Shown here in pieces: positions 1-64,000 of a DNA stretch of 64,000 nucleotides (position 1 is the stretch's first letter; every line of letters begins with the position of its first letter). The translations under genes were made by a program, and so were the position numbers. Location of the stretch: contig DATGDH010000037.1 in NCBI GenBank assembly GCA_035310985.1, positions 37,382 through 101,381 on the forward strand, in the 5' to 3' direction. The notes beneath the pieces were generated by a model, which saw only the letters and a program-made list of their open reading frames with translations, had not been told where the DNA came from and did not search any database. This stretch comes from Burkholderiales bacterium. GTDB lineage: Bacteria; Pseudomonadota; Gammaproteobacteria; Burkholderiales; SG8-39.

Positions 1-158
1 CGGGAACCTACCTCGGCCTCGCTTCGGCAATGCCCGTGACCCCCGCGCTGGCGGCGGACATCGGCGCCTCGCTCTGCGCGCCGGTGTCGGACGGGGCGGC
101 GCAGGAGATCGCGGCGATCGCCGAGACGCAGCGGCGCAAGCTCTCTGAAGGCCGCTGA
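1..158 (+). CDS. 3' end of an unidentified CDS (partial, enters from window edge)
   Basis: The frame with codons at 3,6,9... is open from the window edge to TGA 156-158. It shows the strong G/C third-position bias of real genes here. No recognisable motif in the ~51 aa. Confidence 0.35.
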   Translation, partial: GTYLGLASAMPVTPALAADIGASLCAPVSDGAAQEIAAIAETQRRKLSEGR

Positions 159-175
159 AACCTGAAAGGACTGTC

Positions 176-529
176 ATGACGAAGAGATCATTTCGCATCC
201 GCCCGATGCTGATCGCAGCCGCAATTTCGCTTTCGAGCGCGCTCGCCATCGCGCAGGCGCAGCAACAGCAGCAGATCTACGGCAGCCAGCTCATGACCGA
301 GCAGGAGCGCAACGAGTACCGCGAGCGCATGCGCAACGCCGAGACCGAGCAGGAGCGTGAGCGGCTGCGGCTCGAGCACCACGAGCAGATGCAGGCGCGC
401 GCGCGCGAGCGCGGCGTCACCCTCCCCGACCAGCCGCCCGCGGGCGGAGGCTACGGGCCCGGTCAGGGCTACGGTCCCGGCTACGGCCCGGGCCCCGGTG
501 GCGGCGCTGGAGGCGGCCGCGGACGCTGA
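176..529 (+). CDS. small secreted protein, LTXXQ-like charged helix plus Gly/Pro/Tyr-rich tail (Spy/ZraP-like?)
   Basis: ATG start and signal peptide MLIAAAISLSSALAIAQA. Contains a QQQQQ run and a helix LMTEQERNEYRERMRNAETEQERERLRLEHHEQMQ. Tail is GGGYGPGQGYGPGYGPGPGGGAGGGRGR. Confidence 0.55.
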   Translation: MTKRSFRIRPMLIAAAISLSSALAIAQAQQQQQIYGSQLMTEQERNEYRERMRNAETEQERERLRLEHHEQMQARARERGVTLPDQPPAGGGYGPGQGYGPGYGPGPGGGAGGGRGR

Positions 530-543
530 GCCGGCGCGCTAGA

Positions 544-577
544 CTCCGTGCCTGCCGGAAGCTTCCGGCGCACGGAG
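544..577 (+). terminator. long imperfect palindrome/hairpin between the small secreted-protein gene and the LOG gene
   Basis: ctccgtgc...gcacggag outer stem enclosing gccggaagcttccggc. It starts 15 nt after the stop at 529 and ends 7 nt before ATG 585. No T-run follows, so it could be an attenuator or stabiliser rather than a terminator. Confidence 0.3.
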
Positions 578-584
578 ACACGCG

Positions 585-1400
585 ATGAAGGACAAGCCGC
601 GCCGGCCGGTCAAGGCCTACACCAACCGTTTCTTCCTGAAGAGCAAGGATGCGCGCGCGCTGCGCATCCTCGCCGAGTACCTCGAGCCGCTCAGCCGCTT
701 CGAGCATCACCGCGTCGACGACACCATCGTGTTCATGGGCTCGGCGCGCATCAAGCCACGCGCGCAGGCGGAGGCGGCGCTGCGCCAGGCGCAGCTCGGC
801 GAAGGCGACCCGGAGCGCGCGCGCGCGGAGCTGGAGATGTCGCAGTACTACGAGGCGGCACGCGATCTCGCGTTCCGCCTCACCGAGTGGTCGAAGGCGC
901 TCGACTCGCGCGAGCGCCGCTTCGTGGTGTGCACCGGCGGCGGCCCCGGCATCATGGAGGCCGCCAACCGCGGCGCGGCCGAGGCGCGCGGCATCAACGT
1001 CGGGCTCACGATCTCGATCCCGGTCGAGGAGTTCGACAACCCTTACGTCACGCGCGAGCTGGCGTTCCACTTCCACTACTTCTTCATGAGGAAGTTCTGG
1101 TTCGCCTACCTCGCGAAGGCGGTGATCGTGTTCCCGGGCGGCTTCGGGACGCTCGACGAGCTGTTCGAGCTGCTGACGCTTGTGCAGACGAAGAAGATGA
1201 CCAAGCCGATGCCGATCGTCCTGTTCGGCACGAAGTTCTGGCGCCAGGTGATCGACTTCGACGCGCTGGTGCGCAACGGCACGATCAGCGCGCCGGACGT
1301 CGACCTCGTTTACCGCACCGATTCGGTGGACGAGGCCTTCGCGTGGATCACCGGGCGGCTCGGCGAATTCGCGCTCGACCGGCCGGGGGCGATGCTCTGA
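585..1400 (+). CDS. LOG family / TIGR00730-type nucleotide-binding protein (lysine-decarboxylase-like)
   Basis: Motifs VVCTGGGPGIMEAANRGA and VFPGGFGTLDELFELLT (PGGxGTxxE). Confidence 0.8.
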   Translation: MKDKPRRPVKAYTNRFFLKSKDARALRILAEYLEPLSRFEHHRVDDTIVFMGSARIKPRAQAEAALRQAQLGEGDPERARAELEMSQYYEAARDLAFRLTEWSKALDSRERRFVVCTGGGPGIMEAANRGAAEARGINVGLTISIPVEEFDNPYVTRELAFHFHYFFMRKFWFAYLAKAVIVFPGGFGTLDELFELLTLVQTKKMTKPMPIVLFGTKFWRQVIDFDALVRNGTISAPDVDLVYRTDSVDEAFAWITGRLGEFALDRPGAML

Positions 1401-1404
1401 TCGG

Positions 1405-1869
1405 CTAGGCGCGCGCCCTCGCCTTTGCGCGGCCGCGCACCAGCAGCACCGGGACCGGCGTCTCGCGCAGAACCCGCTCGGCGTCGCTGCCCATGACCAG
1501 GCGCCTCACCCCGCGGCGGCCGTGGGTTCCCATGACGATCAGATCCGCCTTCCACTTCTTCGCCTCGCGCACGATCGCGTCGGCTGCCGGGCCGGCGATG
1601 GTTTCGACGAGCACGGTGCGCGCCTGGATGCCGCTCTTGCGCGCGAGCGCGGCGGATTTCGCCAGGATCTTGCGGCCCGCCTCGCGCAGGGATGCGAACA
1701 CTTCGTCGGGCAGCACCATGCCTTCGGCGGCCGCCGCAACGAACAGCTCGTCGACCGCGTGGAACAGGCAGAGCTTGGCGCGGTGCTGCTTCGCCAGCCG
1801 CAGCGCCTCCTTCAGCCCGAGGGTCGAGGTGCTGCTGCCGTCTACCGGAACGAAGATGCGCTTGTACAT
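1405..1869 (-). CDS. universal stress protein UspA family
   Basis: 154 aa. N-terminus MYKRIFVPVDGS. C-terminal ATP-binding motif LIVMGTHGRRGVRRLVMGSDAERV. Confidence 0.85.
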   Translation of the reverse strand: MYKRIFVPVDGSSTSTLGLKEALRLAKQHRAKLCLFHAVDELFVAAAAEGMVLPDEVFASLREAGRKILAKSAALARKSGIQARTVLVETIAGPAADAIVREAKKWKADLIVMGTHGRRGVRRLVMGSDAERVLRETPVPVLLVRGRAKARARA

Positions 1870-1941
1870 TTTGTCCCCCTTGTTTGGCCGCTGAGATTCT
1901 CCCTCGGAAGGCGGTACTTGTCTCTGTTCGGTTCGATGCCG

Positions 1942-2481
1942 TCAACGTGCCGCGACGAAAGGGTAGCGCTTGCGTAGCGCGCGCGGCAGCAGCGCCACGC
2001 CGCACTCGCTGCCGACCGTCTCGGCGACCAGCACGTAGTCCGGGTCGTGAAAGCTCGTATGCAGCGCGATGCCGCGCGCTTCGGCCAGCGAGTACAGGTG
2101 GTCGGCCACCTCGCGCTCGATGCGGCCGCTCGGAAGCGTCTCCGCCAGGCCGCGACGCTCGAGACGCAGATGGAAGCTTCCCGCCTCCATCCGAGCGGCG
2201 AGCGGCGCGAGCGCGGCCTCGAGTTGCGCGACGAAGGTCTCGGGCGTGAAAAAGAACGTCTGCTGAACGGGAATAGCACGCGCCACCGCGAGCGCCCAGC
2301 GTTCGCCGCCCCCCTTGGCCGCGAGCAGCGCCTCCAGGAAGACGCGGGCATCCTCGACCCGGCCAAGGCACACGTCGCGGAAGGCGCTAGGGCGGAACTC
2401 GCCCAACCGCCGCAGCCCTTCGAGCGCGGCGAGAAAGCGCGGCCTGCCCGGCAGCGTGGTGACGACGACGTTCCACTGCAC
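1942..2481 (-). CDS. hypothetical protein, possibly stand-alone THUMP-like domain
   Basis: 179-aa ORF with good codon bias. The pattern FHLRLERRG...IEREVADHL...DPDYVLVAETVGSECGVAL resembles a THUMP/ferredoxin-like fold. This is a weak assignment by eye. Confidence 0.45.
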   Translation of the reverse strand: MQWNVVVTTLPGRPRFLAALEGLRRLGEFRPSAFRDVCLGRVEDARVFLEALLAAKGGGERWALAVARAIPVQQTFFFTPETFVAQLEAALAPLAARMEAGSFHLRLERRGLAETLPSGRIEREVADHLYSLAEARGIALHTSFHDPDYVLVAETVGSECGVALLPRALRKRYPFVAAR

Positions 2482-2499
2482 GGCGCTGCCGGCGGCGGA

Positions 2500-3009
2500 T
2501 CAGGGAAACGCAGGCACCCTCGGCTCGGTCCCCTCGGGATGCGCCTCGGGGTGAGTCCTCTTGATGCGCGCGGTGATCTCCTCGACGCGATCGCGCGGCA
2601 CGTCGACGATCACCAGCAGCTCGCCACGCTCGATCGCCTCCTGAAACCCCGTGAGGCGCGTGTTGCCGACGTTCAGGCCGACCATCCCCCCGAGCCAGAC
2701 GCCGACGCCGACGCCGGCGAGCGAGCTGGCGAGCAGCACCGCCCCGCCCGCGACCACCAGGTGCGGCTCGAGCGCCAGCGCCGCCAGCCCGCACAGGATC
2801 CCCGTGCCGCCGCCCATCGGCACCGCGCGCAGCATTGCGGGAATGATGTCGCTTTTCTGCCAGAACGAGGCTTCGGGCAGATCTTCGAGCGGCGTGCCGC
2901 GCTTGGCGAGCACGTGGATGTGCTTCCATTCGATGTGGGCGAGCAGCAGCTCGTCGACCACTTTCTTGCCGGTCGCAACCTCGGGCACCATGAAATAGAG
3001 TCTGCGCAC
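2500..3009 (-). CDS. membrane protein (DUF1269-like), Gly-rich TM helices plus C-terminal soluble domain
   Basis: 169 aa. Hydrophobic Gly-zipper stretch GGGTGILCGLAALAL...LLASSLAGVGVGVWLGGMVGL. Lies 18 nt upstream of the THUMP-like gene on the same strand. Confidence 0.55.
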   Translation of the reverse strand: MRRLYFMVPEVATGKKVVDELLLAHIEWKHIHVLAKRGTPLEDLPEASFWQKSDIIPAMLRAVPMGGGTGILCGLAALALEPHLVVAGGAVLLASSLAGVGVGVWLGGMVGLNVGNTRLTGFQEAIERGELLVIVDVPRDRVEEITARIKRTHPEAHPEGTEPRVPAFP

Positions 3010-3097
3010 GTGGCCCTCCTTTGTCGCATTGACGCCGCGCCGATTGTCCCACTGGCCCGAACGCGGCCTTTGAGCCCGGTCAAAGATGCGCGTTCTT

Positions 3098-4762
3098 CTA
3101 GGCCACCAGCGCCTTGTAGCGGATGCGGTGCGGCTTATCGGCGTCCTCGCCGGCGCGCTTGCGCCAGTCCTCGATGTAGTCGGCGAAGTTGCCCTCGAAC
3201 CACACCGCCTTGCTGTCGCCCTCGAAGGCGAGGATGTGCGTCGCGACGCGGTCGAGGAACCAGCGGTCGTGCGAGATGACGACCGCGCAGCCGGGAAAGT
3301 CGAGCAGCGCCTGCTCGAGTGCGCGCAGCGTCTCGACGTCTAGGTCGTTGGTCGGCTCGTCGAGCAACAGCACGTTGCCGCCGCTCTTCAGGAGCTTGGC
3401 GAGGTGCACGCGGTTCCGTTCCCCGCCGGAGAGCTCGCCGACGCGCTTCTGCTGGTCGGCGCCGCGGAAGTTGAAGCGCGCCACGTAGCCGCGGCTCGGC
3501 GTCGAGTAGCCGCCGACCTGGATATTGTCGGCGCCGTCGGAGATCTCCTCCCACACGGTCTTGTTCGCATCCAGGCTGTCGCGGCTCTGGTCGACGTAGG
3601 CGAACTTCACCGACTCGCCGAGCTTCAGCGTGCCGGCGTCGTGCTTCTCCTGGCCTACGAGCATGCGGAACAGCGTCGTCTTGCCGGCGCCGTTCGGCCC
3701 GATCACCCCGACGATGCCGCCCGGCGGCAGGCGGAACGACAGGTTTTCGAACAGCAATCTGTCGCCGAAGGATTTCTTCAGCCCTTCCGCTTCGACCACC
3801 AGGCTGCCGAGCGGCGGGCCGGGCGGGATGTAGATCTCGTTCGTTTCGTTCCGCTTCTGGAACTCCTGCGAGGACAGCTCCTCGAACTTGGCGAGCCGAG
3901 CCTTGGACTTCGCCTGTCGCGCTTTGGGATTGGAGCGCACCCACTCCAGTTCCTCCTGCATCGACTTGATGCGCGCCGCTTCCTGCTTGGCCTCGACTTC
4001 GAGGCGCCGCTCCTTCTGCTCGAGCCACGACGAGTAGTTTCCCTCCCAGGGAATGCCGAAGCCGCGGTCTAGCTCGAGGATCCAGCCCGCGACGTTGTCG
4101 AGGAAATAGCGGTCGTGCGTCACTGCGACCACGGTGCCCGGGAAGCGCTCCAGGTACTGCTCCAGCCAGCGCACGGAGAGCGCGTCAAGGTGGTTGGTCG
4201 GCTCGTCCAGCAGCAGCATGTCGGGCTCCGAAAGGAGCAGCCGGCACAGCGCCACGCGGCGCCGCTCGCCGCCCGAGATCTTGCTGACGTCGGCGTCCCA
4301 GGGCGGCAGACGCAGCGCGTCGGCGGCGACCTCGAGACGGCGCTCGACGTCGGCGCCGCCGGCGTTCACCTCCGCCTCGAGCTTCGCCTGCTCCTCGGCG
4401 AGCTTCTCGAAGTCTGCATCGGGCTCGGAGTACGCGGCGTAGACCTCCTGCAGGCGCTTCATCGCCGCGAGCGTCGCGCCGAGCCCCTCCTCGACGTTGC
4501 CGCGCACGTTCTTCGCCGGATCGAGGCGCGGCTCCTGCGGCAGGAAGCCGATGCGCAGGTTCGGCATCGGGATCGCCTCGCCGTCGAAATCCTTGTCCTC
4601 GCCCGCCATGATGCGCAGCAACGTCGACTTGCCCGAGCCGTTCAGGCCGAGCACGCCGATCTTTGCCCCAGGGAAGAAATTCAATGAAATGTTCTTGATG
4701 ATCGTACGCTTCGGGGGCACGGTCTTGCTCACCCGGCGCATGGTGTAGACGTATTGGGCCAT
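3098..4762 (-). CDS. ettA: energy-dependent translational throttle protein EttA (ABC-F ATPase)
   Basis: 554 aa. N-terminus MAQYVYTMRRVSKTVPPKR...GVLGLNGSGKSTLLRIMAG. Two Walker A motifs and two LSGGERRR/LSGGERNR signature motifs. Confidence 0.95.
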   Translation of the reverse strand: MAQYVYTMRRVSKTVPPKRTIIKNISLNFFPGAKIGVLGLNGSGKSTLLRIMAGEDKDFDGEAIPMPNLRIGFLPQEPRLDPAKNVRGNVEEGLGATLAAMKRLQEVYAAYSEPDADFEKLAEEQAKLEAEVNAGGADVERRLEVAADALRLPPWDADVSKISGGERRRVALCRLLLSEPDMLLLDEPTNHLDALSVRWLEQYLERFPGTVVAVTHDRYFLDNVAGWILELDRGFGIPWEGNYSSWLEQKERRLEVEAKQEAARIKSMQEELEWVRSNPKARQAKSKARLAKFEELSSQEFQKRNETNEIYIPPGPPLGSLVVEAEGLKKSFGDRLLFENLSFRLPPGGIVGVIGPNGAGKTTLFRMLVGQEKHDAGTLKLGESVKFAYVDQSRDSLDANKTVWEEISDGADNIQVGGYSTPSRGYVARFNFRGADQQKRVGELSGGERNRVHLAKLLKSGGNVLLLDEPTNDLDVETLRALEQALLDFPGCAVVISHDRWFLDRVATHILAFEGDSKAVWFEGNFADYIEDWRKRAGEDADKPHRIRYKALVA

Positions 4763-4826
4763 CGAATTCCAGATTCAGGTTTTGGTCCGGGCCGCGATTA
4801 AAGGATAATCACGCTCCCCCGGGGGG

Positions 4827-5465
4827 TTGCGAGTGTACAGCGTCAAGGAGATTTTCTATACATTGCAGGGCGAAGGCGCAAACGCCGGCACGCCGGCGGT
4901 GTTCTGCCGCTTCGCCGGCTGCAATTTGTGGTCCGGGCGCGAGGCAGACCGCGCAAGTGCGGTCTGCCGCTTCTGCGACACCGACTTCGTCGGCACCGAT
5001 GCGCCGGGCGGCGGGCGCTTCGCGAGCGCGGCGGCGCTTGCGCAGGCGGTCGAGGACGCATGGCCCTCGCGCGAGCGCCGGGGACGCCTGGTCGTCTGCA
5101 CCGGGGGCGAGCCGCTGCTGCAGCTGGACGACGCGCTCGTGGCGGCGCTGCACGCGCGCGGCTTCCGCATAGCGCTCGAAACGAACGGCACGCTGCCCGC
5201 GCCGCAGGGCATCGACTGGGTGTGCGTGAGCCCGAAGGCGGGCGCGCCGCTCGCGCTCGCGCGCGGCGACGAGCTGAAGCTCGTCTATCCGCAACCGGGC
5301 GCCGAGCCGGAACGCTACGCGCAGCTCGAGTTCGGGCACTTCTTCCTGCAGCCGATGGACGGCCCCGCGCGCACGCAGAACACCGCCGCCGCGGTCGCGT
5401 ACTGCCTCGCGCATCCCGGCTGGCGCCTGAGCCTGCAGACGCACAAGGTCCTGGGAATACGCTGA
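4827..5465 (+). CDS. queE: 7-carboxy-7-deazaguanine synthase QueE (radical SAM)
   Basis: EIFYTLQGEGANAGTPAVFCRFAGCNLWSG...CRFCDTDF. TTG start at 4827; the start choice is uncertain by a few codons. Confidence 0.85.
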   Translation: MRVYSVKEIFYTLQGEGANAGTPAVFCRFAGCNLWSGREADRASAVCRFCDTDFVGTDAPGGGRFASAAALAQAVEDAWPSRERRGRLVVCTGGEPLLQLDDALVAALHARGFRIALETNGTLPAPQGIDWVCVSPKAGAPLALARGDELKLVYPQPGAEPERYAQLEFGHFFLQPMDGPARTQNTAAAVAYCLAHPGWRLSLQTHKVLGIR

Positions 5466-5472
5466 GTCCGTA

Positions 5473-5838
5473 ATGGAAATCGCCTACCGCTTCGGCTTCG
5501 ACGCCGCGCATCGCTTCGAGCACTATCCTGCCGGCCATCCGCACGGCGCGCTGCACGGGCACTCCTTCGAGGTCGAGGTCGCGCTGCGCGGCGAGCCGGA
5601 TCCGGCCACCGGCTTCGTCGCCGATTTCGCCGACCTCGAGCGCGCCTGCGCCGAGCTGCGCGTCTCGCTCGACCACCGCCTCCTGAACGAGGTGCAGGGG
5701 CTCGCGCAGCCGAGCCTGGAACGGCTCAGCGTGTGGATCTGGCAGCGGCTCGCGCCGCGCTTCGCGTCGCTCGCGCAGGTAACGGTGAGCCGCGCCTCGC
5801 GCGGCCAGCGCTGCACGTATACTGGACCGGGAGACTGA
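5473..5838 (+). CDS. queD: 6-carboxy-5,6,7,8-tetrahydropterin synthase QueD
   Basis: 121 aa. Motifs FDAAHRF...[15 protein letters not shown] and LDHRLLNE. Lies immediately after queE. Confidence 0.85.
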
Positions 5839-5840
5839 AC

Positions 5841-7505
5841 ATGGCATTCGTGCAGGCCGCGCCTCGGCTCGGCAACCAGTACGACGACGACCGCGTGCTG
5901 CGCGGCTACCTCGAGCGCACGCTCGCGCCGCAGCAGCTGGAAGCGTCGCGCGCGCAGCTCGCGCGCATGGGCGGGCTCGCCGGCGGCGAGCTGTACGCGC
6001 AGCAGCTTGCCGAGCGGGACCTGGAGCCGCAGCTGGTGCAGTGGGACGCCTGGGGCGGGCGCGTCGATCGCATCGAGCTCACGCCCCTGTGGCAGCGCGC
6101 CGAGGAGATCGCGGCGCGCGAGGGGCTGATCGCGCTGCCGCACGAGGCGCCGCTCGGCGCGCTCTCGCGGGTGCTGCAGTTCGCGCTCGTGTACCTGTTC
6201 ACGCCTTCGACCGACGTGTACGCCTGCCCGCTCGCAATGACAGACGGCGCGGCGCGCACCATCGCGGCGTCGGGCAGCCGCGAGCTCGCCGAGCGCGCGC
6301 TGCCGCACCTCGTGAGCCGCGACCCGGCGCGGTTCTGGACCAGCGGCCAGTGGATGACCGAGGCGATCGGAGGCTCGGACGTCGGGCTCGCCGAGGCCGA
6401 GGCGCGCTTCGCCCCGGGCGAGGGCTGGCGACTGTACGGGCGCAAATGGTTCACTTCGGCGATCGCCTCGCAGATGGCGCTCACGCTCGCGCGCCCCGCG
6501 GGCAACGCGCCGGGCGGCAAGGGGCTCGCGCTCTTCTACCTCGAAACGCGCGACGCCGAGGGACGCCCGAACCGCCTCACGGTGGACCGGCTCAAGGACA
6601 AGCTCGGCACGCGCAAGGTGCCGACCGCGGAGCTGACGCTCGAGGGCACGCCGGCGATCCCGGTCGGCGAGCTCGCGAACGGCGTGCGCGCGATCAGCAC
6701 GGTGCTGAACATCACGCGCGTATGGAACGCCGTCTCGGCTGTGTCGTACATGCGCCGCGGGCTGGCGCTCGCGCGCGCCTACGCGCGAGAGCGCGTCGCC
6801 TTCGGCGCCCCACTCGCCAGGAAGCCGCTGCACGTCGACACGCTCGCCGGCCTGCAGGCGGAGTTCGAGGCGGGCTTCCAGCTCGCGTTCTTCGCCGTCG
6901 AGCTGCTCGGACGCACCGAGCAGGGCGCGGCGAGCGAAGAGCAGCAGGCACTCGCCCGCATGCTCACCCCGGTGGCGAAGCTCCTCACCGGGCGCCAGTC
7001 GGTCGCGGTGCTCTCGGAGGTGCTGGAGGCGTTCGGCGGCGCCGGTTACGTGGAAGACACCGGGTTGCCGATGCTGCTACGCGACGCGCAGGTATTCCCG
7101 ATCTGGGAGGGCACCACCAACGTGCTCGCGCTCGATGCGCTGCGCGCGATCGCGCCGACGGGCCTCGCGCCGTGGCTGCGCGAGCTCGGCCTGCTGCTGG
7201 GCACGGTGCGCGACAAGGAGATGGTCGCGCTCTCGGCGCGCCTGCAGGCGGCCGCCGAGGCGGCCGACGGATGGCTCAAAGGCCACGCCGGGCGCGACGA
7301 GGCGGCGCTCGAGGCCGGCGCGCGCCGCTTCGCGCTCACGCTCGGGCGCGTGACCGCCGCGGCGCTGCTCGCGCGCCAGGCGCAATGGTCGCTCGAGCAC
7401 CGCCGGGATCCCGCGCCGCGCGCCGCGGCGCTGCGCTTCGCCGCCGCCGGCGTGAACCTGCTGCAGGATCACGATCCCGAGCTCTCGAGGCTATTGTCCG
7501 CCTGA
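5841..7505 (+). CDS. acyl-CoA dehydrogenase family protein, AidB-like
   Basis: ATG 5841 lies 2 nt after the queD stop and is in frame with track ORF 5733..7505. The upstream extension overlaps queD and is rejected. Motifs [17 protein letters not shown] and [10 protein letters not shown]. Confidence 0.75.
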
Positions 7506-7679
7506 ACGCGGGCGCATCAGGATGCCGATTCCGATCGCAAGCGGAATCAGCGGCCACAGCTTCCAGAGCTGGTGCAGCGTCTGCCGGTCGATCAGCCCGA
7601 AGTTCGCCAGCAGCCCGACGACGCCCACCAGGATCAGCACGATCGCCCCGAAACGCCCGCCCCGCCCGTGTCTGCTCAT
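7491..7679 (-). CDS. small 2-TM membrane protein (62 aa)
   Basis: [29 protein letters not shown]...[14 protein letters not shown]. Its ATG overlaps the panE stop as ATGA (7676-7679). Confidence 0.5.
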
Positions 7680-8611
7680 GATGGATTTCCTTTCGTCTCG
7701 ATCAACTTGACCAGCGCGAAGAGCACGCGATTTGCCGGCACCGGCACGCCGAGCGCGTCGCCGCGGCGCACGACGAAGCCGTTCAGGTGGTCGATCTCGG
7801 TCGGCCGGCCGCGCTGCAGGTCCTGCGCAGTCGACGAGTACTGCGTGGGCATCCACTCGGCGATGCGGTAGACGTTGTCGGGCAGCTCGGGCGCAGTGCG
7901 CACGCCGGTCGCCCGCGCCACCGCGAGCGTCTCGGCGACGACGTCGCGCATCACCTCGCGCACGCCGGTCCCGCCGATCATGCGGCCGTACGGGAGCTGC
8001 GAGATCGCGGAGATCGCGTTGTAGGCGCAGTTCACCACCAGCTTGCCCCACAGCTCGCCTGCGACGTTGTCCGAGATCGTGACCTTGACGCCGGCCTCGC
8101 CGAACCAGCGTTGCACGCGCTCGAGGTCCGCTTGCGGGACCGGCGCCGCCTCGAGCGCGCCGATCACCAGCTCGCCGCGGCCGTGGTGCTTCAGATGCCC
8201 GGGCCCCGCCATCTCGGTCGCCACGTACACCACCGCCGGGATCACCGGCCGCTTGATGACCGCCTCGATGCGCTCGGCGTTGTCGACGCCGTTCTGCAGG
8301 TTGGCGACGATCGCGTCGCGCTCGAGAAACGGCGCGATCTCGGCCGCGGCGCGCTCCGAGTCGGAAGACTTGACGCATACCAGCACCAGCCGCGCGCCAC
8401 GCACCGCGTCGGCCTGCGTGCTCGCGTCCAGGCGGATGCGCGCGTCGAACTCCTTGCCCTCGAAGCGCAGGCCTTCCTCGCGGATCGCCTTGACGTGCGC
8501 CGGCCGGCCGATCAGCGTCACGCGGTGTCCGGCGCGCGCGAGCATCGCGCCGTAGAAGCAGCCCACGGCGCCCGCGCCCAGCACAGCGACGCGCTGCGGT
8601 TCGCTGGTCAT
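7676..8611 (-). CDS. panE: 2-dehydropantoate 2-reductase (PanE/ApbA family)
   Basis: Start at MTSEPQRVAVLGAGAVGCFYG (Rossmann GxGxxG), in frame within track ORF 7676..8806. Motifs VCVKS, ISDNVAGELWGKLVVNCAYN and STAQDLQRGRPTEIDHLNG. Confidence 0.85.
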   Translation of the reverse strand: MTSEPQRVAVLGAGAVGCFYGAMLARAGHRVTLIGRPAHVKAIREEGLRFEGKEFDARIRLDASTQADAVRGARLVLVCVKSSDSERAAAEIAPFLERDAIVANLQNGVDNAERIEAVIKRPVIPAVVYVATEMAGPGHLKHHGRGELVIGALEAAPVPQADLERVQRWFGEAGVKVTISDNVAGELWGKLVVNCAYNAISAISQLPYGRMIGGTGVREVMRDVVAETLAVARATGVRTAPELPDNVYRIAEWMPTQYSSTAQDLQRGRPTEIDHLNGFVVRRGDALGVPVPANRVLFALVKLIETKGNPS

Positions 8612-8627
8612 CGCCCGCCGGCCCGGC

Positions 8628-8939
8628 CTACCTGCCGCCGCGACGTCTCGGCTTCTTGAAGGGTCGTCCGCCCGCGCGCTGGCCTCCGGGCGGCTGCTGT
8701 GGCCGGCCGGGCTCCTGCCGCCGCCCGCCGTTGCCCTGCGGCGCGGACGCGCGGTTGCCCGGCGCAAGGTCGATCTCGAGCTCGATGATCTCGTCCCACA
8801 CGGCATCGCTGCGGTCGCGCTCGGGGATCGCGAGCAGCTCGCGCAGGCGCCTGCGCGGGTCCGGCTGCGCCGGCTGCGCCGGCTGCTCGGCGCTTGGCGC
8901 CGGGTCCGGCTGTTCGGAGTCGGGTTGCTCTGTATTCAT
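8628..8939 (-). CDS. hypothetical Pro/Gln-rich protein with basic tail
   Basis: 103 aa with a conserved-looking core RLRELLAIPERDRSDAVWDEIIELEIDLAPGN. C-terminus is GGRPFKKPRRRGGR. It ends 16 nt upstream of the panE start. Confidence 0.45.
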   Translation of the reverse strand: MNTEQPDSEQPDPAPSAEQPAQPAQPDPRRRLRELLAIPERDRSDAVWDEIIELEIDLAPGNRASAPQGNGGRRQEPGRPQQPPGGQRAGGRPFKKPRRRGGR

Positions 8940-9039
8940 GCGCGCATTATCGCCTGAAAGCGGGCGCCGGGTTGATTTCGATCAAGCCCCGCTGTCGGCG
9001 CAGCGGCAAGATTCGCTGACTTCCTAAAGGAGGACGAAC

Positions 9040-9621
9040 ATGCTCTTCGGAAGACTGGCCGCTGCCGCGGCGATCGCCCTGTCCTGCCTCGCCGTGGCGC
9101 CCACGGCATCGGCCGCCCTAAGCGCGAAGGAAAAGGAGCAGGCGCGCGCCGACGTGCAGAAGATGGCGCGCGAGACGCTCGACCGGCTGTACCGCACGCA
9201 GCCGGGCGCCAAGGCCGCTATCGCGAAGTCGGCGGGTTACGCGGTCTTCAGCAACTTCGGCATGAAGATCTTCTTCGCCGGCGGCGGCAAGGGCACGGGA
9301 CTCGCGATGAACAACCAGACCAAGAAGCCGACCTACATGAAGATGGTCGAAGTCCAGGCGGGACTCGGCATCGGCGCCAAGAAATTCCGGCTGGTCTGGG
9401 TGTTCGACAATGCGAAGGATTTCAACGCCTTCGTCAACTCGGGCTACGAGCTCGGCGGCCAGGCGAGCGCCGCGGCGAAGAAAGGCTCTCAGGGCGGCGC
9501 GTACCAGGGGGCCGTGTCGGTGTCGCCCGGCGTGTGGCTCTACCAGCTGACCGACGAGGGGCTGGCGGCGGAGATCACCGCCAAGGGCACGAAGTACTAC
9601 AAGGACGCCGACCTGAACTAG
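9040..9621 (+). CDS. secreted hypothetical protein (SYLF/DUF500-like by eye)
   Basis: AAAGGAGG RBS upstream. Signal peptide MLFGRLAAAAAIALSCLAVAPTASA. Motifs GYAVFSNFGMKIFFAGGGKGTGLAMN...VQAGLGIGAKK. Confidence 0.6.
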   Translation: MLFGRLAAAAAIALSCLAVAPTASAALSAKEKEQARADVQKMARETLDRLYRTQPGAKAAIAKSAGYAVFSNFGMKIFFAGGGKGTGLAMNNQTKKPTYMKMVEVQAGLGIGAKKFRLVWVFDNAKDFNAFVNSGYELGGQASAAAKKGSQGGAYQGAVSVSPGVWLYQLTDEGLAAEITAKGTKYYKDADLN

Positions 9622-10808
9622 CGCAGCTCGGCGACGAAGCAGGCGCCGCCGCCCTCGCGCGCAAGGCAGCGCGCGTCGCCGCCGTGGCGGCGCGCGATCT
9701 GGCGCACGAGCGCGAGCCCGAGCCCCGCGCCGCTCTCGCCCGCCGCGTGGCGGAAGAACGGCTCGAACACGCGCTCGCGCTCGCCTTCCGGCACGCCGGG
9801 GCCGCGGTCGCACACCGACAGCTCCGCGCCGGCGGCGCGCCTGCGCAGGCGCACGTCGATCGGCGGCGCGCCGTGGCGGCGCGCGTTCTCGAGCAGGTTG
9901 CGGATAAGGCGCCTCAGCAGCCGCGGATCGCCGCGCAGCGCGACCGGCTCGCCTTCGAGCTCGGCGCCCTCGTAGCGCGCGCATTCCTCCGCGGCGAGGG
10001 CGAGCAGGTCGACCTCCTCGTCCGCCTCGCGCCCCTCGACGGCCTCAAGGCGGCTCGCGAGCAGGATCTCGTCGATCAGCTGGTCGAGCTCGCCGATGTC
10101 GCGCTCGAGCTGCGCCTTTCTCTTCGGCTCGGCGCCCTCCTTCATCAGCTCGATCGCCATGCGGATGCGCGTGAGCGGCGTGCGCAGCTCGTGCGAGGCG
10201 TTCGCGAGCAGCGCCTTGTGCGCGTCGACCAGCGCCTCGATGCGGCCGGCGGCGCGGTTGAAGCTCTGGGCGAGGTGCGCCACCTCGTCGTCGCCCTCGA
10301 CGGCGACGCGCGCCGCGAGGTCGCCCGAGCCGAGCGACTCGACCCCCGCCTGCAGCTTCTCGAGCCGCCGCGTCAGGCGCCGCACCACCGGGTAGGCGCC
10401 GACGCCGACGCCCACGGCGACGAGGGCGAGGGTGAGAAACAGCCGCCAGGCCGGGTGCCGCCGGCCGCGCGCAGGGCCCGCCACGAGCCAGCGGCCGTCG
10501 GCGAGCTCGATGCCCGGACCGGCGCGGCGCAAGGGCCGACCGACGAACGCGATCGGCCTGCGCTCGGCGTCGAACAGCGCCACGTCGGCGTGCAGCTCGG
10601 CGGCCAGGCGCTCGAGCGCCGCCTTCTGTTCCGCGCGCGGGGCGCCGGCCGGGGGCAGCGCGTTCTGCGGGAGCCGCTCGAGCGCCTCGTAAACCGGGCG
10701 CGCGAGGCCTGGCTCGACCAGCTGGCGCCACAAGAACCCCGCGGCGAACACGAACACGAGCAGGCTCGCGAGCACCGCGACGTAGATGCGCAGGTACAGC
10801 TTGCGCAT
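9618..10808 (-). CDS. sensor histidine kinase (CpxA-like architecture: 2 TM, periplasmic loop, HAMP, HisKA, HATPase)
   Basis: Start MRKLYLRIYVAVLASLLVF, in frame within track ORF 9618..11303. H-box NASHELRTPLT. The ATG shares 1 nt with the regulator stop (TGATG at 10806-10810). Confidence 0.85.
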   Translation of the reverse strand: MRKLYLRIYVAVLASLLVFVFAAGFLWRQLVEPGLARPVYEALERLPQNALPPAGAPRAEQKAALERLAAELHADVALFDAERRPIAFVGRPLRRAGPGIELADGRWLVAGPARGRRHPAWRLFLTLALVAVGVGVGAYPVVRRLTRRLEKLQAGVESLGSGDLAARVAVEGDDEVAHLAQSFNRAAGRIEALVDAHKALLANASHELRTPLTRIRMAIELMKEGAEPKRKAQLERDIGELDQLIDEILLASRLEAVEGREADEEVDLLALAAEECARYEGAELEGEPVALRGDPRLLRRLIRNLLENARRHGAPPIDVRLRRRAAGAELSVCDRGPGVPEGERERVFEPFFRHAAGESGAGLGLALVRQIARRHGGDARCLAREGGGACFVAELR

Positions 10809-11494
10809 CAGTCCTGCGCCTTGGCGAACACGTAGCCCGCGCCGCGCACCGTGACGATGCGGCGCGGGTTCCTGGGATCGTCCTCGATTGCCTGGCGGAT
10901 GCGTGACACGTGCACGTCGATCGAGCGGTCGAAGGCCTCGAGCGGCTCGCCGCGCAGCGCGTCCATGAGCGCGTCGCGCGACATGACGCGCCCGGCGTTC
11001 TCGGCGAGCGCGACGAGCAGCGCGAACTGGTGCGAGGTAAGGACCTTCTCGGCGCCGTCGACGCGCACCACGCGCGCGCCGCGGTCGATCTCGACGCGCC
11101 CGAAGCGCAGCACGTCCCCGCGCGCGCCGCCGCCGCGCCGCCGCAGGATGGCGCGCAGGCGCGCGAGCAGCTCGCGCGGCTCGAAGGGCTTGGGCAGGTA
11201 GTCGTCGGCGCCGATCTCCAGGCCCACCACGCGGTCCATCGCGTCGCCGCGCGCGGTCAGCATGAGCACCGGCACGTCCGACGAGGCGCGCAGCTTGCGG
11301 CACACCTCGAGCCCGTCGATCCCCGGCAGCGCGAGATCGAGCACCAGCGCGTCGAAGGGCTCGCGCGCGAACCGGGCGAGTCCCTCTTCGCCGCTGCCCG
11401 CGGACGCGACGCGAAAGCCCGCCTGGCCGAGATATTCGGACACCATCTCGGCCAGCCGGGGATCGTCTTCGATCAGCAGGACGTGCGCGGCCAC
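10808..11494 (-). CDS. OmpR-family response regulator (CpxR-like)
   Basis: 228 aa. Motifs VLLIEDDPRL, DLALPGIDG, MLTARGDAMDRVVGLEIGADDYLPKPFEPRELLARLRAILRR. Winged-helix C-terminus ends IVTVRGAGYVF. Confidence 0.9.
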   Translation of the reverse strand: MAAHVLLIEDDPRLAEMVSEYLGQAGFRVASAGSGEEGLARFAREPFDALVLDLALPGIDGLEVCRKLRASSDVPVLMLTARGDAMDRVVGLEIGADDYLPKPFEPRELLARLRAILRRRGGGARGDVLRFGRVEIDRGARVVRVDGAEKVLTSHQFALLVALAENAGRVMSRDALMDALRGEPLEAFDRSIDVHVSRIRQAIEDDPRNPRRIVTVRGAGYVFAKAQD

Positions 11495-11507
11495 GCGCGC
11501 AGTTTAC

Positions 11508-12047
11508 CTATCCGCGCCCGCGCCAGCCGTGCCGGCCGTGTCCGCCGCCGAAGCGGCCGAAGCGCTCGGCGAGCTGCTGCCTTTGCGCGGGAGTGAGCAC
11601 CTCGGCGACGTCGACCAGCGCCTGGGTGAAGCGCCTGGACATCTGCTCGACCAGCCTGCTGCGCTCCGCGCTCAGCTTCTCGATCGCCGCTCGGTCGATT
11701 TTCTCGGCGGTGAACAGCTCGCGCTGCTGCCTGCGCAGGTCGCGCATCTTCTGACGCAGCGGGAACAGATCCTTCGCTGCGGCCTTCACGATCGGGTCGA
11801 TCTTCTGCTTCTGCGCATCGCTCGCGTCCAGCTCGACGTACAGGTGCCCGAGCATGCGGTTGACGCGTGCTTCCGCCTGCACGGGGTCGGCCGGTCGGCT
11901 CATGGTGCCGCGCTCGCGCGGCCCGTCGCCGTCTGCGCCGCGCGCATAGGCATACAGGCCCGTGCCGAGCGCGAGGCCGGCGAGCACGGTGGCGAGCGCC
12001 AGCCGCGCGGGGACGCGACGGCGCTTTTCCGGTTTGGTTTCGTACAT
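11508..12047 (-). CDS. periplasmic Spy/CpxP-family (LTXXQ) protein
   Basis: Start MYETKPEKRRR, followed by a TM/signal segment. Motifs LDASDAQKQKI and LTPAQRQQLAERF. Gly/His/Arg tail. Lies 13 nt upstream of the response regulator on the same strand. Confidence 0.7.
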   Translation of the reverse strand: MYETKPEKRRRVPARLALATVLAGLALGTGLYAYARGADGDGPRERGTMSRPADPVQAEARVNRMLGHLYVELDASDAQKQKIDPIVKAAAKDLFPLRQKMRDLRRQQRELFTAEKIDRAAIEKLSAERSRLVEQMSRRFTQALVDVAEVLTPAQRQQLAERFGRFGGGHGRHGWRGRG

Positions 12048-12114
12048 GATGGCTCCTTGGTTGGGGGTACGGCGCCAGTGTCGCGGCGGCGCGTAATGGC
12101 CTTTTCTCGGCGCG

Positions 12115-12129
12115 GTAAAGTTATGTAAA
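12115..12129. promoter_or_regulatory. perfect CpxR-type direct repeat GTAAA-N5-GTAAA
   Basis: Sequence is GTAAAgttatGTAAA. It lies 68-82 nt upstream of the cpxP-like ATG (12047, minus strand) and 19 nt upstream of the ridA ATG (12148, plus strand). Confidence 0.6.
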
Positions 12130-12147
12130 TCCACCCGAGGAGGCGCC

Positions 12148-12540
12148 ATGAAACGCGAGGAATTCCAGCCCGCAGGGCTGCCGGCCCCGATCAGCCACTA
12201 CTGCGACGCGGTGCGCTGGGGCGACCTGTTGTTCGTGTCCGGCGTCGCACCGCTCGACGAGCGCGGCACGCTCGTCGGCGGCGACGATGCGGCGGCGCAG
12301 ACGCGCCAGATCTTCCGTAACCTCAAGCTCGTCCTCGACGCCGCCGGCGCGGGCTTCGGCGACGTGCTCAAGGTGACGGTCTTCCTCACCGACGTCGCCG
12401 ACCGCACCAGGATCAACCCGGTGCGCCAGGAGTACTTTGGCCGCGCGCGTCCGGCGAGCACGCTGATCGGCGTGCGCGAGCTCGCGATTCCCGGGATGAA
12501 GGTCGAGATCGAGGCCGTGGTCGGCCTACGCGGACGCTAG
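12148..12540 (+). CDS. RidA/YjgF/TdcF family reactive-intermediate deaminase
   Basis: 130 aa. Motifs ISHYCDAVRWGDLLFVSG, KVTVFLTD and PASTLIGV..L....KVEIEAV. Confidence 0.85.
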   Translation: MKREEFQPAGLPAPISHYCDAVRWGDLLFVSGVAPLDERGTLVGGDDAAAQTRQIFRNLKLVLDAAGAGFGDVLKVTVFLTDVADRTRINPVRQEYFGRARPASTLIGVRELAIPGMKVEIEAVVGLRGR

Positions 12541-12546
12541 CGCCGT

Positions 12547-13311
12547 TCACCAGCGCAGCGTCACGCCGAGCAGCAGGCTGTGGTCGAAGACGATGCCGTT
12601 CATGCGGAACTTGACTCCTGCGTCCAGGTCCAGGTCTTCGCGCGGCGAGTAGGTCAGCCCGAGCACGGTGTAGCGCAGCGTGCCGTAGGCCGACGGCAGC
12701 GGGTTGGTGTCGGCGCTGAAATCGGCGACCAGTCTCAGCTTCTCCGAAGGCGAGTACGCCACCGCGCCCGAGATGTGGAATAGCGACTCCCGCCAGCCGA
12801 GCGTGTTGCGGAAGCGCCGGTAGCCGAGGTGCGAATAGAACGCGAACGGTCCGTCCGACCGATAGGTGCCGATGAGCAGCGCACCCCAGGTCACCTCTCC
12901 CGCGCCGAGACCGCGTGCGTCGTCGCCCGTCGGCAGCGTGATCCCCGGCTTGACGCCGAGACTTAGCGCGCCGCGCTCGTAGAAGCGCCACTTGAAGTCG
13001 AGCGAGGTGTCGAGCGGGCCGGTGATCACCTGGCGCCCGGCGTCGTCCTCGCTCACGATCCTGAGCCAGGGCTGGCCGAGCAGCAGGTCCGCGTTCGGCA
13101 GCAGGCCATAGCTGAGCACCGCCGCGGGCTGAGCGCCGTGCACCGTCCTGCCGTCCTCGCTCTGGCGCGCGAGCTCGGCGGTGAGCTCGAGCTGGTACGT
13201 GCCGGCACCGACGGTGCCGGTGTCCTCGGTGATCAGCGGGTGAAAGGCGCGCGCGCTGGCCGCGACGAGCAGCAGCGTGAGACCGGCCAGCGGAGGGAGC
13301 GCCCTGGTCAT
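12547..13311 (-). CDS. outer-membrane beta-barrel protein (MetA-pathway/transporter-like)
   Basis: Signal peptide MTRALPPLAGLTLLLVAASARA followed by FHPLITEDTGT. Alternating amphipathic strands throughout. C-terminus GVTLRW. Confidence 0.7.
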   Translation of the reverse strand: MTRALPPLAGLTLLLVAASARAFHPLITEDTGTVGAGTYQLELTAELARQSEDGRTVHGAQPAAVLSYGLLPNADLLLGQPWLRIVSEDDAGRQVITGPLDTSLDFKWRFYERGALSLGVKPGITLPTGDDARGLGAGEVTWGALLIGTYRSDGPFAFYSHLGYRRFRNTLGWRESLFHISGAVAYSPSEKLRLVADFSADTNPLPSAYGTLRYTVLGLTYSPREDLDLDAGVKFRMNGIVFDHSLLLGVTLRW

Positions 13312-13334
13312 GGCCGTGGCATGATACTTGGGTC

Positions 13335-13751
13335 ATGCGCCGCCGCTTCCTCGCCTCCCTCGCCGCCCTCGGCTTGCTCCCGATTCCCCGCGCGCAGGCC
13401 GCCGCCCGGGCGCAGCGCCTGCTGATCCAGATCAGCGATTACGACCCGCGGGTGTGGGGGCTTGCGCTGAGCAATGCGCGCAACGTGCGCAACGACCTCG
13501 GCCCGGATAAGGTGCAGCTCGAGATCGTCGTCTACGGCCCCGCGATTCACATGCTGGAGGCCGAGTCGGACTGGCGCGACCGCGTCACGCAGGTGATCGA
13601 CGAGAGCATCCGCGTCATCGCCTGCGAGAACACCATGGCGACCGTCGGGCTGAAACGCGACGACATGCTGGGCGGCGTCGACTTCGTCAAGACCGGCCTC
13701 GCGCATATCATGCAGCGCGAGCTCGAAGGCTGGGCCTACGCCCGGCCGTAA
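13335..13751 (+). CDS. secreted DsrE-like (COG1416-type) protein, paralogue 1, twin-arginine-type signal
   Basis: MRRRFLASLAALGLLPIPRAQA signal. Module motifs LLIQISDYDPRVWGLALSNARN, EIVVYGPAIHML, ACENTM and EGWAYARP. Confidence 0.7.
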   Translation: MRRRFLASLAALGLLPIPRAQAAARAQRLLIQISDYDPRVWGLALSNARNVRNDLGPDKVQLEIVVYGPAIHMLEAESDWRDRVTQVIDESIRVIACENTMATVGLKRDDMLGGVDFVKTGLAHIMQRELEGWAYARP

Positions 13752-13763
13752 GGGCGCCGCGCC

Positions 13764-14447
13764 TCAGGCGCGGATGTACACCCAGCCTTCCTGCATGCGC
13801 TTGACGATCTCGTCGAGCGCGGTCGGGGCGACATGCACGCCCGGGAGAAGCTTGACCGCCGTGCCCTTCTCGCGCAGCCGGTCGGCGGTCTGGTTGCAGG
13901 CGATGTAGGTCAGGTTCGGGTACGCGGCGCGCAGGCGCTCGAGCCTTGCGGCATAGGCCGAGGTGTCGGTGCGCAGGATGTCCATGCCGCTGTTGTTGGC
14001 GACGATCTCCACCTTGACCTGGTGCCCGGCGGCGCGCGCGTCGCGCAAGTAGTCCTCGACCTCCTGCAGCGCCGTGTCGACCACTTCGCCGCGCGAGGAC
14101 GCGATATGCACGAGGATGCGGTCGGCGGCGACGCCGCGCAGCTCGGTGAGGATGCGGCCGGGCGCGAGCGCGTCGTGCGCGAGCCAGCCCGCCAGCGTGA
14201 ACACGAGCGCGACCGCCGCCACGCGCGCCCAGCGCCTGCGGTCCGGGCCGGGCGCCGCGCGCCCCGGATGCACGCCCGCGTAGGCGCTGCGGGTCATGTC
14301 CTTCAGGGTGCGCAGCTCGCAGACGCGGCGCCTGAGCGCGTCGTCGCGGCCCATGCGCTCGACGAGCGCGGTCCAGTCGGCGGCGTCGAGCTGCCCGTCG
14401 ACGAACGCGTTCTGCATCTCCTGCGAGAGTTCTTCGTCGTGGCTCAT
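13764..14447 (-). CDS. anti-sigma factor with one TM helix and a C-terminal periplasmic DsrE-like domain (paralogue 2)
   Basis: Start MSHDEELSQEMQNAFVDGQLD (anti-sigma N-terminal motif). TM helix WARVAAVALVFTLAGWLAHDAL. Then ILVHIASS..., EIVANNSGMDIL, ACNQT and EGWVYIRA. ATGA overlap with the sigma-factor stop (14444-14447). Confidence 0.7.
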   Translation of the reverse strand: MSHDEELSQEMQNAFVDGQLDAADWTALVERMGRDDALRRRVCELRTLKDMTRSAYAGVHPGRAAPGPDRRRWARVAAVALVFTLAGWLAHDALAPGRILTELRGVAADRILVHIASSRGEVVDTALQEVEDYLRDARAAGHQVKVEIVANNSGMDILRTDTSAYAARLERLRAAYPNLTYIACNQTADRLREKGTAVKLLPGVHVAPTALDEIVKRMQEGWVYIRA

Positions 14448-14986
14448 CGAATGCTCCTGATCTTGCTGTTCTGCTCCGCCGCGCAGTCGATCAAGCGCGC
14501 CCTGAGCGCTTCGCGCGCGCGGCACAGGCGGCTCATCACGGTGCCGACCGGCACCTCGAGGATCTCTGCGACCTCGGCGTAGGAGAAGCCCTCCAGATCG
14601 ACCAGCGTCACCGCCTGGCGCTGGCCGAGCGGCAGGCGCTCGATCTCGGCGCGCACGCGCGCGGCGATCTGGTTGCTCGCGCTCGCGGCTTCCGGGGATT
14701 CGCCATGCGCCGCCATGTCCTCGTCGAGCGGCTCGAGCGGCCGCGCGCGGCGGAAATGGTCCTTCAGGCAATTGGCGAGGATCGCGCACAGCCAGCTCTT
14801 CAGGCGCTGGGGGTCGTTCAGCTGCCCGGCGCGGTCGAGCGCGCGCAGCATCGTCTCCTGCACCAGGTCGTCGGCCAGCCCGGCGTCGTGGCACCAGGAA
14901 TACGCGAGCCGGTACAGCGGCTCGCGCTGCGCCTCGACCCGGCCGCGAAACTGCGCCGACACCCCAAACAGCCCCGTTATCCTCAT
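14444..14986 (-). CDS. ECF (sigma-70 family) RNA polymerase sigma factor
   Basis: Start MRITGLFG at ATG 14986; the low-GC upstream extension of the track ORF is rejected. Region 2: LYRLAYSWCHDAGLADDLVQETMLRAL. Region 4: LPLGQRQAVTLVDLEGFSYAEVAEILEVPVGTVMSRLCRAR. Confidence 0.85.
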   Translation of the reverse strand: MRITGLFGVSAQFRGRVEAQREPLYRLAYSWCHDAGLADDLVQETMLRALDRAGQLNDPQRLKSWLCAILANCLKDHFRRARPLEPLDEDMAAHGESPEAASASNQIAARVRAEIERLPLGQRQAVTLVDLEGFSYAEVAEILEVPVGTVMSRLCRAREALRARLIDCAAEQNSKIRSIR

Positions 14987-14994
14987 GCGCGACA

Positions 14995-15021
14995 AGACGT
15001 TCCAGGGCCGAAGTTTATTCC
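14995..15021 (-). promoter_or_regulatory. candidate ECF-type promoter for the sigma/anti-sigma operon (GGAAT-N17-CGTCT)
   Basis: On the minus strand: GGAAT (15021-15017), a 17-nt spacer, then CGTCT (14999-14995). The -10 element ends 8 nt before ATG 14986, implying a leaderless or near-leaderless transcript. Confidence 0.5.
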
Positions 15022-15031
15022 GTGGAATAAA
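15014..15031. promoter_or_regulatory. perfect 8-2-8 palindrome TTTATTCC-GT-GGAATAAA in the divergent intergenic region
   Basis: An AT-rich palindrome in a very GC-rich context. Each arm supplies a GGAATAAA -35-like element, one reading in each direction. Confidence 0.6.
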
Positions 15032-15050
15032 ACCGCGGCGGCGGGCGTCG
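15024..15050 (+). promoter_or_regulatory. candidate ECF-type promoter for the dsrE-like 3/4 genes (GGAAT-N17-CGTCG)
   Basis: On the plus strand: GGAAT (15024-15028), a 17-nt spacer, then CGTCG (15046-15050). It lies about 60 nt upstream of ATG 15112, which has a GGAGAGGAGAG RBS. Confidence 0.5.
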
Positions 15051-15111
15051 TATAGCCGTCGCGGGTGCTTTGCACCCCGATCCACCCACTACAGGACGGA
15101 GAGGAGAGCTA

Positions 15112-15543
15112 ATGAAACAAGTACTTGCGGTCCTTGCGGCGGTCGTCGGCCTGGCCGGTTTCGCCGCTTCCCCCGCCGCGCTGGCCGCCGGCAAGACGTC
15201 GATGAGCCACATCATTATCCAGGTGAGCGACAACGACCCCGGCAAATGGCAATTGGCGCTGAACAACGCGGAAAACGTGCAGGAGGCGCTCGGCAAGGAC
15301 AAGGTGAAGGTGGAGATCGTTGCCTACGGCCCCGGCCTGAACATGCTCAAGGCCGACTCGAAGGCGACCGCGGGCGTGAACGCCGCGCTCGATCGCAATG
15401 TCCAGGTATCGGCCTGCGCGGTGACGATGAAGAAGATGAAGGTCACCAAGGACGACCTGATCGGCGGCGTGACGGTGGTGCCCGGCGGGGTGATCGAGAT
15501 CATGAAGCGCCAGTCCGAGGGCTGGTCGTACGTGCGTCCGTAG
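15112..15543 (+). CDS. secreted DsrE-like (COG1416-type) protein, paralogue 3
   Basis: Signal MKQVLAVLAAVVGLAGFAASPAALA. Motifs IIIQVSDNDPGKWQLALNNAEN, EIVAYGPGLNML, ACAVTM and EGWSYVRP. Confidence 0.75.
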   Translation: MKQVLAVLAAVVGLAGFAASPAALAAGKTSMSHIIIQVSDNDPGKWQLALNNAENVQEALGKDKVKVEIVAYGPGLNMLKADSKATAGVNAALDRNVQVSACAVTMKKMKVTKDDLIGGVTVVPGGVIEIMKRQSEGWSYVRP

Positions 15544-15554
15544 GGGGTCGAGAG

Positions 15555-15992
15555 ATGAAGCGAATCATCGCCAGCCTCGCGCTCGCCGGCGCGATTGCTG
15601 CAGGCGTCGCCCCGGTCGCCCAGGCGAACCCCGCGGCCGAGAGTCACGGAAAGTACCAGCTCGTGATCCAGGTCACCGACGACAATCCCAAGGTGTGGAA
15701 CCTCGCGCTCAACAACGCCTTCGCATTTCAGCGCAACGTCGGCAAGGACAAGTCACAGATCGAGATCGTCGCGATCGGGCCGGGCCTGAACATGCTGAAG
15801 ATGGAATCGAAGGTCCAGGACCGCATCGGCCAGGCGCTCGACCAGAGCATCGACGTCGTCGCCTGCGGCGAGACCATGCACTCGATGAAGGTGACGAAGG
15901 ACGACCTGATCGGCGGCGTGCGCGTCGTGCCCGGAGGCCTGATCGAGATCGCCGACAAGCAGCGCGCGGGCTGGGTCTACTACCGGCCCTAG
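15555..15992 (+). CDS. secreted DsrE-like (COG1416-type) protein, paralogue 4
   Basis: ATG 15555 lies 11 nt after the previous stop. Signal MKRIIASLALAGAIAAGVAPVAQA. Motifs LVIQVTDDNPKVWNLALNNAFA, EIVAIGPGLNML, ACGETM and AGWVYYRP. Confidence 0.75.
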   Translation: MKRIIASLALAGAIAAGVAPVAQANPAAESHGKYQLVIQVTDDNPKVWNLALNNAFAFQRNVGKDKSQIEIVAIGPGLNMLKMESKVQDRIGQALDQSIDVVACGETMHSMKVTKDDLIGGVRVVPGGLIEIADKQRAGWVYYRP

Positions 15993-16825
15993 GCCGTTTG
16001 CGCCGTGAGCGCTTCGGCGCTCAGCATGATCACCTCGATTTCCTGGGTGATCTCCTCCTGGCGCGAAGCGTTCAGGCGCCGGGCGAGGTTTGCAGTGATC
16101 TCGTCCAGGCGCCTGAGCGCCCCTTCCATCTGCTCGAGCCGCCTGCGGTTCTCCGCGATCAGCGACACCGAGAAGGCCTCCTGCAGCGACATCAGGAGCG
16201 CCTGCTCGAGCAGCCCGGCGAAGAATTCCGGCGGCGCGAGCGTGAGGCGCGGCGCGTAGGCGCGCGGGCGCAGCGGCCGCTCGGGCAGCGGCAGCGGCGC
16301 GATCGTGCGCGTCAGCGGCCCCGAGCCGTCCGGACTCTGGTACACGGCCTTGACGTGCAGCGGCCCGGGCGGAGCGGCGCGTTGCACGCGCTCCAGCTCC
16401 GCGGCCACGCGCTGCAGCACCGCCGGAAGCTCCTCGGCGACGTTCGCGCCCGCGACAAGGCCGCCGCCGTCCGCTTCCTCGAGCCGGTCGGCGAGCCGCG
16501 CGCCGACCGCCACCAGCCGCTCGCCGCGCGCGCGCACCGCGCGTGCCTCGGCTTCCAGCGCCTCGTTGAACTCGCCGCAGAAGCCTCGCTCGGAGCCGAT
16601 GACGATGCATACCGTCGCCGCGGGCGCGGCCTCGCCGGGAGGCGCGTGAAAGCACAGGAAGTCGGCCGCCGCGCGCTCGATCGTCGCCATCGCGCGGCGC
16701 TGGTGCTCGAGCAGCCCGGCGAGCGCGCGCAGCTCCATCAACGCGATGTTCTTCATCGCCGAGAGGATGGCGCGCACCTCGCGCAGGCCCGCGAGCCTGC
16801 CGGCGAGCTGGTGGCGCCGCGTCAT
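15989..16825 (-). CDS. atpG: N-type F1Fo ATPase gamma subunit
   Basis: Start [31 protein letters not shown], with ATGA overlap on the atpA stop (16822-16825). C-terminus [19 protein letters not shown]. Last gene of the operon. Confidence 0.8.
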
Positions 16826-18303
16826 GCGGGCAGGCCCCCGACCCAGCCTGCCGCCGCCGCGCTCCAGGATTCGCGCGCGTCTTCGAGCGACAGCGCGCCG
16901 GCGCGCGCGCCGGCGAACAGCCGCTCGAGCGCGGTCTCGAGCGCCTTGTCGTCCAGACCCTCGAAGCGCCGGTCGTTGAAGGCAACCAGCCAGGCGAGCT
17001 GGCACTCCGGCGGCAGCGGGCGCAGCGGCTCCTGCTTGAGCACGCGGCGCAGCAGCCGCCCGCGCGCCAGGCGCGCCTGCAGGCCCGCCTCGAGGCGCGA
17101 ACCGAAGCGCGAGAACATCTCCAGCTCGAGAAACTGCAGGTAGTCGAGCTTCATGCTCGCCGCCTCGCGCTTGATCGCGGCGGGCTGCGCCTTGCCGCCG
17201 ATGCGCGACACCGAGCGGCGCACGTCGATCGCCGGCAGCTGCCCGGCGGCGAACATGCGGCGGTCGAAGTACACCTGCCCGTCGGTGATCGAGATCAGGT
17301 TGGTCGGGATGTAGGCGGCAATCTCGCCCTGCTCGGTCTCGACGATCGGCAGCGCGGTCATGCTGCCTCCGCCGTGCGCGGCGTCCAGGCAGGTGGAGCG
17401 CTCGAGCAGGCGCGAGTGCAGGAAGAACACGTCGCCGGGATAGGCCTCGCGCCCCGGCGGGCGCCTGAGCAGCAGCGACAGCTCGCGGTAGATGCGCGCG
17501 TGCGTCGACAGGTCGTCGTACACCACGAGTGTCTGCCGGCCCGCCTCCATCCAGGCCTCGGCGACCGCGCAACCGGCGAACGGCGCCAGGTACTTCAAGC
17601 CCGGCCTGGCGGTCGCCTCCGCCACGACGAGCGCGCTGTATTCGAGCGCACCACCGGCGCGCAGCGTCTCGATGACCGCGGCGACCGTCGAGCGCTTCTG
17701 GCCGATCAGCACGTACACGCAGTTCACCCCGCGCCCCTTCTGCGCCAGCACCGTGTCGAGCGCGAAGCTGGTCTTGCCGGTACCGTTGTCGCCGATCAGC
17801 AGCTGTCGCTGCCCGTGGCCGATCGGAATCATGCTGTCGGCGATGCGGTTGCCGGTGTAAAGCGGCTTGTTGACGAAGTCGCGCGCCAGGATGCGCGGCG
17901 ACGGCCTCTCGAGCGCTCGGCGCTCGGTGGCGCGCGGCCGCACGCCGCCGTCGAGCGGCTGGCCGAGCGGATCGACCACGCGGCCGAGCAGAGCGTCGCC
18001 GACGCCGAGCGCGAGCCTCTGCCCGGTGAGCGCCGCCGGCGCGCCCGCGCGCAGCCCGGGCGCCTCCTCGAGCAGGATCGCGCCGATGCGCTCGGGCGCG
18101 AGGTGGAACACGAGCGCCGTGCTGCCGTCGTCGGTGCGCAGCAACTCTTCCATCCCCGCCGACGGCAGGCCCTCGATCCACGCCACGCCGTCGCCTACGG
18201 AGAGCACGCGACCGCGCTCGCCCATGCGCAGCGCGAGGCGGTAGTCGCGCAGCCGCTCGGCACGGCGCGCGAGGAGCGGCCGCTCGAGCGCCTCAGGCGG
18301 CAC
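16822..18303 (-). CDS. atpA: N-type F1Fo ATPase alpha subunit
   Basis: P-loop [30 protein letters not shown] near the N-terminus. I place the start at GTG 18303, 8 nt downstream of GGGAGG (18317-18312). The upstream part of the track ORF overlaps atpF. Confidence 0.85.
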
Positions 18304-19042
18304 GCGCGGCACCTCCCGCGAACACGCGCAGCTCGTCGCGCAGGTTCGCCTGGAGCAGCCAGGGCCCGACCGCGACACAAAGCCCGGCAACCAGGGCTTC
18401 GTCCTGCGCGTACTCGGCGCGGCACTCGATGCGCAGGCGCTCGGAGAGCGCGCGCACCAGGCGCGCGCGCGCGGCCTCGGACAGCAGGTGCGCACTCGTC
18501 ACGCTCACGCGCGCGCCGGCGGCGCGCGCCGCCGCGGCGAGCGGGTCGATGCGCTCGGGCGGCCAGCCGGCCAGGTCGGCGGCGAAGACCTCCACCAGGC
18601 GCTCGTCGAGCGCCGGGTCGGCGACGCGCCCGAGCAGCTGCGCGGCGAACGAGCTCGCCTGCTCGAGCGCCTGCTGCTCGGTGTCGCGCTTCCAGTCGGC
18701 TTCGCGCTTCGCCTGCAGTGCCGCGAGCCGGTCGCGCTCGCGCTCGACCGTCTGCGCGACGTCCGCCAGCCCCCGCGCGCGCAAGGCCGCGAGCTCGGAG
18801 TCGAGGGCCGAGCGCGCCTTGAGCCGCTCGCGCTCCCAGTCCGCGAGCCTGCCCTCGAACTGCGCCCGCAGGCGCTCGGCCTCCTCGCGTACGGCCCTGG
18901 CGTCGGCCATCGACTTGTCGATCGCGGCGCGGCGCTTGTCGATCGCCGCGAGCACCGGGCGATAGAGGAACCTGTGCAGGATCCACACCAGCACGACGAA
19001 GTTGACCAGCTGCAGAACGAAGGTGGTGGCGTCGATCTGCAT
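18293..19042 (-). CDS. atpF: N-type F1Fo ATPase b subunit, long form (249 aa)
   Basis: N-terminal TM helix [23 protein letters not shown], then a long charged coiled coil. An extra C-terminal ~90 aa is present ([14 protein letters not shown]...). No separate delta gene in the operon. Confidence 0.75.
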
Positions 19043-19046
19043 GGCG

Positions 19047-19313
19047 TCACTTGAGCAGGAACTCGAGCAGCGGGTTGCGGAACAGCACGATCAGCACGAT
19101 CACCAGCACGTAGATCGCCAGCGACTCGATCATCGCCAGGCCGATGAACAGCGTGCGCGTGACGGCACGCTCCGATTCGGGCTGGCGCGCGATCGCGTCC
19201 AGCGCCTGCGTGATCGCGCGCCCCATCGCCACGGCGGGCAGCATCACGCCGATGGCCATCGCCAGCAGCGCGCCGGCAGTGGATACGATGACGAGCAGTC
19301 CGGTGGCGGTCAT
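19047..19313 (-). CDS. atpE: N-type F1Fo ATPase c subunit (88 aa)
   Basis: MTATGLLVIVSTAGALLAMAIGV...ARQPE...LFIGLAMIESLAIYVLVIVLIVLF. A hairpin of two TM helices with the carboxylate E in helix 2. ATGA overlap with the atpB stop. Confidence 0.85.
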   Translation of the reverse strand: MTATGLLVIVSTAGALLAMAIGVMLPAVAMGRAITQALDAIARQPESERAVTRTLFIGLAMIESLAIYVLVIVLIVLFRNPLLEFLLK

Positions 19314-19996
19314 GATTTCGACTCCTTTCTTTCCTTGGTGAGCTGTTGGGACTGGATGCCGCCGGCGATGTACACCAGCGCGAGCATGCCGAAGATGTAG
19401 GCCTGCACCAGCGCCTCGACCACGTGCAGGAGCAGGATGGGCACCGGCACCAGGAAGCCCGCGACGAGCAGCACCAGCAGCGCCGCCATCTCGAGGCTGG
19501 CCATGTTGCCGAACAGCCGCACCGCCAGCGCGACGGTGCGCGACAGCTCGCTCATCACATGGAACGGGAACAGGAGCGGGCTCGGCGAGAGGTAGTGCCG
19601 CAGGTAGTCGCGCCAGCCCTCGGCGCGCACGCCGTACCAGTGCACCGACAGGAACACCAGGATGGCGAGCGCCGCTGTGAGCGACAGGTCGCCGGTCGGC
19701 GAATGCAGCCCCGGCACGATGCCGGCCAGGTTGGCCACCACGAGGAACACCCACAGCGTGCCGACGAAAGGCACGAGCATGCGCGGGCGCTGCGGAAACA
19801 CCGCGGCGATCGAGCTCTCGATCGCCAGCACCACGCCTTCGAGCACCGTCTGCAACGCGCCGGGCCGCTCGCCGAGCGCGCGCGTCGCAGCCAGGCTGAA
19901 CAGCGCGAGCGCGAGCATGATGCCCCAGGTGGTGACCACCGCGGCGCTGACGCCGAACGGGCCGACGTGGAACAGGATCTCCGACGTTTCCATCAC
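19310..19996 (-). CDS. atpB: N-type F1Fo ATPase a subunit
   Basis: 228 aa, polytopic. Conserved Arg region LSRTVALAVRLFGNMAS. Start is GTG 19996 (GTGA overlap) or ATG 19993 (TGATG overlap) relative to the atpQ stop. Confidence 0.85.
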   Translation of the reverse strand: MMETSEILFHVGPFGVSAAVVTTWGIMLALALFSLAATRALGERPGALQTVLEGVVLAIESSIAAVFPQRPRMLVPFVGTLWVFLVVANLAGIVPGLHSPTGDLSLTAALAILVFLSVHWYGVRAEGWRDYLRHYLSPSPLLFPFHVMSELSRTVALAVRLFGNMASLEMAALLVLLVAGFLVPVPILLLHVVEALVQAYIFGMLALVYIAGGIQSQQLTKERKESKS

Positions 19997-20276
19997 TGCC
20001 GCTCGCGCACGAAGAGGTACACGTTGACGGCGCCCAGCGCCACGCCGGCGAGCAGCAGGCTGATCGTCCAGCGTACCGAGTAGCCCGCCAGCTGGTCGTC
20101 GATCCAGCGGCCGAGGTAGCCGCCGCCGAGCACCGGCAGGATGAACAGCAGCGCCAGCGTGCCGAGGTAGGCGGTCTGCGCGAGCAGGCCCGGGCGCTCG
20201 CGCTCTGCGCGGCGCATGCGCTCGGCCTGGCGCTCCACCGTCTCGCGCAGCTTCGGTTCGCGCTCGGCGTTCGCCA

Positions 20277-20277
<1 letters not shown>
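19993..20277 (-). CDS. atpQ: AtpQ/AtpZ-like small membrane protein of N-ATPase operons
   Basis: Motif GGGYLGRWIDDQLAGYSVRWTISLLLAGVALGAVNVYLFVRE fits the ATPase_gene1-type pattern. I prefer ATG 20277, which shares 1 nt with the atpC stop (TGATG), over the track start at 20298. Confidence 0.65.
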
Positions 20278-23759
<3,482 letters not shown>

Positions 23760-23825
23760 GCATTCAGTCTGCGCCGCGCCCCCTGCGGGGAGTTGATCTA
23801 ACTCAAGAAAGCGCCCCCGTGACCG

Positions 23826-24596
23826 TCAGCCCGAAGTGCGCTTGACGATCTCTCCCAGCGCGCCGAGCAGGTTGACCGGCACCGGAAACACGATGGTGTT
23901 GCTCTTGTCGCCGGCGATTTCCGTCAGGATCTGCAGGTAGCGCAATTGCATCGCCTCGGGCTGGGTGGCCAGCTTGGCGCCAGCTTGCAGCAGCTTTTCT
24001 GCGGCTTGCGCCTCGCCTTCGGAGTAGATGACCTTCGCGCGCCGCTCGCGCTCGGCCTCGGCCTGGCGCGCGATCGCGCGAATCATCGATTCATTCAGGT
24101 CGACGTGCTTGATCTCGACGTTCGCCACCTTGATCCCCCAAGCGTCGGTCTGCTGGTCGAGCACGGTCTGGATGTCGAGATTGAGCTTGTCTCGCTCGGC
24201 GAGCATCTCGTCCAGCTCGTGCTTGCCGAGCACCGCGCGCAGAGTGGTCTGCGCCAGCTGGCTGGTTGCGCCGAGGAAATCGGCCACCTGGATCACCGCC
24301 CTGGCCGGGTCGACGACGCGGAAGTAAACCACCGCGTTCACCTTGACCGAGACGTTGTCGCGCGAGATCACGTCCTGGCTCGGCACGTCGAGTACCATGG
24401 TGCGCAGGTCCATGCGGACCATCTGCTGGATCCCCGGGATGATGACGACGAGCCCGGGACCCTTGACCTTGTGAAAGCGCCCAAGCATGAAGACGACGCC
24501 GCGCTCGTACTCGCGCAGGATGCGCAGCGACGAGACCACCAGCACGATGACGATGATCAGCGCGCCAAAGCTGAAGCTGAAACCGAAGTTGAACAC
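23826..24596 (-). CDS. SPFH/band-7 (stomatin-like, QmcA/YbbK-type) membrane protein
   Basis: GTG start. N-terminal TM helix [13 protein letters not shown]. Motifs [38 protein letters not shown] and [11 protein letters not shown]. Confidence 0.9.
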
Positions 24597-24601
24597 GATG
24601 G

Positions 24602-25972
24602 TTACCCTCCGTTGCCGTTACCGGGCTCGGCGATGACGTCGAGCACCAGGCCTTCTATCGCCGTGACGCGCAGCCGCTGGCCCTTGCGCACCGGCGTGCC
24701 CGAGCGCACGCGCCAGTTCTCGCTGTGCACGCGCGCCCAGCCCTCCCCGCTGAAGTCCTCCAGCGCGACGCCGCCCGCGCCGATCAGCTCCTCGCGCCCG
24801 GTCACCACCGGGCGCCTGCGGCCCCTGACCAGCATGCCGACGACGAAGATGAGGAACGCCGCGCTCGCCGCGGCGATGCCGCCGATCAGCGCGTAGGGGA
24901 TCTCGAAGCCGGGCACATCGGTGTCGATGAGGATGATCGAGCCGATGACGAAGGAAATGAGTCCGCCCACGCCGAGCGAGCCGAAGGCGGGCACGAAGGC
25001 CTCGGCGACCATGAACGCGATGCCGAGCAGAATCAACGCCAGCCCGGCGTAGTTCACCGGCAGCAGCTGGAACGCGTACATCGCCAGCAGGATGCAGATC
25101 GCGCCGACCACGCCGGGCAGCACCAGGCCCGGGTTGGAGAACTCGTACAGCACGGCGTAGATGCCGAGCAGCACCAGGATGTAGGCAACGCTCGGGTTGG
25201 TGATCACCCCGAGCAGCCTGGTGCGCCAGCCGACCTCGTAGTTCTCGACTTTCGCGTCCGCCAGGTGCAGCGTGCGCTCGACGCCGCCCGCCGTCACCTT
25301 GCGCCCTTCGAGCTTGGCGAGCAGCGCCGGCACGTTGTCGGCGACGAAGTCGATCACCTTGAGCCGCGCCGCCTCCGCTGAGGGTAGGCTCACCGCCTCG
25401 CGCACCGCGCGCTCGGCCCACTCGGCGTTGCGCCCGCGCAGCTGCGCCAGGCCGCGGATGTAGGCCGAGGCGTCGTGCACCATCTTGTGCTCGAGCGTGC
25501 TGCCGCCCTCCTCGCCCTTGCCCTTTTTCGCGCCCTTCTCCGGCGCGGGAGTGGAAGGCGCGCCGATCGCGATCGGCGTCGCCGCGCCGAGGTTGGTCGC
25601 CGGCGCCATGGCCGCGAAGTGGCTCGCGTACAGGATGTACGTGCCGGCACTCGCGGCGCGCGCGCCCGAGGGCGCGACGTAGGCCGCCACCGGCACCGGA
25701 GAGGCGAGGATGTCCTTGATGATCGAGCGCATCGCGGTGTCCAGTCCGCCCGGGGTGTCCATCTCGAGCACCACGAGCTGCGCGCCGTCCCTGGCCGCGG
25801 CTTCCAGCCCGCGGTGCACGTAGTCCGCGGTCGCCGGCCCGATCGCGCCGTCGATGGTCAGCACCAGCACCGGCGCGGCACGCGCCTGCGCTGCGCCCAG
25901 CAGGAGCGCGGCCAGCACCAGCAGTCTGCGCAGCTCCAACGCCTTCTCCTTGCGCCCTCGTCCCGAGACCAT
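24602..25972 (-). CDS. NfeD-family membrane-bound ClpP-class serine protease
   Basis: Signal [16 protein letters not shown]. ClpP-like domain [15 protein letters not shown]...MDTPGGL...[14 protein letters not shown]. Central TM bundle and C-terminal OB-like domain. Lies 5 nt upstream of the SPFH gene. Confidence 0.85.
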
Positions 25973-26004
25973 AACAATACGCCTCCTCCCGGCATTACGT
26001 ATCC

Positions 26005-29000
26005 GTGAAACCCGAGTCCCTCCCCGCCGAAGCCATCGTCGTACGCGGCGCCCGGCAGAACAACCTGAAGAACCTCTCGCTCGCGATCCCCACGGGGGAG
26101 CTGGTGGTGGTGACCGGGGTGTCGGGCTCGGGCAAGTCTTCGCTGGTCTTCGACACGCTCTACGCGGAGGGCCAGCGGCGCTACGTCGAGACCTTCAGCC
26201 CGTACGCGCGCCAGTTCCTCGACCGCATGGACAAGCCGCAGGTCGACGCGATCGAGGGCATTCCGCCGGCGATCGCCATCGACCAGACCAACCCGGTGCG
26301 CACCTCGCGCTCGACGGTCGGCACGATGACCGAGCTGAACGACCACCTCAAGCTCCTGTACGCGCGCGCCGCGACGCTCTTCTGCCGCGGCTGCGGCAAG
26401 CCGGTGACGCGCGACACGCCCGACTCGGTCTACCGCGTGCTCGAGGAACGCTGCGCGGCGCACGGCGACCCGCGCCTCGCGGTGACCTTTCCCGTGCCGG
26501 TGCCGAAGAGCTTCACGGAGAGCGAGATCGAGCAGCTGCTCGAGCGCCAGGGCTACACGCGCATCCACGCGCGCGCCAAGGGCCTGCTCGAGGTGACGCA
26601 GGACCGCTTCCGCCTCTCGGACGCCGGCCGCGCGCGCGCCATCGAGGCGCTCGAAGCCGCGCTGCGCGTCGGGCAGGGAAAGGTCAACGTCTATCTCGAG
26701 GACGGTACGGCGTGGCGCTTCTCGTCCGACCTGCACTGCCCGGACTGCGACATCCATTACTCCGAGCCGACGCCCGCGGCGTTCTCGTTCAACTCGCCGC
26801 TCGGCGCCTGCGAGACCTGCCGCGGCTTCGGGCGCGTGATCGGCGTCGATTTCGGTCTGGTGATCTCGGACGAAGCGAAGTCCCTGCGCGAGGGCGCGGT
26901 GCGCCCCTGGCAGACCGCGAGCTTCAAGGAATGCCAGGACGACCTGGTCAAGTACGCGAAGAAGCGCGGCATTCCGCTTGATACGCCCTTCCGGGAACTG
27001 AGCTCTTCCCAAAAGGAATGGATTCTCGAAGGAGAAAGCGACTGGGTCAGCTGGAAAAAGAGCTGGCCGGGCACCTGGTACGGCGTGCGGCGCTTCTTCA
27101 AGTGGCTCGAGACGAAGGCCTACAAGATGCACATCCGCGTGCTCTTGTCGAAGTACCGCGCCTACACCGAGTGCACGGCCTGCGGCGGCACGCGCCTCAA
27201 GCCGGACGCGACGCTGTGGCGCATCGGCCCGCACTCGATCCACGACCTGATGCTGCTGCCGATCGGGCGCGTGCGCGAGTTCATGGACGCATTGCGCCTG
27301 CCCGCGCCGGCGGACGAGGCGACCGAGCTGCTGATGGCGGAGATCCGCGCGCGGCTCAGGTTCCTCTGCGAGGTGGGCCTCGCCTACCTCACGCTCGACC
27401 GCCAGTCGCGCACGCTCTCGGGCGGCGAGGTGCAGCGGATCAACCTCACCACCGCGCTCGGCACCTCGCTCGTCAACACGCTGTTCGTGCTCGACGAGCC
27501 CTCGATCGGGCTGCACCCGCGCGACATGGGGCGCGTGATCGAGGTGATGAAGCGCCTGCGCGACGCCGGCAACTCGCTCGTGGTGGTCGAGCACGATCCG
27601 CAGATCATGTTCGCCGCCGACCGCATCCTCGACATGGGGCCCGGCCCGGGCGAGCGCGGCGGCGAGGTGGTGTTCTTCGGTGCGCCGCAGGAATTGAAGC
27701 AGCGGGGCACCCTGACGGCCGATTACCTCTCAGGGCGAAAACGCGCCGGCGAAAGTTTCGTTCAATCTGCCCCCCAGAAGGATTTCATTCGTGTCGAAGG
27801 GGCAAGCGAACACAATCTGAAAGACCTGGACATGTCGATCCCGCTGCAGCGCCTCGTCTGCGTGACAGGCGTGTCGGGATCGGGCAAGTCGACGCTGGTC
27901 GAGGACGTGCTCTGCCGCGCCCTGCTCAAGGCGAAGGGCAAGCCGACCGAGGCGCCCGGCGCGCACCGCGCGCTCTCCGGCGCCGAGAAGATCTCCGAGG
28001 CGGTGCTGGTCGACCAGTCGCCGATCGGCAAGACGACGCGCTCCAACCCGGCGAGCTACGTCGGCGCCTGGGACGCGATCAGGATGCTCTTCGCGCGCGC
28101 GCCGCTCGCGCAGGAGCGCAAGTACACGCCCGGCACCTTCAGCTTCAACGCCGGCAACGGCCGCTGCCCGACCTGCGGCGGCAACGGCTTCGAGCACGTC
28201 GAGATGCAGTTCCTGTCGGACGTGTACCTGCGCTGCCCGGACTGCGACGGCAAGCGGTTCCGCCCCGAGGTGCTCGAGGTCGCGCTGCGCGGCAGGAGCA
28301 TCTCCGACGTGCTCGAGATGACCGTGTCCGAGGCGCTCGCCTTCTTCGCCGGCGAGCGCGAGGTCGAGGCGCGCCTCGCGCCGCTCGCCGAGGTGGGGCT
28401 CGAGTACCTGCGCCTCGGCCAGCCGGTGCCGACGCTCTCGGGCGGCGAGGCGCAGCGCCTCAAGCTCGCCGGCCACCTGCAGCAGGGACCGGGCGCGAAC
28501 AAGCTGTTCCTGTTCGACGAGCCGACCACCGGGCTGCACTTCGACGACGTCGCGAAGCTCCTGCGCGCCCTGCGCCGCCTGCTCGCCGCCGGCCACTCGC
28601 TGGTAGTGATCGAGCACAACCTCGACGTGATGCGCGCCTCCGACTGGCTCATCGACCTCGGGCCCGAGGGCGGCGAGGCCGGCGGCGCGCTGGTGTGCGA
28701 AGGCACGCCCGAGCAAGTGATGCGCCACGCGACTTCGCACACCGCGCGAGCCCTGAGGGAATACGAAAAAGCGTTCACTGAACAGAAACCCCAAACCCGC
28801 GAACCCCAAGCCCGATACCTCGGGCATGCCATCCGCATCCACCACGCGCGCGAGCACAATCTGAAGAACATCGACGTCGAGATCCCGCGCAACCGCTTCA
28901 CCGTGGTGACCGGCGTGTCGGGCTCCGGAAAATCGACGCTCGCCTTCGACATCCTGTTCGCCGAAGGACAGCGCCGCTACCTCGAGTCGCTGAACGCCTA

Positions 29001-31425
29001 TGCGCGCCAGTTCGTGCAGACCGCCGCGCGCCCGGACGTGGACGCGATCTGGGGCATCCCGCCGACGGTGGCGATCGAGCAGCGCACCAGCCGCGGCGGC
29101 AGGAAAAGCACGGTCGGCACGCTGACCGAGATCCACCACTTCCTGAGGCTGCTCTTCGTCAAGCTCGGCACCCAGCACTGCCCGGACTGCCGCGTGCCGA
29201 TCGAGCCGCAGAGCGAGGACGCGATCGCCGCGCGCCTGCTGCGCGAGTACCGCGGCCAGCGCATCGGCCTGCTCGCGCCCCTGGTGACGAACCGCAAGGG
29301 CGTGTACACCGACCTCGCCAAGTGGGCGAAGGCGAAGGGCTACGCGAGCCTGCGCGTAGACGGTGCGTTCCTGCCGGTCGATCCCTTCCCGCGCATCGAC
29401 CGGTTCAAGGAGCACAACATCGAGCTGCCGGTGGCCGACCTGCGCGTCGCACCCGAGAACGAGCGCGCGCTGCGCGCCGCGCTCGCCACCGCACTGGAGC
29501 TCGGCAAGGGCACGGTGCAGGTGCTCTCGGACCTCGACGCGCTGGTGAAGGCCGCGCAGAAAGCGAAGGGCCTGGTCGAGATGGTGCTGCGCCAGGCGCG
29601 CTATTCGACCAAGCGCGCCTGCCCCTCCTGCGGGCGCAGCTTCGCCGAGCCCGATCCGCGCCTGTTCTCCTACAACTCGAAGCACGGCTGGTGCCCGGCC
29701 TGCTACGGCACGGGGCTCAAGCTCGCCGAGGTCGGCTGGACGGACGAGCGCGCGCGCACCGGCACGGAGGACCACGTGCTCGACTCGTGGATCGAGTGGC
29801 TCGAGGTCGACGAGCCCTGCCCGGCCTGCGCGGGCCGGCGGCTCAACCCCGAGGCGCTCGCGGTCACCTGGCGCGGAAAGTCGATCGCCGACTACGGCGC
29901 GCAGCCGGTCGCGGATCTCGCAACGCAATTCGCCGGCGTTGCCCTCGAAGGCCGCGAGCGGGAGATCGCGCGCGACCTCGTCGCCGAGCTGACGAGCCGC
30001 CTCGGCTTCCTCGGCGAGGTCGGCCTCGGGTATCTCTCGCTCGACCGCTCGGCGCCGACGCTCTCGGGGGGCGAAGCGCAGAGGATCCGGCTGGCCGCGC
30101 AGCTCGGCTCGAACCTGCGCGGCGTGTGCTATATCCTGGACGAGCCGACCATCGGGCTGCATGCGCGCGACAACCGCATCCTGCTCGACGTGCTCGAGAA
30201 GCTCGAGGCGAAGGGCAACACGCTGGTGGTGGTCGAGCACGACGAGGAGACGATCCGCCGGGCGCACCACGTGCTCGACCTCGGCCCGGGCGCGGGCAAG
30301 CTCGGCGGGCGGGTGATCGGCGAGGGCACCGCCGAGGCGCTGATGGCGCTGCCCGATTCGGTCACCGGACGGTTCCTCGCGCATCCGCTCAGGCATCCGC
30401 TGCAGCCGCGCCGTCCCGTCAGCGAGAGAGCGGCTTCCGTTCAAATCAAGAAAGCCTCTCTGCACAATCTGGCGCAAATCGACCTGCGCGTGCCGCTCGG
30501 GCGGCTGGTGTGCGTGACCGGCGTGTCGGGCTCGGGCAAGTCGACGCTGGCGCGCGACGTGCTCTTGAGGAGCCTGCAGGAAGGCGCGCCGGTCGGCTGC
30601 AGGGAGGTGAAGGGCGCGCTCGAGCGCGTGCTCGAGGTCGATCAGACGCCGATCGGCAAGACTCCGCGCTCCTGTCCCGCGACCTACGTCGGCTTCTGGG
30701 ATTCGGTGCGCAAGCTGTTCGCCGACACGAGCGAGGCGCGCATGCGCGGCTGGACGCCTAGCCGCTTCTCGTTCAACACCAAGGGCGGCCGCTGCGAGTC
30801 CTGCGAGGGCCAGGGGCTGAAGACGATCGAGATGTCCTTCCTGCCCGACGTCAAGGTGGCCTGCGAAGCCTGCGGCGGCGCGCGATTCAACCCCGAGACG
30901 CTCGCGCTGCGCTGGCGCGGCAAGACGATCGGCGAGGTGCTCGCCATGAGCGTCGACGAGGCGCTCGCGTTCTTCGCCGCGCACCCCTCGATCCACAAGG
31001 CGCTGGGGCTGCTGCAGGACGTCGGCCTGGGCTACCTCACGCTCGGCCAGCAGAGTCCGACGCTCTCGGGCGGCGAAGCGCAGCGGATCAAGCTGGTCAC
31101 CGAGCTCTCCAAGGTGCGCAGCGAGACGCGCACGCTGTACGTGCTCGACGAGCCGACCGTCGGGCTGCACATGGCGGACGTGGAGAAGCTGATCCGCGTG
31201 CTGCACCGGCTGGTCGACGCGGGCAACAGCGTGCTGGTGATCGAGCACAACCTGGACGTGATCGCCGAGGCCGACTGGATCGTCGACCTGGGCCCCGAGG
31301 GCGGCGCGGGCGGCGGGCGCATCGTGTTCCAGGGCGCGCCCGAGGACGCCGCGCAAGCCGACTCGCACACCGCGCGCGTGCTGTCGGCCTTCCTCGCCGA
31401 GCGCGGCGCGCATGCTCGACATTGA
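26005..31425 (+). CDS. tandem UvrA-UvrA fusion protein (1806 aa, four ABC ATPase modules, six Cys4 zinc modules)
   Basis: GTG start. Four intact GVSGSGKS Walker A motifs at 26116-26139, 27868-27891, 28912-28935 and 30520-30543. Four LSGGE(V/A)QR signatures. Second UvrA-like unit begins near 28800 after the linker [18 protein letters not shown]. Confidence 0.9.
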
Positions 31426-32434
31426 CGGCGCATACGGCGAAGGCGGCGGCCAGCTGCTGCGCACCGCGATCACGCTCGCCGCGGTCACCGGCCAGGCGCT
31501 GCGCATGCGCGACATCCGCGCGCGCCGCAGGAAGCCCGGCCTCGCCGCGCAGCACCTCACCGCGGTGCGCGCGGTCGGCGCGCTGTGCGATGCGCGCATC
31601 GAGGGCCTCGCGCTCGGCGCGCGCGAGCTGGTGTTCGCGCCGCGCGCGCTGCGCGGCGGAGAATTCCGCTTCGACGTGGGCACCGCGGGCAGCGTGACGC
31701 TCGTGCTGCAGGCGCTCGTGCCGGCGATGCTCGCGGGCGGCGCCGCCTGCCGCGTGCTCGTTACCGGCGGCACCGACGTGCGCGCCGCGCCGCCGCTCGA
31801 CTATTTCCGCGCGGTGCTGCTCGGCCTGCTCGCGCGCATGGGCGCTCGCCTGCGGCTCTCCGCGCGCCGGCGCGGCTACTTCCCGGGCGGCGGCGGCGAG
31901 GTCGAGCTCGCGGTCGAGCCCGGTGCGCGCCTGCGGCCGTTCACGGCCGCGGCGCCGGGCCGGCTGCTCGCGCTGCGCGGCGCCGCGCACGTCGGCAACC
32001 TGCCGGCGCACATCGCCGAGCGCATGCGCGCGGCGGCGCTCGCAATCCTGCCGCGGGGGGCCGCGATCGACCTCGCCGTGCTCGGCGAGGACGGCGCGCA
32101 GGGCCGCGGCGGCGCGATCGTCGCCTGGGCCGAGACCGAGGCGAGCGTGCTCGGCGCGGGCGAGGTGGCCGAGCGCGGCGTGCCCGCCGAGACGCTCGGC
32201 GAGCGCGCCGGCTCCGAGCTGAGCGCGGACCTCGCCGCGGGCGCCTCGCTCGACGTGCACGCCGCGGACCAGCTGCTCGTCTACCTCGCGCTTGCCGAGG
32301 GGCCGTCCATCTTTACGACGCGCGCGCTGTCGAGCCATGCGCGCACCGCGATGTGGCTGATCGAGCAGTTCCTGCCCGTGCGCTTCGCCGCCGCCGCGCG
32401 GGGGACAAATCTCATGCGGGTCGAAGTGCGATGA
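31412..32434 (+). CDS. rtcA: RNA 3'-terminal phosphate cyclase RtcA
   Basis: 340 aa. Motifs [48 protein letters not shown] and [13 protein letters not shown]. Its ATG lies 14 nt inside the end of the UvrA fusion gene. Confidence 0.9.
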
Positions 32435-33768
32435 CGCGCCGGCGAATCCTCATCATGGGTGCCGCGGGGCGCGACTTTCACGACTTCAACGTCGTGTACC
32501 GAAACGATCCCGCCTGCGAGGTCGTGGCGTTCACCGCCGCGCAAATTCCTGGCATCGCTGGGCGGCGCTACCCGCCGTCGCTCGCCGGCCCGCTCTATCC
32601 GCAGGGCATTCCGATCGTCGCCGAGGACGAGCTCGAGGCGCGCATCCGCGCGGACTCCGTCGACCTGGTCGTTCTCGCCTATAGCGACCTCGCGCACGTC
32701 GAGGTGATGCACCGCGCCTCGCGCGCGCTCGCCGCGGGTGCCGACTTCGCGCTGCTCGGCCCGCGCAGCACCATGGTGCGCGCGCGCCTGCCGGTGATCG
32801 CGGTCACCGCCGTGCGCACCGGCGCCGGCAAGTCGCCGCTCGCGCGTTGGCTCGCGGCCCGGCTGCGCGCGCGCGGCCTGCGCGCCGCCGTGGTGCGCCA
32901 TCCGATGCCGTACGGCGACCTGGAGCGCCAGGTGGCGCAGCGCTTCGCAACGCGCGCCGACCTCGACGCGGCGCGGTGCACGCTGGAGGAGCGCGAAGAG
33001 TATGAGCCGCACATCGCCGCCGGCGGCACCGTCTACGCGGGCGTCGACACCGCGCGCGTAATTGCGCTCGCCGAACGCGAGTCGGACATCATCCTGTGGG
33101 ACGGGGGCAACAACGACTTCCCCTTCGTGCGCCCCGGCCTGCACATCGTTGTGGTCGACCCGCTGCGCGCCGGCGACGAGACGCGGCATCACCCGGGCGA
33201 GACTTGCTTGCGCACAGCTGACGTCGTCGTGGTGTCCAAGGTGGACTCGGCGAGCACCGAGGCGGTCGCCGCCGTGACGCGCAGCGCGAAGGCCGCCAAT
33301 CCGCGTGCGCCGGTGCTGCGCGCCGCGCTCGAGATCCGGCTGGACGATCCGGCCGCGGTGCGCGGCAAGCGCGTCCTGGTGGTCGAGGACGGCCCCACGG
33401 TCACGCACGGCGGCATGCCCTACGGCGCAGGCTACCTGGCCGCGCAGCGTGCGGGCGCCGCGGAGATCGTCGATCCCCGGGCTTCCGCAGCGCAGCAAGT
33501 CCGCGCAGTCTACGACCGGTATCCGCACCTCGGGCGTGTCTTGCCGGCGCTGGGCTATTCCGACGAGCAACTGGAGGCCCTGCGCCGCACGATTGAGGAC
33601 GCCGGCGCCGACGCCGTCGTGGCCGCCACGCCGGTCGACTTCGGACGCTTGATGGACTTGCACACGCCGGTCGTGCGCGCGCGCTACGAGTTCGTCGATC
33701 TCGGCACCCCCGGGCTCGGAAAAATCGTCGACGAATATCTCGACGGCCTGACCCGGACGTGTCAATAA
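32431..33768 (+). CDS. COG2403-type P-loop NTPase (cyclic 2,3-diphosphoglycerate synthetase-like / predicted GTPase)
   Basis: ATG 32431 overlaps the rtcA stop (ATGA), in frame with the tail of track ORF 31585..33768. Motifs ILIMGAAGRDFHDFN, Walker A VTAVRTGAGKS and ILWDGGNNDFPF. Confidence 0.7.
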   Translation: MTRRRILIMGAAGRDFHDFNVVYRNDPACEVVAFTAAQIPGIAGRRYPPSLAGPLYPQGIPIVAEDELEARIRADSVDLVVLAYSDLAHVEVMHRASRALAAGADFALLGPRSTMVRARLPVIAVTAVRTGAGKSPLARWLAARLRARGLRAAVVRHPMPYGDLERQVAQRFATRADLDAARCTLEEREEYEPHIAAGGTVYAGVDTARVIALAERESDIILWDGGNNDFPFVRPGLHIVVVDPLRAGDETRHHPGETCLRTADVVVVSKVDSASTEAVAAVTRSAKAANPRAPVLRAALEIRLDDPAAVRGKRVLVVEDGPTVTHGGMPYGAGYLAAQRAGAAEIVDPRASAAQQVRAVYDRYPHLGRVLPALGYSDEQLEALRRTIEDAGADAVVAATPVDFGRLMDLHTPVVRARYEFVDLGTPGLGKIVDEYLDGLTRTCQ

Positions 33769-33801
33769 TGCGGCTCCGTTCACCGCTCCATGGGAGGGGA
33801 C

Positions 33802-34263
33802 ATGATCACACTGACCGTAAACGGCAGGAAAAGACAAGTGAACGCCGAGCCCGACACGCCGCTGCTTTGGGTGCTGCGCGACACGCTCGGCATGACCGGC
33901 ACCAAGTTCGGCTGCGGCGCGCAGCTCTGCGGCGCCTGCACCGTGCATCTCGACGGCAAGCCGGTGCGCTCCTGCGGCACGCCGGTTTCGGCGGCCGCCG
34001 GCAAGCACATCACGACCATCGAGGCGATCGACAAGACTGAGGCCGGCCGCAAGATCCAGGCGGCCTGGGCCGAGCTCGACGTGCCGCAATGCGGCTACTG
34101 CCAGTCGGGCCAGATCATGAGCGCGACCGCGCTGCTCGCCGAGAAGCCGCATCCGACCGACGCCGACATCGACGCCGCGATGGAAGGCAACGTATGCCGT
34201 TGCGGCACCTATCCCCGCATCCGCGCGGCAATTCACAAAGCCGCCGGCACCAAGGGAGCCTGA
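33802..34263 (+). CDS. (2Fe-2S)-binding small subunit of an IorAB/aldehyde-oxidoreductase-type molybdoenzyme, copy 1
   Basis: ATG 33802 follows GGGAGGGG. The product is 153 aa, the same length as copy 2. Motifs [12 protein letters not shown] and [12 protein letters not shown]...CRCGTY. Confidence 0.85.
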
Positions 34264-34265
34264 CC

Positions 34266-36383
34266 ATGAACCGACTCAAGAATCCCTCGCGCCGCACGTT
34301 CCTCAAGTCCGGCGCCGCGGCCAGCGGTGCGCTGGTCATCGGCGTCGCTCTGCCGGACGCGATGGCCAAGATGTCTGTGACCACGTCGATGCCCAATGCG
34401 TGGATCCGCATCGGCAGCGATAACAGCGTCACCATCCTGTGCGCGCGCTCGGAGATGGGACAAGGCGTCGTAATGGCGATGCCGACGCTCGTCGCAGAAG
34501 AACTCGAGGTCGATCTGAACAAGATTAAGGTCGACTTCGCGCCGCCCGGAGAAGCCTACATCAACAGCATGCTCGGCGCGCAGCTCACCGGCGGCTCGAC
34601 CTCGGTGCGCGACGGCTGGGAGAAGCTGCGCATCGCGGGCGCGCAGGCGCGCTCGATGCTGATCCAGGCCGCAGCCGACAAGTGGCACGTGGACGCGTCC
34701 AAGTGCCGTGCGCACAACGGAGTAGTGAGCGGGCCCGGCGGCAAGAAAGCGAGCTACGGTCAGCTCGCGCAGGCGGCCTCCAAGCTCACGCCGCCGAAGG
34801 AGGTGAAGCTCAAGCCGCCTTCCGAGTTCCGCTACGTCGGCAAGCCGCTGAATCGCCTGGACACCGCTGCCAAGATCCGCGGTAAGGCTGAGTACGGCAT
34901 CGACGTGCGGCTCCCGGGCATGCTGTATGCCTCGCTCGCGCAGTGCCCGGTGCTCGGCGGCAAGGTGGTGAGCTTCGATGCTGAAGAGGCGAAATCGATG
35001 CCGGGGGTCAAGCACGTGGTCCAGATCCCCGACGGAATCGCGGTCGTGGCGGACAGCTGGTGGCGCGCGAAGAAGGCGCGCGACACGATCAAGATCCAGT
35101 GGGACGAGGGCGCGAACAAGACGCTCAGCACCGAGTCGGCGTTCGCGGGGCTCGCGCAGGCGATGGCCCAGCCCGCGGCGCAGATCCGCAAGCAGGGCGA
35201 CGTCGACGCGGCGATGAAGACGGCCGCCAAGACGCTCGAGGCGACTTACGAGATGCCGTTCCTGTCGCACTCGCCGATGGAGCCGATGAACTTCACTGCG
35301 GACGTGCGCAAGGACTCGGCAACGCTGATCGGCTCGATCCAGTTCCAGCAGGCGGCGCTCGGCACGGCGGCCGCGATTACCGGCCTCAAGCCCGAGCAGA
35401 TCACGGTCCGCACCACGTTTCTCGGCGGTGGCTTCGGCAGGCGCATCGATTATGACTACGTCGCCCAGGCGGTGCTGATCTCGAAGGCGATCGGCGCTCC
35501 CGTCAAGCTGGTGTGGACGCGCGAAGACGACATGACGCACGACTTCTACCGCCCGGCCAGCCTGCACAAGATGGCGGGCGCGCTGGACGCCGAGGGCAGG
35601 CCGGTCGCGCTCAGCCTCAAAATGAGCTCGCCGTCCGTGACCGCGCGGCTCATTCCGCCGCTGGTGAAGGACGGCGTCGATCCGCTGATGACCGAGGCGA
35701 TCCTCGTGCCCTACGACGTCGCCAACCAGTCGGTCGGCACCGTGATCCACGACACCGGGCTGCGCGTCGGCTACCTGCGTTCCGTGTCGCACGCGCTCAA
35801 CATCTTCGCCAACGAGTCCTTCATCGACGAGATGGCGCATGCCGCGGGCAAGGATCCCTACGAGTACAGGCGCGCCCTGCTCGAGAAGCAGCCGCGGCAC
35901 AAGCGCGTGCTCGAGGCGGTCGCCCGCGAGGCGGGCTGGGGCAAGCCCCTGCCCGCGGGCCGCGCGCGCGGCATCGCGCTGATGGAGGGCTACGACACCT
36001 ACATGGCGCAGGTGGCCGAGGTGTCGGTCGAGGACGGCAAGATCAAGCTGCACCGGGTGGTGGTGGCGGTCGATGCGGGCCCGATGGTCAACCCCAACAT
36101 CGTGCGCCAGCAGATCGAGGGCAACATCGTGTTCGGGCTCACCGCGCTGAAGTACGGCAACATCACGCTGAAGGACGGCAGGGTGGAGCAGACCAACTTC
36201 GACAAGTACCTCATGGTGCGCATGCCGGAGTGCCCGGTGGTCGAGACCCACCTCGTGCCGAGCGGCGACAAGCCGGGCGGTATCGGCGAGCCGGCGACCG
36301 CGCTGCTCGGGCCGACGGTGGCGAACGCCGTGTTCGCGCTGACCGGAAAGCGGCTGCGCAAGATGCCGTTGAGCATTGCTTAG
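34266..36383 (+). CDS. molybdopterin-binding large subunit (IorB / xanthine dehydrogenase family), copy 1, Tat signal
   Basis: ATG 34266 lies 2 nt after the small-subunit stop. Tat motif [19 protein letters not shown]. Motifs [33 protein letters not shown] and GGIGEPAT. Confidence 0.85.
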
Positions 36384-36401
36384 CAGCCCTTCCAAGCCCC
36401 G

Positions 36402-36434
36402 GCAAGAAGCCCGCTCGCGCGGGCTTCTTGCTTT
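36402..36434 (+). terminator. rho-independent terminator-like hairpin after iorB copy 1
   Basis: 13-bp perfect stem gcaagaagcccgc / gcgggcttcttgc with a 4-nt loop, followed by TTT. It begins 19 nt after the stop. Confidence 0.6.
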
Positions 36435-37191
36435 GCGGGCCCTCCTCCTCATCGCGCTCGGCTGCACGGCGCTCGCCGCGCGCGCGCAAGATTACGAACG
36501 CGAGAAGCGCTGGGCGGACCAGATCCTCGCTTCGCTCATGGTGGGCGACGCGGTGTGGCTGCAGCAGAAGAACGGCCACCGTTTTCTCGGCCTGTACACC
36601 GTCGCGCAGAACCCGCGCGGCGCGGTCATCGTCGCGCACGGGCGCGGCTGGAGCCCCGACTACGGCCTCTACGGAATCCTGCGCAGCAAGCTCGCGGACG
36701 CGGGCTACACGACGCTCGCGATCCAGCTCCCGGTGCTGCCGAGCACCGCCATCCTGGGGCTGTACGTGCCTCTCTACCCCGACGCGCGCGAGCGCATCCA
36801 GCTCGCAGTCGACTTCCTCAAGGCAAAGGGCTACCGCAAGATCGCCATCGTCTCGCACAGCCTAGGCGCGACGATGGCCAATCAGTACCTGATCCGCACC
36901 GACGATACCAGCGTCAAGGCCTGGGTGTTCGTCAGCATCATCCAGGGCCTGGAGGAGATGTACAGGATCAAGATTCCGGTAATGGACGTCTACGGTGAGA
37001 AGGACTGGACGGTCACGCGCTGGGGCGGCCCCGAGCGGCGCAAGGAGATCGCCAAGGTGCCCGGCTCGGAGCAGGTCGTGATCCCGGGCGCCGAGCACTT
37101 CTACGAGGACCGCGAAGACGATCTGGTAAAAGCGATCGTGCCGTTTCTCGACCGCAGCCTGCGGAAGGCCGAGCCCGATGCCGTGAAATAG
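36433..37191 (+). CDS. secreted alpha/beta-hydrolase-fold protein
   Basis: Signal peptide RALLLIALGCTALAARAQ. Nucleophile elbow VSHSLGA. The start is uncertain: TTG 36433 is preferred because it lies just past the terminator hairpin. The track start TTG 36376 lies inside iorB. Confidence 0.55.
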   Translation: MRALLLIALGCTALAARAQDYEREKRWADQILASLMVGDAVWLQQKNGHRFLGLYTVAQNPRGAVIVAHGRGWSPDYGLYGILRSKLADAGYTTLAIQLPVLPSTAILGLYVPLYPDARERIQLAVDFLKAKGYRKIAIVSHSLGATMANQYLIRTDDTSVKAWVFVSIIQGLEEMYRIKIPVMDVYGEKDWTVTRWGGPERRKEIAKVPGSEQVVIPGAEHFYEDREDDLVKAIVPFLDRSLRKAEPDAVK

Positions 37192-37309
37192 TTGGCTGCT
37201 CCGTGTCACGCATCGTGCGCGGCGTGATGCAGTTAACTGCGAAGTTTCCTTCCCAGGTGCACGCTCCACACGGCGAAGACCGCATTTCGCGGTACCTGTG
37301 GAAGGAACC

Positions 37310-37855
37310 ATGCTCAAGACCAGAATCCTCTTTGCAATCGCTCTCGGCGTGGCCGCCGGCTCGGCCGCGGCGGGCGACCTGGACACCCTGCTCGGGGGCG
37401 GCCTGGGCGGCGCCGGAGGCGCAGCGATCGGCCAGGCGGTGGGCGGCAAGAATGGGGCCATCGTCGGTGGCGCGGTCGGCGGCGCGGTGGGCGGCGCGGT
37501 GACCACGCACGGCTCGGCGCGCAAGGGCGCCGTCATCGGCGGCGCGATCGGCGGCGGCACGGGTGCGGCGATCGGCGAGTCGGTCGGCGGCAAGAACGGC
37601 GCGATCGCTGGCGCTGGAGTCGGCGGCGCGGCCGGCTCGGTCATTGGCAAGAGCATGACGGGCAGCGGCGGCCAGGTCTCGGTCGCGGCCCCGGCTTCGC
37701 GCTATGACGGCGAGCGCCCGGTGCGCTACGAGGACCGCCGCGAGCGTCACTACGAGTATGACGACGACGACGACCATGGTTGCAGGGGTCGGGAAAAGTG
37801 GGAGCATCACCCCGGCCGGGGGCACGCCTATGGGCACTCTAAGCATCGCTGCTGA
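37310..37855 (+). CDS. secreted glycine-zipper protein with charged His/Asp/Arg-rich tail
   Basis: GGAAGGA RBS and ATG 37310. Signal MLKTRILFAIALGVAAGSAAA. Two repeats of AIGxxVGGKNGAIxGxxVGGA. Tail is YEDRRERHYEYDDDDDHGCRGREKWEHHPGRGHAYGHSKHRC. Confidence 0.65.
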   Translation: MLKTRILFAIALGVAAGSAAAGDLDTLLGGGLGGAGGAAIGQAVGGKNGAIVGGAVGGAVGGAVTTHGSARKGAVIGGAIGGGTGAAIGESVGGKNGAIAGAGVGGAAGSVIGKSMTGSGGQVSVAAPASRYDGERPVRYEDRRERHYEYDDDDDHGCRGREKWEHHPGRGHAYGHSKHRC

Positions 37856-37885
37856 GCAAAGCCTCCACCGGTAAGACCCCGCATG

Positions 37886-37912
37886 AAAAGGCCCGCCCCT
37901 GGCGGGCCTTTT
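37886..37912 (+). terminator. rho-independent terminator after the glycine-zipper gene
   Basis: aaaaggcccgcc-cct-ggcgggcctttt: a 12-bp stem with a GC-rich core and T-run, flanked by an A-run, so potentially bidirectional. Confidence 0.75.
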
Positions 37913-38020
37913 CAATTTGAGGTGTCGGGCCGTGACAACAGCCTTTGCAGAACGAAACGCCGCGCGGCAAGCAGGTCATTTCCATTTCATAATCCGCTTG
38001 CCACTTTTCTCGGAGCTCCC

Positions 38021-38482
38021 ATGGTCACTCTGTACGTGAACGGCAAGCACATGCAGCTCGACGTCGCGGACGACACGCCGCTGCTTTGGGTGCTGCGTGA
38101 CGAGCTCGGCCTGACCGGCACGAAATTCGGCTGCGGCATGGCGCTGTGCGGCGCCTGCACGGTGCAGCTGAACGGTGCGGCGGTGCGCTCGTGCTCGACT
38201 CCGGTTTCCGCCGCGGCGGGCAAGCACGTCCTGACGGTCGAAGCGGTCGACAAGACGCGCCCCGGGCGCGCGGTGCAGGCCGCGTGGATCAAGCACGACG
38301 TGCCGCAATGCGGCTACTGCCAGAGCGGCCAGATCATGAGCGCCACCGCGCTGATCGCCGCGAACAAGTCGCCGAGCGACGCGGACATCGACGCTGCGAT
38401 GAGCGGCAACATCTGCCGCTGCGGCACCTACAACCAGATCCGCGCCGCGATCAAGGATGCGGCCGCGGCGCTAAAGGGCTGA
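38021..38482 (+). CDS. (2Fe-2S)-binding small subunit of an IorAB-type molybdoenzyme, copy 2
   Basis: ATG 38021 ([10 protein letters not shown]). The track extension from 37883 runs through the terminator and is rejected. Motifs [12 protein letters not shown] and [12 protein letters not shown]...CRCGTY. Confidence 0.85.
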
Positions 38483-38491
38483 GGAGGCGAC

Positions 38492-40630
38492 ATGGGCACG
38501 GCATTCAAGGCCTCGCGCCGCAGCTTCCTCAAGGGCTCCGCCGCCGCGAGCGGCGGCCTGGTCATCGGCTTCGTGCTGCCCGCTGGCGGGCGCCTCGCCG
38601 AGGCCGCCGCGCCTTTCGCGCCGAACGCATACCTGCGCATCGCCGCCAACGGGCGCGTGACGGTGGTGTGCGGCCTGTCGGAGATGGGCCAGGGCGTGCT
38701 GACCGCGATCCCGATGCTGGTCGCCGAGGAGCTGGACGCCGACTGGGCGGAAGTCGGCGTCGAGCAGGCGCCGGTCGACAAGGCGTTCAACAATCCGGTA
38801 TTCGGCATGCAGGCGACCGGCGGCTCGACCTCGGTGCGCGGGCACTGGGAGCCGATGCGGAAGGCGGGGGCCGCCGCGCGCGAGATGCTCGTCGCCGCGG
38901 CCGCGCAAACGTGGAAGGCGAGCCCGGGAGACTGTCGCGCAGCGAAGGGCTTCGTGATCCACAGGAGCGGCAAGAAGCTCTCCTACGCGCGCCTTGCCGC
39001 GCGAGCGTCGAGGCTGCCGGTGCCGGCAAACCCGAAGCTGAAGGACCCGAAGGACTTCACGATCCTCGGCCAGGGCCTGCACCGGCTCGACACGCCGCCG
39101 AAGGTGAACGGCAGGGCGAAGTTCGGGCTCGACGTGCGCCTGCCCGGCATGCTGATCGCAGTGATGGCGCGCCCGCCGGTGCCCGGCGGCAAGGCGCTGT
39201 CGGTGGACGATTCCAAGGCAAAGGCGATCAAGGGCGTGCGCCAGGTGATCCAGATCCCGCAGGGCGTGGCGGTGCTCGCCGACGGCTACTGGGCCGCCAA
39301 GCAGGGACGCGACGCGCTCGAGATCAAATGGGACGACGGCCCGAACGCAGGCCTCGGCTCGAGCGATATCTCGAAGATGCTCGCCGAGGCGACCACCGTT
39401 CCAGCCAAGGTCGGCCGCAACGACGGCGACGTCGCCACGGCGGGCGGCACGAAGGCGATCGAGTCGCACTACGAGGCGCCGTACCTCGCGCACGCCTGCA
39501 TGGAGCCGATGAACTGCACCGCCTGGGTGAAGCAGGACGAGGTCGAGATCTGGGCCGGTACGCAATCGCAGGGCCCGAGCCAGGGAATCGTGTCGCAGGT
39601 GAGCGGCGTCGCGCCCGGCAAGGTGAAGATCCACACGATGTACCTCGGCGGCGGCTTCGGCCGGCGCTTCGCGCCCGATTTCGCGGTCGACGCGACGCTG
39701 CTGTCCAAGATGTCGGGCAAGCCGGTGAAGCTCGTCTACGCGCGCGAGGACGACATGCGCGCCTACTTCTACCGTCCGGTGTCCGCCACGCGCTTCACTG
39801 GCGCGCTCGACGCGTCGGGCCGGCCGGTGGCGTTCAGCGCGCGCGTCGCCTCGCCCTCGATCATGGAAGGCTCGGGCTTCATGAAGCTGCCGCCGAACGG
39901 CGTCGATCAGTTCGCGGTGGAGGGCGTGCAGGACCTGCCCTACGACATCCCGAACGTGCGCGTCGAGTACTCGCGCGTCGAGCCGGGCGTGCAGGTGTGG
40001 TTCTGGCGCTCGGTGGGGCACTCGCAGAACATCTTCTTCAGCGAGAGCTTCGTCGACGAGCTGGCGCACGAAGCGGGCAAGGATCCGTTCGAGTTCCGGC
40101 GCGACCTGCTCGGCAAGCAGCCGCGCTACAAGGGCGCGCTCGAGCTCGCCGCGGACAAGGCGGGCTGGGGCGCCCCGCTGCCGCCGGGCGTGTTCCGCGG
40201 TATCGCGGTGGCGCAGTCCTTCGGCAGCTACGTCGCCGAGGTGGCGGAGGTATCGGTGGGCGACGACGGCGCGGTCAAGGTGCACCGCATCGTCGCCGCG
40301 GTCGACTGCGGCCGGACCGTCAACCCCGAGATCATCCGGCGCCAGATCGAGAGCGCGATCGTATACGGGTTGTCGGCCGCGCTATACGGGAAGATCACCC
40401 TGAAGGACGGCAAGGTCGAGCAAGGCAATTTCGACTCCTATCCGGTGCTGCGCATGAACGAGATGCCCAAGGTCGAGGTGTACATCGTGCCGAGCACGGA
40501 GAACCCGGGCGGCATCGGCGAGCCCGGGCTGCCGGCAGCCGCGCCCGCGGTGACCAACGCGATCTTCGCCGCGACCGGCAAGCGCATCCGCCGGCTGCCG
40601 ATCGACCGCGACCTGCTGAAGAAGGCCTGA
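38492..40630 (+). CDS. molybdopterin-binding large subunit (IorB / xanthine dehydrogenase family), copy 2, Tat signal
   Basis: 712 aa. Tat motif [19 protein letters not shown]. Motifs [33 protein letters not shown] and GGIGEPGL. Confidence 0.85.
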
Positions 40631-40635
40631 TCGCG

Positions 40636-40641
40636 TATAAT
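40636..40641 (+). promoter_or_regulatory. consensus TATAAT hexamer upstream of the helicase gene
   Basis: TATAAT lies 5 nt after the iorB copy 2 stop and about 135 nt upstream of ATG 40775, which would give a long 5' UTR. I found no convincing -35 element. Confidence 0.3.
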
Positions 40642-40774
40642 GCGCCCGAGGGTTTCTGTTGCGCGTCTTCCGGTTAGCGCGCCAGTCGTTTCCCGGCCCG
40701 TCCTGGGCCGTGAATCACCAAGCCTGAAAACGGGATTTGCCTGAACCGGCGTCCAGCAGGCCGATCGTCAGGAG

Positions 40775-42241
40775 ATGGTCATTAGCAAGTTATTCGAAGG
40801 CCTCGGCCTGTCCGCAGCGCTTGTGCGCGCGGTCGCCGAGCAGGGCTATACCGAGCCCACCCCCATTCAATCCCAGGCAATCCCCGTCGTTCTCGCCGGC
40901 CGCGACCTGCTCGCCGCGGCGCAGACCGGCACCGGCAAGACTGCCGGCTTTACGCTGCCGATGCTGCAAAGGCTCGGCGTAACCGACGCGGCTCACCGCG
41001 CAGTGCGCGCCCTGATCCTCGTACCCACCCGCGAGCTCGCCGCCCAGGTGCGGGAAAGCGTGCGCACCTACGGCCGCCACCAGCCCCTGCGCGCCGCAGT
41101 GATCTTCGGCGGCGTCGGCATCAACCCGCAGATCGACGAGCTGCGCCGCGGAGTCGACATCGTGGTCGCCACGCCCGGGCGCCTGCTCGATCACCTGCAA
41201 CAGAAGACCGTCCAGCTCGATCGCGTCGAGATCCTGGTGCTGGACGAGGCGGACCGCATGCTCGACATGGGCTTCATCCCGGACGTGCGCCGCATCCTCG
41301 CCCAGCTGCCGAAAGAGCGGCAGAACCTGCTCTTCTCGGCCACCTTTCCGGAGGAGATCCGCAAGCTCGCCGCTTCCTTCATGCGCGATCCCGTCACCGT
41401 CGAAGTGGCCCGGCGCAACACCCCCGCCGAGCTGGTGGCGCAGGTGGCGCACCCGGTGGACGCGGTCCGCAAGCGCGCCCTGCTCGCCCACCTGGTGAAG
41501 TCGAACGACTGGCGCCAGGTGCTGGTGTTCACGCGCACCAAGCACGGCGCGAACCGCCTCGCCGAGCAGCTCGAGCGCGACGGCATCGAGGCCGACGCGA
41601 TCCATGGCAACAAGAGCCAGAACGCGCGCACGCGCACGCTCAAGCGCTTCAAGGACAACGAGCTGCGCGTACTGGTGGCGACCGATATCGCCGCGCGCGG
41701 CCTGGATATCGAGTCGCTGCCGCACGTTGTGAACTTCGACCTACCCCATGTCGCCGAAGATTACGTGCACCGCATCGGGCGCACCGGCCGCGCCGGCAGC
41801 TCGGGCGAGGCGGTATCCCTGGTGAGCCCCGAGGAGCGGCCGCTGCTCGCCGCGATCGAGAAGCTGATGAACCGCCAGGTGGAAAGCAAGACGATACCCG
41901 GGTTCGAGCCCGGCCAGGCACAACGCGAACCCCAAAAACCCCGACACGAGCCCCGACACGAGCCGCGACGCGAGCAACCCAGGCGCGCGCGCAGGCCGCA
42001 GCAGCCCGCGCCCCGCTCGCGCCCGCACCGGCACGGCGAGTTGCGCATCGACCGCGGCGCGGAGTTCGAGGCGCAGCTCCAGGAAGCGCGCATGCGCGCG
42101 CGCGAGGAAGCGCGCACCGAGCCCTACGAGGCGCCTCCCCCGCCTCCCGCACCGAAGGAGCCGCGCGAACCGCGCCAGCCGGTGGTGACGAGAAAAAAAC
42201 AACGCGCGGTCCTGCTCGGCACGCCGCGCGACGAAAACTGA
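40775..42241 (+). CDS. rhlE: DEAD-box ATP-dependent RNA helicase (RhlE-like) with basic C-terminal tail
   Basis: Motifs [36 protein letters not shown] and [10 protein letters not shown]. Arg/Pro/Glu-rich tail. Confidence 0.9.
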
Positions 42242-42263
42242 TCCTCGGCACATTGCACGCACC

Positions 42264-44783
42264 ATGCGCGAACCCCAGCCGCAGACCATCCACCTCAAGG
42301 ACTACGCCCCGCCCCCGTTCCTGGTCGAGCGGGTCGCGCTCGACGTGGACATCCGCGCCGACGACGCGCTGGTGAGCGCCGAGCTGCGCGTGCGGCGCAA
42401 TCCGCTCGCCGCGGACCCCAAGGCGCCGCTCGTTCTCGACGGCGACGAGCTCGAGCTGCGCGCGGTGTCGGTCGACGGCGTGACGCTGCGCGACAACCAG
42501 TATCAGCTCGATCCCGAGCGCCTGGTGATCCCCGGGCTGCCGGATGCGTTCCGCCTGGGCACGGTGACGCGCATCGTGCCGCACAAGAACACCAGGCTCG
42601 AGGGCCTGTACGCGACCAGGAACGGCTTCGTCACGCAGTGCGAGGCTCAGGGCTTCCGGCGCATCACCTGGTTCGTCGACCGGCCGGACGTGATGGCGCG
42701 CTACCGCGTCACCGTCCACGCCGACAAGGCCGCCTACCCGGTGCTGCTCTCCAACGGCAACCTCGTTGAAGCCACCGACGAGCCAGGCGGGCGGCACCGC
42801 GCGACCTTCGACGACCCCTTTCCCAAGCCTTCGTACCTGTTCGCGCTGGTGGCGGCGAAGCTCGAAGTGCTCGAGGACCGCTACAAGGACAAGCAGCTCT
42901 TCGTCTACGTCGAGCCGGGCAAGCTCGACCAGGCCGGCTGGGCGATGGACTGCCTGAAGCGCGCCATGGCCTGGGACGAGCGGCGCTTCGGCCTCGCGCT
43001 CGACCTCGACCAGTACAAGATCGTTGCGGTTGGCGACTTCAACTCCGGCGCGATGGAGAACAAGGGCCTCAACATCTTCAACACCAAGTACGTGCTCGCG
43101 CGTCCAGACACCGCGACCGACAGCGACTACGTCAACATCGACCGCGTGGTGGCGCACGAGTACTTCCACAACTGGACCGGCGACCGCGTCACCTGCCGCG
43201 ACTGGTTCCAGCTCTCGCTGAAGGAAGGCCTGACCGTGTTCCGCGACCAGGAATACGGCGCCGACACCTACTCGCGCGCGGTGACGCGTATCGCCGAGGT
43301 GCGCATGCTGCGCGCGGCGCAGTTTCCGGAGGATGCGGGCCCGATGGCGCACCCGGTGCGCCCGCAGTCCTACATGGAGATCCGCAACTTCTACACCATG
43401 ACGGTGTACGAGAAAGGCGCGGAGGTCGTGCGCATGCAGCACACGCTGCTCGGCGAGGAGCGCTTCCAGAAGGGCATGCAGCTCTACTTCGAGCGCCACG
43501 ACGGGCAGGCGGTCACCTGCGACGACTTCGTGCAGGCCATGCAGGATGCGAGCAGCGTCGATCTCGCGCAGTTCAGGCGCTGGTACGACGTCGCCGGCAC
43601 ACCGGTGCTCGACTGCCACGGCCACTACGAGAACGGCAGCTTCACGCTGAACGTCAAGCAGTCGATGAGCCCGCCGTTCCACATCCCGCTTGCCGTGAAG
43701 ATCGGGCAACACGAACAGGTTTTGTCGATTCGTTCTCCTGAGGAGAACTTCGAATTCAAAAATCTCAGTTCGAAGCCCGTTCCTTCCCTCCTGCGCCGCT
43801 TCTCGGCGCCGGTGATCCTCAACTACCCGTACACCGAGGACGAGCTGCTGCGGCTCATGGCGCAGGACGACGACGCGTTCAACCGCTGGGAAGCCGGCCA
43901 GCGCCTCGCCGCGCAGATCATCCTGGAGCGCTCGGGCGAGCCCTCGCCCGCCTTCATTGCGGCCTGCGCGCGCGTGCTCGAGCGCAGCGCCGAGGACCCG
44001 GCCTTCGCCGCCGAGGCGCTCGCGCTGCCCGCGGAGAGCTTCCTCGCCGAGCAGATGACGGTGGTCGACCCGGACGCGCTGCACGCGGCGAGGAACCGCC
44101 TGCGCCTGCGCATCGCCGAGGCGCTCAAGGCGCCGCTGCTCGCGGCCTACCGGGCGAACGCCGTGCCCGGCCTGTACGCGCCTACGCCCGAGGCGATCGG
44201 CAGGCGCGCGCTGAGGAACATCTGCCTCGGCACGCTGATGGAGCCCGGCAGCGGCGACATCCGCGCGCTGTGCTACGAGCAGTACGCGCAGTCGGACAAC
44301 ATGACCGAATCGTTCGCCGCTCTCGGCTTCCTCGCCAACAGCGAGGGGCTTGAGCGCGACAAGGCGCTCGCCAGCTTCTACGAGCGCTGGCAGGGCGAGC
44401 CGCTGGTGGTCGACAAATGGCTCGCGGTGCAGGCCACGTCGCGCCTGCCGGACACGCTCGCGCGCGTGCGCGCGCTGCTCGTGCATCCCGCGTTCGACCT
44501 CAAGGTGCCGAACAAGGTGTACGCGCTGATCCGCGCCTTCGCCGCCAACCACCTGCGCTTCCACGCGGCGGACGGCTCGGGCTACGCCTTTCTCGCCGAC
44601 CAGGTGCTCGCGCTCGACGGCCTCAATCCGCAGGTCGCGGCGCGCATGGCGCGCGGCTTCGACCGCTGGCGCCGCTTCGATCCCGCGCGCCAGGCACACG
44701 CAGTGGCGCAGCTCGAGCGCGTGCGCGACGCCAAGGGGCTGTCGCGCGACGTCGCCGAGATCGTCACGAAGGCGCTGGCGTGA
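42264..44783 (+). CDS. pepN: aminopeptidase N (M1 family)
   Basis: 839 aa. Motifs GAMENKGLNIF and HEYFHNWTGDRVTCRDWFQLSLKEG (HExxH-18-E). Confidence 0.9.
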   Translation: MREPQPQTIHLKDYAPPPFLVERVALDVDIRADDALVSAELRVRRNPLAADPKAPLVLDGDELELRAVSVDGVTLRDNQYQLDPERLVIPGLPDAFRLGTVTRIVPHKNTRLEGLYATRNGFVTQCEAQGFRRITWFVDRPDVMARYRVTVHADKAAYPVLLSNGNLVEATDEPGGRHRATFDDPFPKPSYLFALVAAKLEVLEDRYKDKQLFVYVEPGKLDQAGWAMDCLKRAMAWDERRFGLALDLDQYKIVAVGDFNSGAMENKGLNIFNTKYVLARPDTATDSDYVNIDRVVAHEYFHNWTGDRVTCRDWFQLSLKEGLTVFRDQEYGADTYSRAVTRIAEVRMLRAAQFPEDAGPMAHPVRPQSYMEIRNFYTMTVYEKGAEVVRMQHTLLGEERFQKGMQLYFERHDGQAVTCDDFVQAMQDASSVDLAQFRRWYDVAGTPVLDCHGHYENGSFTLNVKQSMSPPFHIPLAVKIGQHEQVLSIRSPEENFEFKNLSSKPVPSLLRRFSAPVILNYPYTEDELLRLMAQDDDAFNRWEAGQRLAAQIILERSGEPSPAFIAACARVLERSAEDPAFAAEALALPAESFLAEQMTVVDPDALHAARNRLRLRIAEALKAPLLAAYRANAVPGLYAPTPEAIGRRALRNICLGTLMEPGSGDIRALCYEQYAQSDNMTESFAALGFLANSEGLERDKALASFYERWQGEPLVVDKWLAVQATSRLPDTLARVRALLVHPAFDLKVPNKVYALIRAFAANHLRFHAADGSGYAFLADQVLALDGLNPQVAARMARGFDRWRRFDPARQAHAVAQLERVRDAKGLSRDVAEIVTKALA

Positions 44784-46000
44784 ACACGCTGACGGTCGCG
44801 ATCTTCGCGACCGTCTACCTCGGCATGATCCTCGGCGGGCTGCCGTTCCTGCAGCTCGACCGCACCGGCGTGGCGCTGCTCGGCGCGATCGCGATCGTCG
44901 GCTTCGAGATCCTCAGCCCCGAGCAGGCGGCGCGCGCGATCCATTTGCCGACCCTTCTGCTGCTCTTTTCCTTCATGGTGATCTCGGCGCAGCTGCGCCT
45001 CGGCGGCTTCTACGCCTGGGTGACCGAGCGCGTCGCGGCGCTGCCGCTCGCGCCGGCCGCGCTGCTCGGCGCAGTGATCCTGCTCAGCGCGGCGCTCTCC
45101 GCGGTGTTCAGCAACGACGTGGTGTGCCTGGCGGCCGCGCCCGTGCTGGCGCACGCCTGCCTGCGGCGGCGTCTCGACCCGGTGCCGTTCCTGCTCGCGC
45201 TCGCCTGCGCGGCGAACGTCGGCTCGGCGGCCACGCTCATCGGCAACCCGCAGAACATGCTGATCGGCCAGAAGCTCGACCTGCCCTTCCTCGGCTATTT
45301 CGCGCAGGCGATCGTGCCCGTAACGCTCGGCCTCGCCGCCACCTGGGCACTCATCGCGCGCCAGACGCGCGGCCGCTGGCACACCGAGCCTTCCGCCGCG
45401 GCGCCCGATCTCGCCCCCGGCGCGGCGCGCCTCGATCCCTGGCAGACCGCGAAGGGGCTCACGGTCGCGCTCGCGCTGCTCGGCGTATTCCTTTTCAGCG
45501 GCTGGCCGCGCGACGTGGCCGCCCTCGCCGGCGCGGGTGTGCTGCTCACCAGCCGCAGGCTGCACTCGGCCCGCATGCTCGGCCTGGTCGACTGGGAGCT
45601 GCTGGTGCTGTTCATCGGGCTGTTCGTCGTGAACGGCGCGCTCGAGCACAGCGGCCTCACCGGGCAGGCGATCGCGCGCCTCGGCGCGGCGGGCGTGCCG
45701 CTCGCCGAGCCCGTGCCGCTGTTCGGCGCGAGCCTGGTTCTCTCCAACCTGGTGTCGAACGTGCCGGCGACGATGCTGCTGCTGCCGGCGGCGACGCAGC
45801 CCTGGTCCGGGCCGCTGCTCGCGCTGGTGACCACCTTCGCCGGCAACCTGCTGATCGTCGGCTCGATCGCCAACATCATCGTCGTCGACGCGGCGCGCCG
45901 CGCCGGCATCGACATCGGCTGGCGGCGCCACGCGCGCGTCGGCGTGCCGGTCACCGCGGCAACGCTCGCGATCACCGCGCTCTGGCTCTACCTGGCGTAG
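44780..46000 (+). CDS. ArsB/NhaD-superfamily anion permease (YbiR-like)
   Basis: GTG 44780 overlaps the pepN stop (GTGA), in frame with the tail of track ORF 44417..46000. About 406 aa, polytopic. Motif AAPVLAHA...LALACAANVGSAATLIGNPQNMLI. Confidence 0.6.
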   Translation: MNTLTVAIFATVYLGMILGGLPFLQLDRTGVALLGAIAIVGFEILSPEQAARAIHLPTLLLLFSFMVISAQLRLGGFYAWVTERVAALPLAPAALLGAVILLSAALSAVFSNDVVCLAAAPVLAHACLRRRLDPVPFLLALACAANVGSAATLIGNPQNMLIGQKLDLPFLGYFAQAIVPVTLGLAATWALIARQTRGRWHTEPSAAAPDLAPGAARLDPWQTAKGLTVALALLGVFLFSGWPRDVAALAGAGVLLTSRRLHSARMLGLVDWELLVLFIGLFVVNGALEHSGLTGQAIARLGAAGVPLAEPVPLFGASLVLSNLVSNVPATMLLLPAATQPWSGPLLALVTTFAGNLLIVGSIANIIVVDAARRAGIDIGWRRHARVGVPVTAATLAITALWLYLA

Positions 46001-47312
46001 CCGACTCCGCCCGCACCACCGCTCGGCGCACGTAGCGCACGCCGAGCGCGGCGAGCGCCGCCACCGGCAGGATGGCGATGCCCTTCGCGAGCGCCGGATC
46101 GACCCGCAGGCCGAGCGTCGCGAGCGCCTCGGCGGCGTGGCCGACCAGGCCGACCGCGTAGTAGGTGATCGCCACCACCGAAAGGCCCTCGACCGTCTCC
46201 TGGAGCCTCAACTGCAGGCGCGCGCGCCGGTTCATCGAGGCGAGCAGCTCCTGGTTCTGGCGCTCGCGCGCGACGCCGACGCGCGTCGAGAGCAGGTTGC
46301 TCGCCTGCGCGACGCGCTCGGAGAGCTCGAGCAGGCGGCGCGCGGTCGAATCGCAGGTCGCCATCGCCGGGTCGAGGCGGCGCTGCATGAACTCGCGGAT
46401 CGTCTGCGTGCCCGGCAGGCGGCGCTCGCGCAGCTCGGCGATGCGCGCGTTCACCAGCTCGTGGTAGGCGCGCGTCGCGCCGAAGCGGTAGCGCGACTCG
46501 CCGAGCGCGCTCTCCGTTTCCGCGGCGAGGCGCGTGAGCGGGTCGAGCAGCGCCTCGTCGCCCGCCGCGCCCTGCGCGAGCGCCGCGGCGACCTGCGCGA
46601 GCTCGCGCTCCATGGCCGCCAGGCGCGGCGCGAGCGCGCGCGCCACCGGCAGCGCGAGGAGCGCCATCATGCGGTAGGTCTCGATCTCGAACAGCCGCTG
46701 CAGCGTGCGCCCTGCCTGGTAGCGCGACAGCTCGCGGTCGAACACCAGGATGCGCCCGCAGCCGTCGGCGTGGATGCGGAAGTCGGTGAACGCGGCCGCC
46801 GCGCCGTCACCGACGCCAGCGCCGACGACGTAGTTGCCGCCGAAGGCCGCGGCGATTTCCGAGCCCCCCGGCACCGGCCGCGCGCGCTCGTGCAGCTCGG
46901 CGTGCAGCGCCACCAGGCTGCGCCCGGGAATCGCCGCCAGCCACTCGTGCGGCACTTGCGCAGCGGGCGACTCGGCGAAGTAGGCCGGCCCGGCGCCGCG
47001 GCCGTAGAACGTGTAGCTCGAGAACTCGGTGTGGCGTTCCCAGCGCAGGCGGAACGCGCCCAGCTCAACCGCGAAATGGATCGCATCGGCCGGCGGCGGA
47101 TGCGCGCCCTGCCGCTCGCACAGGGCGGCGACGTGCGCGTGCTCGCGCGCGCGCTCGGCGGGCTCGACCAGGACGGCGAGATAGAACGCCCGCTCGGGCG
47201 CCTTGAGCGGCTCGTGCGGGCGCGCGTGCACCTCGTTGGCGAGCTGGAAGCGCTGCGGGTGGTCGTCGGGAAGGCGCATCGGCGGCGCTTGCTTGTCGGC
47301 AGGCGAAAGCAT
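45972..47312 (-). CDS. DUF3422-like membrane-anchored protein
   Basis: Motifs HPQRFQLANEVHARP and RWERHTEFSSYTF, with two C-terminal TM helices. Start is ATG 47312 or 47279 (uncertain). The 3' end overlaps the permease gene by 29 nt (convergent). Confidence 0.55.
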   Translation of the reverse strand: MLSPADKQAPPMRLPDDHPQRFQLANEVHARPHEPLKAPERAFYLAVLVEPAERAREHAHVAALCERQGAHPPPADAIHFAVELGAFRLRWERHTEFSSYTFYGRGAGPAYFAESPAAQVPHEWLAAIPGRSLVALHAELHERARPVPGGSEIAAAFGGNYVVGAGVGDGAAAAFTDFRIHADGCGRILVFDRELSRYQAGRTLQRLFEIETYRMMALLALPVARALAPRLAAMERELAQVAAALAQGAAGDEALLDPLTRLAAETESALGESRYRFGATRAYHELVNARIAELRERRLPGTQTIREFMQRRLDPAMATCDSTARRLLELSERVAQASNLLSTRVGVARERQNQELLASMNRRARLQLRLQETVEGLSVVAITYYAVGLVGHAAEALATLGLRVDPALAKGIAILPVAALAALGVRYVRRAVVRAESATPGRARAR

Positions 47313-47345
47313 CGCATATGCTGGCCACTTTTGGGGGGCAGGTTC

Positions 47346-48020
47346 ATGGATCCGATGCTCAATCTGGTGCTCGCCTGCGCGGCGTTCCTGCTCCTGCACG
47401 TGCTGCCGAGCACGCCGCTGCGCGCAGGGCTCGTGCGCTCGCTCGGCGAGGGGCCTTACATCGGCGCGTTCTCGGCCGCGAGCGTGGCGCTGATCGTGTG
47501 GACGGCGCTCGCCTACAAGGGCGCGCCCGTGACGCCGCTATGGCCGGGGCTGCGCTTCCTGCCCTCGGCGGTGATGCCGTTCTCGTTCCTGCTCGTCGTG
47601 AGCGGCGTGCTGACGCCCAACCCGACGGCGGTCGCGGCCGGCAAGCTGCTCGCCCGGCCCGACCCGGCGCGCGGCATCATCCGCGTCACGCGCCACCCGG
47701 TGATGTGGGGCATCATGCTGTGGGCCGGCGCGCACCTCCTCGCGCGCGGCGAGCTCAAGTCGACGATCTTCTTCGGAACGTTTTTCTTGCTCGCCGCGGC
47801 CGGCACGCGGTTGCAGGACGCGCGCAAGGCGAAGACGCACGGCGAGGACTGGAAGCGCTTCGCCGCGCTCACCTCGAACCTGCCCTTCGCCGCGATCGCC
47901 GAAGGCCGCAACCGCTTTGCGCCCGGCGAGATCGGCCTGGTGCAGCTCGTTTTCGCGCTGCTCGTGTACGGCGGGATGCTCGCCGTGCACTCCTGGCTGT
48001 TCGGCGTGCGGCCCTACTAG
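47346..48020 (+). CDS. NnrU family membrane protein
   Basis: ATG 47346, in frame with the tail of track ORF 46137..48020. 224 aa. Motif TRHPVMWGIMLWAGAHLL. Confidence 0.65.
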   Translation: MDPMLNLVLACAAFLLLHVLPSTPLRAGLVRSLGEGPYIGAFSAASVALIVWTALAYKGAPVTPLWPGLRFLPSAVMPFSFLLVVSGVLTPNPTAVAAGKLLARPDPARGIIRVTRHPVMWGIMLWAGAHLLARGELKSTIFFGTFFLLAAAGTRLQDARKAKTHGEDWKRFAALTSNLPFAAIAEGRNRFAPGEIGLVQLVFALLVYGGMLAVHSWLFGVRPY

Positions 48021-49126
48021 GCAGCCTGCCTGACCTCCAGCCCGAGCGCGAGGCGCGCCGCCAGGTCCTTCTGCGGCACCTGCGCGAGCGGGTGGTAGCG
48101 CGCGCCCTGCGCGTCGCGGAACAGGCGCTCCAGCCGCTGCGCCCGGTAGAAGCCCGCACCGCCCGCGGTCTCGAGCGCGGCGGAGACCGTCTGCAGCACG
48201 CCCTCGGCGACGAGCGCGCGCGCCGCCAGCATCCGGTTACTGGTCTGCATGCCCGGCGCGGCGCTCTGCGCGCTGCGCAGCATGTCGGCGTGCGCGATGC
48301 GCGCCTTGGCATGCGCGTTCTCCAGCTCGCCCACCTGCTGGAGAAGTGCATCGACCTGCGGACGCTTGCGCGCCAGCGCGAGCGCGAGGTCGCGCGCGCT
48401 TCCCGCGACGCCGACGTACACCGAGTAGATGAGCGGCAGCGCGATCAGCGTGATGAGGTGAAACAGCGGATGCCACGCGCCCTGCGGCCGGCGCAGGCTG
48501 ACCGCCTGCTCGGGCAGGAACACGTCATCCAGCACGAGGTCGTGCGAGCCGGTGGCGCGCATGCCGAGCGTGCGCCAGGTTCTCTCGATGCGGATTCCCG
48601 CGCTCTTCACCGGCAGCGCGAAGTGCAGCACCGTGTCGCCCTCGACCGCGGAGGTCATTAGCAGGTCGCCGCTCAGCACGCCGCTCACGAAGCTCTTCCT
48701 GCCGCGCAGCCGGTAGCCGCCCTCGACCTTGCGCGCCTCGCCGTTGCCGTGCAGCCAGTCGCCGGCGCCGGTGCTGAGGAGGTGCAGCCGCTCGCGCGCC
48801 ACGCGCTCGAGCAGCGGGCCGACCGGCGCCTTGGCGTGCCGCCAGCGCCAGGCGTTCACCGCCACCTGGTGCGTGTGCATGGAGAACGCGAGCGCGGTGC
48901 TCGGGCAGGCGCGCGCGACCTCTTCGAGCAGCGCGCACAGGTCGCCGACTTCCAGACCCAGGCCGCCCAGCTCGGCGGGCACGCCGGCGGCGAGCAGGCC
49001 GCTCGCCTTGAGCTCGGCCATGTTCTCCGCGACATAGGCATCGTTGTCGTCGGCCGCGTCGGCGCGCGCGGCAAAGCCCGCAGCGAGCGACGCGACGATT
49101 TCCTGCCATCCAACATCCTGTTTCAT
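48017..49126 (-). CDS. acyl-CoA dehydrogenase family protein
   Basis: 369 aa. LLAAGVPAELGGLG..., a middle beta-domain and a C-terminal helical domain GGAGFYRAQRLERLFRDAQG. Confidence 0.7.
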   Translation of the reverse strand: MKQDVGWQEIVASLAAGFAARADAADDNDAYVAENMAELKASGLLAAGVPAELGGLGLEVGDLCALLEEVARACPSTALAFSMHTHQVAVNAWRWRHAKAPVGPLLERVARERLHLLSTGAGDWLHGNGEARKVEGGYRLRGRKSFVSGVLSGDLLMTSAVEGDTVLHFALPVKSAGIRIERTWRTLGMRATGSHDLVLDDVFLPEQAVSLRRPQGAWHPLFHLITLIALPLIYSVYVGVAGSARDLALALARKRPQVDALLQQVGELENAHAKARIAHADMLRSAQSAAPGMQTSNRMLAARALVAEGVLQTVSAALETAGGAGFYRAQRLERLFRDAQGARYHPLAQVPQKDLAARLALGLEVRQAA

Positions 49127-49217
49127 GTGCGTCCTCCGGCTTGATGACAGGTGCTAGTATCCGAGTACGGCTCCCGCCGGAATTGACCGAGCCGCCGCGC
49201 TTTTTGCGCGAAACGCC

Positions 49218-50177
49218 ATGGATCCCCTGTCCGACGTGCTCAAGACCGTCCGCCTGGACGGCGCGGTCTACCTGAACGCCGACTTCACCGCGCCGTGGTG
49301 CGCGCGCACGCGCTTCGGCATCATGGCGGCCGCCGGCCTGCCGGGCGCCGAAGGCCCCGCGGTGTTCTTCCACTTCCTGCTCGAGGGCCGCTGCCGGGTG
49401 CGCCTCGAGGGCGAGCGCGAATCGCTCGAGGCGGGACCGGGCGACATGATCCTGCTGCCGCACGACGACACGCACGTGCTCGGCAGCGACCTTCAGCTCG
49501 CGCCGTTGGACGCCGCCGGGATGGTTTCCCTTCCCGCCGCGGGCGAGATGATCCAGTTGCGCCACGGCGGCGGGGGCGAGCCGACGCGCTTCGTATGCGG
49601 CTACCTGCTGTGCGACCGGCGCATGACCAGGCCGCTGTTCGACTCGCTGCCGCGCCTGCTGCGCATCCCGCTGGGCGACGCCCCGGGCGCGGGCTGGGTC
49701 GCCGACCTGCTGCGCGTCGGCGTGCGCGAGACCGCGGCCGCCAACCCGGGTAGCGCCTCGATGCTCGCCAAGCTCTCCGAGCTACTGTTCGTCGAGGCGA
49801 TGCGCCGCTACGCGGCGTCGCTGCCCGCCGGGCAGAAAGGATGGCTCGCCGCGATGCGCGACCCGCAGCTCGGACGCGCGCTCGCGCTGATGCACGCCGA
49901 GCCGGGGCGCACTTGGACGGTCGAGGATCTTGCGCGCGAGGTGGCGCTGTCGCGCTCGGCGCTCGGCGAGCGCTTCGCCGAGCTGGTCGGCGAGCCGCCG
50001 ATGCAGTACCTGACGCGCTGGCGCCTCGCGCTCGCGGCGCAATCGCTGCGCGCGGGCGCCGAGCCGATCGGGCGCATCGCCGAGCGCATCGGCTACGACT
50101 CGGAGGCCGCGTTCAACCGCGCCTTCAAGCGCGAGTTCGGCGCGCCGCCGGCCAAGTGGCGCCGCAGCGCGGCCTGA
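49218..50177 (+). CDS. AraC-family transcriptional regulator with N-terminal cupin domain
   Basis: 319 aa. N-terminus MDPLSDVLKTVRLDGAVYLNADFTAPW. C-terminal HTH WTVEDLAREVALSRSALGERF...IGYDSEAAFNRAFKREFG. Divergent from the acyl-CoA dehydrogenase gene. Confidence 0.85.
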   Translation: MDPLSDVLKTVRLDGAVYLNADFTAPWCARTRFGIMAAAGLPGAEGPAVFFHFLLEGRCRVRLEGERESLEAGPGDMILLPHDDTHVLGSDLQLAPLDAAGMVSLPAAGEMIQLRHGGGGEPTRFVCGYLLCDRRMTRPLFDSLPRLLRIPLGDAPGAGWVADLLRVGVRETAAANPGSASMLAKLSELLFVEAMRRYAASLPAGQKGWLAAMRDPQLGRALALMHAEPGRTWTVEDLAREVALSRSALGERFAELVGEPPMQYLTRWRLALAAQSLRAGAEPIGRIAERIGYDSEAAFNRAFKREFGAPPAKWRRSAA

Positions 50178-50180
50178 GCG

Positions 50181-50594
50181 TCAGCGCTCCCCCCCGGAAA
50201 GCTTGCGCTGCACGCGCTGATCGAACTTCGCGACGTTCACCACCACGCGCTCGTGGCGGCCGTCGCCGATCAACTCGCGCTCGTCGCGCGCCTCGAGGCG
50301 AAAGCTTATCGTGCGGCCCTCGACCTTCGTCACCTCGGCGGTGGCGAAGACCTTCATCCCCACCGGGGTCGCGGCGACGTGGCGCACCTCGAGCAGCGTC
50401 CCCAGGCTCTGGTAGCCCGCGGTCAGAAAACGCTCGCAGGCCGCGAGCGCCGCCGCCTCGAACAGGTTGATCATCACTGGCGTCGCGAGCACGTGCACCT
50501 TGCCGCTGCCGACGCGCGGCGCGGTGTGCTCCTCGCTCACGGTGAGCTCGGTACGGCCGATCAGGCCAGGTCTCAGTTCGCTGGGCAAATCCAT
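50181..50594 (-). CDS. hotdog-fold thioesterase (FlK-like)
   Basis: Start MDLPSELRPG at ATG 50594. Motifs HTAPRVGSGKVHVLATPVMINLFE and GTLLEVRHVAATPVG. Confidence 0.6.
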   Translation of the reverse strand: MDLPSELRPGLIGRTELTVSEEHTAPRVGSGKVHVLATPVMINLFEAAALAACERFLTAGYQSLGTLLEVRHVAATPVGMKVFATAEVTKVEGRTISFRLEARDERELIGDGRHERVVVNVAKFDQRVQRKLSGGER

Positions 50595-50605
50595 CGTCTT
50601 CTCCG

Positions 50606-50884
50606 TCACGCGCGCCGCTTGCGCAGTCGCAGCCACCAGAGCAGGAGTCCTGCCCCGACCAAAGCCAGCGCGAGCAGCTCTTCCAGCCGTTGCAGATCGC
50701 CCAGCCACAGCTCAAGTCCCTTGCCGAAGGCGTAGCCCGCGCCCGCCACCGCCGCCGACCAGACGAGCGCGGCGGCGCAGTCGATCGCCAGGAAGCGCAG
50801 CCATGGCACTGCGCTCGCGCCGATCACGACGGCCGGGTAACCCCCAGGCCCGCAGCAGCTCCGAAGGATCCATGGCGCGCGCAT
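50606..50884 (-). pseudogene. C-terminal remnant of a DedA/SNARE-associated family membrane protein
   Basis: Only the last ~80 aa of the family pattern are present (AVVIGASAVPWLRFLAIDCAAALVWSAAVAGAGYAFG...). The space where the N-terminal ~110 aa should be is occupied by the ndh start region. Confidence 0.35.
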
Positions 50885-50903
50885 TCTGACGCAAAATACG
50901 CTC

Positions 50904-52169
50904 GTGCAGGCGAAACTCCCGCGCGTGGTGATCCTCGGCTGCGGCTTCGGCGGGTTGTTCGCCGCGCGCGCACTGGCGCATGCGCCGGTCGAGGTGACGG
51001 TGATCGACCGCACCAACCACCACCTGTTCCAGCCGCTCCTTTACCAGGTCGCGACCGCGGGTCTCGCCGCGCCGGCGATCGCGGCGCCGATCCGCCAGAT
51101 CCTGGCGCGCCAACGGAACACAACCGTGCTCTATGGCGAAGCCGAGCGCATCGACCCCGCGCGCCGCGCGGTGGTGCTGGAAGACGGCAGCGAGGTCGGG
51201 TACGAGCACCTGATCGTCGCCACCGGCGCCACGCACAGTTACTTCGGCCACGACGCCTGGCAGGCGCATGCGCCCGGGCTGAAGACGCTCGCCGACGCGT
51301 TCGAGATCCGCGAGCGCGTTCTGCTCGCCTTCGAGCGCGCCGAGCGCGAGCCCGACGCGGCAAGACGCGCCGCCTGGCTCACCTTCGTCGTGGTCGGCGC
51401 CGGTGCGACCGGCGTCGAGATGGCGGGAACGCTCGCCGAGATCGCGCGCCACACGCTGCGCGGCGAGTTCCGGCACTACGATCCGCACAATGCGCGCGTG
51501 ATGCTGCTCGAGGCCGGCGAGCGCGTGCTGCCCTCCTATCCCGACGATCTTTCGGCGAAGGCGAAGCTCCAGCTCGAGCGCTTGGGCGTCACCGTGTGGC
51601 TCGGGCGCAAGGTGAGCGGCATCGACGCCGAAGGCGTCGAGATGGGCGAGGAGCGCCTCGCCGCGAAGACGGTCATCTGGGCGGCGGGCGTCGCCGCCTC
51701 GCCGCTCGGCGCCTCGCTCGGCGCGCCGCTCGATCGCGCGGGACGCGTCATCGTCGAGCGGGACCTTTCGGTGCCGCGCTACCCGGAGATCGCGGTGATC
51801 GGCGACCTGGCGGCGCTGCCCTGGCACGAGCCGCCGGTGCCCGGCGTCGGGCCGGCGGCAAAGCAGATGGGGCGCCGCGCCGCAAAGAACATTCTGCTTC
51901 GTATGCGCCACGAGCCATCCAAAGCATTCCGTTACCGCGACTACGGCTCGCTCGCCACCATCGGCCGCAGCAAGGCGGTGGCCGTGCTCGGCCGCCTCAA
52001 GCTCTCGGGCTACCCAGCCTGGGTGATGTGGCTGGTCGCGCACATCTTCTTCCTCATCGGCTTCCGCAACCGGCTGGTGGTGCTGATCGACTGGGCCTGG
52101 GCGTACTGGACCTTCGAGCGCAGCGCGCGCGTCATCGCCAGCGCCGTCACGAAGAAGAGCGAGGGCTGA
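50904..52169 (+). CDS. ndh: type II NADH dehydrogenase (NDH-2)
   Basis: GTG start. Motifs RVVILGCGFGGLFAAR, TNHHLFQPLLYQVATAGL and a second dinucleotide fold FVVVGAGATGVEMAG. Confidence 0.9.
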   Translation: MQAKLPRVVILGCGFGGLFAARALAHAPVEVTVIDRTNHHLFQPLLYQVATAGLAAPAIAAPIRQILARQRNTTVLYGEAERIDPARRAVVLEDGSEVGYEHLIVATGATHSYFGHDAWQAHAPGLKTLADAFEIRERVLLAFERAEREPDAARRAAWLTFVVVGAGATGVEMAGTLAEIARHTLRGEFRHYDPHNARVMLLEAGERVLPSYPDDLSAKAKLQLERLGVTVWLGRKVSGIDAEGVEMGEERLAAKTVIWAAGVAASPLGASLGAPLDRAGRVIVERDLSVPRYPEIAVIGDLAALPWHEPPVPGVGPAAKQMGRRAAKNILLRMRHEPSKAFRYRDYGSLATIGRSKAVAVLGRLKLSGYPAWVMWLVAHIFFLIGFRNRLVVLIDWAWAYWTFERSARVIASAVTKKSEG

Positions 52170-52509
52170 GCGCGCGCGCGAACTCCGCCGGGTCGAACCC
52201 CACCAGCAGTTTCCCGCCCGCTTCGACGATCGGCCGGCGGATCGCGCTCGTGTTCGCCTCCAGCAGCGCGAACATCCTCGCCTCGGTCAGATTAACCCGC
52301 TGCGTCTCAGGAATCTTCCTCCACGTCGGCCCACGCGTATTCGCGAGCGTCTCCCAGCCCGCCTGCTTCGCCCACGCCTTCAGCTTGCCCGGCGGAACGC
52401 CCGCCTTCTTGTAGTCGTGGAACTCGTATTCGACGCCGTGCGCGTCGAGCCACGCGAAAGCCTTCTTCATCGTGTCGCAGTTCTTGATTCCGTAGATCTT
52501 TACTCGCAT
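52147..52509 (-). CDS. ArsC/Spx-family protein (YffB-like)
   Basis: Start MRVKIYGIKNCDTMKKAFAWL at ATG 52509. 120 aa. Motif RRPIVE. The 3' end overlaps the ndh 3' end by 23 nt (convergent). Confidence 0.8.
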   Translation of the reverse strand: MRVKIYGIKNCDTMKKAFAWLDAHGVEYEFHDYKKAGVPPGKLKAWAKQAGWETLANTRGPTWRKIPETQRVNLTEARMFALLEANTSAIRRPIVEAGGKLLVGFDPAEFARALSPRSSS

Positions 52510-52520
52510 GTCTTGCAGGA

Positions 52521-53465
52521 CTAGCCGCCGGCCACGCCTTGTGTATTGACGTAGAGCGCATAGAGCGAGGTGGTCGCCGCCATGAACAGGCGGTTGCGGT
52601 GCGCGCCGCCGAAGCAGACATTCGCGCAGCGTTCCGGCAGGTCGATGCTGCCGATGAGGCGCCCGTCCGGGTTGAACACGTGAACGCCGTCCAGGCCCTC
52701 CTCGCCCATGCCCCAGCCGCACCAGAGGTTGCCGTCGATGTCCACGCGAAAGCCGTCGGGCGTGCCATTCGGCCCCGCGTCGATCAGGACCCGCCGGTTC
52801 GCGAGCGACTTTCCGCCGACGACATCGTAGGCGAGGATCTTGCGCGGCACCGCGCGCGACTCGACGATGTAGAGGATCGACTCGTCGGGCGAGAACGCGA
52901 GGCCGTTGGGCTGGTTGATGCCCTCGGCGACGTTCGTGAGCGCGCCCGCGGGATCGATGCGATAAACGTTGGTCGCCACCTCGGAAGGTGCCTTGAAGCC
53001 CTCGTACCAGGAAAGGATGCCGAAGCTCGGGTCGGTGAACCAGATCGAGCCGTCGGACTTGCAGACGATGTCGTTCGGCGAATTGAGGCGCTTGCCCTCG
53101 AACCGGTCGGCCAGGACCGTGATTGCCCCGTCGGGCTCGGTGCGCGTGACGCGGCGTGCGCCGTGCTCGCAGGTGAGCAGCCGCCCCTGCCGGTCGCGCG
53201 TATTGCCGTTGGCGTGATCAGACGGCTTGCGCCAGGGGCCGACCGCTGCGGTCTCCTCGTCCCAGCGCCACATGCAGTTCCCGGGCACGTCGCTCCAGAG
53301 CAGGCAGCGAAGGTCGCCGAAATAGACCGGCCCCTCGGCCCAGCGCGTGACGCCCGCCGCCAGGCGCTCGACCTTGGCCAGCGGCAAGCGGTAGCGAGCG
53401 AAGGAAGCGTCCACGTCCCTGACTGCGACATCGGGAACGCGCATGCTGGGTGTCCATTCGGGCAT
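52521..53465 (-). CDS. SMP-30/gluconolactonase/LRE-family beta-propeller protein
   Basis: 314 aa. Motifs EGPVYF, LLWSDV, RLNSPNDIV, GSIWFTDP, QPNGLAFSPD and PDGFRVDIDGNLW. Confidence 0.85.
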   Translation of the reverse strand: MPEWTPSMRVPDVAVRDVDASFARYRLPLAKVERLAAGVTRWAEGPVYFGDLRCLLWSDVPGNCMWRWDEETAAVGPWRKPSDHANGNTRDRQGRLLTCEHGARRVTRTEPDGAITVLADRFEGKRLNSPNDIVCKSDGSIWFTDPSFGILSWYEGFKAPSEVATNVYRIDPAGALTNVAEGINQPNGLAFSPDESILYIVESRAVPRKILAYDVVGGKSLANRRVLIDAGPNGTPDGFRVDIDGNLWCGWGMGEEGLDGVHVFNPDGRLIGSIDLPERCANVCFGGAHRNRLFMAATTSLYALYVNTQGVAGG

Positions 53466-53504
53466 GAACTTACTATAACCCCGTCCGGCGGCCTCCCCTG
53501 GTCG

Positions 53505-55187
53505 TTAAGCCTTTCCTTCCTTGGCAGGCTGAGGATGCGCGCGACGCATGGTCGGCGACATGACCCTGGCGGAGACGTGAAAGTCCCACACCGCGGCGCC
53601 GCCGCTCGCGGCGAACTCCGCCACGCGTTTCGGCAGGTCCTCCAGGCTCGTGAAGGTCTTGCCCGCTAGCCCAAATCCGCGCGCGATGCCCGCGAAATCG
53701 CAGTAGCCGAACACCGATCCGTCCTCGGACATCCCCTCCGAGCGCATCTTGTGCAGCTCGGAGCCGTACGCCCCGTCGTTCATCACGACGATCAGGATGT
53801 TCAGCCGATGACGCTTGATGGTTTCGAGCTCCTGCACGTGCATCATCAGGCTGCCGTCGCCGTCGAACAGCACGACGCTGCGATCCGGGCGCGCCGCCGC
53901 GACCCCCATGGCGAACGAGATGCCGTTGCCGATGGCGCCGAACTCGCGGATGGTGAGGAACTTCTCCTGCGGACGCGAAGGCATCTGGGCGAAGAACCAT
54001 GAACAGTGGCCGCCCGAGTTCACCATCTCCCAGTCGTGCGGCAGGGCTTTCTCCAGCGCCTCGACCACGTCGCGCGGGTCGAGCAGCCCCGGCTCGACCT
54101 CGAACACGTGGCTGTCGGGTTTCGAATCGCGGATGCGCGCGGCCATCGCAGCGCTGCGCCACGTCCGGTCGCGGGCCGGCAAGGCCGCCGTCAACGCCTC
54201 GACTCCCAGACGCGCGTCGGCCCGCAGGTGATGGCGCGCCACCTCCTGGCCCTGGCTGACCGCGACGGGATCGACATCGACGTGCAGCATCTTCGCCTTC
54301 GGCCAAAGCTGGCCGCCGCCGCCCGCATGGTAGGCGAGCGAGCAGCCGACCGCGACGACGAGGTCGGCCTGCGCAAGGTACTCGAGGCCGGCCTCGGGCG
54401 TGAAGCTGCCCGAGATGCCGATGCAGAAAGGATCGTCGTTAAACAGACCTCGCGCGGGAAGCGTCGTGGACAGCACTCCGCCGGTCTTCTTTGCCAACGC
54501 GCGGCAAGCCGCCCCTGCCCCGGCCTCGGCGGCACCCAACCCGGCCAGCACGACCACCCGTTCGGCGCCGGCGACCAGTCGCGCGGCGCTCGCCACGTCG
54601 TCGGGATGCGGCGGAATCGGCGAAAGGCGCGGCAACAGCTTGCGCGAGGGCGTGGGCAGATCCGGCCGCCCCTCCCAGGGCCGGGCCTGCAGGTCGAACG
54701 GGATCCCGATCACCACCGGCCGGCGCTCGCGGCGCGCCTGCAGGAACGCGTCGCGCACGGCAACGGGCATGCGCTCTACCATGTGCAGACGGTGATAGGC
54801 GGCGCCCGTCGCGGTGATGAGCGGCGCCTGGTCGATTTCCTGGTTGTACCAGCCGCTCTTCAGCGGCGCCTCTCCTGCGAACACCACGAGCGGCAAATGC
54901 GCGCGCACGGCTGCGGGGAGGGCGGTGGTCAGTTGCGTCACGCCGGGCCCGCACGTCACGCTCGCCACGCCCACGTCCTGGTTCTTGCGCGAGTACGCCA
55001 TGGCGGCGGCGAGCGCGCAATGCTCGTGCCTGACATACACGAAGCGGCATCCCTCCTCGGACAGCCGCGCGGCCCAGTTCATGTTCGCATCTCCGAGAAG
55101 CGCAAAACATGTGCGCACGTCCTCCTGCGCGAAGGCCTTTGCGAGGATGTCGTACACGCGCGGATTGGCTTCATTCATCATCGTCAT
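53505..55187 (-). CDS. thiamine-diphosphate-dependent enzyme (acetolactate synthase large-subunit-like)
   Basis: Motifs HEHCALAAAMAYS, TCGPGVTQ and the ThDP motif GDGSLMMHVQELETIKRHRLNILIVVMNDGAY. Start is ATG 55187 or 55181. Confidence 0.85.
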   Translation of the reverse strand: MTMMNEANPRVYDILAKAFAQEDVRTCFALLGDANMNWAARLSEEGCRFVYVRHEHCALAAAMAYSRKNQDVGVASVTCGPGVTQLTTALPAAVRAHLPLVVFAGEAPLKSGWYNQEIDQAPLITATGAAYHRLHMVERMPVAVRDAFLQARRERRPVVIGIPFDLQARPWEGRPDLPTPSRKLLPRLSPIPPHPDDVASAARLVAGAERVVVLAGLGAAEAGAGAACRALAKKTGGVLSTTLPARGLFNDDPFCIGISGSFTPEAGLEYLAQADLVVAVGCSLAYHAGGGGQLWPKAKMLHVDVDPVAVSQGQEVARHHLRADARLGVEALTAALPARDRTWRSAAMAARIRDSKPDSHVFEVEPGLLDPRDVVEALEKALPHDWEMVNSGGHCSWFFAQMPSRPQEKFLTIREFGAIGNGISFAMGVAAARPDRSVVLFDGDGSLMMHVQELETIKRHRLNILIVVMNDGAYGSELHKMRSEGMSEDGSVFGYCDFAGIARGFGLAGKTFTSLEDLPKRVAEFAASGGAAVWDFHVSARVMSPTMRRAHPQPAKEGKA

Positions 55188-55293
55188 ACCTTCATGGGTT
55201 CCAGCGTCCTGATCGAGCCAGCACACACCTCCCGGCTGTTAGCCCGAAGTGTCCACTAATTCGGGGGAAGTTTGCGGTCCGCACCAGCTACGG

Positions 55294-55305
55294 GTTAGAC
55301 CGCAT
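55294..55305. repeat. left arm of a 12-bp perfect inverted repeat (gttagaccgcat)
   Basis: Exact reverse complement of 55646-55657. It lies 12 nt beyond the stop of the small membrane ORF, in a low-GC islet. Confidence 0.7.
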
Positions 55306-55317
55306 TCAGCGCACAGA

Positions 55318-55647
55318 CTATAGGCCATAGGTTAATGCCCGCAGAATAAACATCGAGTACAGCACAGCCAAGTAATTGAAAGCGGCCAAGCCAATGGCGA
55401 AACCGAACCGCGCTACCCCGCTGCTCGTAGGCCAGCGTGCGCCCGCCAGCCAGAACAAGTAAACGAACGAGATAGCGACGACGCCCCCGACGAATTCATA
55501 GAACCCGCCCTCCGGGATGAACTTCCTTAGCAACCAAGCTGGCGAAAGTCCCATTACAGCACTCGGGGCGACCCAGCCAGCCGCAAGGCCTGCGACGAAC
55601 AACGGAAGCGAGATTCCGCGAGCCTCAGCAGGGAGATCGGCGCTCAT
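55318..55647 (-). CDS. small hydrophobic membrane protein (109 aa), low-GC gene
   Basis: Three predicted TM segments (LPLFVAGLAAGWVAP, FVGGVVAISFVYLFWLAGA, FGFAIGLAAFNYLAVLYSMFIL). Codon usage is visibly less GC-biased than that of its neighbours. Confidence 0.5.
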   Translation of the reverse strand: MSADLPAEARGISLPLFVAGLAAGWVAPSAVMGLSPAWLLRKFIPEGGFYEFVGGVVAISFVYLFWLAGARWPTSSGVARFGFAIGLAAFNYLAVLYSMFILRALTYGL

Positions 55648-55657
55648 GCGGTCTAAC
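55646..55657. repeat. right arm of the 12-bp perfect inverted repeat (atgcggtctaac)
   Basis: Exact reverse complement of 55294-55305. It overlaps the start codon of the small membrane ORF. Confidence 0.7.
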
Positions 55658-55882
55658 GCTATATGGATACGAAAAGTGTCCAGATAACATCGTCAGCGTC
55701 AGTGCATCTCGCGTCAATGGAACCTTGAATCAACACGTTAGATGCCTTGCGCAAATTTCTGAAGCTGAATATCTGGCAAGAAATGGGACAAGGCGCGGAT
55801 TCGCCTCTGGAATCCGCTTCGCCGCCGGACGACGGGTAAAACGGCGACTAATTGATCGACTAGCGACGCGCCGGCTAGCGCG

Positions 55883-56266
55883 TCATTGGTCGCACGCGCC
55901 CACGCGCTCGGCGTCGACCGTCTCGTGACGGCCGGCGCGCCACATGTCGATGGTCACCGCCTGCGTGGACGCCGAGTTGACGATCAGCTCGCTCGCTTCC
56001 CTGTCCGGGCATTCGACCCGCACGCTCGTGGTGCGCGGCACGGGCTCGCGCACGGTGACGCGGCAGCCGCTCTTCTCGCGCTCGCGCGCGGCGGCGATCG
56101 CGTCGACGACCTTGTCGAGCGGATTGCCGCACAGCGTCGTCTCGCGCGACTCGCCGTTCGCCCTGCTCTTCAGCACCCACTTGCCCGGCTGCACGACCGG
56201 CAGCGCGGCGTAGGTGCTCGCGGCGGCGGCGAGCGCGGCGAGTGCGACGACGATGCGCGCGCTCAT
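55883..56266 (-). CDS. secreted hypothetical protein with four Cys (127 aa)
   Basis: Start MSARIVVALAALAAAASTYA at ATG 56266, with ATGA overlap on the upstream DUF1697 stop. Cys residues at ...TLCGNP, SGCRV, VECPD and GACDQ. Confidence 0.5.
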   Translation of the reverse strand: MSARIVVALAALAAAASTYAALPVVQPGKWVLKSRANGESRETTLCGNPLDKVVDAIAAAREREKSGCRVTVREPVPRTTSVRVECPDREASELIVNSASTQAVTIDMWRAGRHETVDAERVGACDQ

Positions 56267-56802
56267 TTCGCCTTGGGCGCGGACAGGTCGCGCAGCGCGC
56301 GCACGGTGCGCAGGTTGCGCGTCGTGGCGGGCACACCGAGGTGCGTCTCGAAGTAGCGCGTGGTGAGCTTCGACTTGGCGTAGCCGTGCGGGCAATGCAG
56401 CAGCACCGCGCGGCCGACGAGCACCGCCTTCTCGCCTTCGGCGAGAGGCAGCGCCAGCTCCGAGAAACGCGTCTCCGGGACGTGACGGAACATGAACGTC
56501 GCGTGGCAGAACTTCTCCTCCTGCCCCTGCAGCGGGTTCGCGCTGAGGACCTGCTCGAGCTCGTCGGCGCGCAGCACCAGCACTTCGACCTCGTGCCCGA
56601 ATTCCTGGGCGATGCGCGCCTTGAGCGCAGCGGCCACTTCGGACGCGGCTCCCTGCCCGACGAACACCAGGTTGCCGCTCTGGAGGTAGCTGCGCACCTC
56701 GGAAAAGCCGAGCGCCTCGCAGCTCTTGACGAGCTCCGCCATGCCGATCTTCTTCTTGCCGGCGACGTTCACGCCGCGCAGCAGCGCAACGTAGGTCATC
56801 AT
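56263..56802 (-). CDS. DUF1697 family protein
   Basis: 179 aa. N-terminus MMTYVALLRGVNVAGKKKIGMAEL...SYLQSGNLVF is the family hallmark. TTRNLRTV near the C-terminus. Confidence 0.65.
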   Translation of the reverse strand: MMTYVALLRGVNVAGKKKIGMAELVKSCEALGFSEVRSYLQSGNLVFVGQGAASEVAAALKARIAQEFGHEVEVLVLRADELEQVLSANPLQGQEEKFCHATFMFRHVPETRFSELALPLAEGEKAVLVGRAVLLHCPHGYAKSKLTTRYFETHLGVPATTRNLRTVRALRDLSAPKAK

Positions 56803-56903
56803 CTGCGCGCACCACCGCCGTTCGCCATCGCCCTCCCCTTACGTACCCGTAAGCCCCGCGGATCGACCCCGGCCGCCGGCCCATACTCTAACCGCAACCG
56901 TGG

Positions 56904-57764
56904 CTAAATGATCGCGTCCGGGACGACGATCTGCGAATCGTCCCGGTTGCCCCATTCTCCCCACGATGAGACATAGTTCCGGACGCGCGGATAACCCAGC
57001 GACTTGAGCGCGAGAAACGTATTGGCCGAGCGGTAGCCGCCCTGGCACAGCGGGATGACGGTCTTGTCCGGCGTCACGCCCTTCGAGGCGTAGAGCGCCC
57101 GGGTTTCCTCTGCGGGCCGGAGCGCGCCGTGCTCGTCCAGGTGCTCGCGCCAGAAGAGGTGCACGGCGCCCGGAATGGTTCCCGCGCGCCGCGCGCGCCT
57201 TTCCGTGCCGCGGTACTCGGACTCGCGTCGCACATCGACGATGACCGACTGCGCGTCGCCGATGGCGCGATGAACGTCGAACCGTGTCGCCAGCAATTCC
57301 AGGTTGGGCGCGCCCTTGTACGGCGGAGCCGCCGGCGGCGCCTTCGCGGGATCCGGCGGCGGCGGCGCTTCCTTCAACCGCACCAGCGTCCCGCCGGCCG
57401 CAGTCCAGCCCCGCGTCCCGCCGTCGAGGATCCTGACCTCCGGGTGCCCGAGCACGGCGAGCAGCCAGAGCGCGCGCGCCGCCCGCTCGCCGGTCTCGTG
57501 ATCGTAGACCACGACCGGTTTGTCCTGCGACACGCCGCGCGCGCCGAACAGCGTGCGGAAGATCGCGAGGAACGCGTTCAGCGGAGCCTCCGACGAGTCG
57601 TTCAGGCTGACTCCGTAGAGATCGAGGTGCCTGCTTCCCTCGACGTGGCCGAGCGAGAAATCCTCCGCCGGCCGCACGTCGAGCAGCGTGACTTGCCCCA
57701 GGCGCGCGGCGAGCGTGCGCGCGTCGATCAGATACCTGCGGTCCGGAAAATTCTCGATCGGCAT
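56904..57764 (-). CDS. tandem-rhodanese sulfurtransferase (thiosulfate/3-mercaptopyruvate type)
   Basis: I prefer ATG 57764 (MPIENFPDRRYLIDARTLAARL), which is preceded by GAGGAG, over the track start at 57854. Two rhodanese domains. Active-site loop CQGGYRS. Confidence 0.8.
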   Translation of the reverse strand: MPIENFPDRRYLIDARTLAARLGQVTLLDVRPAEDFSLGHVEGSRHLDLYGVSLNDSSEAPLNAFLAIFRTLFGARGVSQDKPVVVYDHETGERAARALWLLAVLGHPEVRILDGGTRGWTAAGGTLVRLKEAPPPPDPAKAPPAAPPYKGAPNLELLATRFDVHRAIGDAQSVIVDVRRESEYRGTERRARRAGTIPGAVHLFWREHLDEHGALRPAEETRALYASKGVTPDKTVIPLCQGGYRSANTFLALKSLGYPRVRNYVSSWGEWGNRDDSQIVVPDAII

Positions 57765-57862
57765 CGAAGGCTCCTCTGGTGCGCGGAATTGCCAGTCCGC
57801 GAATTCGCCCGGCTCGAGTCCTTTTCGCGAATAATAGGCGATATTCACCTTCACTGACGCCG

Positions 57863-58921
57863 ATGGACCAGAACTCCTCCGCCGCCGAGTCCCTCAACGG
57901 GGAGCTCACGTCGGCGTACCTCTACCGCGTGATCGCGCAGCACGAGCAGGAGCCGCGCCGCAGGCGCCTGTTCGAGGAGCTGGCGCGCGACGCCGAATCG
58001 CAGGCCGAGCACTGGCGCGGCCTGCTTGCGCGGGCGGGCTCGCCCGCCGCGCCTTTTGCGCCTTCGCCGCGCGCGCGGCTCATCGCGCTGCTCGTGCGCG
58101 CCTTCGGCGCGGAGCGCCTGACGCACGCGCTCACCGCGATGAAGGTGCGCGGCATGTCGGTCTACCGCGGCGGCGCGCCGCGCGGCGTCGGCGCGCTGCC
58201 CTCGGAGCACGACGAGGTCGGCGAGCGCCACCAGCCCGGCTCTCAGGCCGGCGCAGCGGGCGGCCTGCGCGCCGCGGTGTTCGGCGTGAACGACGGACTG
58301 GTGTCGAACGCAAGCCTGATCCTCGGCGTCGCCGGCGCGGGCAGCGGCAACGCGACGATCCTGCTCGCGGGGGTCGCCGGCCTGCTCGCGGGCGCCTTCT
58401 CGATGGCCGCGGGCGAGTACGTCTCGATGCGCTCGCAGCGCGAGATGTACGAGCACCAGATCGCGCTCGAGAAGGCGGAGCTCGCAGCCTATCCCGAGGA
58501 AGAGGCCGAGGAGCTGGCGCTCATCTTCGAGGCGCGCGGAATGCCGGCTGGCGAGGCGCGCGTGCACGCGGCGCGCCTGATCGCCGACCCGCGCCAGGCG
58601 CTCGAGACGCTCACGCGCGAGGAGCTTGGACTGAACCCGGGCGAGCTCGGCTCGCCCTGGGGCGCCGCGATCTATTCGTTCGTGTCGTTCGCGCTCGGCA
58701 GCGCGCTGCCGCTCCTGCCGTACGTGTTCTGGCGCGGGCCGCATGCGCTCGGCGCGGCGATCGGCCTGTCGGCGTTCGCCCTGTTCCTCGTCGGCGCGGC
58801 GACGAGCCTGTTCACCGGGCGCTCCGCCGCCGCCGGCGGGCTGCGCATGCTGGCGATCGGCGCCGCCGCGGGCGCGGTTACCTACGCGATCGGCGCCGCG
58901 CTCGGCGTGTCGCTCGGCTAG
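57863..58921 (+). CDS. ferritin-like domain fused to VIT1/CCC1 iron/manganese transporter (MbfA-like)
   Basis: ATG 57863. N-terminal ferritin-like helices ELTSAYLYRVIA...ARDAESQAEHW. VIT1 motifs AAVFGVNDGLVSN and FSMAAGEYVSMRSQRE. Confidence 0.75.
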   Translation: MDQNSSAAESLNGELTSAYLYRVIAQHEQEPRRRRLFEELARDAESQAEHWRGLLARAGSPAAPFAPSPRARLIALLVRAFGAERLTHALTAMKVRGMSVYRGGAPRGVGALPSEHDEVGERHQPGSQAGAAGGLRAAVFGVNDGLVSNASLILGVAGAGSGNATILLAGVAGLLAGAFSMAAGEYVSMRSQREMYEHQIALEKAELAAYPEEEAEELALIFEARGMPAGEARVHAARLIADPRQALETLTREELGLNPGELGSPWGAAIYSFVSFALGSALPLLPYVFWRGPHALGAAIGLSAFALFLVGAATSLFTGRSAAAGGLRMLAIGAAAGAVTYAIGAALGVSLG

Positions 58922-58925
58922 CCGC

Positions 58926-59414
58926 TCAGTTAGCCGCTCGGCGCGCCCGCGCGCCCGTCTGCGGCGCGCCGCGCGCGAGCTCTTCCGCGCTCGCCGAGCG
59001 CACCGCGAGCACGCGGCAGGCGAAGTTCAGCGCCATGCCGGCGAGCGGATGGTTGGCGTCCAGCACCACCATCTCGTCGGCTAGGTCGGTGACCGTGTAC
59101 AGCCGCGGCTCGCCGTCGTCGAACGCGTCCTCGACCTGCATGCCGATCCCCAGCCCCTCGCCGTAGCGGCCGCGCGGCTCGACGCGCAGCAGCACCGGGT
59201 CGTATTCGCCGAAGGCCTGCTCGGGCTCGAGGTGCACGCGCACTACGTCGCCCGCGCTCTTGCCTTCGAGCGCGCGCTCGAGCGCGTCGAGCAGGCCGCC
59301 GTAGCCGCCGTGCAGGTAGACGAACGGCTCCTCGCCCGCCTGCAGCAGCGCGCCCTGCGCGTCGTACAGGTCGACTGCCAGCTCGACCACCGTATTCTCG
59401 GCGACCACCGCCAA
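58926..59414 (-). CDS. slyD: FKBP-type peptidyl-prolyl cis-trans isomerase (SlyD-like)
   Basis: No ATG is available. TTG 59414 (or GTG 59408) lies 2 nt after the bcp stop. Motifs VVELAVDLYDAQG, YLHGGYGGLL and LDANHPLAGMALNFACRVLAVRSASAEEL. Confidence 0.75.
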   Translation of the reverse strand: MAVVAENTVVELAVDLYDAQGALLQAGEEPFVYLHGGYGGLLDALERALEGKSAGDVVRVHLEPEQAFGEYDPVLLRVEPRGRYGEGLGIGMQVEDAFDDGEPRLYTVTDLADEMVVLDANHPLAGMALNFACRVLAVRSASAEELARGAPQTGARARRAAN

Positions 59415-59416
59415 GT

Positions 59417-59887
59417 TCAGGCCTTCAGCTTGCGCACCACTTCGAACACGTCGAGCGCGTGGCCGCGCGGGTTCACGCCGTAGGCGGCGTAGCGGATCAC
59501 GCCCTTCTTGTCGATCACGAAGGTCGAGCGCACCAGGCACTCGCGCAGCACGCCCTCGTTCTCCTTCTGCTGCAGCACGCCGTAGCGGCGGCACACGTCG
59601 CCGTCGAGGTCCGACAGCAGCCCGACCGAAACCCCGTGCTTGTCGCGGAAGCTCGCGTGCGTCAGGCAGTCGTCGCGCGACACGCCGAGCACCACGCAAT
59701 CGTGCTTGTTGAACTGGTCTTCGTGGTCGGAGAAATCCACCGCCTGCATCGTGCAGCCCGGCGTGCCGTCGCGCGGATAAAAATAAAGCACGACGTGCTT
59801 CCGGCCCTTGTAGTCCGACAGGCTGATGCTCTGCATGTCGGCGTCGGGCAGGGAGAACGTTGGCGCGGGCTGTCCGGTCTGCAACAT
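59417..59887 (-). CDS. bcp: thiol peroxidase / peroxiredoxin Bcp
   Basis: 156 aa. Motifs VVLYFYPRDGTPGCTMQA and RSTFVIDKKGVI. Confidence 0.9.
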   Translation of the reverse strand: MLQTGQPAPTFSLPDADMQSISLSDYKGRKHVVLYFYPRDGTPGCTMQAVDFSDHEDQFNKHDCVVLGVSRDDCLTHASFRDKHGVSVGLLSDLDGDVCRRYGVLQQKENEGVLRECLVRSTFVIDKKGVIRYAAYGVNPRGHALDVFEVVRKLKA

Positions 59888-59971
59888 GTCGCGCCGATTC
59901 TAAAGCATCGTGTCGGCGCCATGGCAAGTATCCCGGCGACCGGCGCCGCGCTCGAGCGCGCCGCGCGCACA

Positions 59972-59977
59972 TATAAT
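59972..59977 (+). promoter_or_regulatory. consensus TATAAT placed for a leaderless roxA-like transcript
   Basis: TATAAT ends 6 nt before ATG 59984, so the A sits 7 nt after the hexamer, the usual +1 distance. No Shine-Dalgarno sequence lies between them. Confidence 0.35.
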
Positions 59978-59983
59978 CGCGCG

Positions 59984-61111
59984 ATGGGCGACCGACTGCT
60001 CGGCGGGCTGGCGCCGGCTGCCTTTCTGCGGCGTCATTGGCAGAAGCGCCCGCTTCTGGTGCGCGGCGCGCTGCCGGGCTTTCGCGGCGCGGCGAGCGCA
60101 GGCGCGCTCGCCGCGCTCGCCGCACGCGCGGACGTCGAGTCGCGCCTGGTCGAGCGGCGCCGCGGGCGCTGGCGGGTCACCGAGGGACCGCTGCCGCGCG
60201 CGCGTCTGCGCGCCCTGCCGCCGCGCGACTGGACCTTGCTGGTGAGCGGGCTGAACCTGCACGTGCCGGCCGCCGAGCGTCTGCTGCGCCGCTTCGGCTT
60301 CCTGCCTTACGCACGCCTGGACGACGTGATGGTGAGCTACGCCGCACCGGGCGGCGGGGTCGGTCCGCATTACGACTCCTACGACGTGTTCCTGCTGCAG
60401 GGGCCCGGACGGCGCCTCTGGCGCCTGGCGCGCCCGCGTTCCTTCGCCGAAGTGCAGGGCGCGCCGCTCAGGCTGATCGAGGGCTTCACGGCCGAGGAGG
60501 AGCTGCTAATCGAGCCGGGCGACCTGCTCTACCTGCCGCCGGGCTGGGGGCACGACGGCGTGGCGCTCGACGAATGCTTCACCTACTCGATCGGCTTTCG
60601 CGCGCCGCGCGGCGCCGAGCTCGGCGCGTCGTTCCTCGACTGGCTGCACGAGCGCGGCCTGCCCGAGCTCGCCTACCGCGACCCCGGCCTGCGTCCGACG
60701 GCTAAGCCTGGACGCATCCCCTCCCCGCTGCTCGAGCATGCGCGGCGGCTGCTCGCCCGCATCCGCTGGTCCGGGCACGACGTCGACGAGTTCCTCGGCA
60801 CCTACCTGAGCACGCCAAAGCCGCAGCTCGTATTCGCCCCGCCGCGGCGAGCGCTCGCGCGCGCGGCCTTCGGCCGGAGCCTCGCGCGCGCCGAGGTCGC
60901 GCTCGACGCCCGCACGCAGCTGCTCTACCACGGCACGGGCTTCTTCGTGAACGGCGAATCGCTGCAGGCGAGCGCGCGCCAGCGCGCCGCGCTCGCTGCG
61001 CTCGCCGACTCGCGCCGCGCCGCCGGCCGGGGCCTTGCCGCGGCAGGACTCGCCGATCTAATCTACGACTGGTACCGGTCGGGCTACCTGCATCTGGAGA
61101 AACGGCATTGA
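59984..61111 (+). CDS. roxA: cupin/JmjC ribosomal protein oxygenase (RoxA/YcfD-like)
   Basis: Start MGDRLLGGLAPAAFLRRHWQKRPLLVRG. The N-terminal motif FLxRHWQKRP matches my recollection of the YcfD N-terminus. Motifs GVGPHYDSYDVFLLQ and LYLPPGWGHDG. Confidence 0.75.
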   Translation: MGDRLLGGLAPAAFLRRHWQKRPLLVRGALPGFRGAASAGALAALAARADVESRLVERRRGRWRVTEGPLPRARLRALPPRDWTLLVSGLNLHVPAAERLLRRFGFLPYARLDDVMVSYAAPGGGVGPHYDSYDVFLLQGPGRRLWRLARPRSFAEVQGAPLRLIEGFTAEEELLIEPGDLLYLPPGWGHDGVALDECFTYSIGFRAPRGAELGASFLDWLHERGLPELAYRDPGLRPTAKPGRIPSPLLEHARRLLARIRWSGHDVDEFLGTYLSTPKPQLVFAPPRRALARAAFGRSLARAEVALDARTQLLYHGTGFFVNGESLQASARQRAALAALADSRRAAGRGLAAAGLADLIYDWYRSGYLHLEKRH

Positions 61112-61602
61112 GCGACGCGCGCGCGCCGCGCTACGAGCGCTTCGACGACGAGGCGGCATTCCAGGCCGCGGTCGACCTGTTGCTCGCGCAGGACGGGCGC
61201 GAGCTGCGCCTGTTCGACCCGGACCTTTCCCGACTGCGCCTCGACTCGGCCGAGCGCATCGGGCGCATCGAGCGCTTCCTGCAAGCGAGCCGCACGCGCC
61301 GCCTGTACGTCGCGCTGCACGACACCGACTTCCTCACCAAGTACTGCGCGCGCATGATGGCGCTCGTCGCGCGCCACTCGCATGCGGTGCAGATCCACCG
61401 CACCCAGGAAGAGGCGCGCAAGGCGCAGGACTCGTTCCTGGTGCTCGACGCGCTGCACTACGTGCGCCGGCCGTCGGCGCAGTTCTTCCGCGGCGCGCTC
61501 GGGCTGAACGACGAGAACGAGGCGTTTGCCATGCGCGGGCGCTTCGGCGAAATATGGACGGCGTCGTTTCCCGCGGTCGCTCCCACCACCCTCGGACTTT
61601 GA
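61108..61602 (+). CDS. hypothetical protein (164 aa)
   Basis: TTG start overlaps the roxA-like stop (TTGA). Good codon bias. No motif recognised. Confidence 0.5.
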   Translation: MSDARAPRYERFDDEAAFQAAVDLLLAQDGRELRLFDPDLSRLRLDSAERIGRIERFLQASRTRRLYVALHDTDFLTKYCARMMALVARHSHAVQIHRTQEEARKAQDSFLVLDALHYVRRPSAQFFRGALGLNDENEAFAMRGRFGEIWTASFPAVAPTTLGL

Positions 61603-61681
61603 GCTAGAATGCGCCCCCGGCCGTCCCGTCGGCCGAGAACCTGACGTAATTGATCCACATTAAAACCCTGAAGGAACGCAC

Positions 61682-61933
61682 ATGAACAAATCGTTGCTCA
61701 TCGCTGCGGCCATGGCCGCCGCATTGGCCGCCTGCAGCAAGGAAGAACCCGCGCCCGCGCCGGCGCCCGCCCCGGCGGCCGCACCCGCGCAACCCGCTCC
61801 GGCGGCGGCTCCCGCCCCGGCGGCCCCGGCCGCACCCGCCGCGGAAGCGCCGAAGGAAGGCGCAGCCCCGGCGGCCGCGCCTGCCGCTCCGGCCGCGCCC
61901 GCGACCGAAGAGAAGAAAGAAGAGAAGAAGTAA
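61682..61933 (+). CDS. small Ala/Pro-rich lipoprotein
   Basis: GAAGGA RBS. Lipobox LAAC in MNKSLLIAAAMAAALAACS. Low-complexity PAPAPAPAPAAAPAQPAPAAAPAPAAP. Lys/Glu tail EEKKEEKK. Confidence 0.65.
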   Translation: MNKSLLIAAAMAAALAACSKEEPAPAPAPAPAAAPAQPAPAAAPAPAAPAAPAAEAPKEGAAPAAAPAAPAAPATEEKKEEKK

Positions 61934-61951
61934 GCGCGGTCCAGACCCGCA

Positions 61952-61985
61952 ACGGCGGCGCGCCTCACCGCCCGCCGCCGTTTTT
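61952..61985 (+). terminator. rho-independent terminator after the lipoprotein gene
   Basis: 9-bp GC stem acggcggcg / cgccgccgt with a 12-nt loop, followed by TTTTT. The T-run abuts the stop of the convergent MBL gene. Confidence 0.7.
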
Positions 61986-62758
61986 CATTCCAGCGCGCGC
62001 CAGCCGAAGCCGTCGTCCTGGGTTGCAAGCCCGACCCAGTGCTCGGCGCAGCCGAGCGCGCGCGCGAGCGCCGCGCGCGCGAGTACCGGCCGGTTATTCT
62101 GCTCGGACAGATGCGCGGCGAGCACGTGTTTCAGGCGCGAACGGTCGAGCACGGCCAGCAGCCGCTCGGACTGCGCGTTGGCGAGGTGCCCGAATGGCCC
62201 GCCGATGCGCTCCTTGAGCCACTTCGGATAGGACCCGCTCCACAGCATCTCGAAGTCGTGGTTGCACTCGAGCACCAGCGCATCGCAGCCCGAGAGCGTC
62301 TCCTCGACGTGGCGCGTCGGGGCTCCGAGGTCGGTGAGCACCCCCAGCCGGCGCGCGCCGTCCGACACCACGTACTGTACCGGCTCGCGCGCGTCATGCG
62401 GCACGGTGAACGGGCGCAGCTCGAGATCGCCGACGGCGAACCGCGTGCGCGCGTCGACGAGGCGCGTCGCGACCCCGGTCGGAGGAACGCCCGACTCCTC
62501 CAGCGCGCGCTGCGTGCCGCGCGTCATGCACAGCTCGAGTCCGTGCCGCGCCGCGAAGGCGAACGCACCTCTTGAGTGGTCGTCGTGCTCGTGGGTAAGG
62601 ACGATGGCGGAAAGATCGCCGGGCGCGAGGCCGAGGCGCGCAAGCCGGCGCTCGGTCTCGCGCGGCGCGAGGCCGCAGTCTACGAGCAGGCGCGAGACGC
62701 CGGCCTCGACGACCAGGCAGTTGCCCTTGCTGCCGCTCGCGAGCGAGGCGAAGCGCAT
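61985..62758 (-). CDS. MBL-fold metallo-hydrolase
   Basis: 257 aa. N-terminus MRFASLASGSKGNCLVV. Metal motif LTHEHDDHSRG. Confidence 0.8.
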   Translation of the reverse strand: MRFASLASGSKGNCLVVEAGVSRLLVDCGLAPRETERRLARLGLAPGDLSAIVLTHEHDDHSRGAFAFAARHGLELCMTRGTQRALEESGVPPTGVATRLVDARTRFAVGDLELRPFTVPHDAREPVQYVVSDGARRLGVLTDLGAPTRHVEETLSGCDALVLECNHDFEMLWSGSYPKWLKERIGGPFGHLANAQSERLLAVLDRSRLKHVLAAHLSEQNNRPVLARAALARALGCAEHWVGLATQDDGFGWRALE

Positions 62759-62774
62759 GCGCGCCGCGCCGCGC

Positions 62775-63887
62775 CTATTTCAGCTGCTCGTGCAGCAAGG
62801 CAAGGATGCGATGCGCGGTGCTGGAGGTGTCGCGCTTGCCGTCCTTGTCGAGCACCTGGACCGTGCTGCTGTCCTTCTGGTCCTCGACCGCGACGCGGTA
62901 CTGCTCGGCCTTGACGTTCGACGAGCTGCCGGAGAACAGCTTCGAGAAGAAGCCTTTCTCGTTGCTCTTCGCCCGCATCTCCGCTTCCGGATCCGCATAG
63001 CGCACGTAATAGACGCCCTTGCTGCGGTCGCGGTCCTCGACCGTGAAGCCGACGCGGTCGAGCGCCAGCCCGACGCGCCGCCAGGCGCGGTCGAAGGGCT
63101 CGTACACGGCGAGCTGCTCGCTCCCGTCCGGGCCCTTCTTGAGCCCGGCGCGGTCGGTACCCGTCTGCACCGCGGCGACCTGCTGCTTGGCGACCTGCTG
63201 GTCGGCACCCAGGCGCACCATCAGGCGACGCAGGAATTCTGCCTCCAGGCCGGGGTCGGGCGGGCGCGGCTGCCAGACGGTGGAGCCGGTCGTGTCGTTG
63301 GAGAGGACTTCCTCCATGCCGCGATGGCTGATGTAGATCTCGGTGCCCTTGCCGTCGGCGGTGCGCTCCATGCGCGTGCGGAACTTGTCGCGCTGCGCGG
63401 TATCGTAGGTCTGCCCGAGATACTTGCTCAGCATGCCGCGGATCCCCATGCCCTGCGGTACGTTGGCGCGCTTTTCGGCCCAGTCGGTCTCCATGATCCC
63501 CGCCTCGGGCATCTCGGTCTTGATCAGGAAGCCGCTCTCCTGCCAGAAGTCCTTCACCGGTCCCCACAGCCTGTCCGGCGTCTCGTTCGAAACCACCAGC
63601 CAGCGCTCGCTTCCGTCGCGCGCCACGTGCATGTCGGCGACGTGCGGCAGCAAGCCGGTGTCGCCCACCTTCGCCTGCTGTACCTGCCCGGCCTGATAGC
63701 CAGACAGCGTGGTCGCCTTCTCGCTCTCCTCGGGCAGCACGTAGCGGTTGTCACCCTTGGGCGTGGTGAGGTCGGGCGGCACCTCGAGCTGCGGTATCGA
63801 GCCCGCGCTTTTGTACTCGGTGTCCGAGGTCGTGCCGCAGCCGGCGACGAACAGCGCCGCGAGCGCGGCGGCGGTCAGGCGACGCAT
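62775..63887 (-). CDS. bamC: outer membrane protein assembly factor BamC (NlpB) lipoprotein
   Basis: Lipobox LFVAGCG. 370 aa. Lies immediately downstream of dapA, sharing 1 nt with its stop (TGATG). This is the classical dapA-bamC arrangement. Confidence 0.8.
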   Translation of the reverse strand: MRRLTAAALAALFVAGCGTTSDTEYKSAGSIPQLEVPPDLTTPKGDNRYVLPEESEKATTLSGYQAGQVQQAKVGDTGLLPHVADMHVARDGSERWLVVSNETPDRLWGPVKDFWQESGFLIKTEMPEAGIMETDWAEKRANVPQGMGIRGMLSKYLGQTYDTAQRDKFRTRMERTADGKGTEIYISHRGMEEVLSNDTTGSTVWQPRPPDPGLEAEFLRRLMVRLGADQQVAKQQVAAVQTGTDRAGLKKGPDGSEQLAVYEPFDRAWRRVGLALDRVGFTVEDRDRSKGVYYVRYADPEAEMRAKSNEKGFFSKLFSGSSSNVKAEQYRVAVEDQKDSSTVQVLDKDGKRDTSSTAHRILALLHEQLK

Positions 63888-64000
63888 CAGGCGCGGCCCT
63901 CCACGACGCGCAGACCGGGCAGCGACACGCCCGCCTCGTGCAGCGCTTCGCGCAGCGCCTGGTGGTGCCTTTCCGACAGCGGCGTCATGGGCAGGCGCAG
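63887..64000 (-). CDS. dapA: 4-hydroxy-tetrahydrodipicolinate synthase DapA, 3' end (partial, runs off window)
   Basis: The reverse strand reads ...LRLPMTPLSERHHQALREALHEAGVSLPGLRVVEGRA*, the typical DapA C-terminus (LRLPxTPL). Sits upstream of bamC. Confidence 0.7.
   Translation of the reverse strand: MRLPMTPLSERHHQALREALHEAGVSLPGLRVVEGRA

Follow-up and report, generated by a model that had tools for sequence, protein, structure and literature searches.

The ECF26 systems that resemble the locus described here are the pairs RpoE4-EcfR4, RpoE1-EcfR1 and RpoE6-EcfR6 of Sinorhizobium meliloti and the proposed RpoE-sorAB of Starkeya novella. In S. meliloti, sulfite activates RpoE1 and RpoE4, under whose control the sulfite oxidase SorT stands, and the anti-sigma factors of ECF26 bear an extracytoplasmic region of the COG5662 type instead of a DsrE-like domain (PMC3511301). 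These pairs regulate their own expression, with one transcript for the sigma gene and the gene of a single-pass anti-sigma factor, as is predicted here, whereas their known targets are SorT, cytochrome c and pseudoazurin and not DsrE-like proteins or Sox. Transcription of sox is controlled by SoxR, a cytoplasmic repressor, and by ECF sigma factors of Arcobacter, which the accessible part of the source does not connect with a DsrE-like domain and which may act on sox indirectly.

The closest solved relatives of the DsrE-like module, by sequence and by fold, are MTH1491 and ST0148, which share with it the cysteine of the A-C-x-x-T motif and the C-terminal EGW-x-Y-x-R motif. Unlike the module, they are stand-alone archaeal proteins that are never fused to an anti-sigma factor, and because their PDB chains comprise only 108-113 aa there is no room for an N-terminal signal segment. 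MTH1491 is said to have been crystallised as a homotrimer by Christendat et al. in 2002, and was reportedly used in a chemical-biology study. DsrEFH, TusBCD and DsrE3A belong to the same Pfam superfamily (PF02635) and also carry a conserved cysteine where a helix begins after a beta-strand, but they form hetero-oligomers in the cytoplasm, with dsrF/H or tusB/C as partners; in the loci analysed here no genes for dsrF/H-like partners were seen. As a precedent within the superfamily, DsrE3A holds thiosulfate on its cysteine as a Cys-thiosulfonate, according to the accessible part of the report (PMC4175335). MHY1_00068, a gene whose product is a DsrE-like sulfurtransferase of the periplasm, lies inside the sox operon of Methylovirgula thiovorans HY1; one passage of the text refers to it as a putative carrier of sulfur, with no sigma/anti-sigma link drawn (PMC9371685). 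A DsrE-like anti-sigma sensor was not described in the literature searched, in keeping with the initial annotation of this DNA, which knew of no such system.

Organization of the locus and the DsrE-like modules

The window, i.e. the whole analysed stretch of 64,000 nucleotides, contains at positions 13335-15992 four paralogous modules of about 110 aa. Open reading frames, alignments and coordinates bore out the initial annotation on this point, and the shared motifs it had quoted were recovered in the module alignment, including the cysteine of the A-C motif in all four copies. An ECF (group 4) sigma factor of 180 aa is encoded at 14444-14986 on the reverse strand and is followed by the gene of a 227-aa anti-sigma/DsrE-like fusion (13764-14447, reverse strand), whose ATG indeed overlaps the sigma stop codon as ATGA ('CGATGAGCC'). 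The three other modules are exported stand-alone proteins with one cysteine each, encoded on the forward strand by gene A (13335-13751, 138 aa), which converges on the anti-sigma gene, gene B (15112-15543, 143 aa) and gene C (15555-15992, 145 aa). Genes B and C, the latter starting 11 bp past the former, are probably co-transcribed. The outer-membrane beta-barrel gene (Phenol_MetA_deg; 12547-13311, reverse strand) that had been placed 23 bp from gene A was found at exactly this distance.

The paralogy of the four modules is far beyond chance, as B matched C with E=7e-49 (57% identity), A with E=1e-38 (47% identity) and the C-terminal half of the anti-sigma factor with E=1e-14 (33% identity). 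A DsrE-like fold had been expected for all of them, together with hits to PF02635, and the Pfam model scored above its gathering score of 22.7 bits for B (33.9 bits) and C (30.6 bits) and below it for A (20.3 bits) and the anti-sigma domain (15.6 bits). B matched PDB 1L1S (MTH1491; E=1.5e-18) and ST0148 (PDB 2PD2; E=5e-10), and the profile of the fusion family also matched 1L1S (E=3.2e-13). Superposition by Foldseek of the C-terminal domain of the anti-sigma factor, as modelled by AlphaFold, on 1L1S gave a target-normalised TM-score of 0.90 and an rmsd of 1.9 A, and the fold match to ST0148 reached a TM-score of 0.85. The module is homologous to MTH1491, a DsrE-like protein without assigned function. 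An identity as a relay protein of the DsrEFH/TusBCD kind was set aside, as the module belongs to the MTH1491/COG1416-type branch, to which no function has been assigned.

Signal peptides were judged by inspection of the sequences alone. The twin-arginine-type signal proposed for A (MRRRFLAS...) and the Sec-type signals proposed for B and C agree with the predicted N-termini: that of B is hydrophobic and ends in AALAAG, and the A-type orthologues displayed retain the twin-arginine motif R-R-x-F-[LF]. A hydrophobic N-terminal segment was present in 87 of 92 open reading frames classed as stand-alone, a few of which are misclassified fused members.

Topology of the anti-sigma factor

The fusion protein is predicted to consist of a cytoplasmic anti-sigma domain (aa 1-58; 14274-14447, reverse strand), a single transmembrane helix (about aa 74-93; 14169-14228, reverse strand; most hydrophobic 19-mer VAAVALVFTLAGWLAHDAL) and an extracytoplasmic DsrE-like domain of the MTH1491 type as putative sensor (aa 108-227; 13767-14126, reverse strand). 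Its AlphaFold model has a mean pLDDT of 80.7, with N-terminal helices at residues 9-16, 22-34 and 36-55 (pLDDT about 88-91) and a helix at 73-93 that matches the transmembrane segment. The motif NAFVDGQLD and the near-invariant Cys43 are conserved columns in the alignment of the fusion family. Sequence matches of the N-terminal domain are weak (zf-HC2 in 5 and RseA_N in 3 of 29 members, and E=0.32 for its profile against the RseA/MucA N-domains), and its assignment as an anti-sigma domain is suggested by these together with its context. In addition, 37 aa of this domain share 38% identity with the N-terminus of the open reading frame that follows the ecfR6 (SMa0144) promoter on pSymA and is taken to be EcfR6.

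Positively charged residues (K+R) beside the transmembrane helix number four on the N-terminal and two on the C-terminal side in the window protein, with family means of 3.2 and 0.96, and 66 of 69 fusion-family members showed this N-in bias. The extracytoplasmic location proposed for the C-terminal domain holds as a topology prediction.

The invariant cysteine

The cysteine of the A-C motif, Cys184 in the fusion protein (codon at 13896-13898, reverse strand, checked by translation), was invariant in 69/69 fused and 83/83 stand-alone modules of related loci. It is the sole cysteine past the transmembrane helix in 67 of the 69 fused proteins, and all 83 stand-alone modules contain exactly one cysteine. 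A single invariant cysteine has no partner for a structural disulfide within the molecule, which suggests a reactive thiol. In hhalign comparisons Cys184 was aligned both times with the catalytic Cys78 of DsrE/TusD, but with E=0.037 and E=0.2 the profile match is not significant and an equivalence of the two residues is not statistically supported. Fused modules furthermore have invariant residues of their own, namely His114, Asn151, Gly154 and Arg217, which are absent from the stand-alone proteins.

Ligand binding by the DsrE-like domain is putative, and for many ECF anti-sigma factors it is unclear what the extracytoplasmic domain contributes to the perception of signals. The fused domain might therefore serve as structure or anchor, with the paralogues as mere regulon cargo, and the anti-sigma factor might be controlled by a protease cascade, another protein or a similarly generic input from the envelope. 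We regard this as very improbable, since the family-specific invariant polar residues and the lone cysteine are kept over at least 516 clusters and to below 30% identity, which would hardly be expected of a passive module.

Sigma factor, promoter motif and predicted regulon

Profile searches detected both sigma factor domains expected at 14444-14986, Sigma70_r2 (E=8e-14) and Sigma70_r4_2 (E=5.5e-18). The protein scored 86.7 bits against the NCBIfam model sigma70-ECF (cut-off 42.9), its best specific NCBIfam model was PRK12511, which is also the best model of RpoE6, and it is 38% identical to this ECF26 member of S. meliloti.

The motif GGAAT[AG]-N16-CGTC was found 106 times in 79 related loci, compared to 3.25 expected matches, and the spacing of 16 alone was enriched, as other spacings yielded 2-7 matches. 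Most matches precede the sigma gene (58) or a stand-alone DsrE-like gene divergent from it (37); five precede soxY or soxX and one a pair of genes for a periplasmic thioredoxin and full-length DsbD (locus L050). Those at sox genes lie upstream of soxYZAXB or soxXYZA-soxB-dsrE-like operons in Beta- and Gammaproteobacteria labelled as sulfur oxidisers, an arrangement that MHY1_00068 in its sox operon mirrors if homology is assumed. A one-base variant, GGATTA-N16-CGTC, precedes a dsrE-porin-thioredoxin-yeeE string in seven loci.

The window contains exactly two matches (0.11 expected), placed back to back. One is the predicted promoter of the sigma/anti-sigma operon (14996-15021, reverse strand; GGAATAAACTTCGGCCCTGGAACGTC), with nine bases from its end to the ATG, and the other is the predicted promoter of the B-C pair (15024-15049, forward strand; GGAATAAAACCGCGGCGGCGGGCGTC); a promoter proposed earlier at 15024-15050 coincides with this phylogenetically conserved ECF-type motif. 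Among the DsrE-like genes of the window only B and C carry such a promoter. None was found upstream of gene A, and its membership in the regulon is thus uncertain; it may lie outside. The predicted regulon in the window would comprise DsrE-like paralogues only, and from the motif matches the regulon of the predicted ECF switch is well supported.

GGAATAAGCGAGGCAGCTCGCTCGTCT, the experimentally mapped promoter of rpoE4 in S. meliloti, fits the motif exactly. An orphan sigma type was rejected on the grounds of this match to the sulfite-responsive ECF26 sigma factors (PMC3511301). From promoter and sequence likeness, including that of the anti-sigma N-terminus to EcfR6, the switch would be ECF26-like.

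A predicted sulfur-responsive switch

We consider it on balance probable that the locus encodes an autoregulated, ECF26-like and sulfur-responsive sigma/anti-sigma switch with a new sensor domain, the single-cysteine DsrE-like module. Architecture, predicted topology, conservation, promoter motif with its targets and the link to Sox derive from sequence analysis; we infer that the sigma factor is bound, what kind of signal acts, what the cysteine does and how release occurs. The anti-sigma factor would cross the inner membrane once and, judged by the behaviour of its family, hold the sigma factor with its cytoplasmic N-terminal domain. The input at the periplasmic C-terminal domain would most likely be reduced or sulfane sulfur (thiosulfate, polysulfide, persulfide or sulfite), read through Cys184 either by direct reaction to a persulfide or thiosulfonate or by transfer of sulfur from the exported paralogues. 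Once modified, the sensor would bring about inactivation of the anti-sigma factor, with regulated proteolysis, the route of other anti-sigma factors of the single-pass kind, as the probable means. GGAATAA-N15-CGTC promoters are the predicted sites from which the freed sigma factor directs transcription, in the window those of its own operon and of the tandem B and C.

Distribution and genome neighbourhoods

The fusion represents a large, undescribed family and not a one-off: full-length relatives form at least 516 clusters (50% identity) at E<=1e-30, for which no source gives a name, and at least 148 clusters at 90% identity, a set that extends down to 38% identity. The 79 genome loci come from Beta- and Gammaproteobacteria (78 metagenome-assembled and one single-cell assembly), with no cultured isolate among them or the sampled proteins. 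Many are labelled as sulfur-oxidiser lineages, and the labels include Sulfuricella, Thiohalobacter, Thiogranum, Sedimenticolaceae, Thiotrichales, Woeseiaceae and Ectothiorhodospiraceae. Co-conservation of sigma factor, fusion and paralogues held across about 80 genomes.

Neighbourhoods were counted in 61 loci with enough upstream flank (about 6 kb fetched per side). At least one stand-alone paralogue was present in 45 of them, at least two sox genes in eight and thioredoxin-like genes in 19, while 13 contained the sigma/anti-sigma pair with neither a paralogue nor a sox gene. The SoxY (TIGR04488, 152.7 bits, cut-off 125) and SoxB neighbours (TIGR04486, 869 bits, cut-off 550) are genuine; SoxZ, SoxA, the YeeE sulfur-transport family, thioredoxins and DsbD were also verified, and the SoxAX-binding protein model NF052674 gave a weak match below its cut-off (53.3 bits, cut-off 95). 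No sox gene occurs within the 64 kb of the window or in its close relatives, so the sulfur-oxidation link of the window rests on distant relatives of 30-45% identity.

Exported paralogues might instead bind the anti-sigma sensor domain as the primary input, for example in mixed trimers, so that sigma activity depends on how abundant these carriers are or on whether they are loaded, and the sensor cysteine matters only for sulfur hand-over between subunits. Such a partner switch or feedback would fit the one fold and cysteine position of sensor and paralogues, the reported MTH1491 homotrimer, the 45 loci with a paralogue and the rank of paralogue genes as commonest target after the sigma gene itself. 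We find it possible but rather unlikely, given the 13 loci with neither paralogue nor sox and the invariant residues of the fused modules only, which suggest that these have a ligand site of their own and do not simply mimic the paralogues. It is compatible with the sulfur-responsive switch, and both can coexist.

The soxXYZAB, yeeE, thioredoxin and DsbD neighbours lend indirect support to the earlier proposal that the cysteine senses a sulfur species, since these sulfur and thiol genes share the promoter motif of the sigma factor. The thioredoxin, DsbA, DsbD and DsbH neighbours fit a general periplasmic thiol-redox signal equally well. In that case the lone cysteine would serve as a gauge of periplasmic redox conditions (oxidants, disulfide stress or loss of reductant supply), and the regulon would restore reducing power, with Sox included only because SoxYZ needs reductive reactivation. 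The motif before thioredoxin and DsbD in L050, the thioredoxin-like genes in 19 loci and the clade of the window, in which a Spy/CpxP-like chaperone gene and an OmpR-type two-component system are neighbours and sox is absent, speak for it, as do DsbA and a DsbH-type thioredoxin directly 3' of the anti-sigma gene in L003 and the latter alone in L047. We nevertheless judge a stress sensor of this kind improbable: it is a DsrE-like protein that dominates the regulon instead of a thiol-disulfide oxidoreductase, sulfur-oxidiser lineages abound among the taxon labels, promoter and sigma type agree with those of sulfite-responsive sigma factors (PMC3511301), and yeeE genes share gene clusters with an SBP_bac_11 binding protein of the sulfate/thiosulfate/molybdate type.

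Four DsrE-like copies around an ECF sigma/anti-sigma pair

An ORF scan of the window (G+C ~70%) confirmed the five genes and coordinates of the initial annotation, namely the DsrE-like gene A (13335-13751, + strand, 138 aa), the anti-sigma::DsrE-like fusion (13764-14447, - strand, 227 aa), the ECF sigma factor (14444-14986, - strand, 180 aa) and the DsrE-like genes B (15112-15543, + strand, 143 aa) and C (15555-15992, + strand, 145 aa). The ATGA coupling described there was checked on the sequence and reflects the overlap of the sigma stop codon with the anti-sigma start codon. The four ~110-aa copies turned out to be true paralogues, with B sharing 57% identity with C (E=7e-49), 47% with A (E=1e-38) and 33% with the C-terminal half of the anti-sigma factor (E=1e-14), and the shared motifs reported for them are seen in the alignment of all four. 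The initial observation as a whole was confirmed and its interpretation supported.

Identity of the DsrE-like module

A match to PF02635 had been expected for each module. This held for B (33.9 bits) and C (30.6 bits), which score above the gathering threshold of 22.7, and failed for A (20.3 bits) and the fused copy (15.6 bits), which score below it. At E<=0.1 the model was matched by 8/29 members of the fusion family, and NCBIfam gave no model for any of the four copies. The nearest solved structures to B are the archaeal proteins MTH1491 (1L1S; phmmer E=1.5e-18) and ST0148 (2PD2), and a profile of 29 fusion proteins matched 1L1S with E=3.2e-13, covering the whole C-terminal domain. The AlphaFold model of the fusion (mean pLDDT 80.7; 87-93 over most of the C-terminal domain) superimposed on 1L1S with a TM score of 0.90 and an rmsd of 1.9 A (Foldseek). 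From these Pfam, sequence, profile and fold matches, the module can be called DsrE-like in a broad sense and is of the MTH1491/COG1416-type branch, not of the DsrEFH/TusBCD relay, which is cytoplasmic and works with DsrF/H (TusC/B) partners, whereas the modules described here are predicted to be exported or extracytoplasmic. All DsrE-like ORFs of the related loci fell into one cluster of this module type. This family suggests a periplasmic role for MTH1491-type DsrE-like proteins; 1L1S was released in 2002 and its entry is still titled 'protein of unknown function'. Comparison of the module profile with TusD and DsrE (hhalign, two runs) gave E=0.037 and E=0.2, neither significant. In the best local alignments of both runs Cys184, the cysteine of the A-C-x-x-T motif in the fused domain, falls opposite the catalytic Cys78 of TusD/DsrE, and with such scores the comparison was rejected as proof of cysteine equivalence.

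Anti-sigma factor, membrane topology and export

The N-terminal 58 residues of the anti-sigma factor are predicted to form a helical bundle (AlphaFold, pLDDT ~90), and the family alignment shows a conserved NAFVDGxLD motif in this domain. Direct sequence support for its identity is weak: zf-HC2 matched weakly in 5/29 members (best E=0.0011) and RseA_N in 3/29, the N-domains of RseA and MucA gave E=0.32 against the family profile, and identity to the N-terminus of EcfR6, the anti-sigma factor paired with RpoE6 of Sinorhizobium meliloti, was 38% over 37 residues only, where the sequence taken to be EcfR6 is that of the pSymA ORF located behind the mapped promoter of ecfR6 (SMa0144). The genomic context is strong, with translational coupling in the window and the sigma/anti-sigma pair kept in ~78 loci.

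The single transmembrane helix noted between anti-sigma domain and module was reproduced at ~aa 74-93 (hydrophobic 19-mer aa 76-94). In 69 family members, the stretch of 12 residues ahead of the helix holds on average 3.2 Lys+Arg, compared with 0.96 in the 12 residues behind it, and 66/69 members show a positive-inside bias in the direction of the proposed N-in/C-out topology; this predicts an extracytoplasmic location for the DsrE-like domain. Export is likewise predicted for the stand-alone copies, with signal peptides assigned by inspection of the sequences. The twin-arginine-type signal claimed for gene A is consistent with its N-terminus MRRRFLASLAALGLL, which fits R-R-x-F-L followed by a hydrophobic region, and R-R-x-F-[LF] is kept in the A-type orthologues listed. 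A hydrophobic N-terminal segment, typically with an AxA-like end, was found in 87/92 ORFs classed as stand-alone in the related loci, a class that includes a few fused members missed by the motif filter.

An invariant cysteine and residues specific to the fused copies

The cysteine of the A-C-x-x-T motif, said to be kept in all four copies, proved invariant in 69/69 fused and 83/83 stand-alone modules. As 67/69 fusion proteins have no second extracytoplasmic cysteine and none of the 83 stand-alone modules has another, an intramolecular structural disulfide is impossible, which suggests that the invariant residue is a reactive thiol; we liken it to the carrier cysteine of SoxY or of DsrE3A (PMC4175335). 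His114, Asn151, Gly154, Arg217, Trp222 and Tyr224 are invariant in the fused copies and differ from the stand-alone proteins, a pattern that argues for a dedicated, putative ligand site in the former. This pattern has to be set against the rival explanation that the fused DsrE-like domain is not a sensor.

Promoter motif and predicted regulon

The sigma gene and gene B are separated by 125 bp, and this interval contains two copies of GGAATAA-N15-CGTC, back to back, and a search of the window for GGAATA-N15-17-CGTC gave 2 matches versus 0.11 expected. One of them, at 15024-15049, corresponds to the promoter proposed at 15024-15050, and its motif is conserved in related loci, where GGAAT[AG]-N16-CGTC occurs 106 times in 834 kb versus 3.25 times in Markov-simulated sequence; other spacings (12-15 or 17-21) gave only 2-7 matches each. 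Simple inheritance of the sequence does not account for the signal, as the spacer is not conserved. Downstream of the 106 matches lie the sigma gene (58), a stand-alone DsrE-like gene (37), soxY (L085, L037) or soxX (L055, L056, L061) (together 5), a periplasmic thioredoxin and DsbD pair (L050; 1), and other genes or no called ORF (5). A one-base variant, GGATTA-N16-CGTC, precedes a dsrE-porin-trx-yeeE string in seven Woeseiaceae-type loci (L056, L058, L060-L062, L081, L086); this form is clade-specific and lies inside a conserved AAGGGATTA box between the dsrE-like and sigma genes, and the same loci carry the canonical GGAATA form before the sigma gene and soxX. Together these data are strong comparative evidence for a predicted autoregulated ECF sigma factor whose putative regulon comprises the exported DsrE-like proteins and, where present, Sox and periplasmic thiol-redox genes. 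In the window no promoter of this type was found before gene A or the outer-membrane gene, so that gene A may not belong to the regulon.

Because the two promoter copies stand back to back, an almost perfect inverted repeat, TTATTCC-GT-GGAATAA, arises from their -35 elements at 15014-15029, and this arrangement is kept in the window's clade; two holoenzymes would need to bind back to back within ~55 bp. Between the CGTC -10 element and the sigma ATG there are just 9 nt (14987-14996), a short distance that suggests a leaderless or nearly leaderless sigma transcript. The distance is 8-9 nt in L011, L015, L016 and L019-L023 and ~40-55 nt between motif and sigma ATG in gammaproteobacterial relatives, and several soxX genes begin 12-13 nt after the motif.

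Relation to ECF26 sigma factors

The sigma-70 domains expected on 14444-14986 were found (Sigma70_r2 E=8e-14, Sigma70_r4_2 E=5.5e-18), together with TIGR02937 (86.7 bits versus a cut-off of 42.9). With sigma-2 and sigma-4 as its only domains, a length of ~180 aa, and an AAC-type -35 and a CGT-type -10 before its own gene, the protein has the features of a group 4 sigma factor. It shares 38% identity (E=2e-24) with S. meliloti RpoE6, recovered from pSymA, and PRK12511, below cut-off, is the best NCBIfam model for both. For S. meliloti ECF26 sigma factors, promoters were mapped by 5'-RACE or RNA-Seq (PMC6180224), and among them the rpoE4 promoter GGAATAAGCGAGGCAGCTCGCTCGTCT fits GGAAT[AG]-N16-CGTC exactly, spacing included, while the rpoE1 operon promoter GGAATAAATCCATAGCCCTCCGTGTCTT, before the first gene SMc01418, has elements close to the window motif (PMC6180224). 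Sulfite generated from thiosulfate or taurine activates both RpoE1 and RpoE4, which have the sulfite oxidase SorT under their control (PMC3511301). The anti-sigma factors associated with ECF26 are mostly COG5662-type over N- and C-terminal regions (PMC3511301), whereas the extracytoplasmic part of the window anti-sigma factor is DsrE-like. The main text of the ECF classification paper mentions neither DsrE nor sulfur (PMC7826278). The system is best regarded as an ECF26-like, probably sulfur-responsive sigma/anti-sigma pair with a new putative sensor domain, and its link to sulfite-responsive ECF26 members points to a broader sulfur-responsive ECF clade with interchangeable sensor domains.

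Family breadth and conserved neighbours

In the protein collection the full-length fusion is conserved down to 38% identity. An exhaustive HMM search gave 2317 matches at E<=0.001 and 516 at E<=1e-30, of which the best 150 are nearly all full-length (220-277 aa); ten sampled clusters held no informative name and none came from a cultured organism. Scanning one genome per species yielded 79 loci, of which 78 lie in metagenome-assembled genomes and the other in a single-cell assembly, with beta- and gammaproteobacterial labels, a few clearly mis-binned, that include Sulfuricella, Thiohalobacter, Thiogranum, Sedimenticolaceae, Thiotrichales, Woeseiaceae, Ectothiorhodospiraceae and Gallionellaceae; the closest relatives of the window are soil Burkholderiales genomes (up to 93% identity). 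The scan used an 11-sequence alignment and peptide patterns biased to close relatives, so distant members in cultured organisms may be missed. When plasmids were searched by tblastn with the fusion protein, only stand-alone modules (Azospirillum, Rhizobium, Runella) were retrieved, and the Azospirillum context was uninformative. The cultured host of one such module-like gene is Azospirillum brasilense (L089, plasmid p2, NZ_CP032347.1, 813097-814754); this 'hypothetical protein' gene has 30% identity to the DsrE-like half of the anti-sigma query and lies directly 3' of a gene annotated 'site-2 protease family protein', trxC being close by; a related route of signalling by proteolysis may conceivably lie behind this arrangement.

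For the neighbourhood analysis the 79 loci were combined with L001 and L003 (non-redundant, from contig look-ups) and the window, gene sets were obtained by all-ORF clustering and a codon-position GC filter, and recurrent neighbours were checked with Pfam and NCBIfam. The expected co-conservation was borne out, with the sigma gene in 78 loci and the sigma gene and more module copies as the only near-universal partners. Among 61 loci with enough upstream sequence, 45 carry at least one stand-alone DsrE-like gene, which in 31 of the 61 is divergent and directly upstream of the sigma gene. Such a frequency would suit a paralogue-dependent partner switch as a rival explanation.

A phosphate-porin-like outer-membrane protein was a neighbour in 20 loci, and SoxY, SoxZ, SoxA, SoxX, SoxB and SoxAX-binding-like neighbours occur together in 8-10 loci, including true SoxY (TIGR04488) and SoxB (869 bits with TIGR04486); the SoxAX-binding protein model NF052674 was matched only weakly, at 53.3 bits versus a cut-off of 95. 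In Woeseiaceae-type loci (L056, L058, L060-L062) yeeE, trx, porin and dsrE-like genes diverge from sigma, anti-sigma, SBP and HbpS-like genes on the opposite strand, followed by a converging string soxX-Y-Z-A / (SAXB-like ORF) / soxB / dsrE-like, while in the betaproteobacterial L085 (Sulfuricella), L036 and L037 the sigma gene and soxYZAXB are divergent. Further recurrent neighbours are YeeE/YedE sulfur-transport proteins and, immediately behind the anti-sigma gene, a binding protein of the SBP_bac_11 type. Thioredoxins, TrxC-type and periplasmic, are neighbours in 19 loci, and DsbA, DsbH-type thioredoxin genes and one full-length DsbD were further thiol-redox neighbours. These last genes would fit a rival explanation, a general periplasmic thiol-redox sensor, equally well; the YeeE/YedE and SBP_bac_11 neighbours speak against it. 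No sox homologue was found in the 64-kb window, sox genes being seen only in related loci; the output of the window system may therefore be handling or detoxification of sulfur species by the DsrE-like proteins rather than lithotrophy.

Proposed mechanism

To our knowledge, extracytoplasmic sensing of reduced sulfur species in bacteria is poorly understood, as is Sox regulation outside the Alphaproteobacteria, where SoxR is known. Architecture, predicted topology, conservation, promoter, regulon and association with sulfur-oxidation genes are supported by comparison of sequences. In the sulfur-responsive pair proposed here, the N-terminal domain would bind the sigma factor, the signal would be a periplasmic reduced or sulfane sulfur species, Cys184 would read it, either directly or after the exported paralogues have passed it on, and the sigma factor might be released through regulated proteolysis. 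A wider reading, which we offer tentatively and hold to be rather doubtful, is that of a widespread and undescribed family in which a single-Cys periplasmic DsrE-like receptor accepts thiosulfonate or sulfane sulfur, either directly or with exported DsrE-like proteins or SoxYZ as carriers, as the relay end point switching an ECF26-like sigma factor; the family would be the long-missing regulator of Sox thiosulfate oxidation, and of sulfur handling in the periplasm, for many uncultured sulfur oxidisers among the Beta- and Gammaproteobacteria, and would provide the first function for the MTH1491/COG1416 branch. The family offers a testable candidate receptor, a small single-cysteine domain; the output promoter (GGAATAA-N15-CGTC) is defined and the regulon compact, and the sigma/anti-sigma/promoter set could serve as an orthogonal biosensor for sulfur compounds.

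In line with the claim that no DsrE-like anti-sigma sensor had been described, full-text literature searches found none. What comes closest in print is a periplasmic DsrE-like gene within the sox operon of Methylovirgula thiovorans (PMC9371685) and ECF control of sox in Arcobacter butzleri (PMC3445524). MHY1_00073 of Methylovirgula, described as a DsrE-like sulfurtransferase bound to the membrane, was considered as a mis-read anti-sigma fusion and rejected, as the paper gives DsrE2A (PMC9371685), and the Acidithiobacillus genes called 'DsrE-like' in one paper were set aside as not relevant, being of the cytoplasmic Hdr-associated type.

Flanking genes of the window and of distant relatives

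The window's own clade has other, probably incidental neighbours, with an N-type ATPase operon on one side and beta-barrel, RidA, Spy/CpxP-like and OmpR-type two-component system genes on the other. The former (15989-22039, - strand) encodes an alternative ATP synthase in full, with its genes arranged as beta, epsilon, ATPase_gene1-like, a, c, b, alpha, gamma, a gene order that we take to be typical of N-type ATPases. It abuts gene C, their stop codons overlapping by 4 nt, and the juxtaposition is also found in relatives such as L005/L021 (69% identity) and, judged from ATPase subunit clusters, in L010-L012, L016 and L019. The other block (9618-13311) encodes a Phenol_MetA_deg beta-barrel, RidA, a Spy/CpxP-like LTXXQ protein, an OmpR-type response regulator and a histidine kinase and is kept beside the DsrE system only in the window's clade. 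The divergent outer-membrane gene noted next to gene A indeed leaves 23 bp between the start codons, so that the promoters of both must lie inside coding sequence.

The regions 22023-25972 and 31412-40630 include PhaC polyhydroxyalkanoate synthase, a Band7/NfeD pair, RtcA (RNA 3'-phosphate cyclase) and, from the aldehyde oxidase/xanthine dehydrogenase family, two large molybdopterin-binding subunits, none obviously sulfur-metabolic. A relative with 38% identity (L003/L004) has the sigma/anti-sigma pair without a stand-alone DsrE-like gene, flanked by CMD (AhpD-like) and radical-SAM/SPASM genes upstream and DsbA and DsbH-type thioredoxin genes downstream, with cytochrome c peroxidase-like and Rieske/molybdopterin oxidoreductase genes nearby; these neighbours suggest a rewiring of the family to other redox functions in the periplasm. 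At 26005-31425 (+ strand) the window encodes a 1806-aa protein with repeated ABC/UvrA-type ATPase domains, UvrA_inter and UvrA_DNA-bind; a similar gene, apparently split in L009, encodes 1845 aa in the distant locus L001, where it directly adjoins DsrE-like paralogues.

Follow-up and report, generated by a model that had tools for sequence, protein, structure and literature searches.

Divergent, probably self-activated ECF promoters with abutting -35 boxes between a sigma factor operon and secreted dsrE-like genes

Results

Genes of the locus

The stretch of DNA analyzed here, referred to in the following as the window, is 64 kb long and has a G+C content of 70%. It contains an ECF sigma factor gene and a predicted anti-sigma gene on the minus strand, and a divergent pair of dsrE-like genes, dsrE2 and dsrE3, on the plus strand; a third paralogue, dsrE1, lies on the far side of the anti-sigma gene (Table 1). 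The Pfam matches to the sigma protein place it in the ECF (group 4) branch of the sigma-70 family. It scored 86.7 against NCBIfam model TIGR02937 (cut-off 42.9), the general ECF superfamily model and the only one passed, while all named NCBIfam equivalogs fell below their cut-offs. Its relatives in the PDB are SigH, SigE and SigW.

The predicted anti-sigma gene overlaps the sigma stop codon by 4 bp (ATGA). The protein had no match in Pfam or NCBIfam, anti-sigma models included. Residues 10–96 are 40% identical to proteins encoded directly after ECF sigma genes of Methylobacterium. The C-terminal half (13764–14135, minus strand) aligned with dsrE2 in hhalign with a probability of 98% and an E-value of 7.6e-14, and the conserved cysteines were aligned. 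Judged by this comparison, the anti-sigma factor has a sensor domain, predicted to be periplasmic, that is paralogous to the neighboring secreted DsrE-like proteins. Cys184 is invariant in 15 homologues and aligns with a dsrE2 cysteine; it would correspond to the sulfur-carrying cysteine of DsrE proteins. A whole-word literature search returned no description of a DsrE-domain anti-sigma factor.

The dsrE2 and dsrE3 proteins have signal-peptide-like N-termini and belong, by Pfam score, to the DsrE/DsrF-like family (PF02635) of the MTH1491 type; dsrE2 also has the cysteine that aligns with Cys184. The closest solved relative of dsrE2 is MTH1491 itself (1L1S, E-value 1.5e-18). Presumably, dsrE3 is co-transcribed with dsrE2. 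The original prediction had called the gene divergent from sigma the third dsrE-like paralogue; it is the second of the three along the window.

Several other genes surround the locus. The start of dsrE1 is 24 bp from a divergent outer-membrane-channel-like gene (12547–13311, minus strand; Pfam Phenol_MetA_deg), and the same gene pair is present in three related loci (L002, L004 and L009). Directly next to the dsrE operon lies an ATP synthase operon (15989–20298, minus strand), whose genes include those for a small membrane protein of the ATPase_gene1 type (PF09527) and for a fused b/delta-like subunit; in content it looks like an N-type ATPase operon. On the other side, the region 9618–12149 (minus strand) has a gene for a CpxP/Spy-like protein of the periplasm (Pfam Metal_resist, LTXXQ), then one for a response regulator of the OmpR type, and a downstream ORF that is histidine kinase-like by sequence appearance. 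A RidA-family gene lies at 12148–12540 (plus strand).

Table 1. Genes and predicted regulatory features of the sigma/dsrE locus (window coordinates).
Feature	Position	Strand	Basis or remarks
dsrE1, third DsrE-like paralogue	13335–13751	+	Pfam DsrE 20.3, below cut-off 22.7
Predicted anti-sigma gene, 227 aa	13764–14447	-	Cytoplasmic N-terminal segment, one hydrophobic segment, C-terminal DsrE-like domain
ECF sigma factor gene, 180 aa	14444–14986	-	Pfam Sigma70_r2 51.6 bits, Sigma70_r4_2 64.8 bits
P_sig, predicted transcription start (A of sigma ATG)	14986	-	Spacing, C at -1, absence of a Shine-Dalgarno sequence
P_sig, predicted -10, CGTCT, 17 nt after GGAAT	14995–14999	-	Spacer N17 in 38 loci, N16 in 7
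P_sig, predicted -35, GGAATAAA on minus strand	15014–15021	-	GGAATAA conserved upstream of sigma; 32.3 bits; -35 to -28 if +1 is 14986
P_dsrE, predicted -35, GGAATAAA	15024–15031	+	Motif faces divergent dsrE-like gene in 30/30 such loci; 21.9 bits
P_dsrE, predicted -10, CGTCG (family consensus CGTCT)	15046–15050	+	Sequence, footprinting, weight matrix
P_dsrE, predicted transcription start	15058–15059	+	By analogy with P_sig spacing
GC-rich hairpin, predicted 5' end of dsrE mRNA	15059–15080	+	Tentative candidate for a 5' stabilizer
dsrE2 Shine-Dalgarno region, GGAGAGGAGAG	15098–15108	+	GAGGAG invariant in dsrE leader alignment
dsrE2, secreted DsrE-like paralogue, first gene of divergent operon	15112–15543	+	Pfam DsrE 33.9 bits, cut-off 22.7
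dsrE3, secreted DsrE-like paralogue	15555–15992	+	Pfam DsrE 30.6 bits, cut-off 22.7; 11 bp downstream of dsrE2

A unique palindrome carries the same bipartite motif on both strands

The intergenic region between sigma and dsrE2 (14987–15111) is 125 bp long and contains a perfect 8-2-8 inverted repeat, consisting of TTTATTCC (15014–15021), GT (15022–15023) and GGAATAAA (15024–15031). Rightwards, on the plus strand, the repeat provides GGAAT at 15024–15028, followed after 17 nt by CGTCG at 15046–15050; leftwards, on the minus strand, GGAAT at 15021–15017 is followed after 17 nt by CGTCT at 14999–14995. Reading the sequence thus confirmed the palindrome with GGAAT-N17-CGTC on both strands, the length of the divergent region, and the distance of 8 nt from the leftward -10 element to the sigma ATG at 14986, all as first described. 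The two -35 boxes had also been said to overlap; the GGAAT pentamers are in fact 2 bp apart and abut without overlapping.

The arrangement stands out in the window. GGAAT-N17-CGTC has exactly two matches in the 64 kb, one on each strand of the palindrome, where 0.39 would be expected, and GGAATAA is absent from the rest of the window on both strands. The palindrome is also the sole perfect inverted repeat in the window with arms of 8 nt, a loop of 0–4 nt and at least six A/T per arm, and AT-rich palindromes with 8-nt arms did not arise in any of 60 first-order Markov simulations. With a weight matrix trained on distant orthologous loci only, the leftward site scored 32.3 bits and the rightward site 21.9, the next best site in the window reaching 6.3; the matrix revealed no further regulon members in the window, and dsrE1 had no site. 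A scan of 13000–16200 for sigma-70-like promoters found none in the intergenic region, and a search of 14800–15300 against Rfam gave no match.

The motif is conserved while the distance between the boxes varies

The comparison drew on about 90 related loci of Beta- and Gammaproteobacteria. Aligned anti-sigma homologues were used to recover 80 genomic loci, of which about 57 carry true orthologues of the sigma/anti-sigma pair; these come from metagenome-assembled genomes of both groups and have sigma identities of 40–92%. A second motif faces the divergent gene in every one of the 30 loci where that gene is dsrE-like, with the exact GGAAT-N17-CGTC core in 24 of them. Ten of the 30 loci have 2 bp between the GGAAT pentamers; in the others the gap is 10, 11, 21, 22, 24, 28, 36, 38, 50, 52, 56, 58, 68 or 70 bp, 2 bp being the smallest found among the related loci. 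Whatever the gap, every box keeps N17 to its own outward CGTC, and the distances between half-sites show no helical phasing. Loci that lack the divergent gene have the sigma-facing half-site only. Since the gap ranges from 2 to 70 bp while N17 stays, the palindrome is best read as two independent, closely packed -35 elements and not as the operator of a dimer, a candidate that we rejected on the basis of this variable spacing.

When metagenomes were scanned for the full pattern with the 2-bp gap, 32 loci were found. The sigma start lies 35–41 bp from the palindrome center in 30 of the 32, and a dsrE2-like gene is present about 90 bp away on the other side in 29; two of the loci have a sigma only 56% identical to that of the window. 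The 2-bp gap is the closest packing of the two boxes in which no bases are shared, even when the favored T at -36 is included, and the symmetry of the palindrome arises only because two extended -35 elements are packed at this distance.

The divergent promoter does not always face a typical dsrE gene. In three loci, divergent GGAAT-N17-CGTC promoters face, respectively, soxY (C-terminal GGCGG; L018, around 3358, minus strand), a gene for a DsbC-like thiol-disulfide isomerase (L022, around 3368, minus strand), and a diverged dsrE gene (L026, around 3378, minus strand). These targets suggest that the regulon is concerned with sulfur or thiol chemistry in the periplasm.

Some more distant or degenerate arrangements were also noted. 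One locus (L093, 799–852) has back-to-back GGAATAA boxes with a 2-bp gap next to a different ECF sigma without detectable tblastn similarity; here the sigma leader is 30 nt and the divergent gene is cupredoxin-like by sequence appearance. Four distant Burkholderiales ECF sigma genes (L066, L068, L069 and L073; 31–40% identical) have GGAA(T/C)AAA upstream, and their -10 is of a GTC type, not CGTC, which resembles the published ECF207 consensus GAATAA/GGTCT. In Thiogranum (L047 and L048), two sigma/anti-sigma/dsrE modules lie about 3.5 kb apart (around 3400–4711 and 6780–8480), with degenerate upstream boxes: L047 has AGAATAAA with TATC, and in L048 a search turned up no site that was convincing.

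The sigma-facing promoter and the predicted start of the sigma mRNA

In most orthologues, GGAATAA-N15-CGTC[T/A] is found upstream of the sigma gene. Among 55 loci (the window and 54 orthologues), 45 match the 11-base core (GGAATAA and CGTC) at 10 or more bases in this position, with the spacers listed in Table 1. The same motif emerged without a prior pattern: when the regions upstream of sigma in 48 orthologues, close ones left out, were screened for enriched k-mers, GGAATAA ranked first among the 7-mers, occurring in 30 of the 48 against 1.09 expected (p = 2.5e-37), and its reverse complement was likewise enriched. In 423 kb of orthologous loci, 71 of 82 exact motif matches fall within 260 bp upstream of sigma. 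This conserved bipartite motif upstream of the sigma operon, with a GGAAC-like -35, a CGT-like -10 and a spacer of 16–17 nt, fits an autoregulated ECF promoter.

If transcription starts at 14986, CGTC occupies -13 to -10 and GGAAT -35 to -31, which is canonical promoter geometry. The stretch between CGTC and the ATG is 9 nt in the window (TTGTCGCGC), with no Shine-Dalgarno sequence, no purine-rich element and no room for a leader. We dismissed two other candidate starts for sigma. The TTG at 14995 falls within the -10 region and lacks conservation, and in place of the GTG at 14962 the close relatives L001, L006 and L007 have GTA. Among the 75 loci with an exact motif, an in-frame ATG or GTG follows 8–10 nt past CGTC in 54, and at exactly 9 nt in 38. 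Sigma identity within these 54 loci goes down to 47%; the start codon is preceded by C in 48 of them and by a pyrimidine in 51, and a Shine-Dalgarno sequence is absent. The sigma mRNA is therefore probably leaderless, with a predicted start at 14986; the proposal of a leaderless or near-leaderless mRNA had been made from the window, and the constant spacing across the 54 loci supports it. Leaderless mRNAs are uncommon in Proteobacteria. The property appears to be lineage-dependent, because many gammaproteobacterial orthologues have sigma leaders of more than 30 nt, several of them with a Shine-Dalgarno-like sequence.

The predicted dsrE-facing promoter and its leader

The rightward site scores about 10 bits below the leftward one and has CGTCG in place of the consensus CGTCT. 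With the start predicted for P_dsrE, the dsrE leader would be 53–54 nt long. The 9th nucleotide after CGTC, on which this start would fall at about 15058, is an invariant G in 24 related dsrE leaders. The hairpin predicted at the 5' end (GTCGCGGGC...GCCCCCG in relatives) is conserved in position in the 24 leaders and folds in 11 of 12, with unremarkable z-scores of -2.2 to +1.0; its consensus structure has nine pairs, only two of which show compensatory changes. It could be a 5' stabilizer or simply a conserved DNA element.

Probable assignment of the promoters to the adjacent sigma factor

Taken together, these observations point to two divergent ECF promoters whose -35 boxes make up the palindrome and which would both be served by the adjacent sigma factor, a reading to which we assign a probability of roughly 85% on comparative sequence evidence. 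In line with the idea that one sigma factor could drive both its own operon and the secreted paralogues, the motif faces both sigma and dsrE2-dsrE3; dsrE1 has no ECF-type promoter, so that the sigma factor does not obviously control all three paralogues.

The half-sites might instead resemble ECF elements by accident, with the palindrome serving as operator for an unrelated dimeric helix-turn-helix regulator. Perfect symmetry over 18 bp is indeed the shape typical of such operators, and the 2-bp gap is kept in about 40 loci, including the two with the 56% identical sigma. An operator of this kind is nevertheless very unlikely, given half-sites that move 2–70 bp apart out of helical phase yet stay at a fixed N17 from the outward CGTC, a sigma-facing half-site that is retained alone where the divergent gene is missing, and the lack of any conserved regulator gene beside the locus. 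Another possibility is that only P_sig functions, the dsrE-facing half being a by-product of symmetry and dsrE2-dsrE3 using another promoter. The lower score of the rightward site and its CGTCG would fit, but a mirror image without function would not keep a -10 of its own, and the dsrE-facing motif has its own CGTC at N17 in 30/30 loci at every gap size, 24 of them with the exact core; together with the failure to find a sigma-70-like promoter in the intergenic region, this makes the by-product explanation extremely improbable.

More serious, if still quite unlikely, is the case in which the promoters are real ECF promoters served mainly by a different, cross-talking sigma factor of an ECF26- or ECF207-like kind encoded elsewhere. 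Cross-talk and the use of GGAAT/CGTC are documented for ECF26 factors (PMC3511301, PMC6527743), whose consensus resembles that of ECF207 (PMC13492112), and the different ECF sigma of L093 is accompanied by the same back-to-back boxes. Against this, the motif co-occurs with the present sigma/anti-sigma pair in more than 70 loci from many orders, which is the standard signature of autoregulation, and no second ECF gene is consistently linked to it. A paralogous sigma could still contribute, because GGAAT/CGTC is also used by cross-talking ECF26 factors (PMC3511301).

Discussion

In kind, the pair of promoters assigned here to the adjacent sigma factor is a textbook autoregulated ECF promoter pair, a familiar self-activating design. 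What is distinctive is the maximal packing of the -35 boxes into a palindrome, the conserved and probably leaderless sigma mRNA, and an anti-sigma sensor paralogous to the products of the regulon.

Divergent units that share an intergenic region, each with a promoter for the same ECF sigma, occur at the EcfG/NepR-PhyR loci of Alphaproteobacteria (ECF15), where the motif is GGAAC-N16/17-CGTT and regulation is by partner switching. To our knowledge, the ECF15 boxes have not been reported to abut as a palindrome. Symmetric DNA is also said to give divergent transcription from one compact site in the bidirectional sigma-70 promoters described by Warman et al. in 2021, in which the symmetric element is reportedly a shared -10 region with starts about 18 bp apart; in the present case it is two distinct -35 boxes that create the symmetry, and 72–73 bp lie between the predicted starts.

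RNA polymerase has a footprint from roughly -40/-55 to +20. With the predicted starts of P_sig and P_dsrE at this distance, each polymerase would therefore need DNA contacted by the other upstream of its -35. The best precedent for interference is the bidirectional region of Pseudomonas syringae with the HrpL-dependent hrpJ promoter and the divergent hrpL promoter, where ECF holoenzyme bound at one promoter covers elements of the other that lie immediately upstream of the bound -35 (PMC5263251), and by analogy with this occlusion, interference between P_sig and P_dsrE is plausible. The two cases differ in that the second promoter of the P. syringae pair depends on sigma-54 and negative autoregulation results, whereas here the same ECF sigma is predicted to act in both directions and the interference is conjectural. 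The circuit does not need mutual exclusivity, because in other lineages the boxes are 10–70 bp apart.

The closest functional comparison is with the sulfite-responsive ECF26 sigma factors RpoE4 and RpoE1 of S. meliloti and SigE of Starkeya novella, whose -35 GGAAT and -10 CGTC elements were mapped by 5' RACE and reporter assays, the RpoE1 consensus being closely related to the RpoE4-type GGAAT/CGTC (PMC6527743, PMC3511301). A published consensus table gives GGAATA/CGTTTT for ECF26 and GAATAA/GGTCT for ECF207 (PMC13492112). The GGAAT(A)/CGT(C) pattern that marks ECF26 promoters is present in the window (compare PMC6527743 and PMC13492112). The ECF-type promoter logic with equal spacing in both directions, on which the original prediction was built, is thus upheld both by footprinting across about 90 loci and by agreement with mapped ECF26 promoters (PMC6527743).

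Besides the core promoter consensus, the locus resembles the ECF26 systems in that the sigma gene is, here by prediction, co-transcribed with a membrane protein that is a putative anti-sigma factor. It would also be like them in the autoregulation known for RpoE1 and RpoE4, in a small local regulon, and in targets connected with periplasmic sulfur chemistry (PMC6527743, PMC3511301). The components differ. ECF26 anti-sigma factors have COG5662-type domains, whereas the sensor domain here is DsrE-like; ECF26 targets are the sulfite dehydrogenases SorT and SorAB, and here they would be secreted DsrE-like proteins; and in S. meliloti the rpoE4 operon is directly followed by the sorT operon, while the target operon here is divergent. 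We consider that the circuit probably works like those of the ECF26 type because of the shared promoter specificity. The ECF sigma genes of Methylobacterium and Methylorubrum among the recovered loci, for which no ECF group was established, are only about 35% identical to the sigma gene of the window, and a Methylorubrum locus (L071) tried as an ECF26/sulfite-oxidase locus had no Pfam match in the downstream ORFs chosen. In its main text, the paper on ECF reclassification refers neither to DsrE nor to a GGAATAA/CGTC motif (PMC7826278).

In the mechanism that we propose, the leftward promoter, TGGAATAAA-N14-CGTCT, would drive the sigma/anti-sigma operon and so provide positive autoregulation, with transcription most likely starting at the A of the sigma ATG (14986) to give a leaderless mRNA. 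The rightward mirror element would drive the dsrE2-dsrE3 operon from about 15058, with a leader that carries a strong Shine-Dalgarno sequence. The anti-sigma factor would free the sigma factor upon a signal sensed by its DsrE-like domain, presumed to be periplasmic, and both units would rise together. The trigger is probably a reactive sulfur species; a signal of this kind in the periplasm is plausible in view of the DsrE-like, SoxY and DsbC-like targets, the conserved cysteine and the host names, among them lineages whose names suggest sulfur oxidizers (Thiohalobacter, Thiogranum, Sedimenticola and Chromatiales).

A more far-reaching and rather doubtful proposal is that this is an undescribed kind of ECF module in which the sensor is paralogous to the DsrE-like proteins that the sigma factor induces, so that these could feed back on the sensor, and in which the abutting boxes may admit only one holoenzyme at a time. 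If so, feedback could occur through mixed oligomers with the sensor or by competition for a sulfur ligand, and each firing would choose between sigma/anti-sigma, on a leaderless mRNA, and the output protein.

From the analysis come a promoter model of high confidence, TGGAATAA-N15-CGTCT, and a minimal regulon of a sigma/anti-sigma family that is otherwise uncharacterized. The natural variants with gaps of 2–70 bp are a ready-made series for testing interference between divergent promoters, and the compact 125-bp bidirectional element could be used as a part in synthetic biology. For Proteobacteria, conservation of a leaderless sigma mRNA would be out of the ordinary. The family occurs widely among metagenome-derived Beta- and Gammaproteobacteria, many of them, by name, sulfur-oxidizing lineages, and its promoter specificity ties it to the only characterized sulfur-responsive ECF factors.

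Follow-up and report, generated by a model that had tools for sequence, protein, structure and literature searches.

The 64-kb window (the whole stretch of DNA that was analysed) contains a single gene for a protein made of two non-identical UvrA units in tandem. We see about an even chance that this protein is a genuine single-chain dimer of UvrA, with one composite UvrB-loading site and one insertion domain, that would act as an auxiliary sensor in excision repair. Canonical UvrA is a single unit of around 940 aa, active as a homodimer.

The tandem gene and its product

The gene and its immediate surroundings are organized as follows, with amino acid positions referring to the tandem protein.

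26005–31425, + strand: tandem uvrA gene, GTG start, 1806 aa, stop codon at 31423–31425
26005–28755, + strand: half 1 (aa 1–917), a full UvrA unit that has an insertion domain and whose UvrB-binding domain is diverged
26383–26748, + strand: zinc module 1 and UvrB-binding domain of half 1 (aa 127–248), HMM score 25 bits
26809–27183, + strand: zinc module 2 and insertion domain of half 1 (aa 269–393), Pfam PF17755, HMM score 74 bits
28165–28245, + strand: C-terminal zinc finger of half 1 (aa 721–747), CxxC motifs
28756–28827, + strand: linker of 24 residues between the units (aa 918–941), low GC
28828–31422, + strand: half 2 (aa 942–1806), a UvrA unit without insertion domain
29179–29631, + strand: zinc module 1 and UvrB-binding domain of half 2 (aa 1059–1209), Pfam PF17760 106 bits, HMM score 82 bits
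29692–29829, + strand: zinc module 2 of half 2, with 38 residues between the Cys pairs at the place of the insertion domain
30793–30873, + strand: C-terminal zinc finger of half 2 (aa 1597–1623), CxxC motifs
31412–32434, + strand: rtcA (RNA 3′-phosphate cyclase), Pfam RTC 259 bits, overlapping the 3′ end of uvrA by 14 nt

As proposed in an earlier, sequence-only reading of this DNA, a single ORF encodes two UvrA units. The ORF is uninterrupted and each half separately scores as a UvrA: model TIGR00630 (cut-off 729.8) gave 2003 bits for the whole protein, 977 for half 1 and 1033 for half 2. The whole protein also scored 2039 bits with NF001503 (cut-off 1147), and the halves alone stayed below that cut-off, with 988 and 1049 bits. 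The halves are 35–47% identical to each other and each is, over its full length, 41–43% identical to UvrA from E. coli, which belongs with structures 2r6f, 3pih, 3zqj and 9gxk to the canonical class I. With class I UvrA, each half shares the pair of ABC ATPase modules, the three zinc modules, a UvrB-binding domain and the core residues of the dimer interface; the differences are that the two units form one chain through a linker that varies, that the insertion domain is absent from half 2, and that each UvrB-binding domain has only part of the set of residues conserved in canonical UvrA. In phmmer searches, half 1 matched UvrA from B. stearothermophilus (2r6f) end to end with 793 bits, and half 2 matched solved UvrA structures in two stretches, leaving the insertion domain of 9gxk unmatched. 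AF2 models of the halves taken singly reached a pLDDT of 78 (half 1) and 77 (half 2), and the best Foldseek matches for half 1 were 2r6f/3uwx (TM 0.77–0.79).

All the ATPase motifs of class I UvrA, two modules per unit, are present in both halves. A motif search located Walker A (GVSGSGKS) at aa 38, 622, 970 and 1506 (nt 26116, 27868, 28912 and 30520), exactly the four positions given in the sequence-only reading; the four LSGGE signatures listed there are all present, as are four H-loops. Walker B also occurs four times (three by pattern match, the fourth by eye in the translation). The six Cys4 zinc modules claimed for the protein correspond to 12 CxxC motifs, three modules per unit, which are kept in almost every half 1 and half 2, and the distances reported between Cys pairs were also reproduced when counted from first Cys to first Cys: 118 and 121 aa in half 1, and 147 and 42 aa in half 2. 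Likewise, the linker described as lower in GC has a GC of 0.54 vs 0.70 for the ORF; among homologues, both the sequence and the length of this region vary widely, some having up to about 50 residues more.

An artefact, either two genes fused by a frameshift or a pseudogene, can be dismissed with near certainty in view of the intact ORF, the uniform GC3 (0.93 in the tandem uvrA ORF, like in the adjacent genes) and the presence of an identical protein in NCBI, from a Burkholderiales MAG. It is further ruled out by the more than 120 full-length homologues and by cultured Ralstonia and Mycetohabitans, whose complete genomes contain the gene intact. The sole point in favour of an artefact is that the frame is broken in some related loci from long-read metagenomes; the halves lie in different frames in locus L054. 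Gene rtcA is probably co-transcribed here with the tandem uvrA, and its absence from 80 related loci indicates that it is not a conserved partner. Neither a canonical uvrA nor uvrB was found within the 64-kb window.

Insertion domain and dimer interface

According to the sequence-only reading, half 1 retains the insertion domain and half 2 has essentially lost it, and this held in 31 of 31 tandem proteins (the query and 30 from related loci). In the query, Pfam UvrA_DNA-bind matched in half 1 only (aa 282–346), and a structure-sequence alignment left half 2 without a counterpart of residues 305–404 of the C. thermocellum UvrA chain, which constitute the insertion domain; the short loop that joins the Cys pairs of zinc module 2 in half 2 is of low confidence in the AF2 model. 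Among the tandem proteins, the spacing of these Cys pairs was 106–137 aa in the 30 half 1s that could be scored, and 13–45 aa in the half 2s, with one at 77 aa, the canonical UvrAs showing 104–130 aa; the HMM for the insertion domain returned about 66 bits for half 1 and about −2 bits for half 2.

The surviving insertion domain is a Trp-rich variant, with Glu in place of a conserved aromatic column and a shortened beta-hairpin; it is diverged and, within the tandem family, strongly conserved. A study in M. tuberculosis found a conserved aromatic residue of the insertion domain to be important and, because this residue is missing, the insertion domain of half 1 may differ in its role in lesion recognition.

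Residues of the dimer interface were taken from C. thermocellum UvrA (PMC12796330); both halves retain R54, Y55, Y62, Q65, F66, G80, P83 and L507. Between protomers, the pair S58-I85 becomes T/V from half 1 to half 2, and S/I from half 2 to half 1, asymmetric substitutions that, at the level of sequence, fit a pairing of half 1 with half 2, intramolecular or domain-swapped intermolecular alike. Using the canonical interface, the halves would associate into a pseudo-dimer with four active nucleotide sites. A point against this reading is that full dissociation is impossible for a covalent dimer, and a cryo-EM study of M. tuberculosis proposed that lesion hand-off goes along with disassembly of the dimer.

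UvrB-binding domains and proposed mode of action

Both halves have a UvrB-binding domain that is predicted to be folded, with pLDDT values per 10-residue block in the AF2 models of 78–91 in half 1 (mostly at least 85) and 77–93 in half 2 (mostly at least 87); the lack of this domain that characterizes class II UvrA does not apply to the tandem protein. The sequence-only reading placed the UvrB-docking surface on half 2, guided by the overall canonical look of its sequence. Accordingly, half 2 would have the working docking domain, the domain of half 1 would be a dead remnant, and UvrB would sit on the half without insertion domain. Pfam UvrA_inter does match in half 2 only (aa 1069–1174), the HMM of the canonical domain scores it well above half 1 (82 vs 25 bits), and half 2 would mimic the protomer with the displaced insertion domain, which receives the first UvrB in the UvrA2-UvrB1 structure from M. 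tuberculosis. The residues of E. coli UvrA that interact with UvrB, R216 and E222 (PMC3025350), point however to the other half. Their equivalents, together with those of R176, D205 and R206, are R211, E217, R186, D200 and R201 of half 1. Over 28 half 1s, the equivalents of R216/E222 are kept in 100%/96%, and those of R176, D205 and R206 in 100%; in half 2, the corresponding values are 7%/17% and 0–7%, the query having Ala/Ala for R216/E222. The UvrB surface of half 2 looks unconstrained because the published interaction residues are variable there, and we regard docking on half 2 only as unlikely.

Conversely, Q130, L151, A152, K159, G160, R178, D180, G181, L192, H198 and I200 are kept in half 2 and lost in half 1. 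Half 2 retains only the core motifs of the UvrB-binding domain (LAP, RKG, RxDG and H198), whereas half 1 has lost them, together with about 20 aa of the beta-hairpin. These patterns of conservation show that degeneration took complementary courses in the two UvrB-binding domains. Half 2 may bind UvrB through an altered surface. It could also be argued that both domains bind UvrB, like in a canonical A2B2 complex, with the single insertion domain as the only functional asymmetry, and the presence and confident folding of both domains in the models, as well as the four intact ATPase sites, are compatible with this. Nevertheless, each domain has lost different residues that are conserved in at least 77% of canonical UvrAs (most in at least 90%), and these losses are fixed family-wide, so that an unchanged function in both would be surprising; we consider an A2B2-like complex improbable.

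A third alternative, to which we also give a low probability, is that the tandem protein acts independently of UvrB, as class II UvrAs do (D. radiodurans UvrA2, 2vf7; Ecm16, 7sh1; DrrC), and might, e.g., displace DNA-bound drugs or protect DNA. These paralogues work apart from excision repair (Ecm16) and have, like the query, a divergent insertion domain, which in the tandem family is under strong conservation; additionally, in Ralstonia, Burkholderia and Mycetohabitans the tandem gene is located on secondary replicons as a second copy. Class II proteins are however single units of around 800 aa with no UvrB-binding domain, whereas the tandem protein keeps two, and its UvrB-contact residues in half 1 are strongly constrained. 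The scores of both halves are also better with class I structures (793 and 852 bits) than with 2vf7 (585 and 597 bits), and the related loci share no linked gene for biosynthesis or resistance.

We therefore favour the single-chain dimer in which one of the two composite docking sites for UvrB (or Mfd) would be preserved. This site would combine the five conserved contact residues of half 1 with the signature II of half 2, which is the more canonical one: seven canonical positions are kept by half 2 only and two by half 1 only, a modest asymmetry; the domain boundaries are approximate. With one preserved docking site, a single UvrB would be recruited, beside the sole insertion domain, and the tandem UvrA would serve as an auxiliary damage sensor for excision repair alongside canonical UvrA. 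A stricter version, to which we hold only tentatively, is a hard-wired asymmetric UvrA with exactly one composite UvrB-loading site and one lesion-recognising insertion domain, which would always load one UvrB in a fixed geometry.

Distribution and significance of tandem UvrAs

The query has more than 120 homologues of 1736–1925 aa that cover 95–100% of its length and share a common architecture, with orthologues in cultured Ralstonia, Burkholderia, Mycetohabitans, Caballeronia and Marinimicrobium, and also in Cupriavidus. Tandem UvrAs of several architectures made up 145 of the 151 sequences analysed (the query and its 150 nearest representatives of clusters at 50% identity): 41 sequences have both accessory domains in both units, 22 have no UvrB-binding domain in either unit, and the query is one of 45 whose first unit is full and whose second unit lacks the insertion domain. 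A rough neighbour-joining tree of the halves grouped all 28 half 1s of the main clade together and all its 29 half 2s in another clade, with similar internal branching, which indicates that the units fused once, long ago, and have been inherited jointly since. Two proteins from Poribacteria stood apart, and a frameshifted half 1 was an outlier. Our best reading of these sequence comparisons is that two UvrA units of class I type, fused long ago, gave rise to the large family.

The tandem architecture is therefore not new: it is common and annotated as UvrA, with at least one record named "dimeric form", and the novelty assigned to it in the sequence-only reading was overstated. That reading knew of no functional study, and we likewise found no functional characterisation of a tandem UvrA in the searchable literature. 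The record "Excinuclease ABC subunit A, dimeric form" is from Ralstonia solanacearum (CP015851.1; ANH35961.1), with 61% identity to the query over 99% of the length; its halves group with those of the query in the half-1 and half-2 clades, and its domain asymmetry is the same. Unlike the query, orthologues of this "dimeric form" are encoded on megaplasmids or secondary replicons with different neighbours, and only one of the four cysteines of zinc module 1 remains in half 1 from Ralstonia. The double-length model NF001885 (PRK00635; 1809 positions), also named "excinuclease ABC subunit A", comprises two units like the query, which does not belong to it because it scores 1184 bits for a cut-off of 3054; the NF001885 family, which we take to be the Chlamydia type, is probably a separate tandem lineage.

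Genomes with an orthologue have another uvrA as well: the orthologue in Ralstonia AP024106.1 bears the Prokka gene name uvrA_2. In C. metallidurans, the second replicon carries a further, paralogous uvrA2 (PMC2864759), which may or may not be of the tandem form. Coexistence with a canonical uvrA is thus probable, on indirect evidence that concerns the Ralstonia orthologues and not this MAG.

The interest of these proteins lies in that the asymmetry is built in, as canonical UvrA is a symmetric homodimer that must turn asymmetric on damaged DNA. Cryo-EM has told a "recognition" insertion domain apart from a "support" one and revealed a UvrA2-UvrB1 intermediate (PMC11985968), and debate continues over the stoichiometry of the damage sensor (PMC7835731). 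The tandem family offers a natural, widespread and ready-made heterodimer with one insertion domain and with UvrB-contact residues surviving on one half only; since its asymmetry is fixed in sequence, sites can be mutated one by one, which is impossible in a homodimer. The existence of orthologues in genetically tractable Ralstonia, Burkholderia and Cupriavidus makes these predictions directly testable. If correct, tandem UvrAs would be a natural single-chain system to settle between UvrA2B1 and UvrA2B2 and to probe how the damaged strand is chosen.

Gene organization and genomic surroundings of the tandem uvrA

The tandem uvrA gene lies between a divergent NfeD and SPFH/Band-7 gene pair and a stand-alone rtcA gene, with the following features in window coordinates:

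23826–25972, − strand: NfeD and SPFH/Band-7 pair, divergent from uvrA, with 32 bp between start codons
26005–31425, + strand: tandem uvrA, a single 1806-codon ORF that starts with GTG
26116, 27868, 28912 and 30520, + strand: the four Walker A motifs GVSGSGKS (aa 38, 622, 970 and 1506)
28756–28827, + strand: inter-unit linker (aa 918–941), with a GC content of 0.54 vs. 0.70 for the ORF
31412–32434, + strand: rtcA (RNA 3′-phosphate cyclase), overlapping the end of uvrA by 14 nt

Half 1 (aa 1–917) and half 2 (aa 942–1806) each pass the TIGR00630 UvrA cut-off on their own, which bears out the sequence-only reading of one ORF containing two UvrA units. The Walker A sites are accompanied by four LSGGE signatures, four Walker B motifs, four H-loops, and 12 CxxC motifs that make up six Cys4 modules; the Walker A sites are where that reading had placed them, the numbers of signatures and zinc modules agree with it, and its hand-counted spacings between Cys pairs (118, 121, 147, and 42 aa), as well as the lower GC content of the linker, were reproduced. 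Half-1 residues 478–492 (approximately nt 27436–27480), following the first signature motif, depart from the canonical QRIRLATQIGS by changes that are fixed across the family and that adjoin the position of the E. coli damage-recognition mutant G502D.

The short distance between the divergent start codons implies that the uvrA promoter must sit inside the NfeD coding region, and we found neither a sigma-70 consensus nor, as regards SOS regulation, a LexA-box-like CTGT-N8-ACAG sequence near the start of uvrA. The overlap with rtcA suggests translational coupling; no rtcB or rtcR gene was seen adjoining rtcA. There was no conserved operon partner, the NfeD/SPFH pair being shared only with the related locus L003 and rtcA with no related locus, and clustering of the flanking ORFs from 30 loci revealed nothing beyond close relatives. 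There is no canonical uvrA within the 64-kb window. Elsewhere in the window, a gene for a PhaC-type polyhydroxyalkanoate synthase overlaps by 17 nt a 456-aa ATP synthase alpha/beta-family gene (20669–23759, − strand), an unusual pairing, and genes for two molybdopterin-binding large subunits of the aldehyde oxidase/xanthine dehydrogenase type (34089–36383 and 38492–40630, + strand) are near each other, separated by an alpha/beta hydrolase gene.

Distribution and origin of tandem UvrA proteins

A fused ORF of this size could result from a sequencing or assembly frameshift joining two separate genes, as the sequence-only reading had cautioned. This was ruled out because the ORF is uninterrupted, its third-position GC (0.93) is similar to that of neighboring genes, an identical protein from a Burkholderiales MAG has an NCBI entry as UvrA, there are more than 120 full-length homologs (1736–1925 aa, with 95–100% query coverage and 73–98% identity), and intact genes are present in complete genomes of cultured Ralstonia and Mycetohabitans. 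A query spanning the junction retrieved full-length matches across several phyla, including Beta- and Gammaproteobacteria (among them the cultured Marinimicrobium alkaliphilum and Gilvimarinus), Spirochaetota, Verrucomicrobiota, Desulfobacterota, and Poribacteria; in the plasmid collection, the junction occurred in 158 records from Ralstonia (including GMI1000), Burkholderia, Mycetohabitans, Caballeronia, and Cupriavidus. The label given to the gene in one Ralstonia record is “Excinuclease ABC subunit A, dimeric form,” and Mycetohabitans rhizoxinica has a 1975-aa “uvrA.” The tandem architecture is known to annotators and widespread; we found no description or functional study of it in the full-text literature searched or in a review of excision repair in bacteria published in 2021. 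In a long-read MAG of a deltaproteobacterium (L054:7721–13034), the reading frame changes within the linker, between the two halves, reflecting either a sequencing indel or a truly unfused gene pair.

We surveyed the architecture of 151 sequences, consisting of the query and the best 150 representatives of clusters at 50% identity. Two UvrA units were present in 145 of them; 45 had, as the query, a complete first unit and a second unit without insertion domain, both units were complete in 41, and the UvrB-binding domain was absent from both units in 22. The latter are class II-like tandems of around 1600 aa, and in a few other tandems of this set (representatives P0121–P0270) it is the first unit, and not the second, that is devoid of the insertion domain. 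A classification of UvrA paralogs was reportedly given in a 2008 review by Goosen and Moolenaar. A profile score test rejected membership of the query in NF001885.

Identity is 35–47% between halves 1 and 2, and 41–43% between either half and E. coli UvrA. A neighbor-joining tree with 31 tandem proteins (the query and 30 from related loci) and 31 single UvrAs grouped 28 half 1s in one clade and 29 half 2s in another, with similar internal branching, indicating from the sequences that one old fusion was passed on as a unit; the single UvrAs were nearer to half 2 than to half 1, and one frameshifted half 1 was an outlier. An origin from one class I and one class II paralog is ruled out, since each half contains a UvrB-binding domain and the highest scores of both halves were with class I structures. 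Both halves of two Poribacteria tandems (L037 and L040), whose second unit has no insertion domain, fell outside the main clades, and these may have been fused independently or be placed there by a long-branch effect. The linker region differs greatly among homologs in both length and sequence, some having as many as approximately 50 extra residues.

Asymmetry of the insertion and UvrB-binding domains

Half 2 has lost the insertion domain, as first proposed from the spacing of its cysteines, in all 31 tandem proteins. The residues between the Cys pairs of the second zinc module number 13–45 in half 2 (77 in one case), 106–137 in the 30 half 1s that could be scored, and 104–130 in single UvrAs; also, an insertion-domain profile built from single UvrAs gave around 66 bits with half 1 and −2 bits with half 2. 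Alignment to solved structures agreed with this, half 1 aligning over its full length to B. stearothermophilus UvrA and half 2 aligning in two pieces to C. thermocellum UvrA, with the insertion domain skipped. Pfam assigned UvrA_DNA-bind only to half 1 and UvrA_inter only to half 2. The insertion domain of half 1 is a variant, with Glu in a conserved aromatic column, a shorter beta-hairpin and a strongly conserved Trp-rich motif. As for the first zinc module, only one of its four cysteines remains in half 1 from Ralstonia solanacearum CP015851.1 (L081), with D, T, C, S for C, C, C, C; the cysteines are kept in all other family members examined except the frameshifted L038.

The UvrB-docking surface had been placed on half 2, and this holds for overall similarity of the UvrB-binding domain (82 bits, vs. 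25 bits for half 1) but not for the contact residues. R216 and E222 of E. coli form a published UvrB interaction surface (PMC3025350), and their equivalents are R in 28/28 half 1s and 2/29 half 2s, and E in 27/28 half 1s and 5/29 half 2s, respectively. The distribution of R176, D205, and R206 over the halves is the same, whereas Q130, L151, A152, K159, G160, R178, D180, G181, L192, H198, and I200 are kept only in half 2. From these opposite patterns, the canonical residues retained by one half complement those retained by the other. Both domains were folded in AF2 models made separately for each half (block pLDDT 77–93). As far as we have checked, complementary degeneration of this kind between two UvrB-binding domains is undescribed. 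The DNA-binding residues given as R712/R722/R724/R730 in PMC3025350 do not fall on Arg in the E. coli numbering used here.

Pairing of the halves and a possible mode of UvrB loading

Among the dimer-interface contacts listed for C. thermocellum UvrA (PMC12796330), both halves retain the core residues R54, Y55, Y62, Q65, F66, G80, P83, and L507, and fixed changes are peripheral: S58 to T and V510 to T in half 1, and L67 to V, A84 to T, I85 to V, and M508 to R/Q in half 2. For the inter-protomer pair S58–I85, this would place T58 of half 1 opposite V85 of half 2, both changed, and S58 of half 2 opposite I85 of half 1, both canonical. Pairing of half 1 with half 2 would be expected to give this pattern, whether within one molecule or in a domain-swapped arrangement.

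In signature II, seven canonical positions are kept only in half 2, vs. two only in half 1. Combined with the contact residues of half 1, this led us to propose, with about an even chance of being correct, that the tandem protein would have one preserved composite site for UvrB (or Mfd) and a second, degenerate one, so that a single UvrB would be loaded beside the single insertion domain. In the model for M. tuberculosis UvrA, the first UvrB binds the protomer with the released insertion domain, and disassembly of the dimer is proposed at hand-off. Conversely, the UvrB proposed here would sit beside the insertion domain, and a covalent dimer would be unable to dissociate fully. With these differences, the proposed arrangement resembles the asymmetric states of M. 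tuberculosis UvrA made permanent.

Follow-up and report, generated by a model that had tools for sequence, protein, structure and literature searches.

Canonical class I UvrA works as a homodimer (2R6F, 3PIH, 3ZQJ, 9GXK), and the class II paralogues (Ecm16, DrrC, Deinococcus UvrA2) are accessory ATPases that work apart from the core of nucleotide excision repair; some displace DNA-bound drugs without needing UvrB or UvrC (PMC9328131). In E. coli, rtcA is part of rtcBA, an operon controlled by the sigma-54 activator RtcR. The arginine synthetase ArcE (TK2200) of Thermococcus kodakarensis catalyses Arg + ADP + Pi <-> citrulline + NH3 + ATP (PMC11032458) and belongs to the ArcE-ArcB-ArcC pathway (PMC11032458; PMC13260591). 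Its homologues are called 'putative GTPase', it is weakly similar to cyclic 2,3-diphosphoglycerate (cDPG) synthase and its core is LpxK-like, 4EHY having been superimposed on TK2200 by the authors (PMC11032458). Members of the three families lie head to tail in the 64-kb stretch of Burkholderiales DNA analysed here (the window), in what is probably a lineage-specific, functionally mixed operon rather than a dedicated pathway.

Layout of the gene cluster

The features of the locus are listed in Table 1. The three overlapping genes reported by the first-pass annotation were recovered together with both junctions, a 14-nt overlap between uvrA and rtcA and a 4-nt overlap (ATGA at the rtcA stop) between rtcA and the arcE-family gene. 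Both overlaps recur in relatives L001, L081, L082 and L083. The ATGA is tied to the start of arcE itself, as whichever gene precedes it (RtcA, MlaC or UvrA) stops at that TGA. GC3 is 0.93-0.94 in each of the three ORFs, which fits genuine genes in a genome of ~70% GC. The proposed three-gene operon stands as regards its genes and overlaps but not its extent, since the co-directional cluster continues past 33768 with successive gaps of +33, +2 and -8 nt, ending with the hydrolase gene as the final member of a tight run that reaches about 37241. No terminator-like site was found within the + strand cluster before 37228, and such sites are no more numerous in this region than in shuffled sequence. 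The 2Fe-2S gene lies directly 3′ of arcE in 8/8 members of the window clade, across which the molybdopterin subunit gene is also kept.

Table 1. Features of the tandem uvrA locus in window coordinates.
Feature	Coordinates	Strand	Details
Divergent spacer, 32 nt	25973..26004	.	Between nfeD (minus strand) and tandem uvrA
Tandem uvrA	26005..31425	+	GTG start, TGA stop, 1806 aa
rtcA	31412..32434	+	ATG start, 340 aa; start 14 nt inside uvrA
arcE-family gene (COG2403 gene of the first-pass annotation)	32431..33768	+	ATG to TAA, 445 aa
2Fe-2S subunit gene	33802..34263	+	Pfam Fer2_2 and Fer2; IorA-like, aldehyde-oxidase/xanthine-dehydrogenase type
Molybdopterin-binding subunit gene	34266..36383	+	Pfam MoCoBD_1 and MoCoBD_2; IorB-like, about 705 aa
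DUF3530 / alpha-beta hydrolase gene	36376..37191	+	Pfam DUF3530 and Abhydrolase matches
Terminator-like hairpin	37228..37241	+	Weak consensus match only; first one 3′ of the cluster

A strong Shine-Dalgarno sequence (GGGAGGGG) lies 5′ of the 2Fe-2S gene ATG (33802), and the start of the molybdopterin subunit gene is preceded by AAGGGAG. None was recognisable upstream of rtcA or arcE, which fits translational coupling and makes a single transcript with coupled translation plausible for uvrA-rtcA-arcE. Because neither gene has a ribosome-binding site of its own, rtcA and arcE would probably be translated by termination-reinitiation. All six genes, from 26005 to about 37241, are probably co-transcribed. 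The 32-nt nfeD-uvrA spacer, the length of which is also seen in L084, contains no sigma-70 consensus, LexA box, FNR box or sigma-54 site, and no sigma-54 promoter consensus was found anywhere in the 64 kb.

Identity of the three overlapping genes

The tandem UvrA scores 2039 bits in three matched stretches against the equivalog model NF001503 and carries four ABC ATPase modules, with four Walker A (GVSGSGKS), four LSGGE and four LDEP motifs in its translation. As in canonical class I UvrA, to which each half aligns at full length (E <=1e-240), none of the ATPase and zinc-module motifs is missing and a recognisable UvrB-binding domain is found in one half. Unlike the canonical protein, two UvrA units are fused in a single chain and the halves are asymmetric, with one intact UvrB-binding domain and one partial insertion domain between them. 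In half 1 (about residues 7-919) the UvrB-binding region is divergent and the insertion domain is partly kept. In half 2 (about residues 943-1800) the UvrB-binding domain is good but some 100 residues of the insertion domain are missing, and the alignment of this half to solved UvrA structures skips UvrA residues about 305-404. The halves are 39% identical to each other, with the same insertion-domain gap. Pfam gives a single UvrA_inter match, at 1069-1174, and a single UvrA_DNA-bind match, at 282-346, and the score against the Chlamydia-type tandem model NF001885 falls below its cutoff (1184 vs 3054). This UvrA is probably a paralogue with an accessory role, which would liken it to the class II UvrA-like ATPases; it differs from class IIa (single-length, without a UvrB-binding domain) in being tandem and keeping one such domain, and from class II paralogues generally in having no biosynthetic gene cluster nearby.

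RtcA scores 395.6 bits against the TIGR03399 equivalog (cutoff 250), and both Pfam RTC and RTC_insert match. Its catalytic motifs are present in the translation, one at residues 281-288 and the other SSH(309)ART, of which we take His309, by its position, to be the adenylylation site. The window shares with the E. coli operon a bona fide RtcA with catalytic motifs. The arrangement is unlike that of rtcBA, since rtcA is apparently coupled in translation to a uvrA paralogue, a sigma-54 promoter is lacking, and a six-frame motif scan of the whole 64 kb contained neither an RtcB motif nor that of a sigma-54 activator (RtcR), in agreement with the first-pass annotation.

The third protein gives only weak P-loop profile matches and is 100% identical to a protein from a Burkholderiales MAG; its relatives are annotated 'predicted GTPase' or 'cyclic 2,3-diphosphoglycerate synthase'. 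A Foldseek search with the AF2 model (pLDDT 81) returned cDPG synthetase 8oru at the top (E 3.6e-19, 16% identity) and LpxK 4ehy next. Archaeal cDPG synthetase (8ORK/8ORU; PMC10690619) is the best full-length structural match and has the same two-domain P-loop architecture, but only 15-16% of residues are identical, the host of the window is no hyperthermophilic methanogen, and its 2,3-DPG-binding P-loop residues K145/R146 align with Thr130/Gly131 in the invariant VRTGxGKS. Across the family, carbamate kinase is present in 44/135 loci with enough flank, at a median gap of 31 nt within a 40-locus cluster. Operons of the family typically have the order arcE, carbamate kinase, OTCase, aminotransferase, or else arcE, carbamate kinase and an amino-acid permease gene, and in 11 loci ArgRS lies upstream. 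The taxa of the family, broad in Bacteria and Archaea, agree with those listed for ArcE (PMC11032458), and the window protein keeps 119/120 columns that are invariant in the carbamate kinase-linked members. Like TK2200 it is a P-loop protein of ~445 aa whose family occurs beside carbamate kinase and ornithine carbamoyltransferase. Unlike ArcE with arcB and arcC, its gene has rtcA on one side and a 2Fe-2S/molybdopterin oxidoreductase on the other; carbamate kinase and OTCase (arcC, arcB) are absent from the 64-kb window, which leaves its arginine-catabolic partners unseen.

The third protein is thus most likely an ArcE-type arginine synthetase, assigned by context, fold, annotation and taxonomic spread. 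On the same grounds its identity as a cDPG synthetase was rejected, and the pipeline name 'cDPG synthase' is probably a misannotation of the family. Identity as a nucleic-acid enzyme was likewise rejected, the match being to a small-molecule arginine/citrulline enzyme (PMC11032458). The first-pass annotation had cast the product as a phosphate-end or cyclising enzyme acting on nucleic acids, to which these features do not point, and had described bacterial COG2403 members as uncharacterised, a statement that the work on ArcE has overtaken at the level of the family (PMC11032458).

The slot between uvrA and arcE varies among relatives

Conservation of the linkage, the first point on which the earlier pathway proposal was to be judged, is essentially lacking. 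All three genes occur together only in L001 among 80 species-level genome loci and in 0/80 metagenome loci, which confines the triple linkage to one narrow Burkholderiales clade. In the closest relatives (L082, L083 and L088, 80-91% identity) a 5-gene ABC-transporter operon on the opposite strand splits rtcA from arcE. A MlaC gene takes the place of rtcA in the sister lineage (L084/85), and in L086 rtcA is absent and uvrA runs straight into arcE with a 4-nt overlap, arcE there having a strong Shine-Dalgarno sequence. The slot between uvrA and arcE is thus occupied, depending on the relative, by MlaC, PRTase and RtcA, RtcA alone, RtcA with the reversed ABC-transporter operon, or nothing. Neither partner is present at about 155 other loci of the third-gene family, five independent tandem-UvrA loci (Ralstonia, Cupriavidus, L173-175) are without rtcA and arcE, and three RtcA-anchored loci are without tandem UvrA and arcE.

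Within Burkholderiales RtcA is usually partnered by Prim-Pol and a protein with an MJ1316 domain rather than by UvrA, and the next-closest RtcAs (60-66% identity) lie in a Prim-Pol, RtcA, MJ1316 module. In L081 RtcA adjoins a PRTase that is a homologue of the one in this module. It seems that rtcA, probably along with a PRTase gene, was inserted between a tandem uvrA and an arcE that were already in place.

Alternative readings and the favoured one

The three genes could instead belong to a maintenance island for stress or energy starvation, co-regulated for one physiological state (non-growing, hypoxic, damaged cells) with no single pathway; tandem UvrA would survey DNA, RtcA heal RNA ends and ArcE make ATP from arginine by substrate-level phosphorylation. 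Other Burkholderiales have an RtcA island with RtcB, archease, CBS, PRTase/DLH, PGA_cap, PolX and class II RNR, a content that resembles hypoxia/dormancy regulons. Genes of such islands (PRTase, DLH, PGA_cap, Lactamase_B_2, Prim-Pol, PolX, RtcA) lie loosely near arcE in L016, L021 and L073, at 2-7 kb in L016 (sister to the window clade), L021 and L029, and in the Nitrospirae locus L073 the single-strand order is arcE, small ORF, PolX, RtcA, FHA-protease, Usp. The ATP yielded by the ArcE reaction also suits this view (PMC11032458). We nevertheless regard it as unlikely, given that any island gene is found at only about 8/165 arcE loci (a raw count, not set against general gene frequency), that Usp, CBS, RtcB and PolX genes are all missing from the window, that FNR, LexA and sigma-54 sites are absent upstream of the operon and that tandem-UvrA loci elsewhere lie outside such islands.

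Less probable again is a specific partnership of tandem UvrA with ArcE, with rtcA an optional passenger, whereby ArcE might regenerate ATP locally for the four-site ABC ATPase or the ArcE paralogue of this clade might have a second, DNA-related role. Adjacency of the two genes is seen three times, each time with flanks unrelated to the others: in the window clade, in L086, where the flanks are wholly different, and in L011, where the genes are divergent at about 200 nt. No UvrA-linked arcE has the usual carbamate kinase neighbour. The repeated adjacency exceeds the expectation of pure chance, so a selective reason for the linkage is possible; the three adjacencies could, however, stem from one ancestral adjacency. 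Moreover, arcE is absent from 5/5 tandem-UvrA loci found independently of it, including L175, which has the Band_7 left flank of the window and a UvrA nearer to that of the window than L086's is. An opposite-strand operon can separate both genes, and ArcE at UvrA-linked loci keeps essentially every family-invariant residue and so gives no sign of new function.

The first-pass annotation proposed an undescribed pathway for nucleic-acid damage, end-processing or toxin removal, with the UvrA fusion as lesion sensor and with phosphate-terminated nucleic-acid ends as the substrate of both RtcA and the COG2403 protein. This proposal can draw on overlapping starts that suggest co-expression, an intact RtcA, the P-loop phosphotransfer scaffold of the cDPGS-like fold and the 2.7 kb between rtcA and arcE in L073, with PolX between, but it is very improbable and largely refuted by the neighbourhood survey. 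Carbamate kinase, OTCase and ArgRS are the genes to which the third-gene family is tied, in Bacteria and Archaea alike, and its product here matches an experimentally characterised arginine synthetase. Only a few close relatives share the triple linkage, which is interrupted in the closest, and rtcA is replaceable by MlaC or nothing.

A third gene of arginine-metabolism type and a linkage restricted to few close relatives point to the mixed operon rather than to a new repair pathway. In such an operon each product most likely performs the function of its own family. Tandem UvrA would be a covalent pseudo-dimer, a DNA-binding ABC ATPase with an accessory role in sensing DNA damage or ligands bound to DNA, with one UvrB-docking and one insertion domain in place of the two of each in the UvrA homodimer. 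RtcA would convert RNA 3′-phosphate to 2′,3′-cyclic phosphate at the expense of ATP through a His-AMP intermediate, and the ArcE-type protein would interconvert arginine, ADP and Pi with citrulline, NH3 and ATP. What remains of mild interest is the uncharacterised, asymmetric tandem UvrA itself and its recurrent adjacency to arcE in three contexts.

Organisation of the cluster and its expression signals

All three ORFs of the operon proposed in the first-pass annotation are present (see table), and both the 14-nt overlap between uvrA and rtcA and the ATGA overlap between rtcA and the third gene, which encodes a P-loop protein, are real. The window has a GC content of ~70%, and the GC3 of the three ORFs (0.93-0.94) marks them as genuine genes. 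It is the extent of the operon that requires revision, since the co-directional run continues past 33768 with three more genes. The cluster is best read as a mixed operon particular to this lineage, with six co-directional genes and a predicted single transcript. Neither rtcA nor the third gene has a recognisable Shine-Dalgarno sequence, with which translational coupling of the two would be compatible. The ATGA overlap is a property of the start of the third gene, as in relatives it is an upstream RtcA, MlaC or UvrA gene that stops at that TGA. A start/stop codon overlap is by itself weak evidence of a common pathway.

Features of the cluster and of its surroundings in the window
Feature	Position	Strand	Basis or remark
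FNR/Anr-type palindrome	8972-8985		perfect site, intergenic
FNR/Anr-type palindrome	23793-23806
Second-type F-ATPase operon	16822-22039	-	unusual gene order
nfeD, SPFH gene, phaC	upstream of uvrA	divergent
nfeD-uvrA spacer	25973-26004		32 nt
Tandem UvrA-like ORF, 1806 aa	26005-31425	+	ORF and equivalog models
RtcA	31412-32434	+	TIGR03399
Third gene, P-loop protein, 445 aa	32431-33768	+	weak P-loop matches in Pfam and NCBIfam
2Fe-2S subunit gene	start 33802	+	GGGAGGGG Shine-Dalgarno upstream
Molybdopterin-subunit gene	start 34266	+	2 nt past the end of the 2Fe-2S gene
DUF3530/hydrolase gene		+	start 36376; 8-nt overlap with the molybdopterin-subunit gene
Terminator-like hairpin	37228	+	first on this strand past the cluster
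First IorAB-like gene pair	33802-36383
Second IorAB-like gene pair	37883-40630
FNR/Anr-type palindrome	61650-61663

The spacer between nfeD and uvrA is so short that the promoters of both would lie inside neighbouring coding sequence; the same spacing of divergent starts is found in a relative with 75% identity (L084:2929-2959). Upstream of the operon, searches for a sigma-70 consensus site, a LexA box, an FNR/Anr box and a sigma-54 promoter were all negative, a motif scan of the whole 64-kb window returned no LexA box and no sigma-54 promoter, and an Rfam search of the whole window gave zero matches. The window is enriched in FNR/Anr-type palindromes (TTGAT-N4-ATCAA), with 11 found at two or fewer mismatches against 3.2 expected. 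One with a single mismatch lies immediately upstream of the phaC start, and none precedes the cluster.

The surroundings hold two further features. The two IorAB-like pairs of 2Fe-2S and molybdopterin-subunit genes are paralogous and stand in tandem, separated by the DUF3530 hydrolase gene and a glycine-zipper protein gene, and this duplication is kept in the related loci L081 and L082. The F-ATPase operon runs in the order beta subunit, small ORF, a subunit, b/delta-like fusion and 557-aa alpha subunit, which we take to resemble that of N-ATPase clusters.

Identity of the third gene

Across the 165 loci compared, the dominant neighbour of the third-gene family is carbamate kinase. It was present in 44 of the 135 loci having enough downstream flank and, in a cluster of 40 loci, the median distance to it is 31 nt and its strand is mostly that of the third gene. 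A carbamoyltransferase comes next in 20 loci and ArgRS lies upstream in 11. Operons confirmed with Pfam consist either of the third gene, carbamate kinase, OTCase and a class-III aminotransferase or of the third gene, carbamate kinase and an amino-acid permease; carbamate-kinase operons were seen at L010:9953-13725, L053:9998-15565 and about 44 other loci. Carbamate kinase, carbamoyltransferase and ArgRS are all absent from the 64-kb window, and arcC and arcB from every UvrA-linked locus.

The profile of the family closely follows the description of ArcE, the arginine synthetase whose type member is TK2200 of Thermococcus kodakarensis and which catalyses Arg + ADP + Pi <-> Cit + NH3 + ATP (PMC11032458). 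Homologues of ArcE are annotated as putative GTPases, have low similarity to cDPG synthase and an ATP pocket like that of LpxK (4EHY), and have arcB and arcC nearby (PMC11032458; PMC13260591). The third-gene family shares the annotation, the low similarity, the LpxK (4EHY)-like ATP-Mg pocket and, outside the UvrA-linked loci, the arcB/arcC context. ArcE has been reported from Beta- and Gammaproteobacteria, Acidobacteria, Chloroflexi, Nitrospira, Bipolaricaulis, Caldisericum, relatives of Intrasporangium, cyanobacteria and Desulfurococcales (PMC11032458; PMC13260591), and the surveyed loci fall in these published taxa. Among 50 carbamate-kinase-linked members, 120 columns reach an invariance of at least 96%. 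The protein encoded in the window, which is 100% identical to a protein of a Burkholderiales MAG, departs from them only at Y207T (119 of 120 retained) and gives no sign of changed function. Set beside TK2200 by its published description, the third gene very probably encodes an ArcE arginine synthetase, and it is referred to below as arcE.

The first-pass annotation had labelled this protein as cyclic 2,3-diphosphoglycerate synthetase (cDPGS)-like. An AlphaFold model of it (pLDDT 81) does find archaeal cDPGS as its best match (E 3.6e-19; 15-16% identity, 8oru/8ork), followed by LpxK 4EHY, and phmmer matches 9sxb only in part (residues 209-362, E 3e-6). No cDPGS model in NCBIfam matches the protein. 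The P-loop of cDPGS carries a K145/R146 dyad that binds 2,3-DPG (PMC10690619). In a P-loop-anchored alignment (GTGKRVGKT against AVRTGAGKS), which is of low confidence outside GK[ST], the dyad stands opposite T130/G131, residues belonging to the invariant VRTGxGKS motif of the third-gene family, and this counts against cDPG synthesis. With the low identity, the unconserved dyad and the wrong genomic context all against it, cDPGS was rejected as the identity of the third gene. The molybdenum enzyme encoded downstream, together with a weak MobA/MobB match (E 8.5e-4), raised the idea of a MobB or molybdenum-cofactor role, which was dismissed, as Foldseek gives it no support and the molybdenum-enzyme neighbourhood is, family-wide, confined to the window clade, that is, the close Burkholderiales relatives whose third gene groups with that of the window. 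Within this clade the downstream 2Fe-2S and molybdopterin genes are constant partners (8/8 members). In a plasmid collection the third gene occurred on three haloarchaeal plasmids only, and no Burkholderiales contexts came from there.

Tandem UvrA and RtcA

UvrA equivalog models match several stretches of the 1806-aa protein at ~2000 bits, and each of its two halves aligns lengthwise with solved UvrA structures. Four nucleotide-binding domains are present, with Walker A, signature and Walker B motifs legible in the sequence of all four. The two ABC ATPase modules and zinc modules of a canonical class I UvrA occur twice over, in a tandem protein rather than in a single chain of ~940 aa with a UvrB-binding and an insertion domain. 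The halves are 39% identical and asymmetric. In half 1 the UvrB-binding region is divergent and unrecognised by Pfam and the insertion domain is partly kept (a partial UvrA_DNA-bind match, in this half only), whereas in half 2 the UvrB-binding domain is well recognised (PF17760 UvrA_inter, residues 1069-1174, only there) and the insertion domain is short by ~100 aa. The UvrA homodimer, Ecm16 and other class II UvrA paralogues suggest by analogy that the tandem protein is most likely a covalent pseudo-dimer whose role would be to sense DNA distortion. A search for functional literature on tandem or "class III" UvrA returned nothing relevant; the Cupriavidus CH34 genome paper mentions only a second uvrA2 on the chromid.

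Two other identities for the tandem protein were rejected. A Chlamydia-type double-length UvrA fails on score (NF001885, 1183.9 bits against a cutoff of 3054). The MADS anti-phage system was raised by strong PADLOC matches of mad3 and mad8 (PDLC04135 / PDLC04140; 504 and 241 bits) to 26005-31422, which reflect generic UvrA/ABC homology: these profiles give any UvrA-like ABC ATPase a high score and, derived as they are from alignments of HHpred/PDB remote homologues, may cause false defence-system calls. MADS is an eight-gene mad operon in which MAD6, MAD7 and MAD8 are mandatory and a methylase, kinase and specificity subunit lie near, whereas the window has the UvrA-like matches only, with no other mad-type gene in the neighbourhood.

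Orthologues of the tandem UvrA with 60-68% identity occur in Ralstonia, Cupriavidus and other Burkholderiales. Searching proteins with the UvrA junction brought up nothing but short gene fragments, apparently from frameshifted assemblies, and three of these served as anchors for comparing tandem-UvrA contexts. Both RtcA and the third gene were missing near the tandem UvrA in Ralstonia, Cupriavidus and three metagenomic Burkholderiales contigs (60-68% identity). Fragments of uvrA dominate the protein-database matches to the junction region, and long-read metagenome assemblies carry the tandem gene in 4-6 fragments (L081:2030-7299, L173:7530-13180, L174:7332-13045, L175:6381-13039); these are either homopolymer/frameshift assembly errors or real pseudogenes. 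In another locus (L086:2744-9004) the tandem UvrA is called at 2086 aa, ~280 aa longer than that of the window, with additional internal sequence and a 44-codon tail reaching the ATGA of arcE.

RtcA is clearly identified (TIGR03399 equivalog, 395.6 bits, cutoff 250; PF01137 RTC and PF05189 RTC_insert both match). Its translation retains the nucleotide/phosphate-binding motif at 281-288 and SSH309ART, the histidine of which we take, by position, to be the adenylylated His309 of E. coli. The Rtc RNA-repair operon (RtcR-RtcB-RtcA) has the RtcB ligase, the sigma-54 activator RtcR and a sigma-54 promoter adjoining rtcA, whereas the rtcA of the window lacks all three: a six-frame scan of the 64 kb found no RtcB motif, no GAFTGA/ESELFG and no TGGCAC-N5-TTGC, bearing out the absence of RtcB and RtcR noted in the first pass.

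Linkage of the genes and its meaning

Conservation of the linkage was assessed with the third gene, taking one genome per GTDB species; of more than 596 loci the best 80 were taken (51-86% identity, Bacteria and Archaea). Among these, tblastn found all three genes together only in L001, a close Burkholderiales relative. A tandem UvrA divergent from the third gene was found in L011, and an RtcA in L073, a Nitrospirae MAG, is unrelated (37% identity) and lies 2.7 kb from the third gene. Neither UvrA nor RtcA is near the third gene in any of 80 further metagenome loci, and a literature search on rtcA/uvrA/COG2403 linkage found nothing relevant.

Even among relatives the slot between uvrA and arcE is variable. 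It holds a PRTase and RtcA in L081 (83% identity in the third gene), RtcA and then a five-gene LIV-type ABC-transporter operon on the opposite strand in L082, L083 and L088 (84, 80 and 91%), and an MlaC-domain gene instead of RtcA in L084/85 (75%). In L086 (69%) it is empty, uvrA running directly into arcE between unrelated flanks, and L087 (68%) has no UvrA. In a neighbour-joining tree the window clade is monophyletic and its RtcA-bearing members form an inner subgroup. The transporter operon, which is divergently upstream of arcE in these closest relatives (L082:4209-8838, L083:1337-5966, L088:659-2110), means that rtcA and arcE cannot share a transcript there, and its position is compatible with an amino-acid-metabolic role of arcE. 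Loci with and without this insert are interleaved on the arcE tree, suggesting repeated gain or loss, or recombination.

RtcA itself is 78-94% identical inside the window clade, after which identity falls abruptly to 68% or less. These more distant relatives occupy another module, which recurs and is made up of Prim-Pol, RtcA and an MJ1316-domain gene. With Lactamase_B_2 in addition, this module was seen in Burkholderiales/Betaproteobacteria (L170:1-17032, L171:7195-10589, L172:7125-9304), and in L170 it lies inside an island with RtcB, archease, CBS, PRPP-synthetase-like, DLH, PRTase, PGA_cap, PolX, DksA-like and class II ribonucleotide reductase genes, a content that we presume to resemble hypoxia/dormancy regulons. 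The PRTase adjoining RtcA in L081 is homologous to that near the L170 module, which suggests that rtcA came as part of a cassette. It would have been inserted into a variable slot between the tandem uvrA and an arcE-type arginine synthetase gene.

The data allow a looser theme, that of maintenance under energy limitation. The tandem uvrA is found beside arcE three times, in the window clade, in L086 and in L011, and the flanks of these contexts are unrelated. The island genes RtcA, PolX and PRTase turn up more loosely in the vicinity of arcE in both Burkholderiales and Nitrospirae. In L016, a sister of the window clade, and in L021, the distance between arcE and genes of the Burkholderiales RtcA island (PRTase, DLH, PGA_cap, Lactamase_B_2, Prim-Pol, PolX) is 2-7 kb. 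However, such signals occur in only ~8 of 165 loci, counted without background control, the window has no island-type neighbours, and FNR, LexA and sigma-54 sites are all missing upstream of the operon. We think it improbable that the juxtaposition is a real functional unit, in which arginine-derived ATP would serve ATP-hungry DNA/RNA maintenance enzymes in non-growing or energy-limited cells and UvrA would be a covalent pseudo-dimer adapted to this.

The Nitrospirae locus carries on a single strand (L073:5637-17595) arcE, a 79-aa ORF, PolX (pol-beta and PHP), RtcA, an FHA-trypsin protease gene and tandem Usp; upstream of them come a PRTase, an NMD3-like gene and a 4xCBS protein. The PolX of this locus shares 65% identity with that of the Burkholderiales island, suggesting transfer of the island.

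A new nucleic-acid end-processing pathway, as proposed in the first pass, would have been notable if true. It is unsupported by these data, which point to a lineage-specific juxtaposition of three known enzyme families, linked in only a few close relatives. As each gene belongs to a known family there is little new in the operon, and its main value is that it corrects the cDPG-synthase annotation and brings up an asymmetric, as yet uncharacterised tandem UvrA. For bacterial proteins labelled cyclic 2,3-diphosphoglycerate synthase, predicted GTPase or COG2403, ArcE arginine synthetase is very probably the correct identity, and the first of these names, as used by NCBI for bacterial members, looks like a systematic misannotation. 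The neighbourhoods of such proteins are better read as amino-acid metabolism, and the asymmetric double-length UvrA of the Burkholderiales merits a biochemical study of its own.
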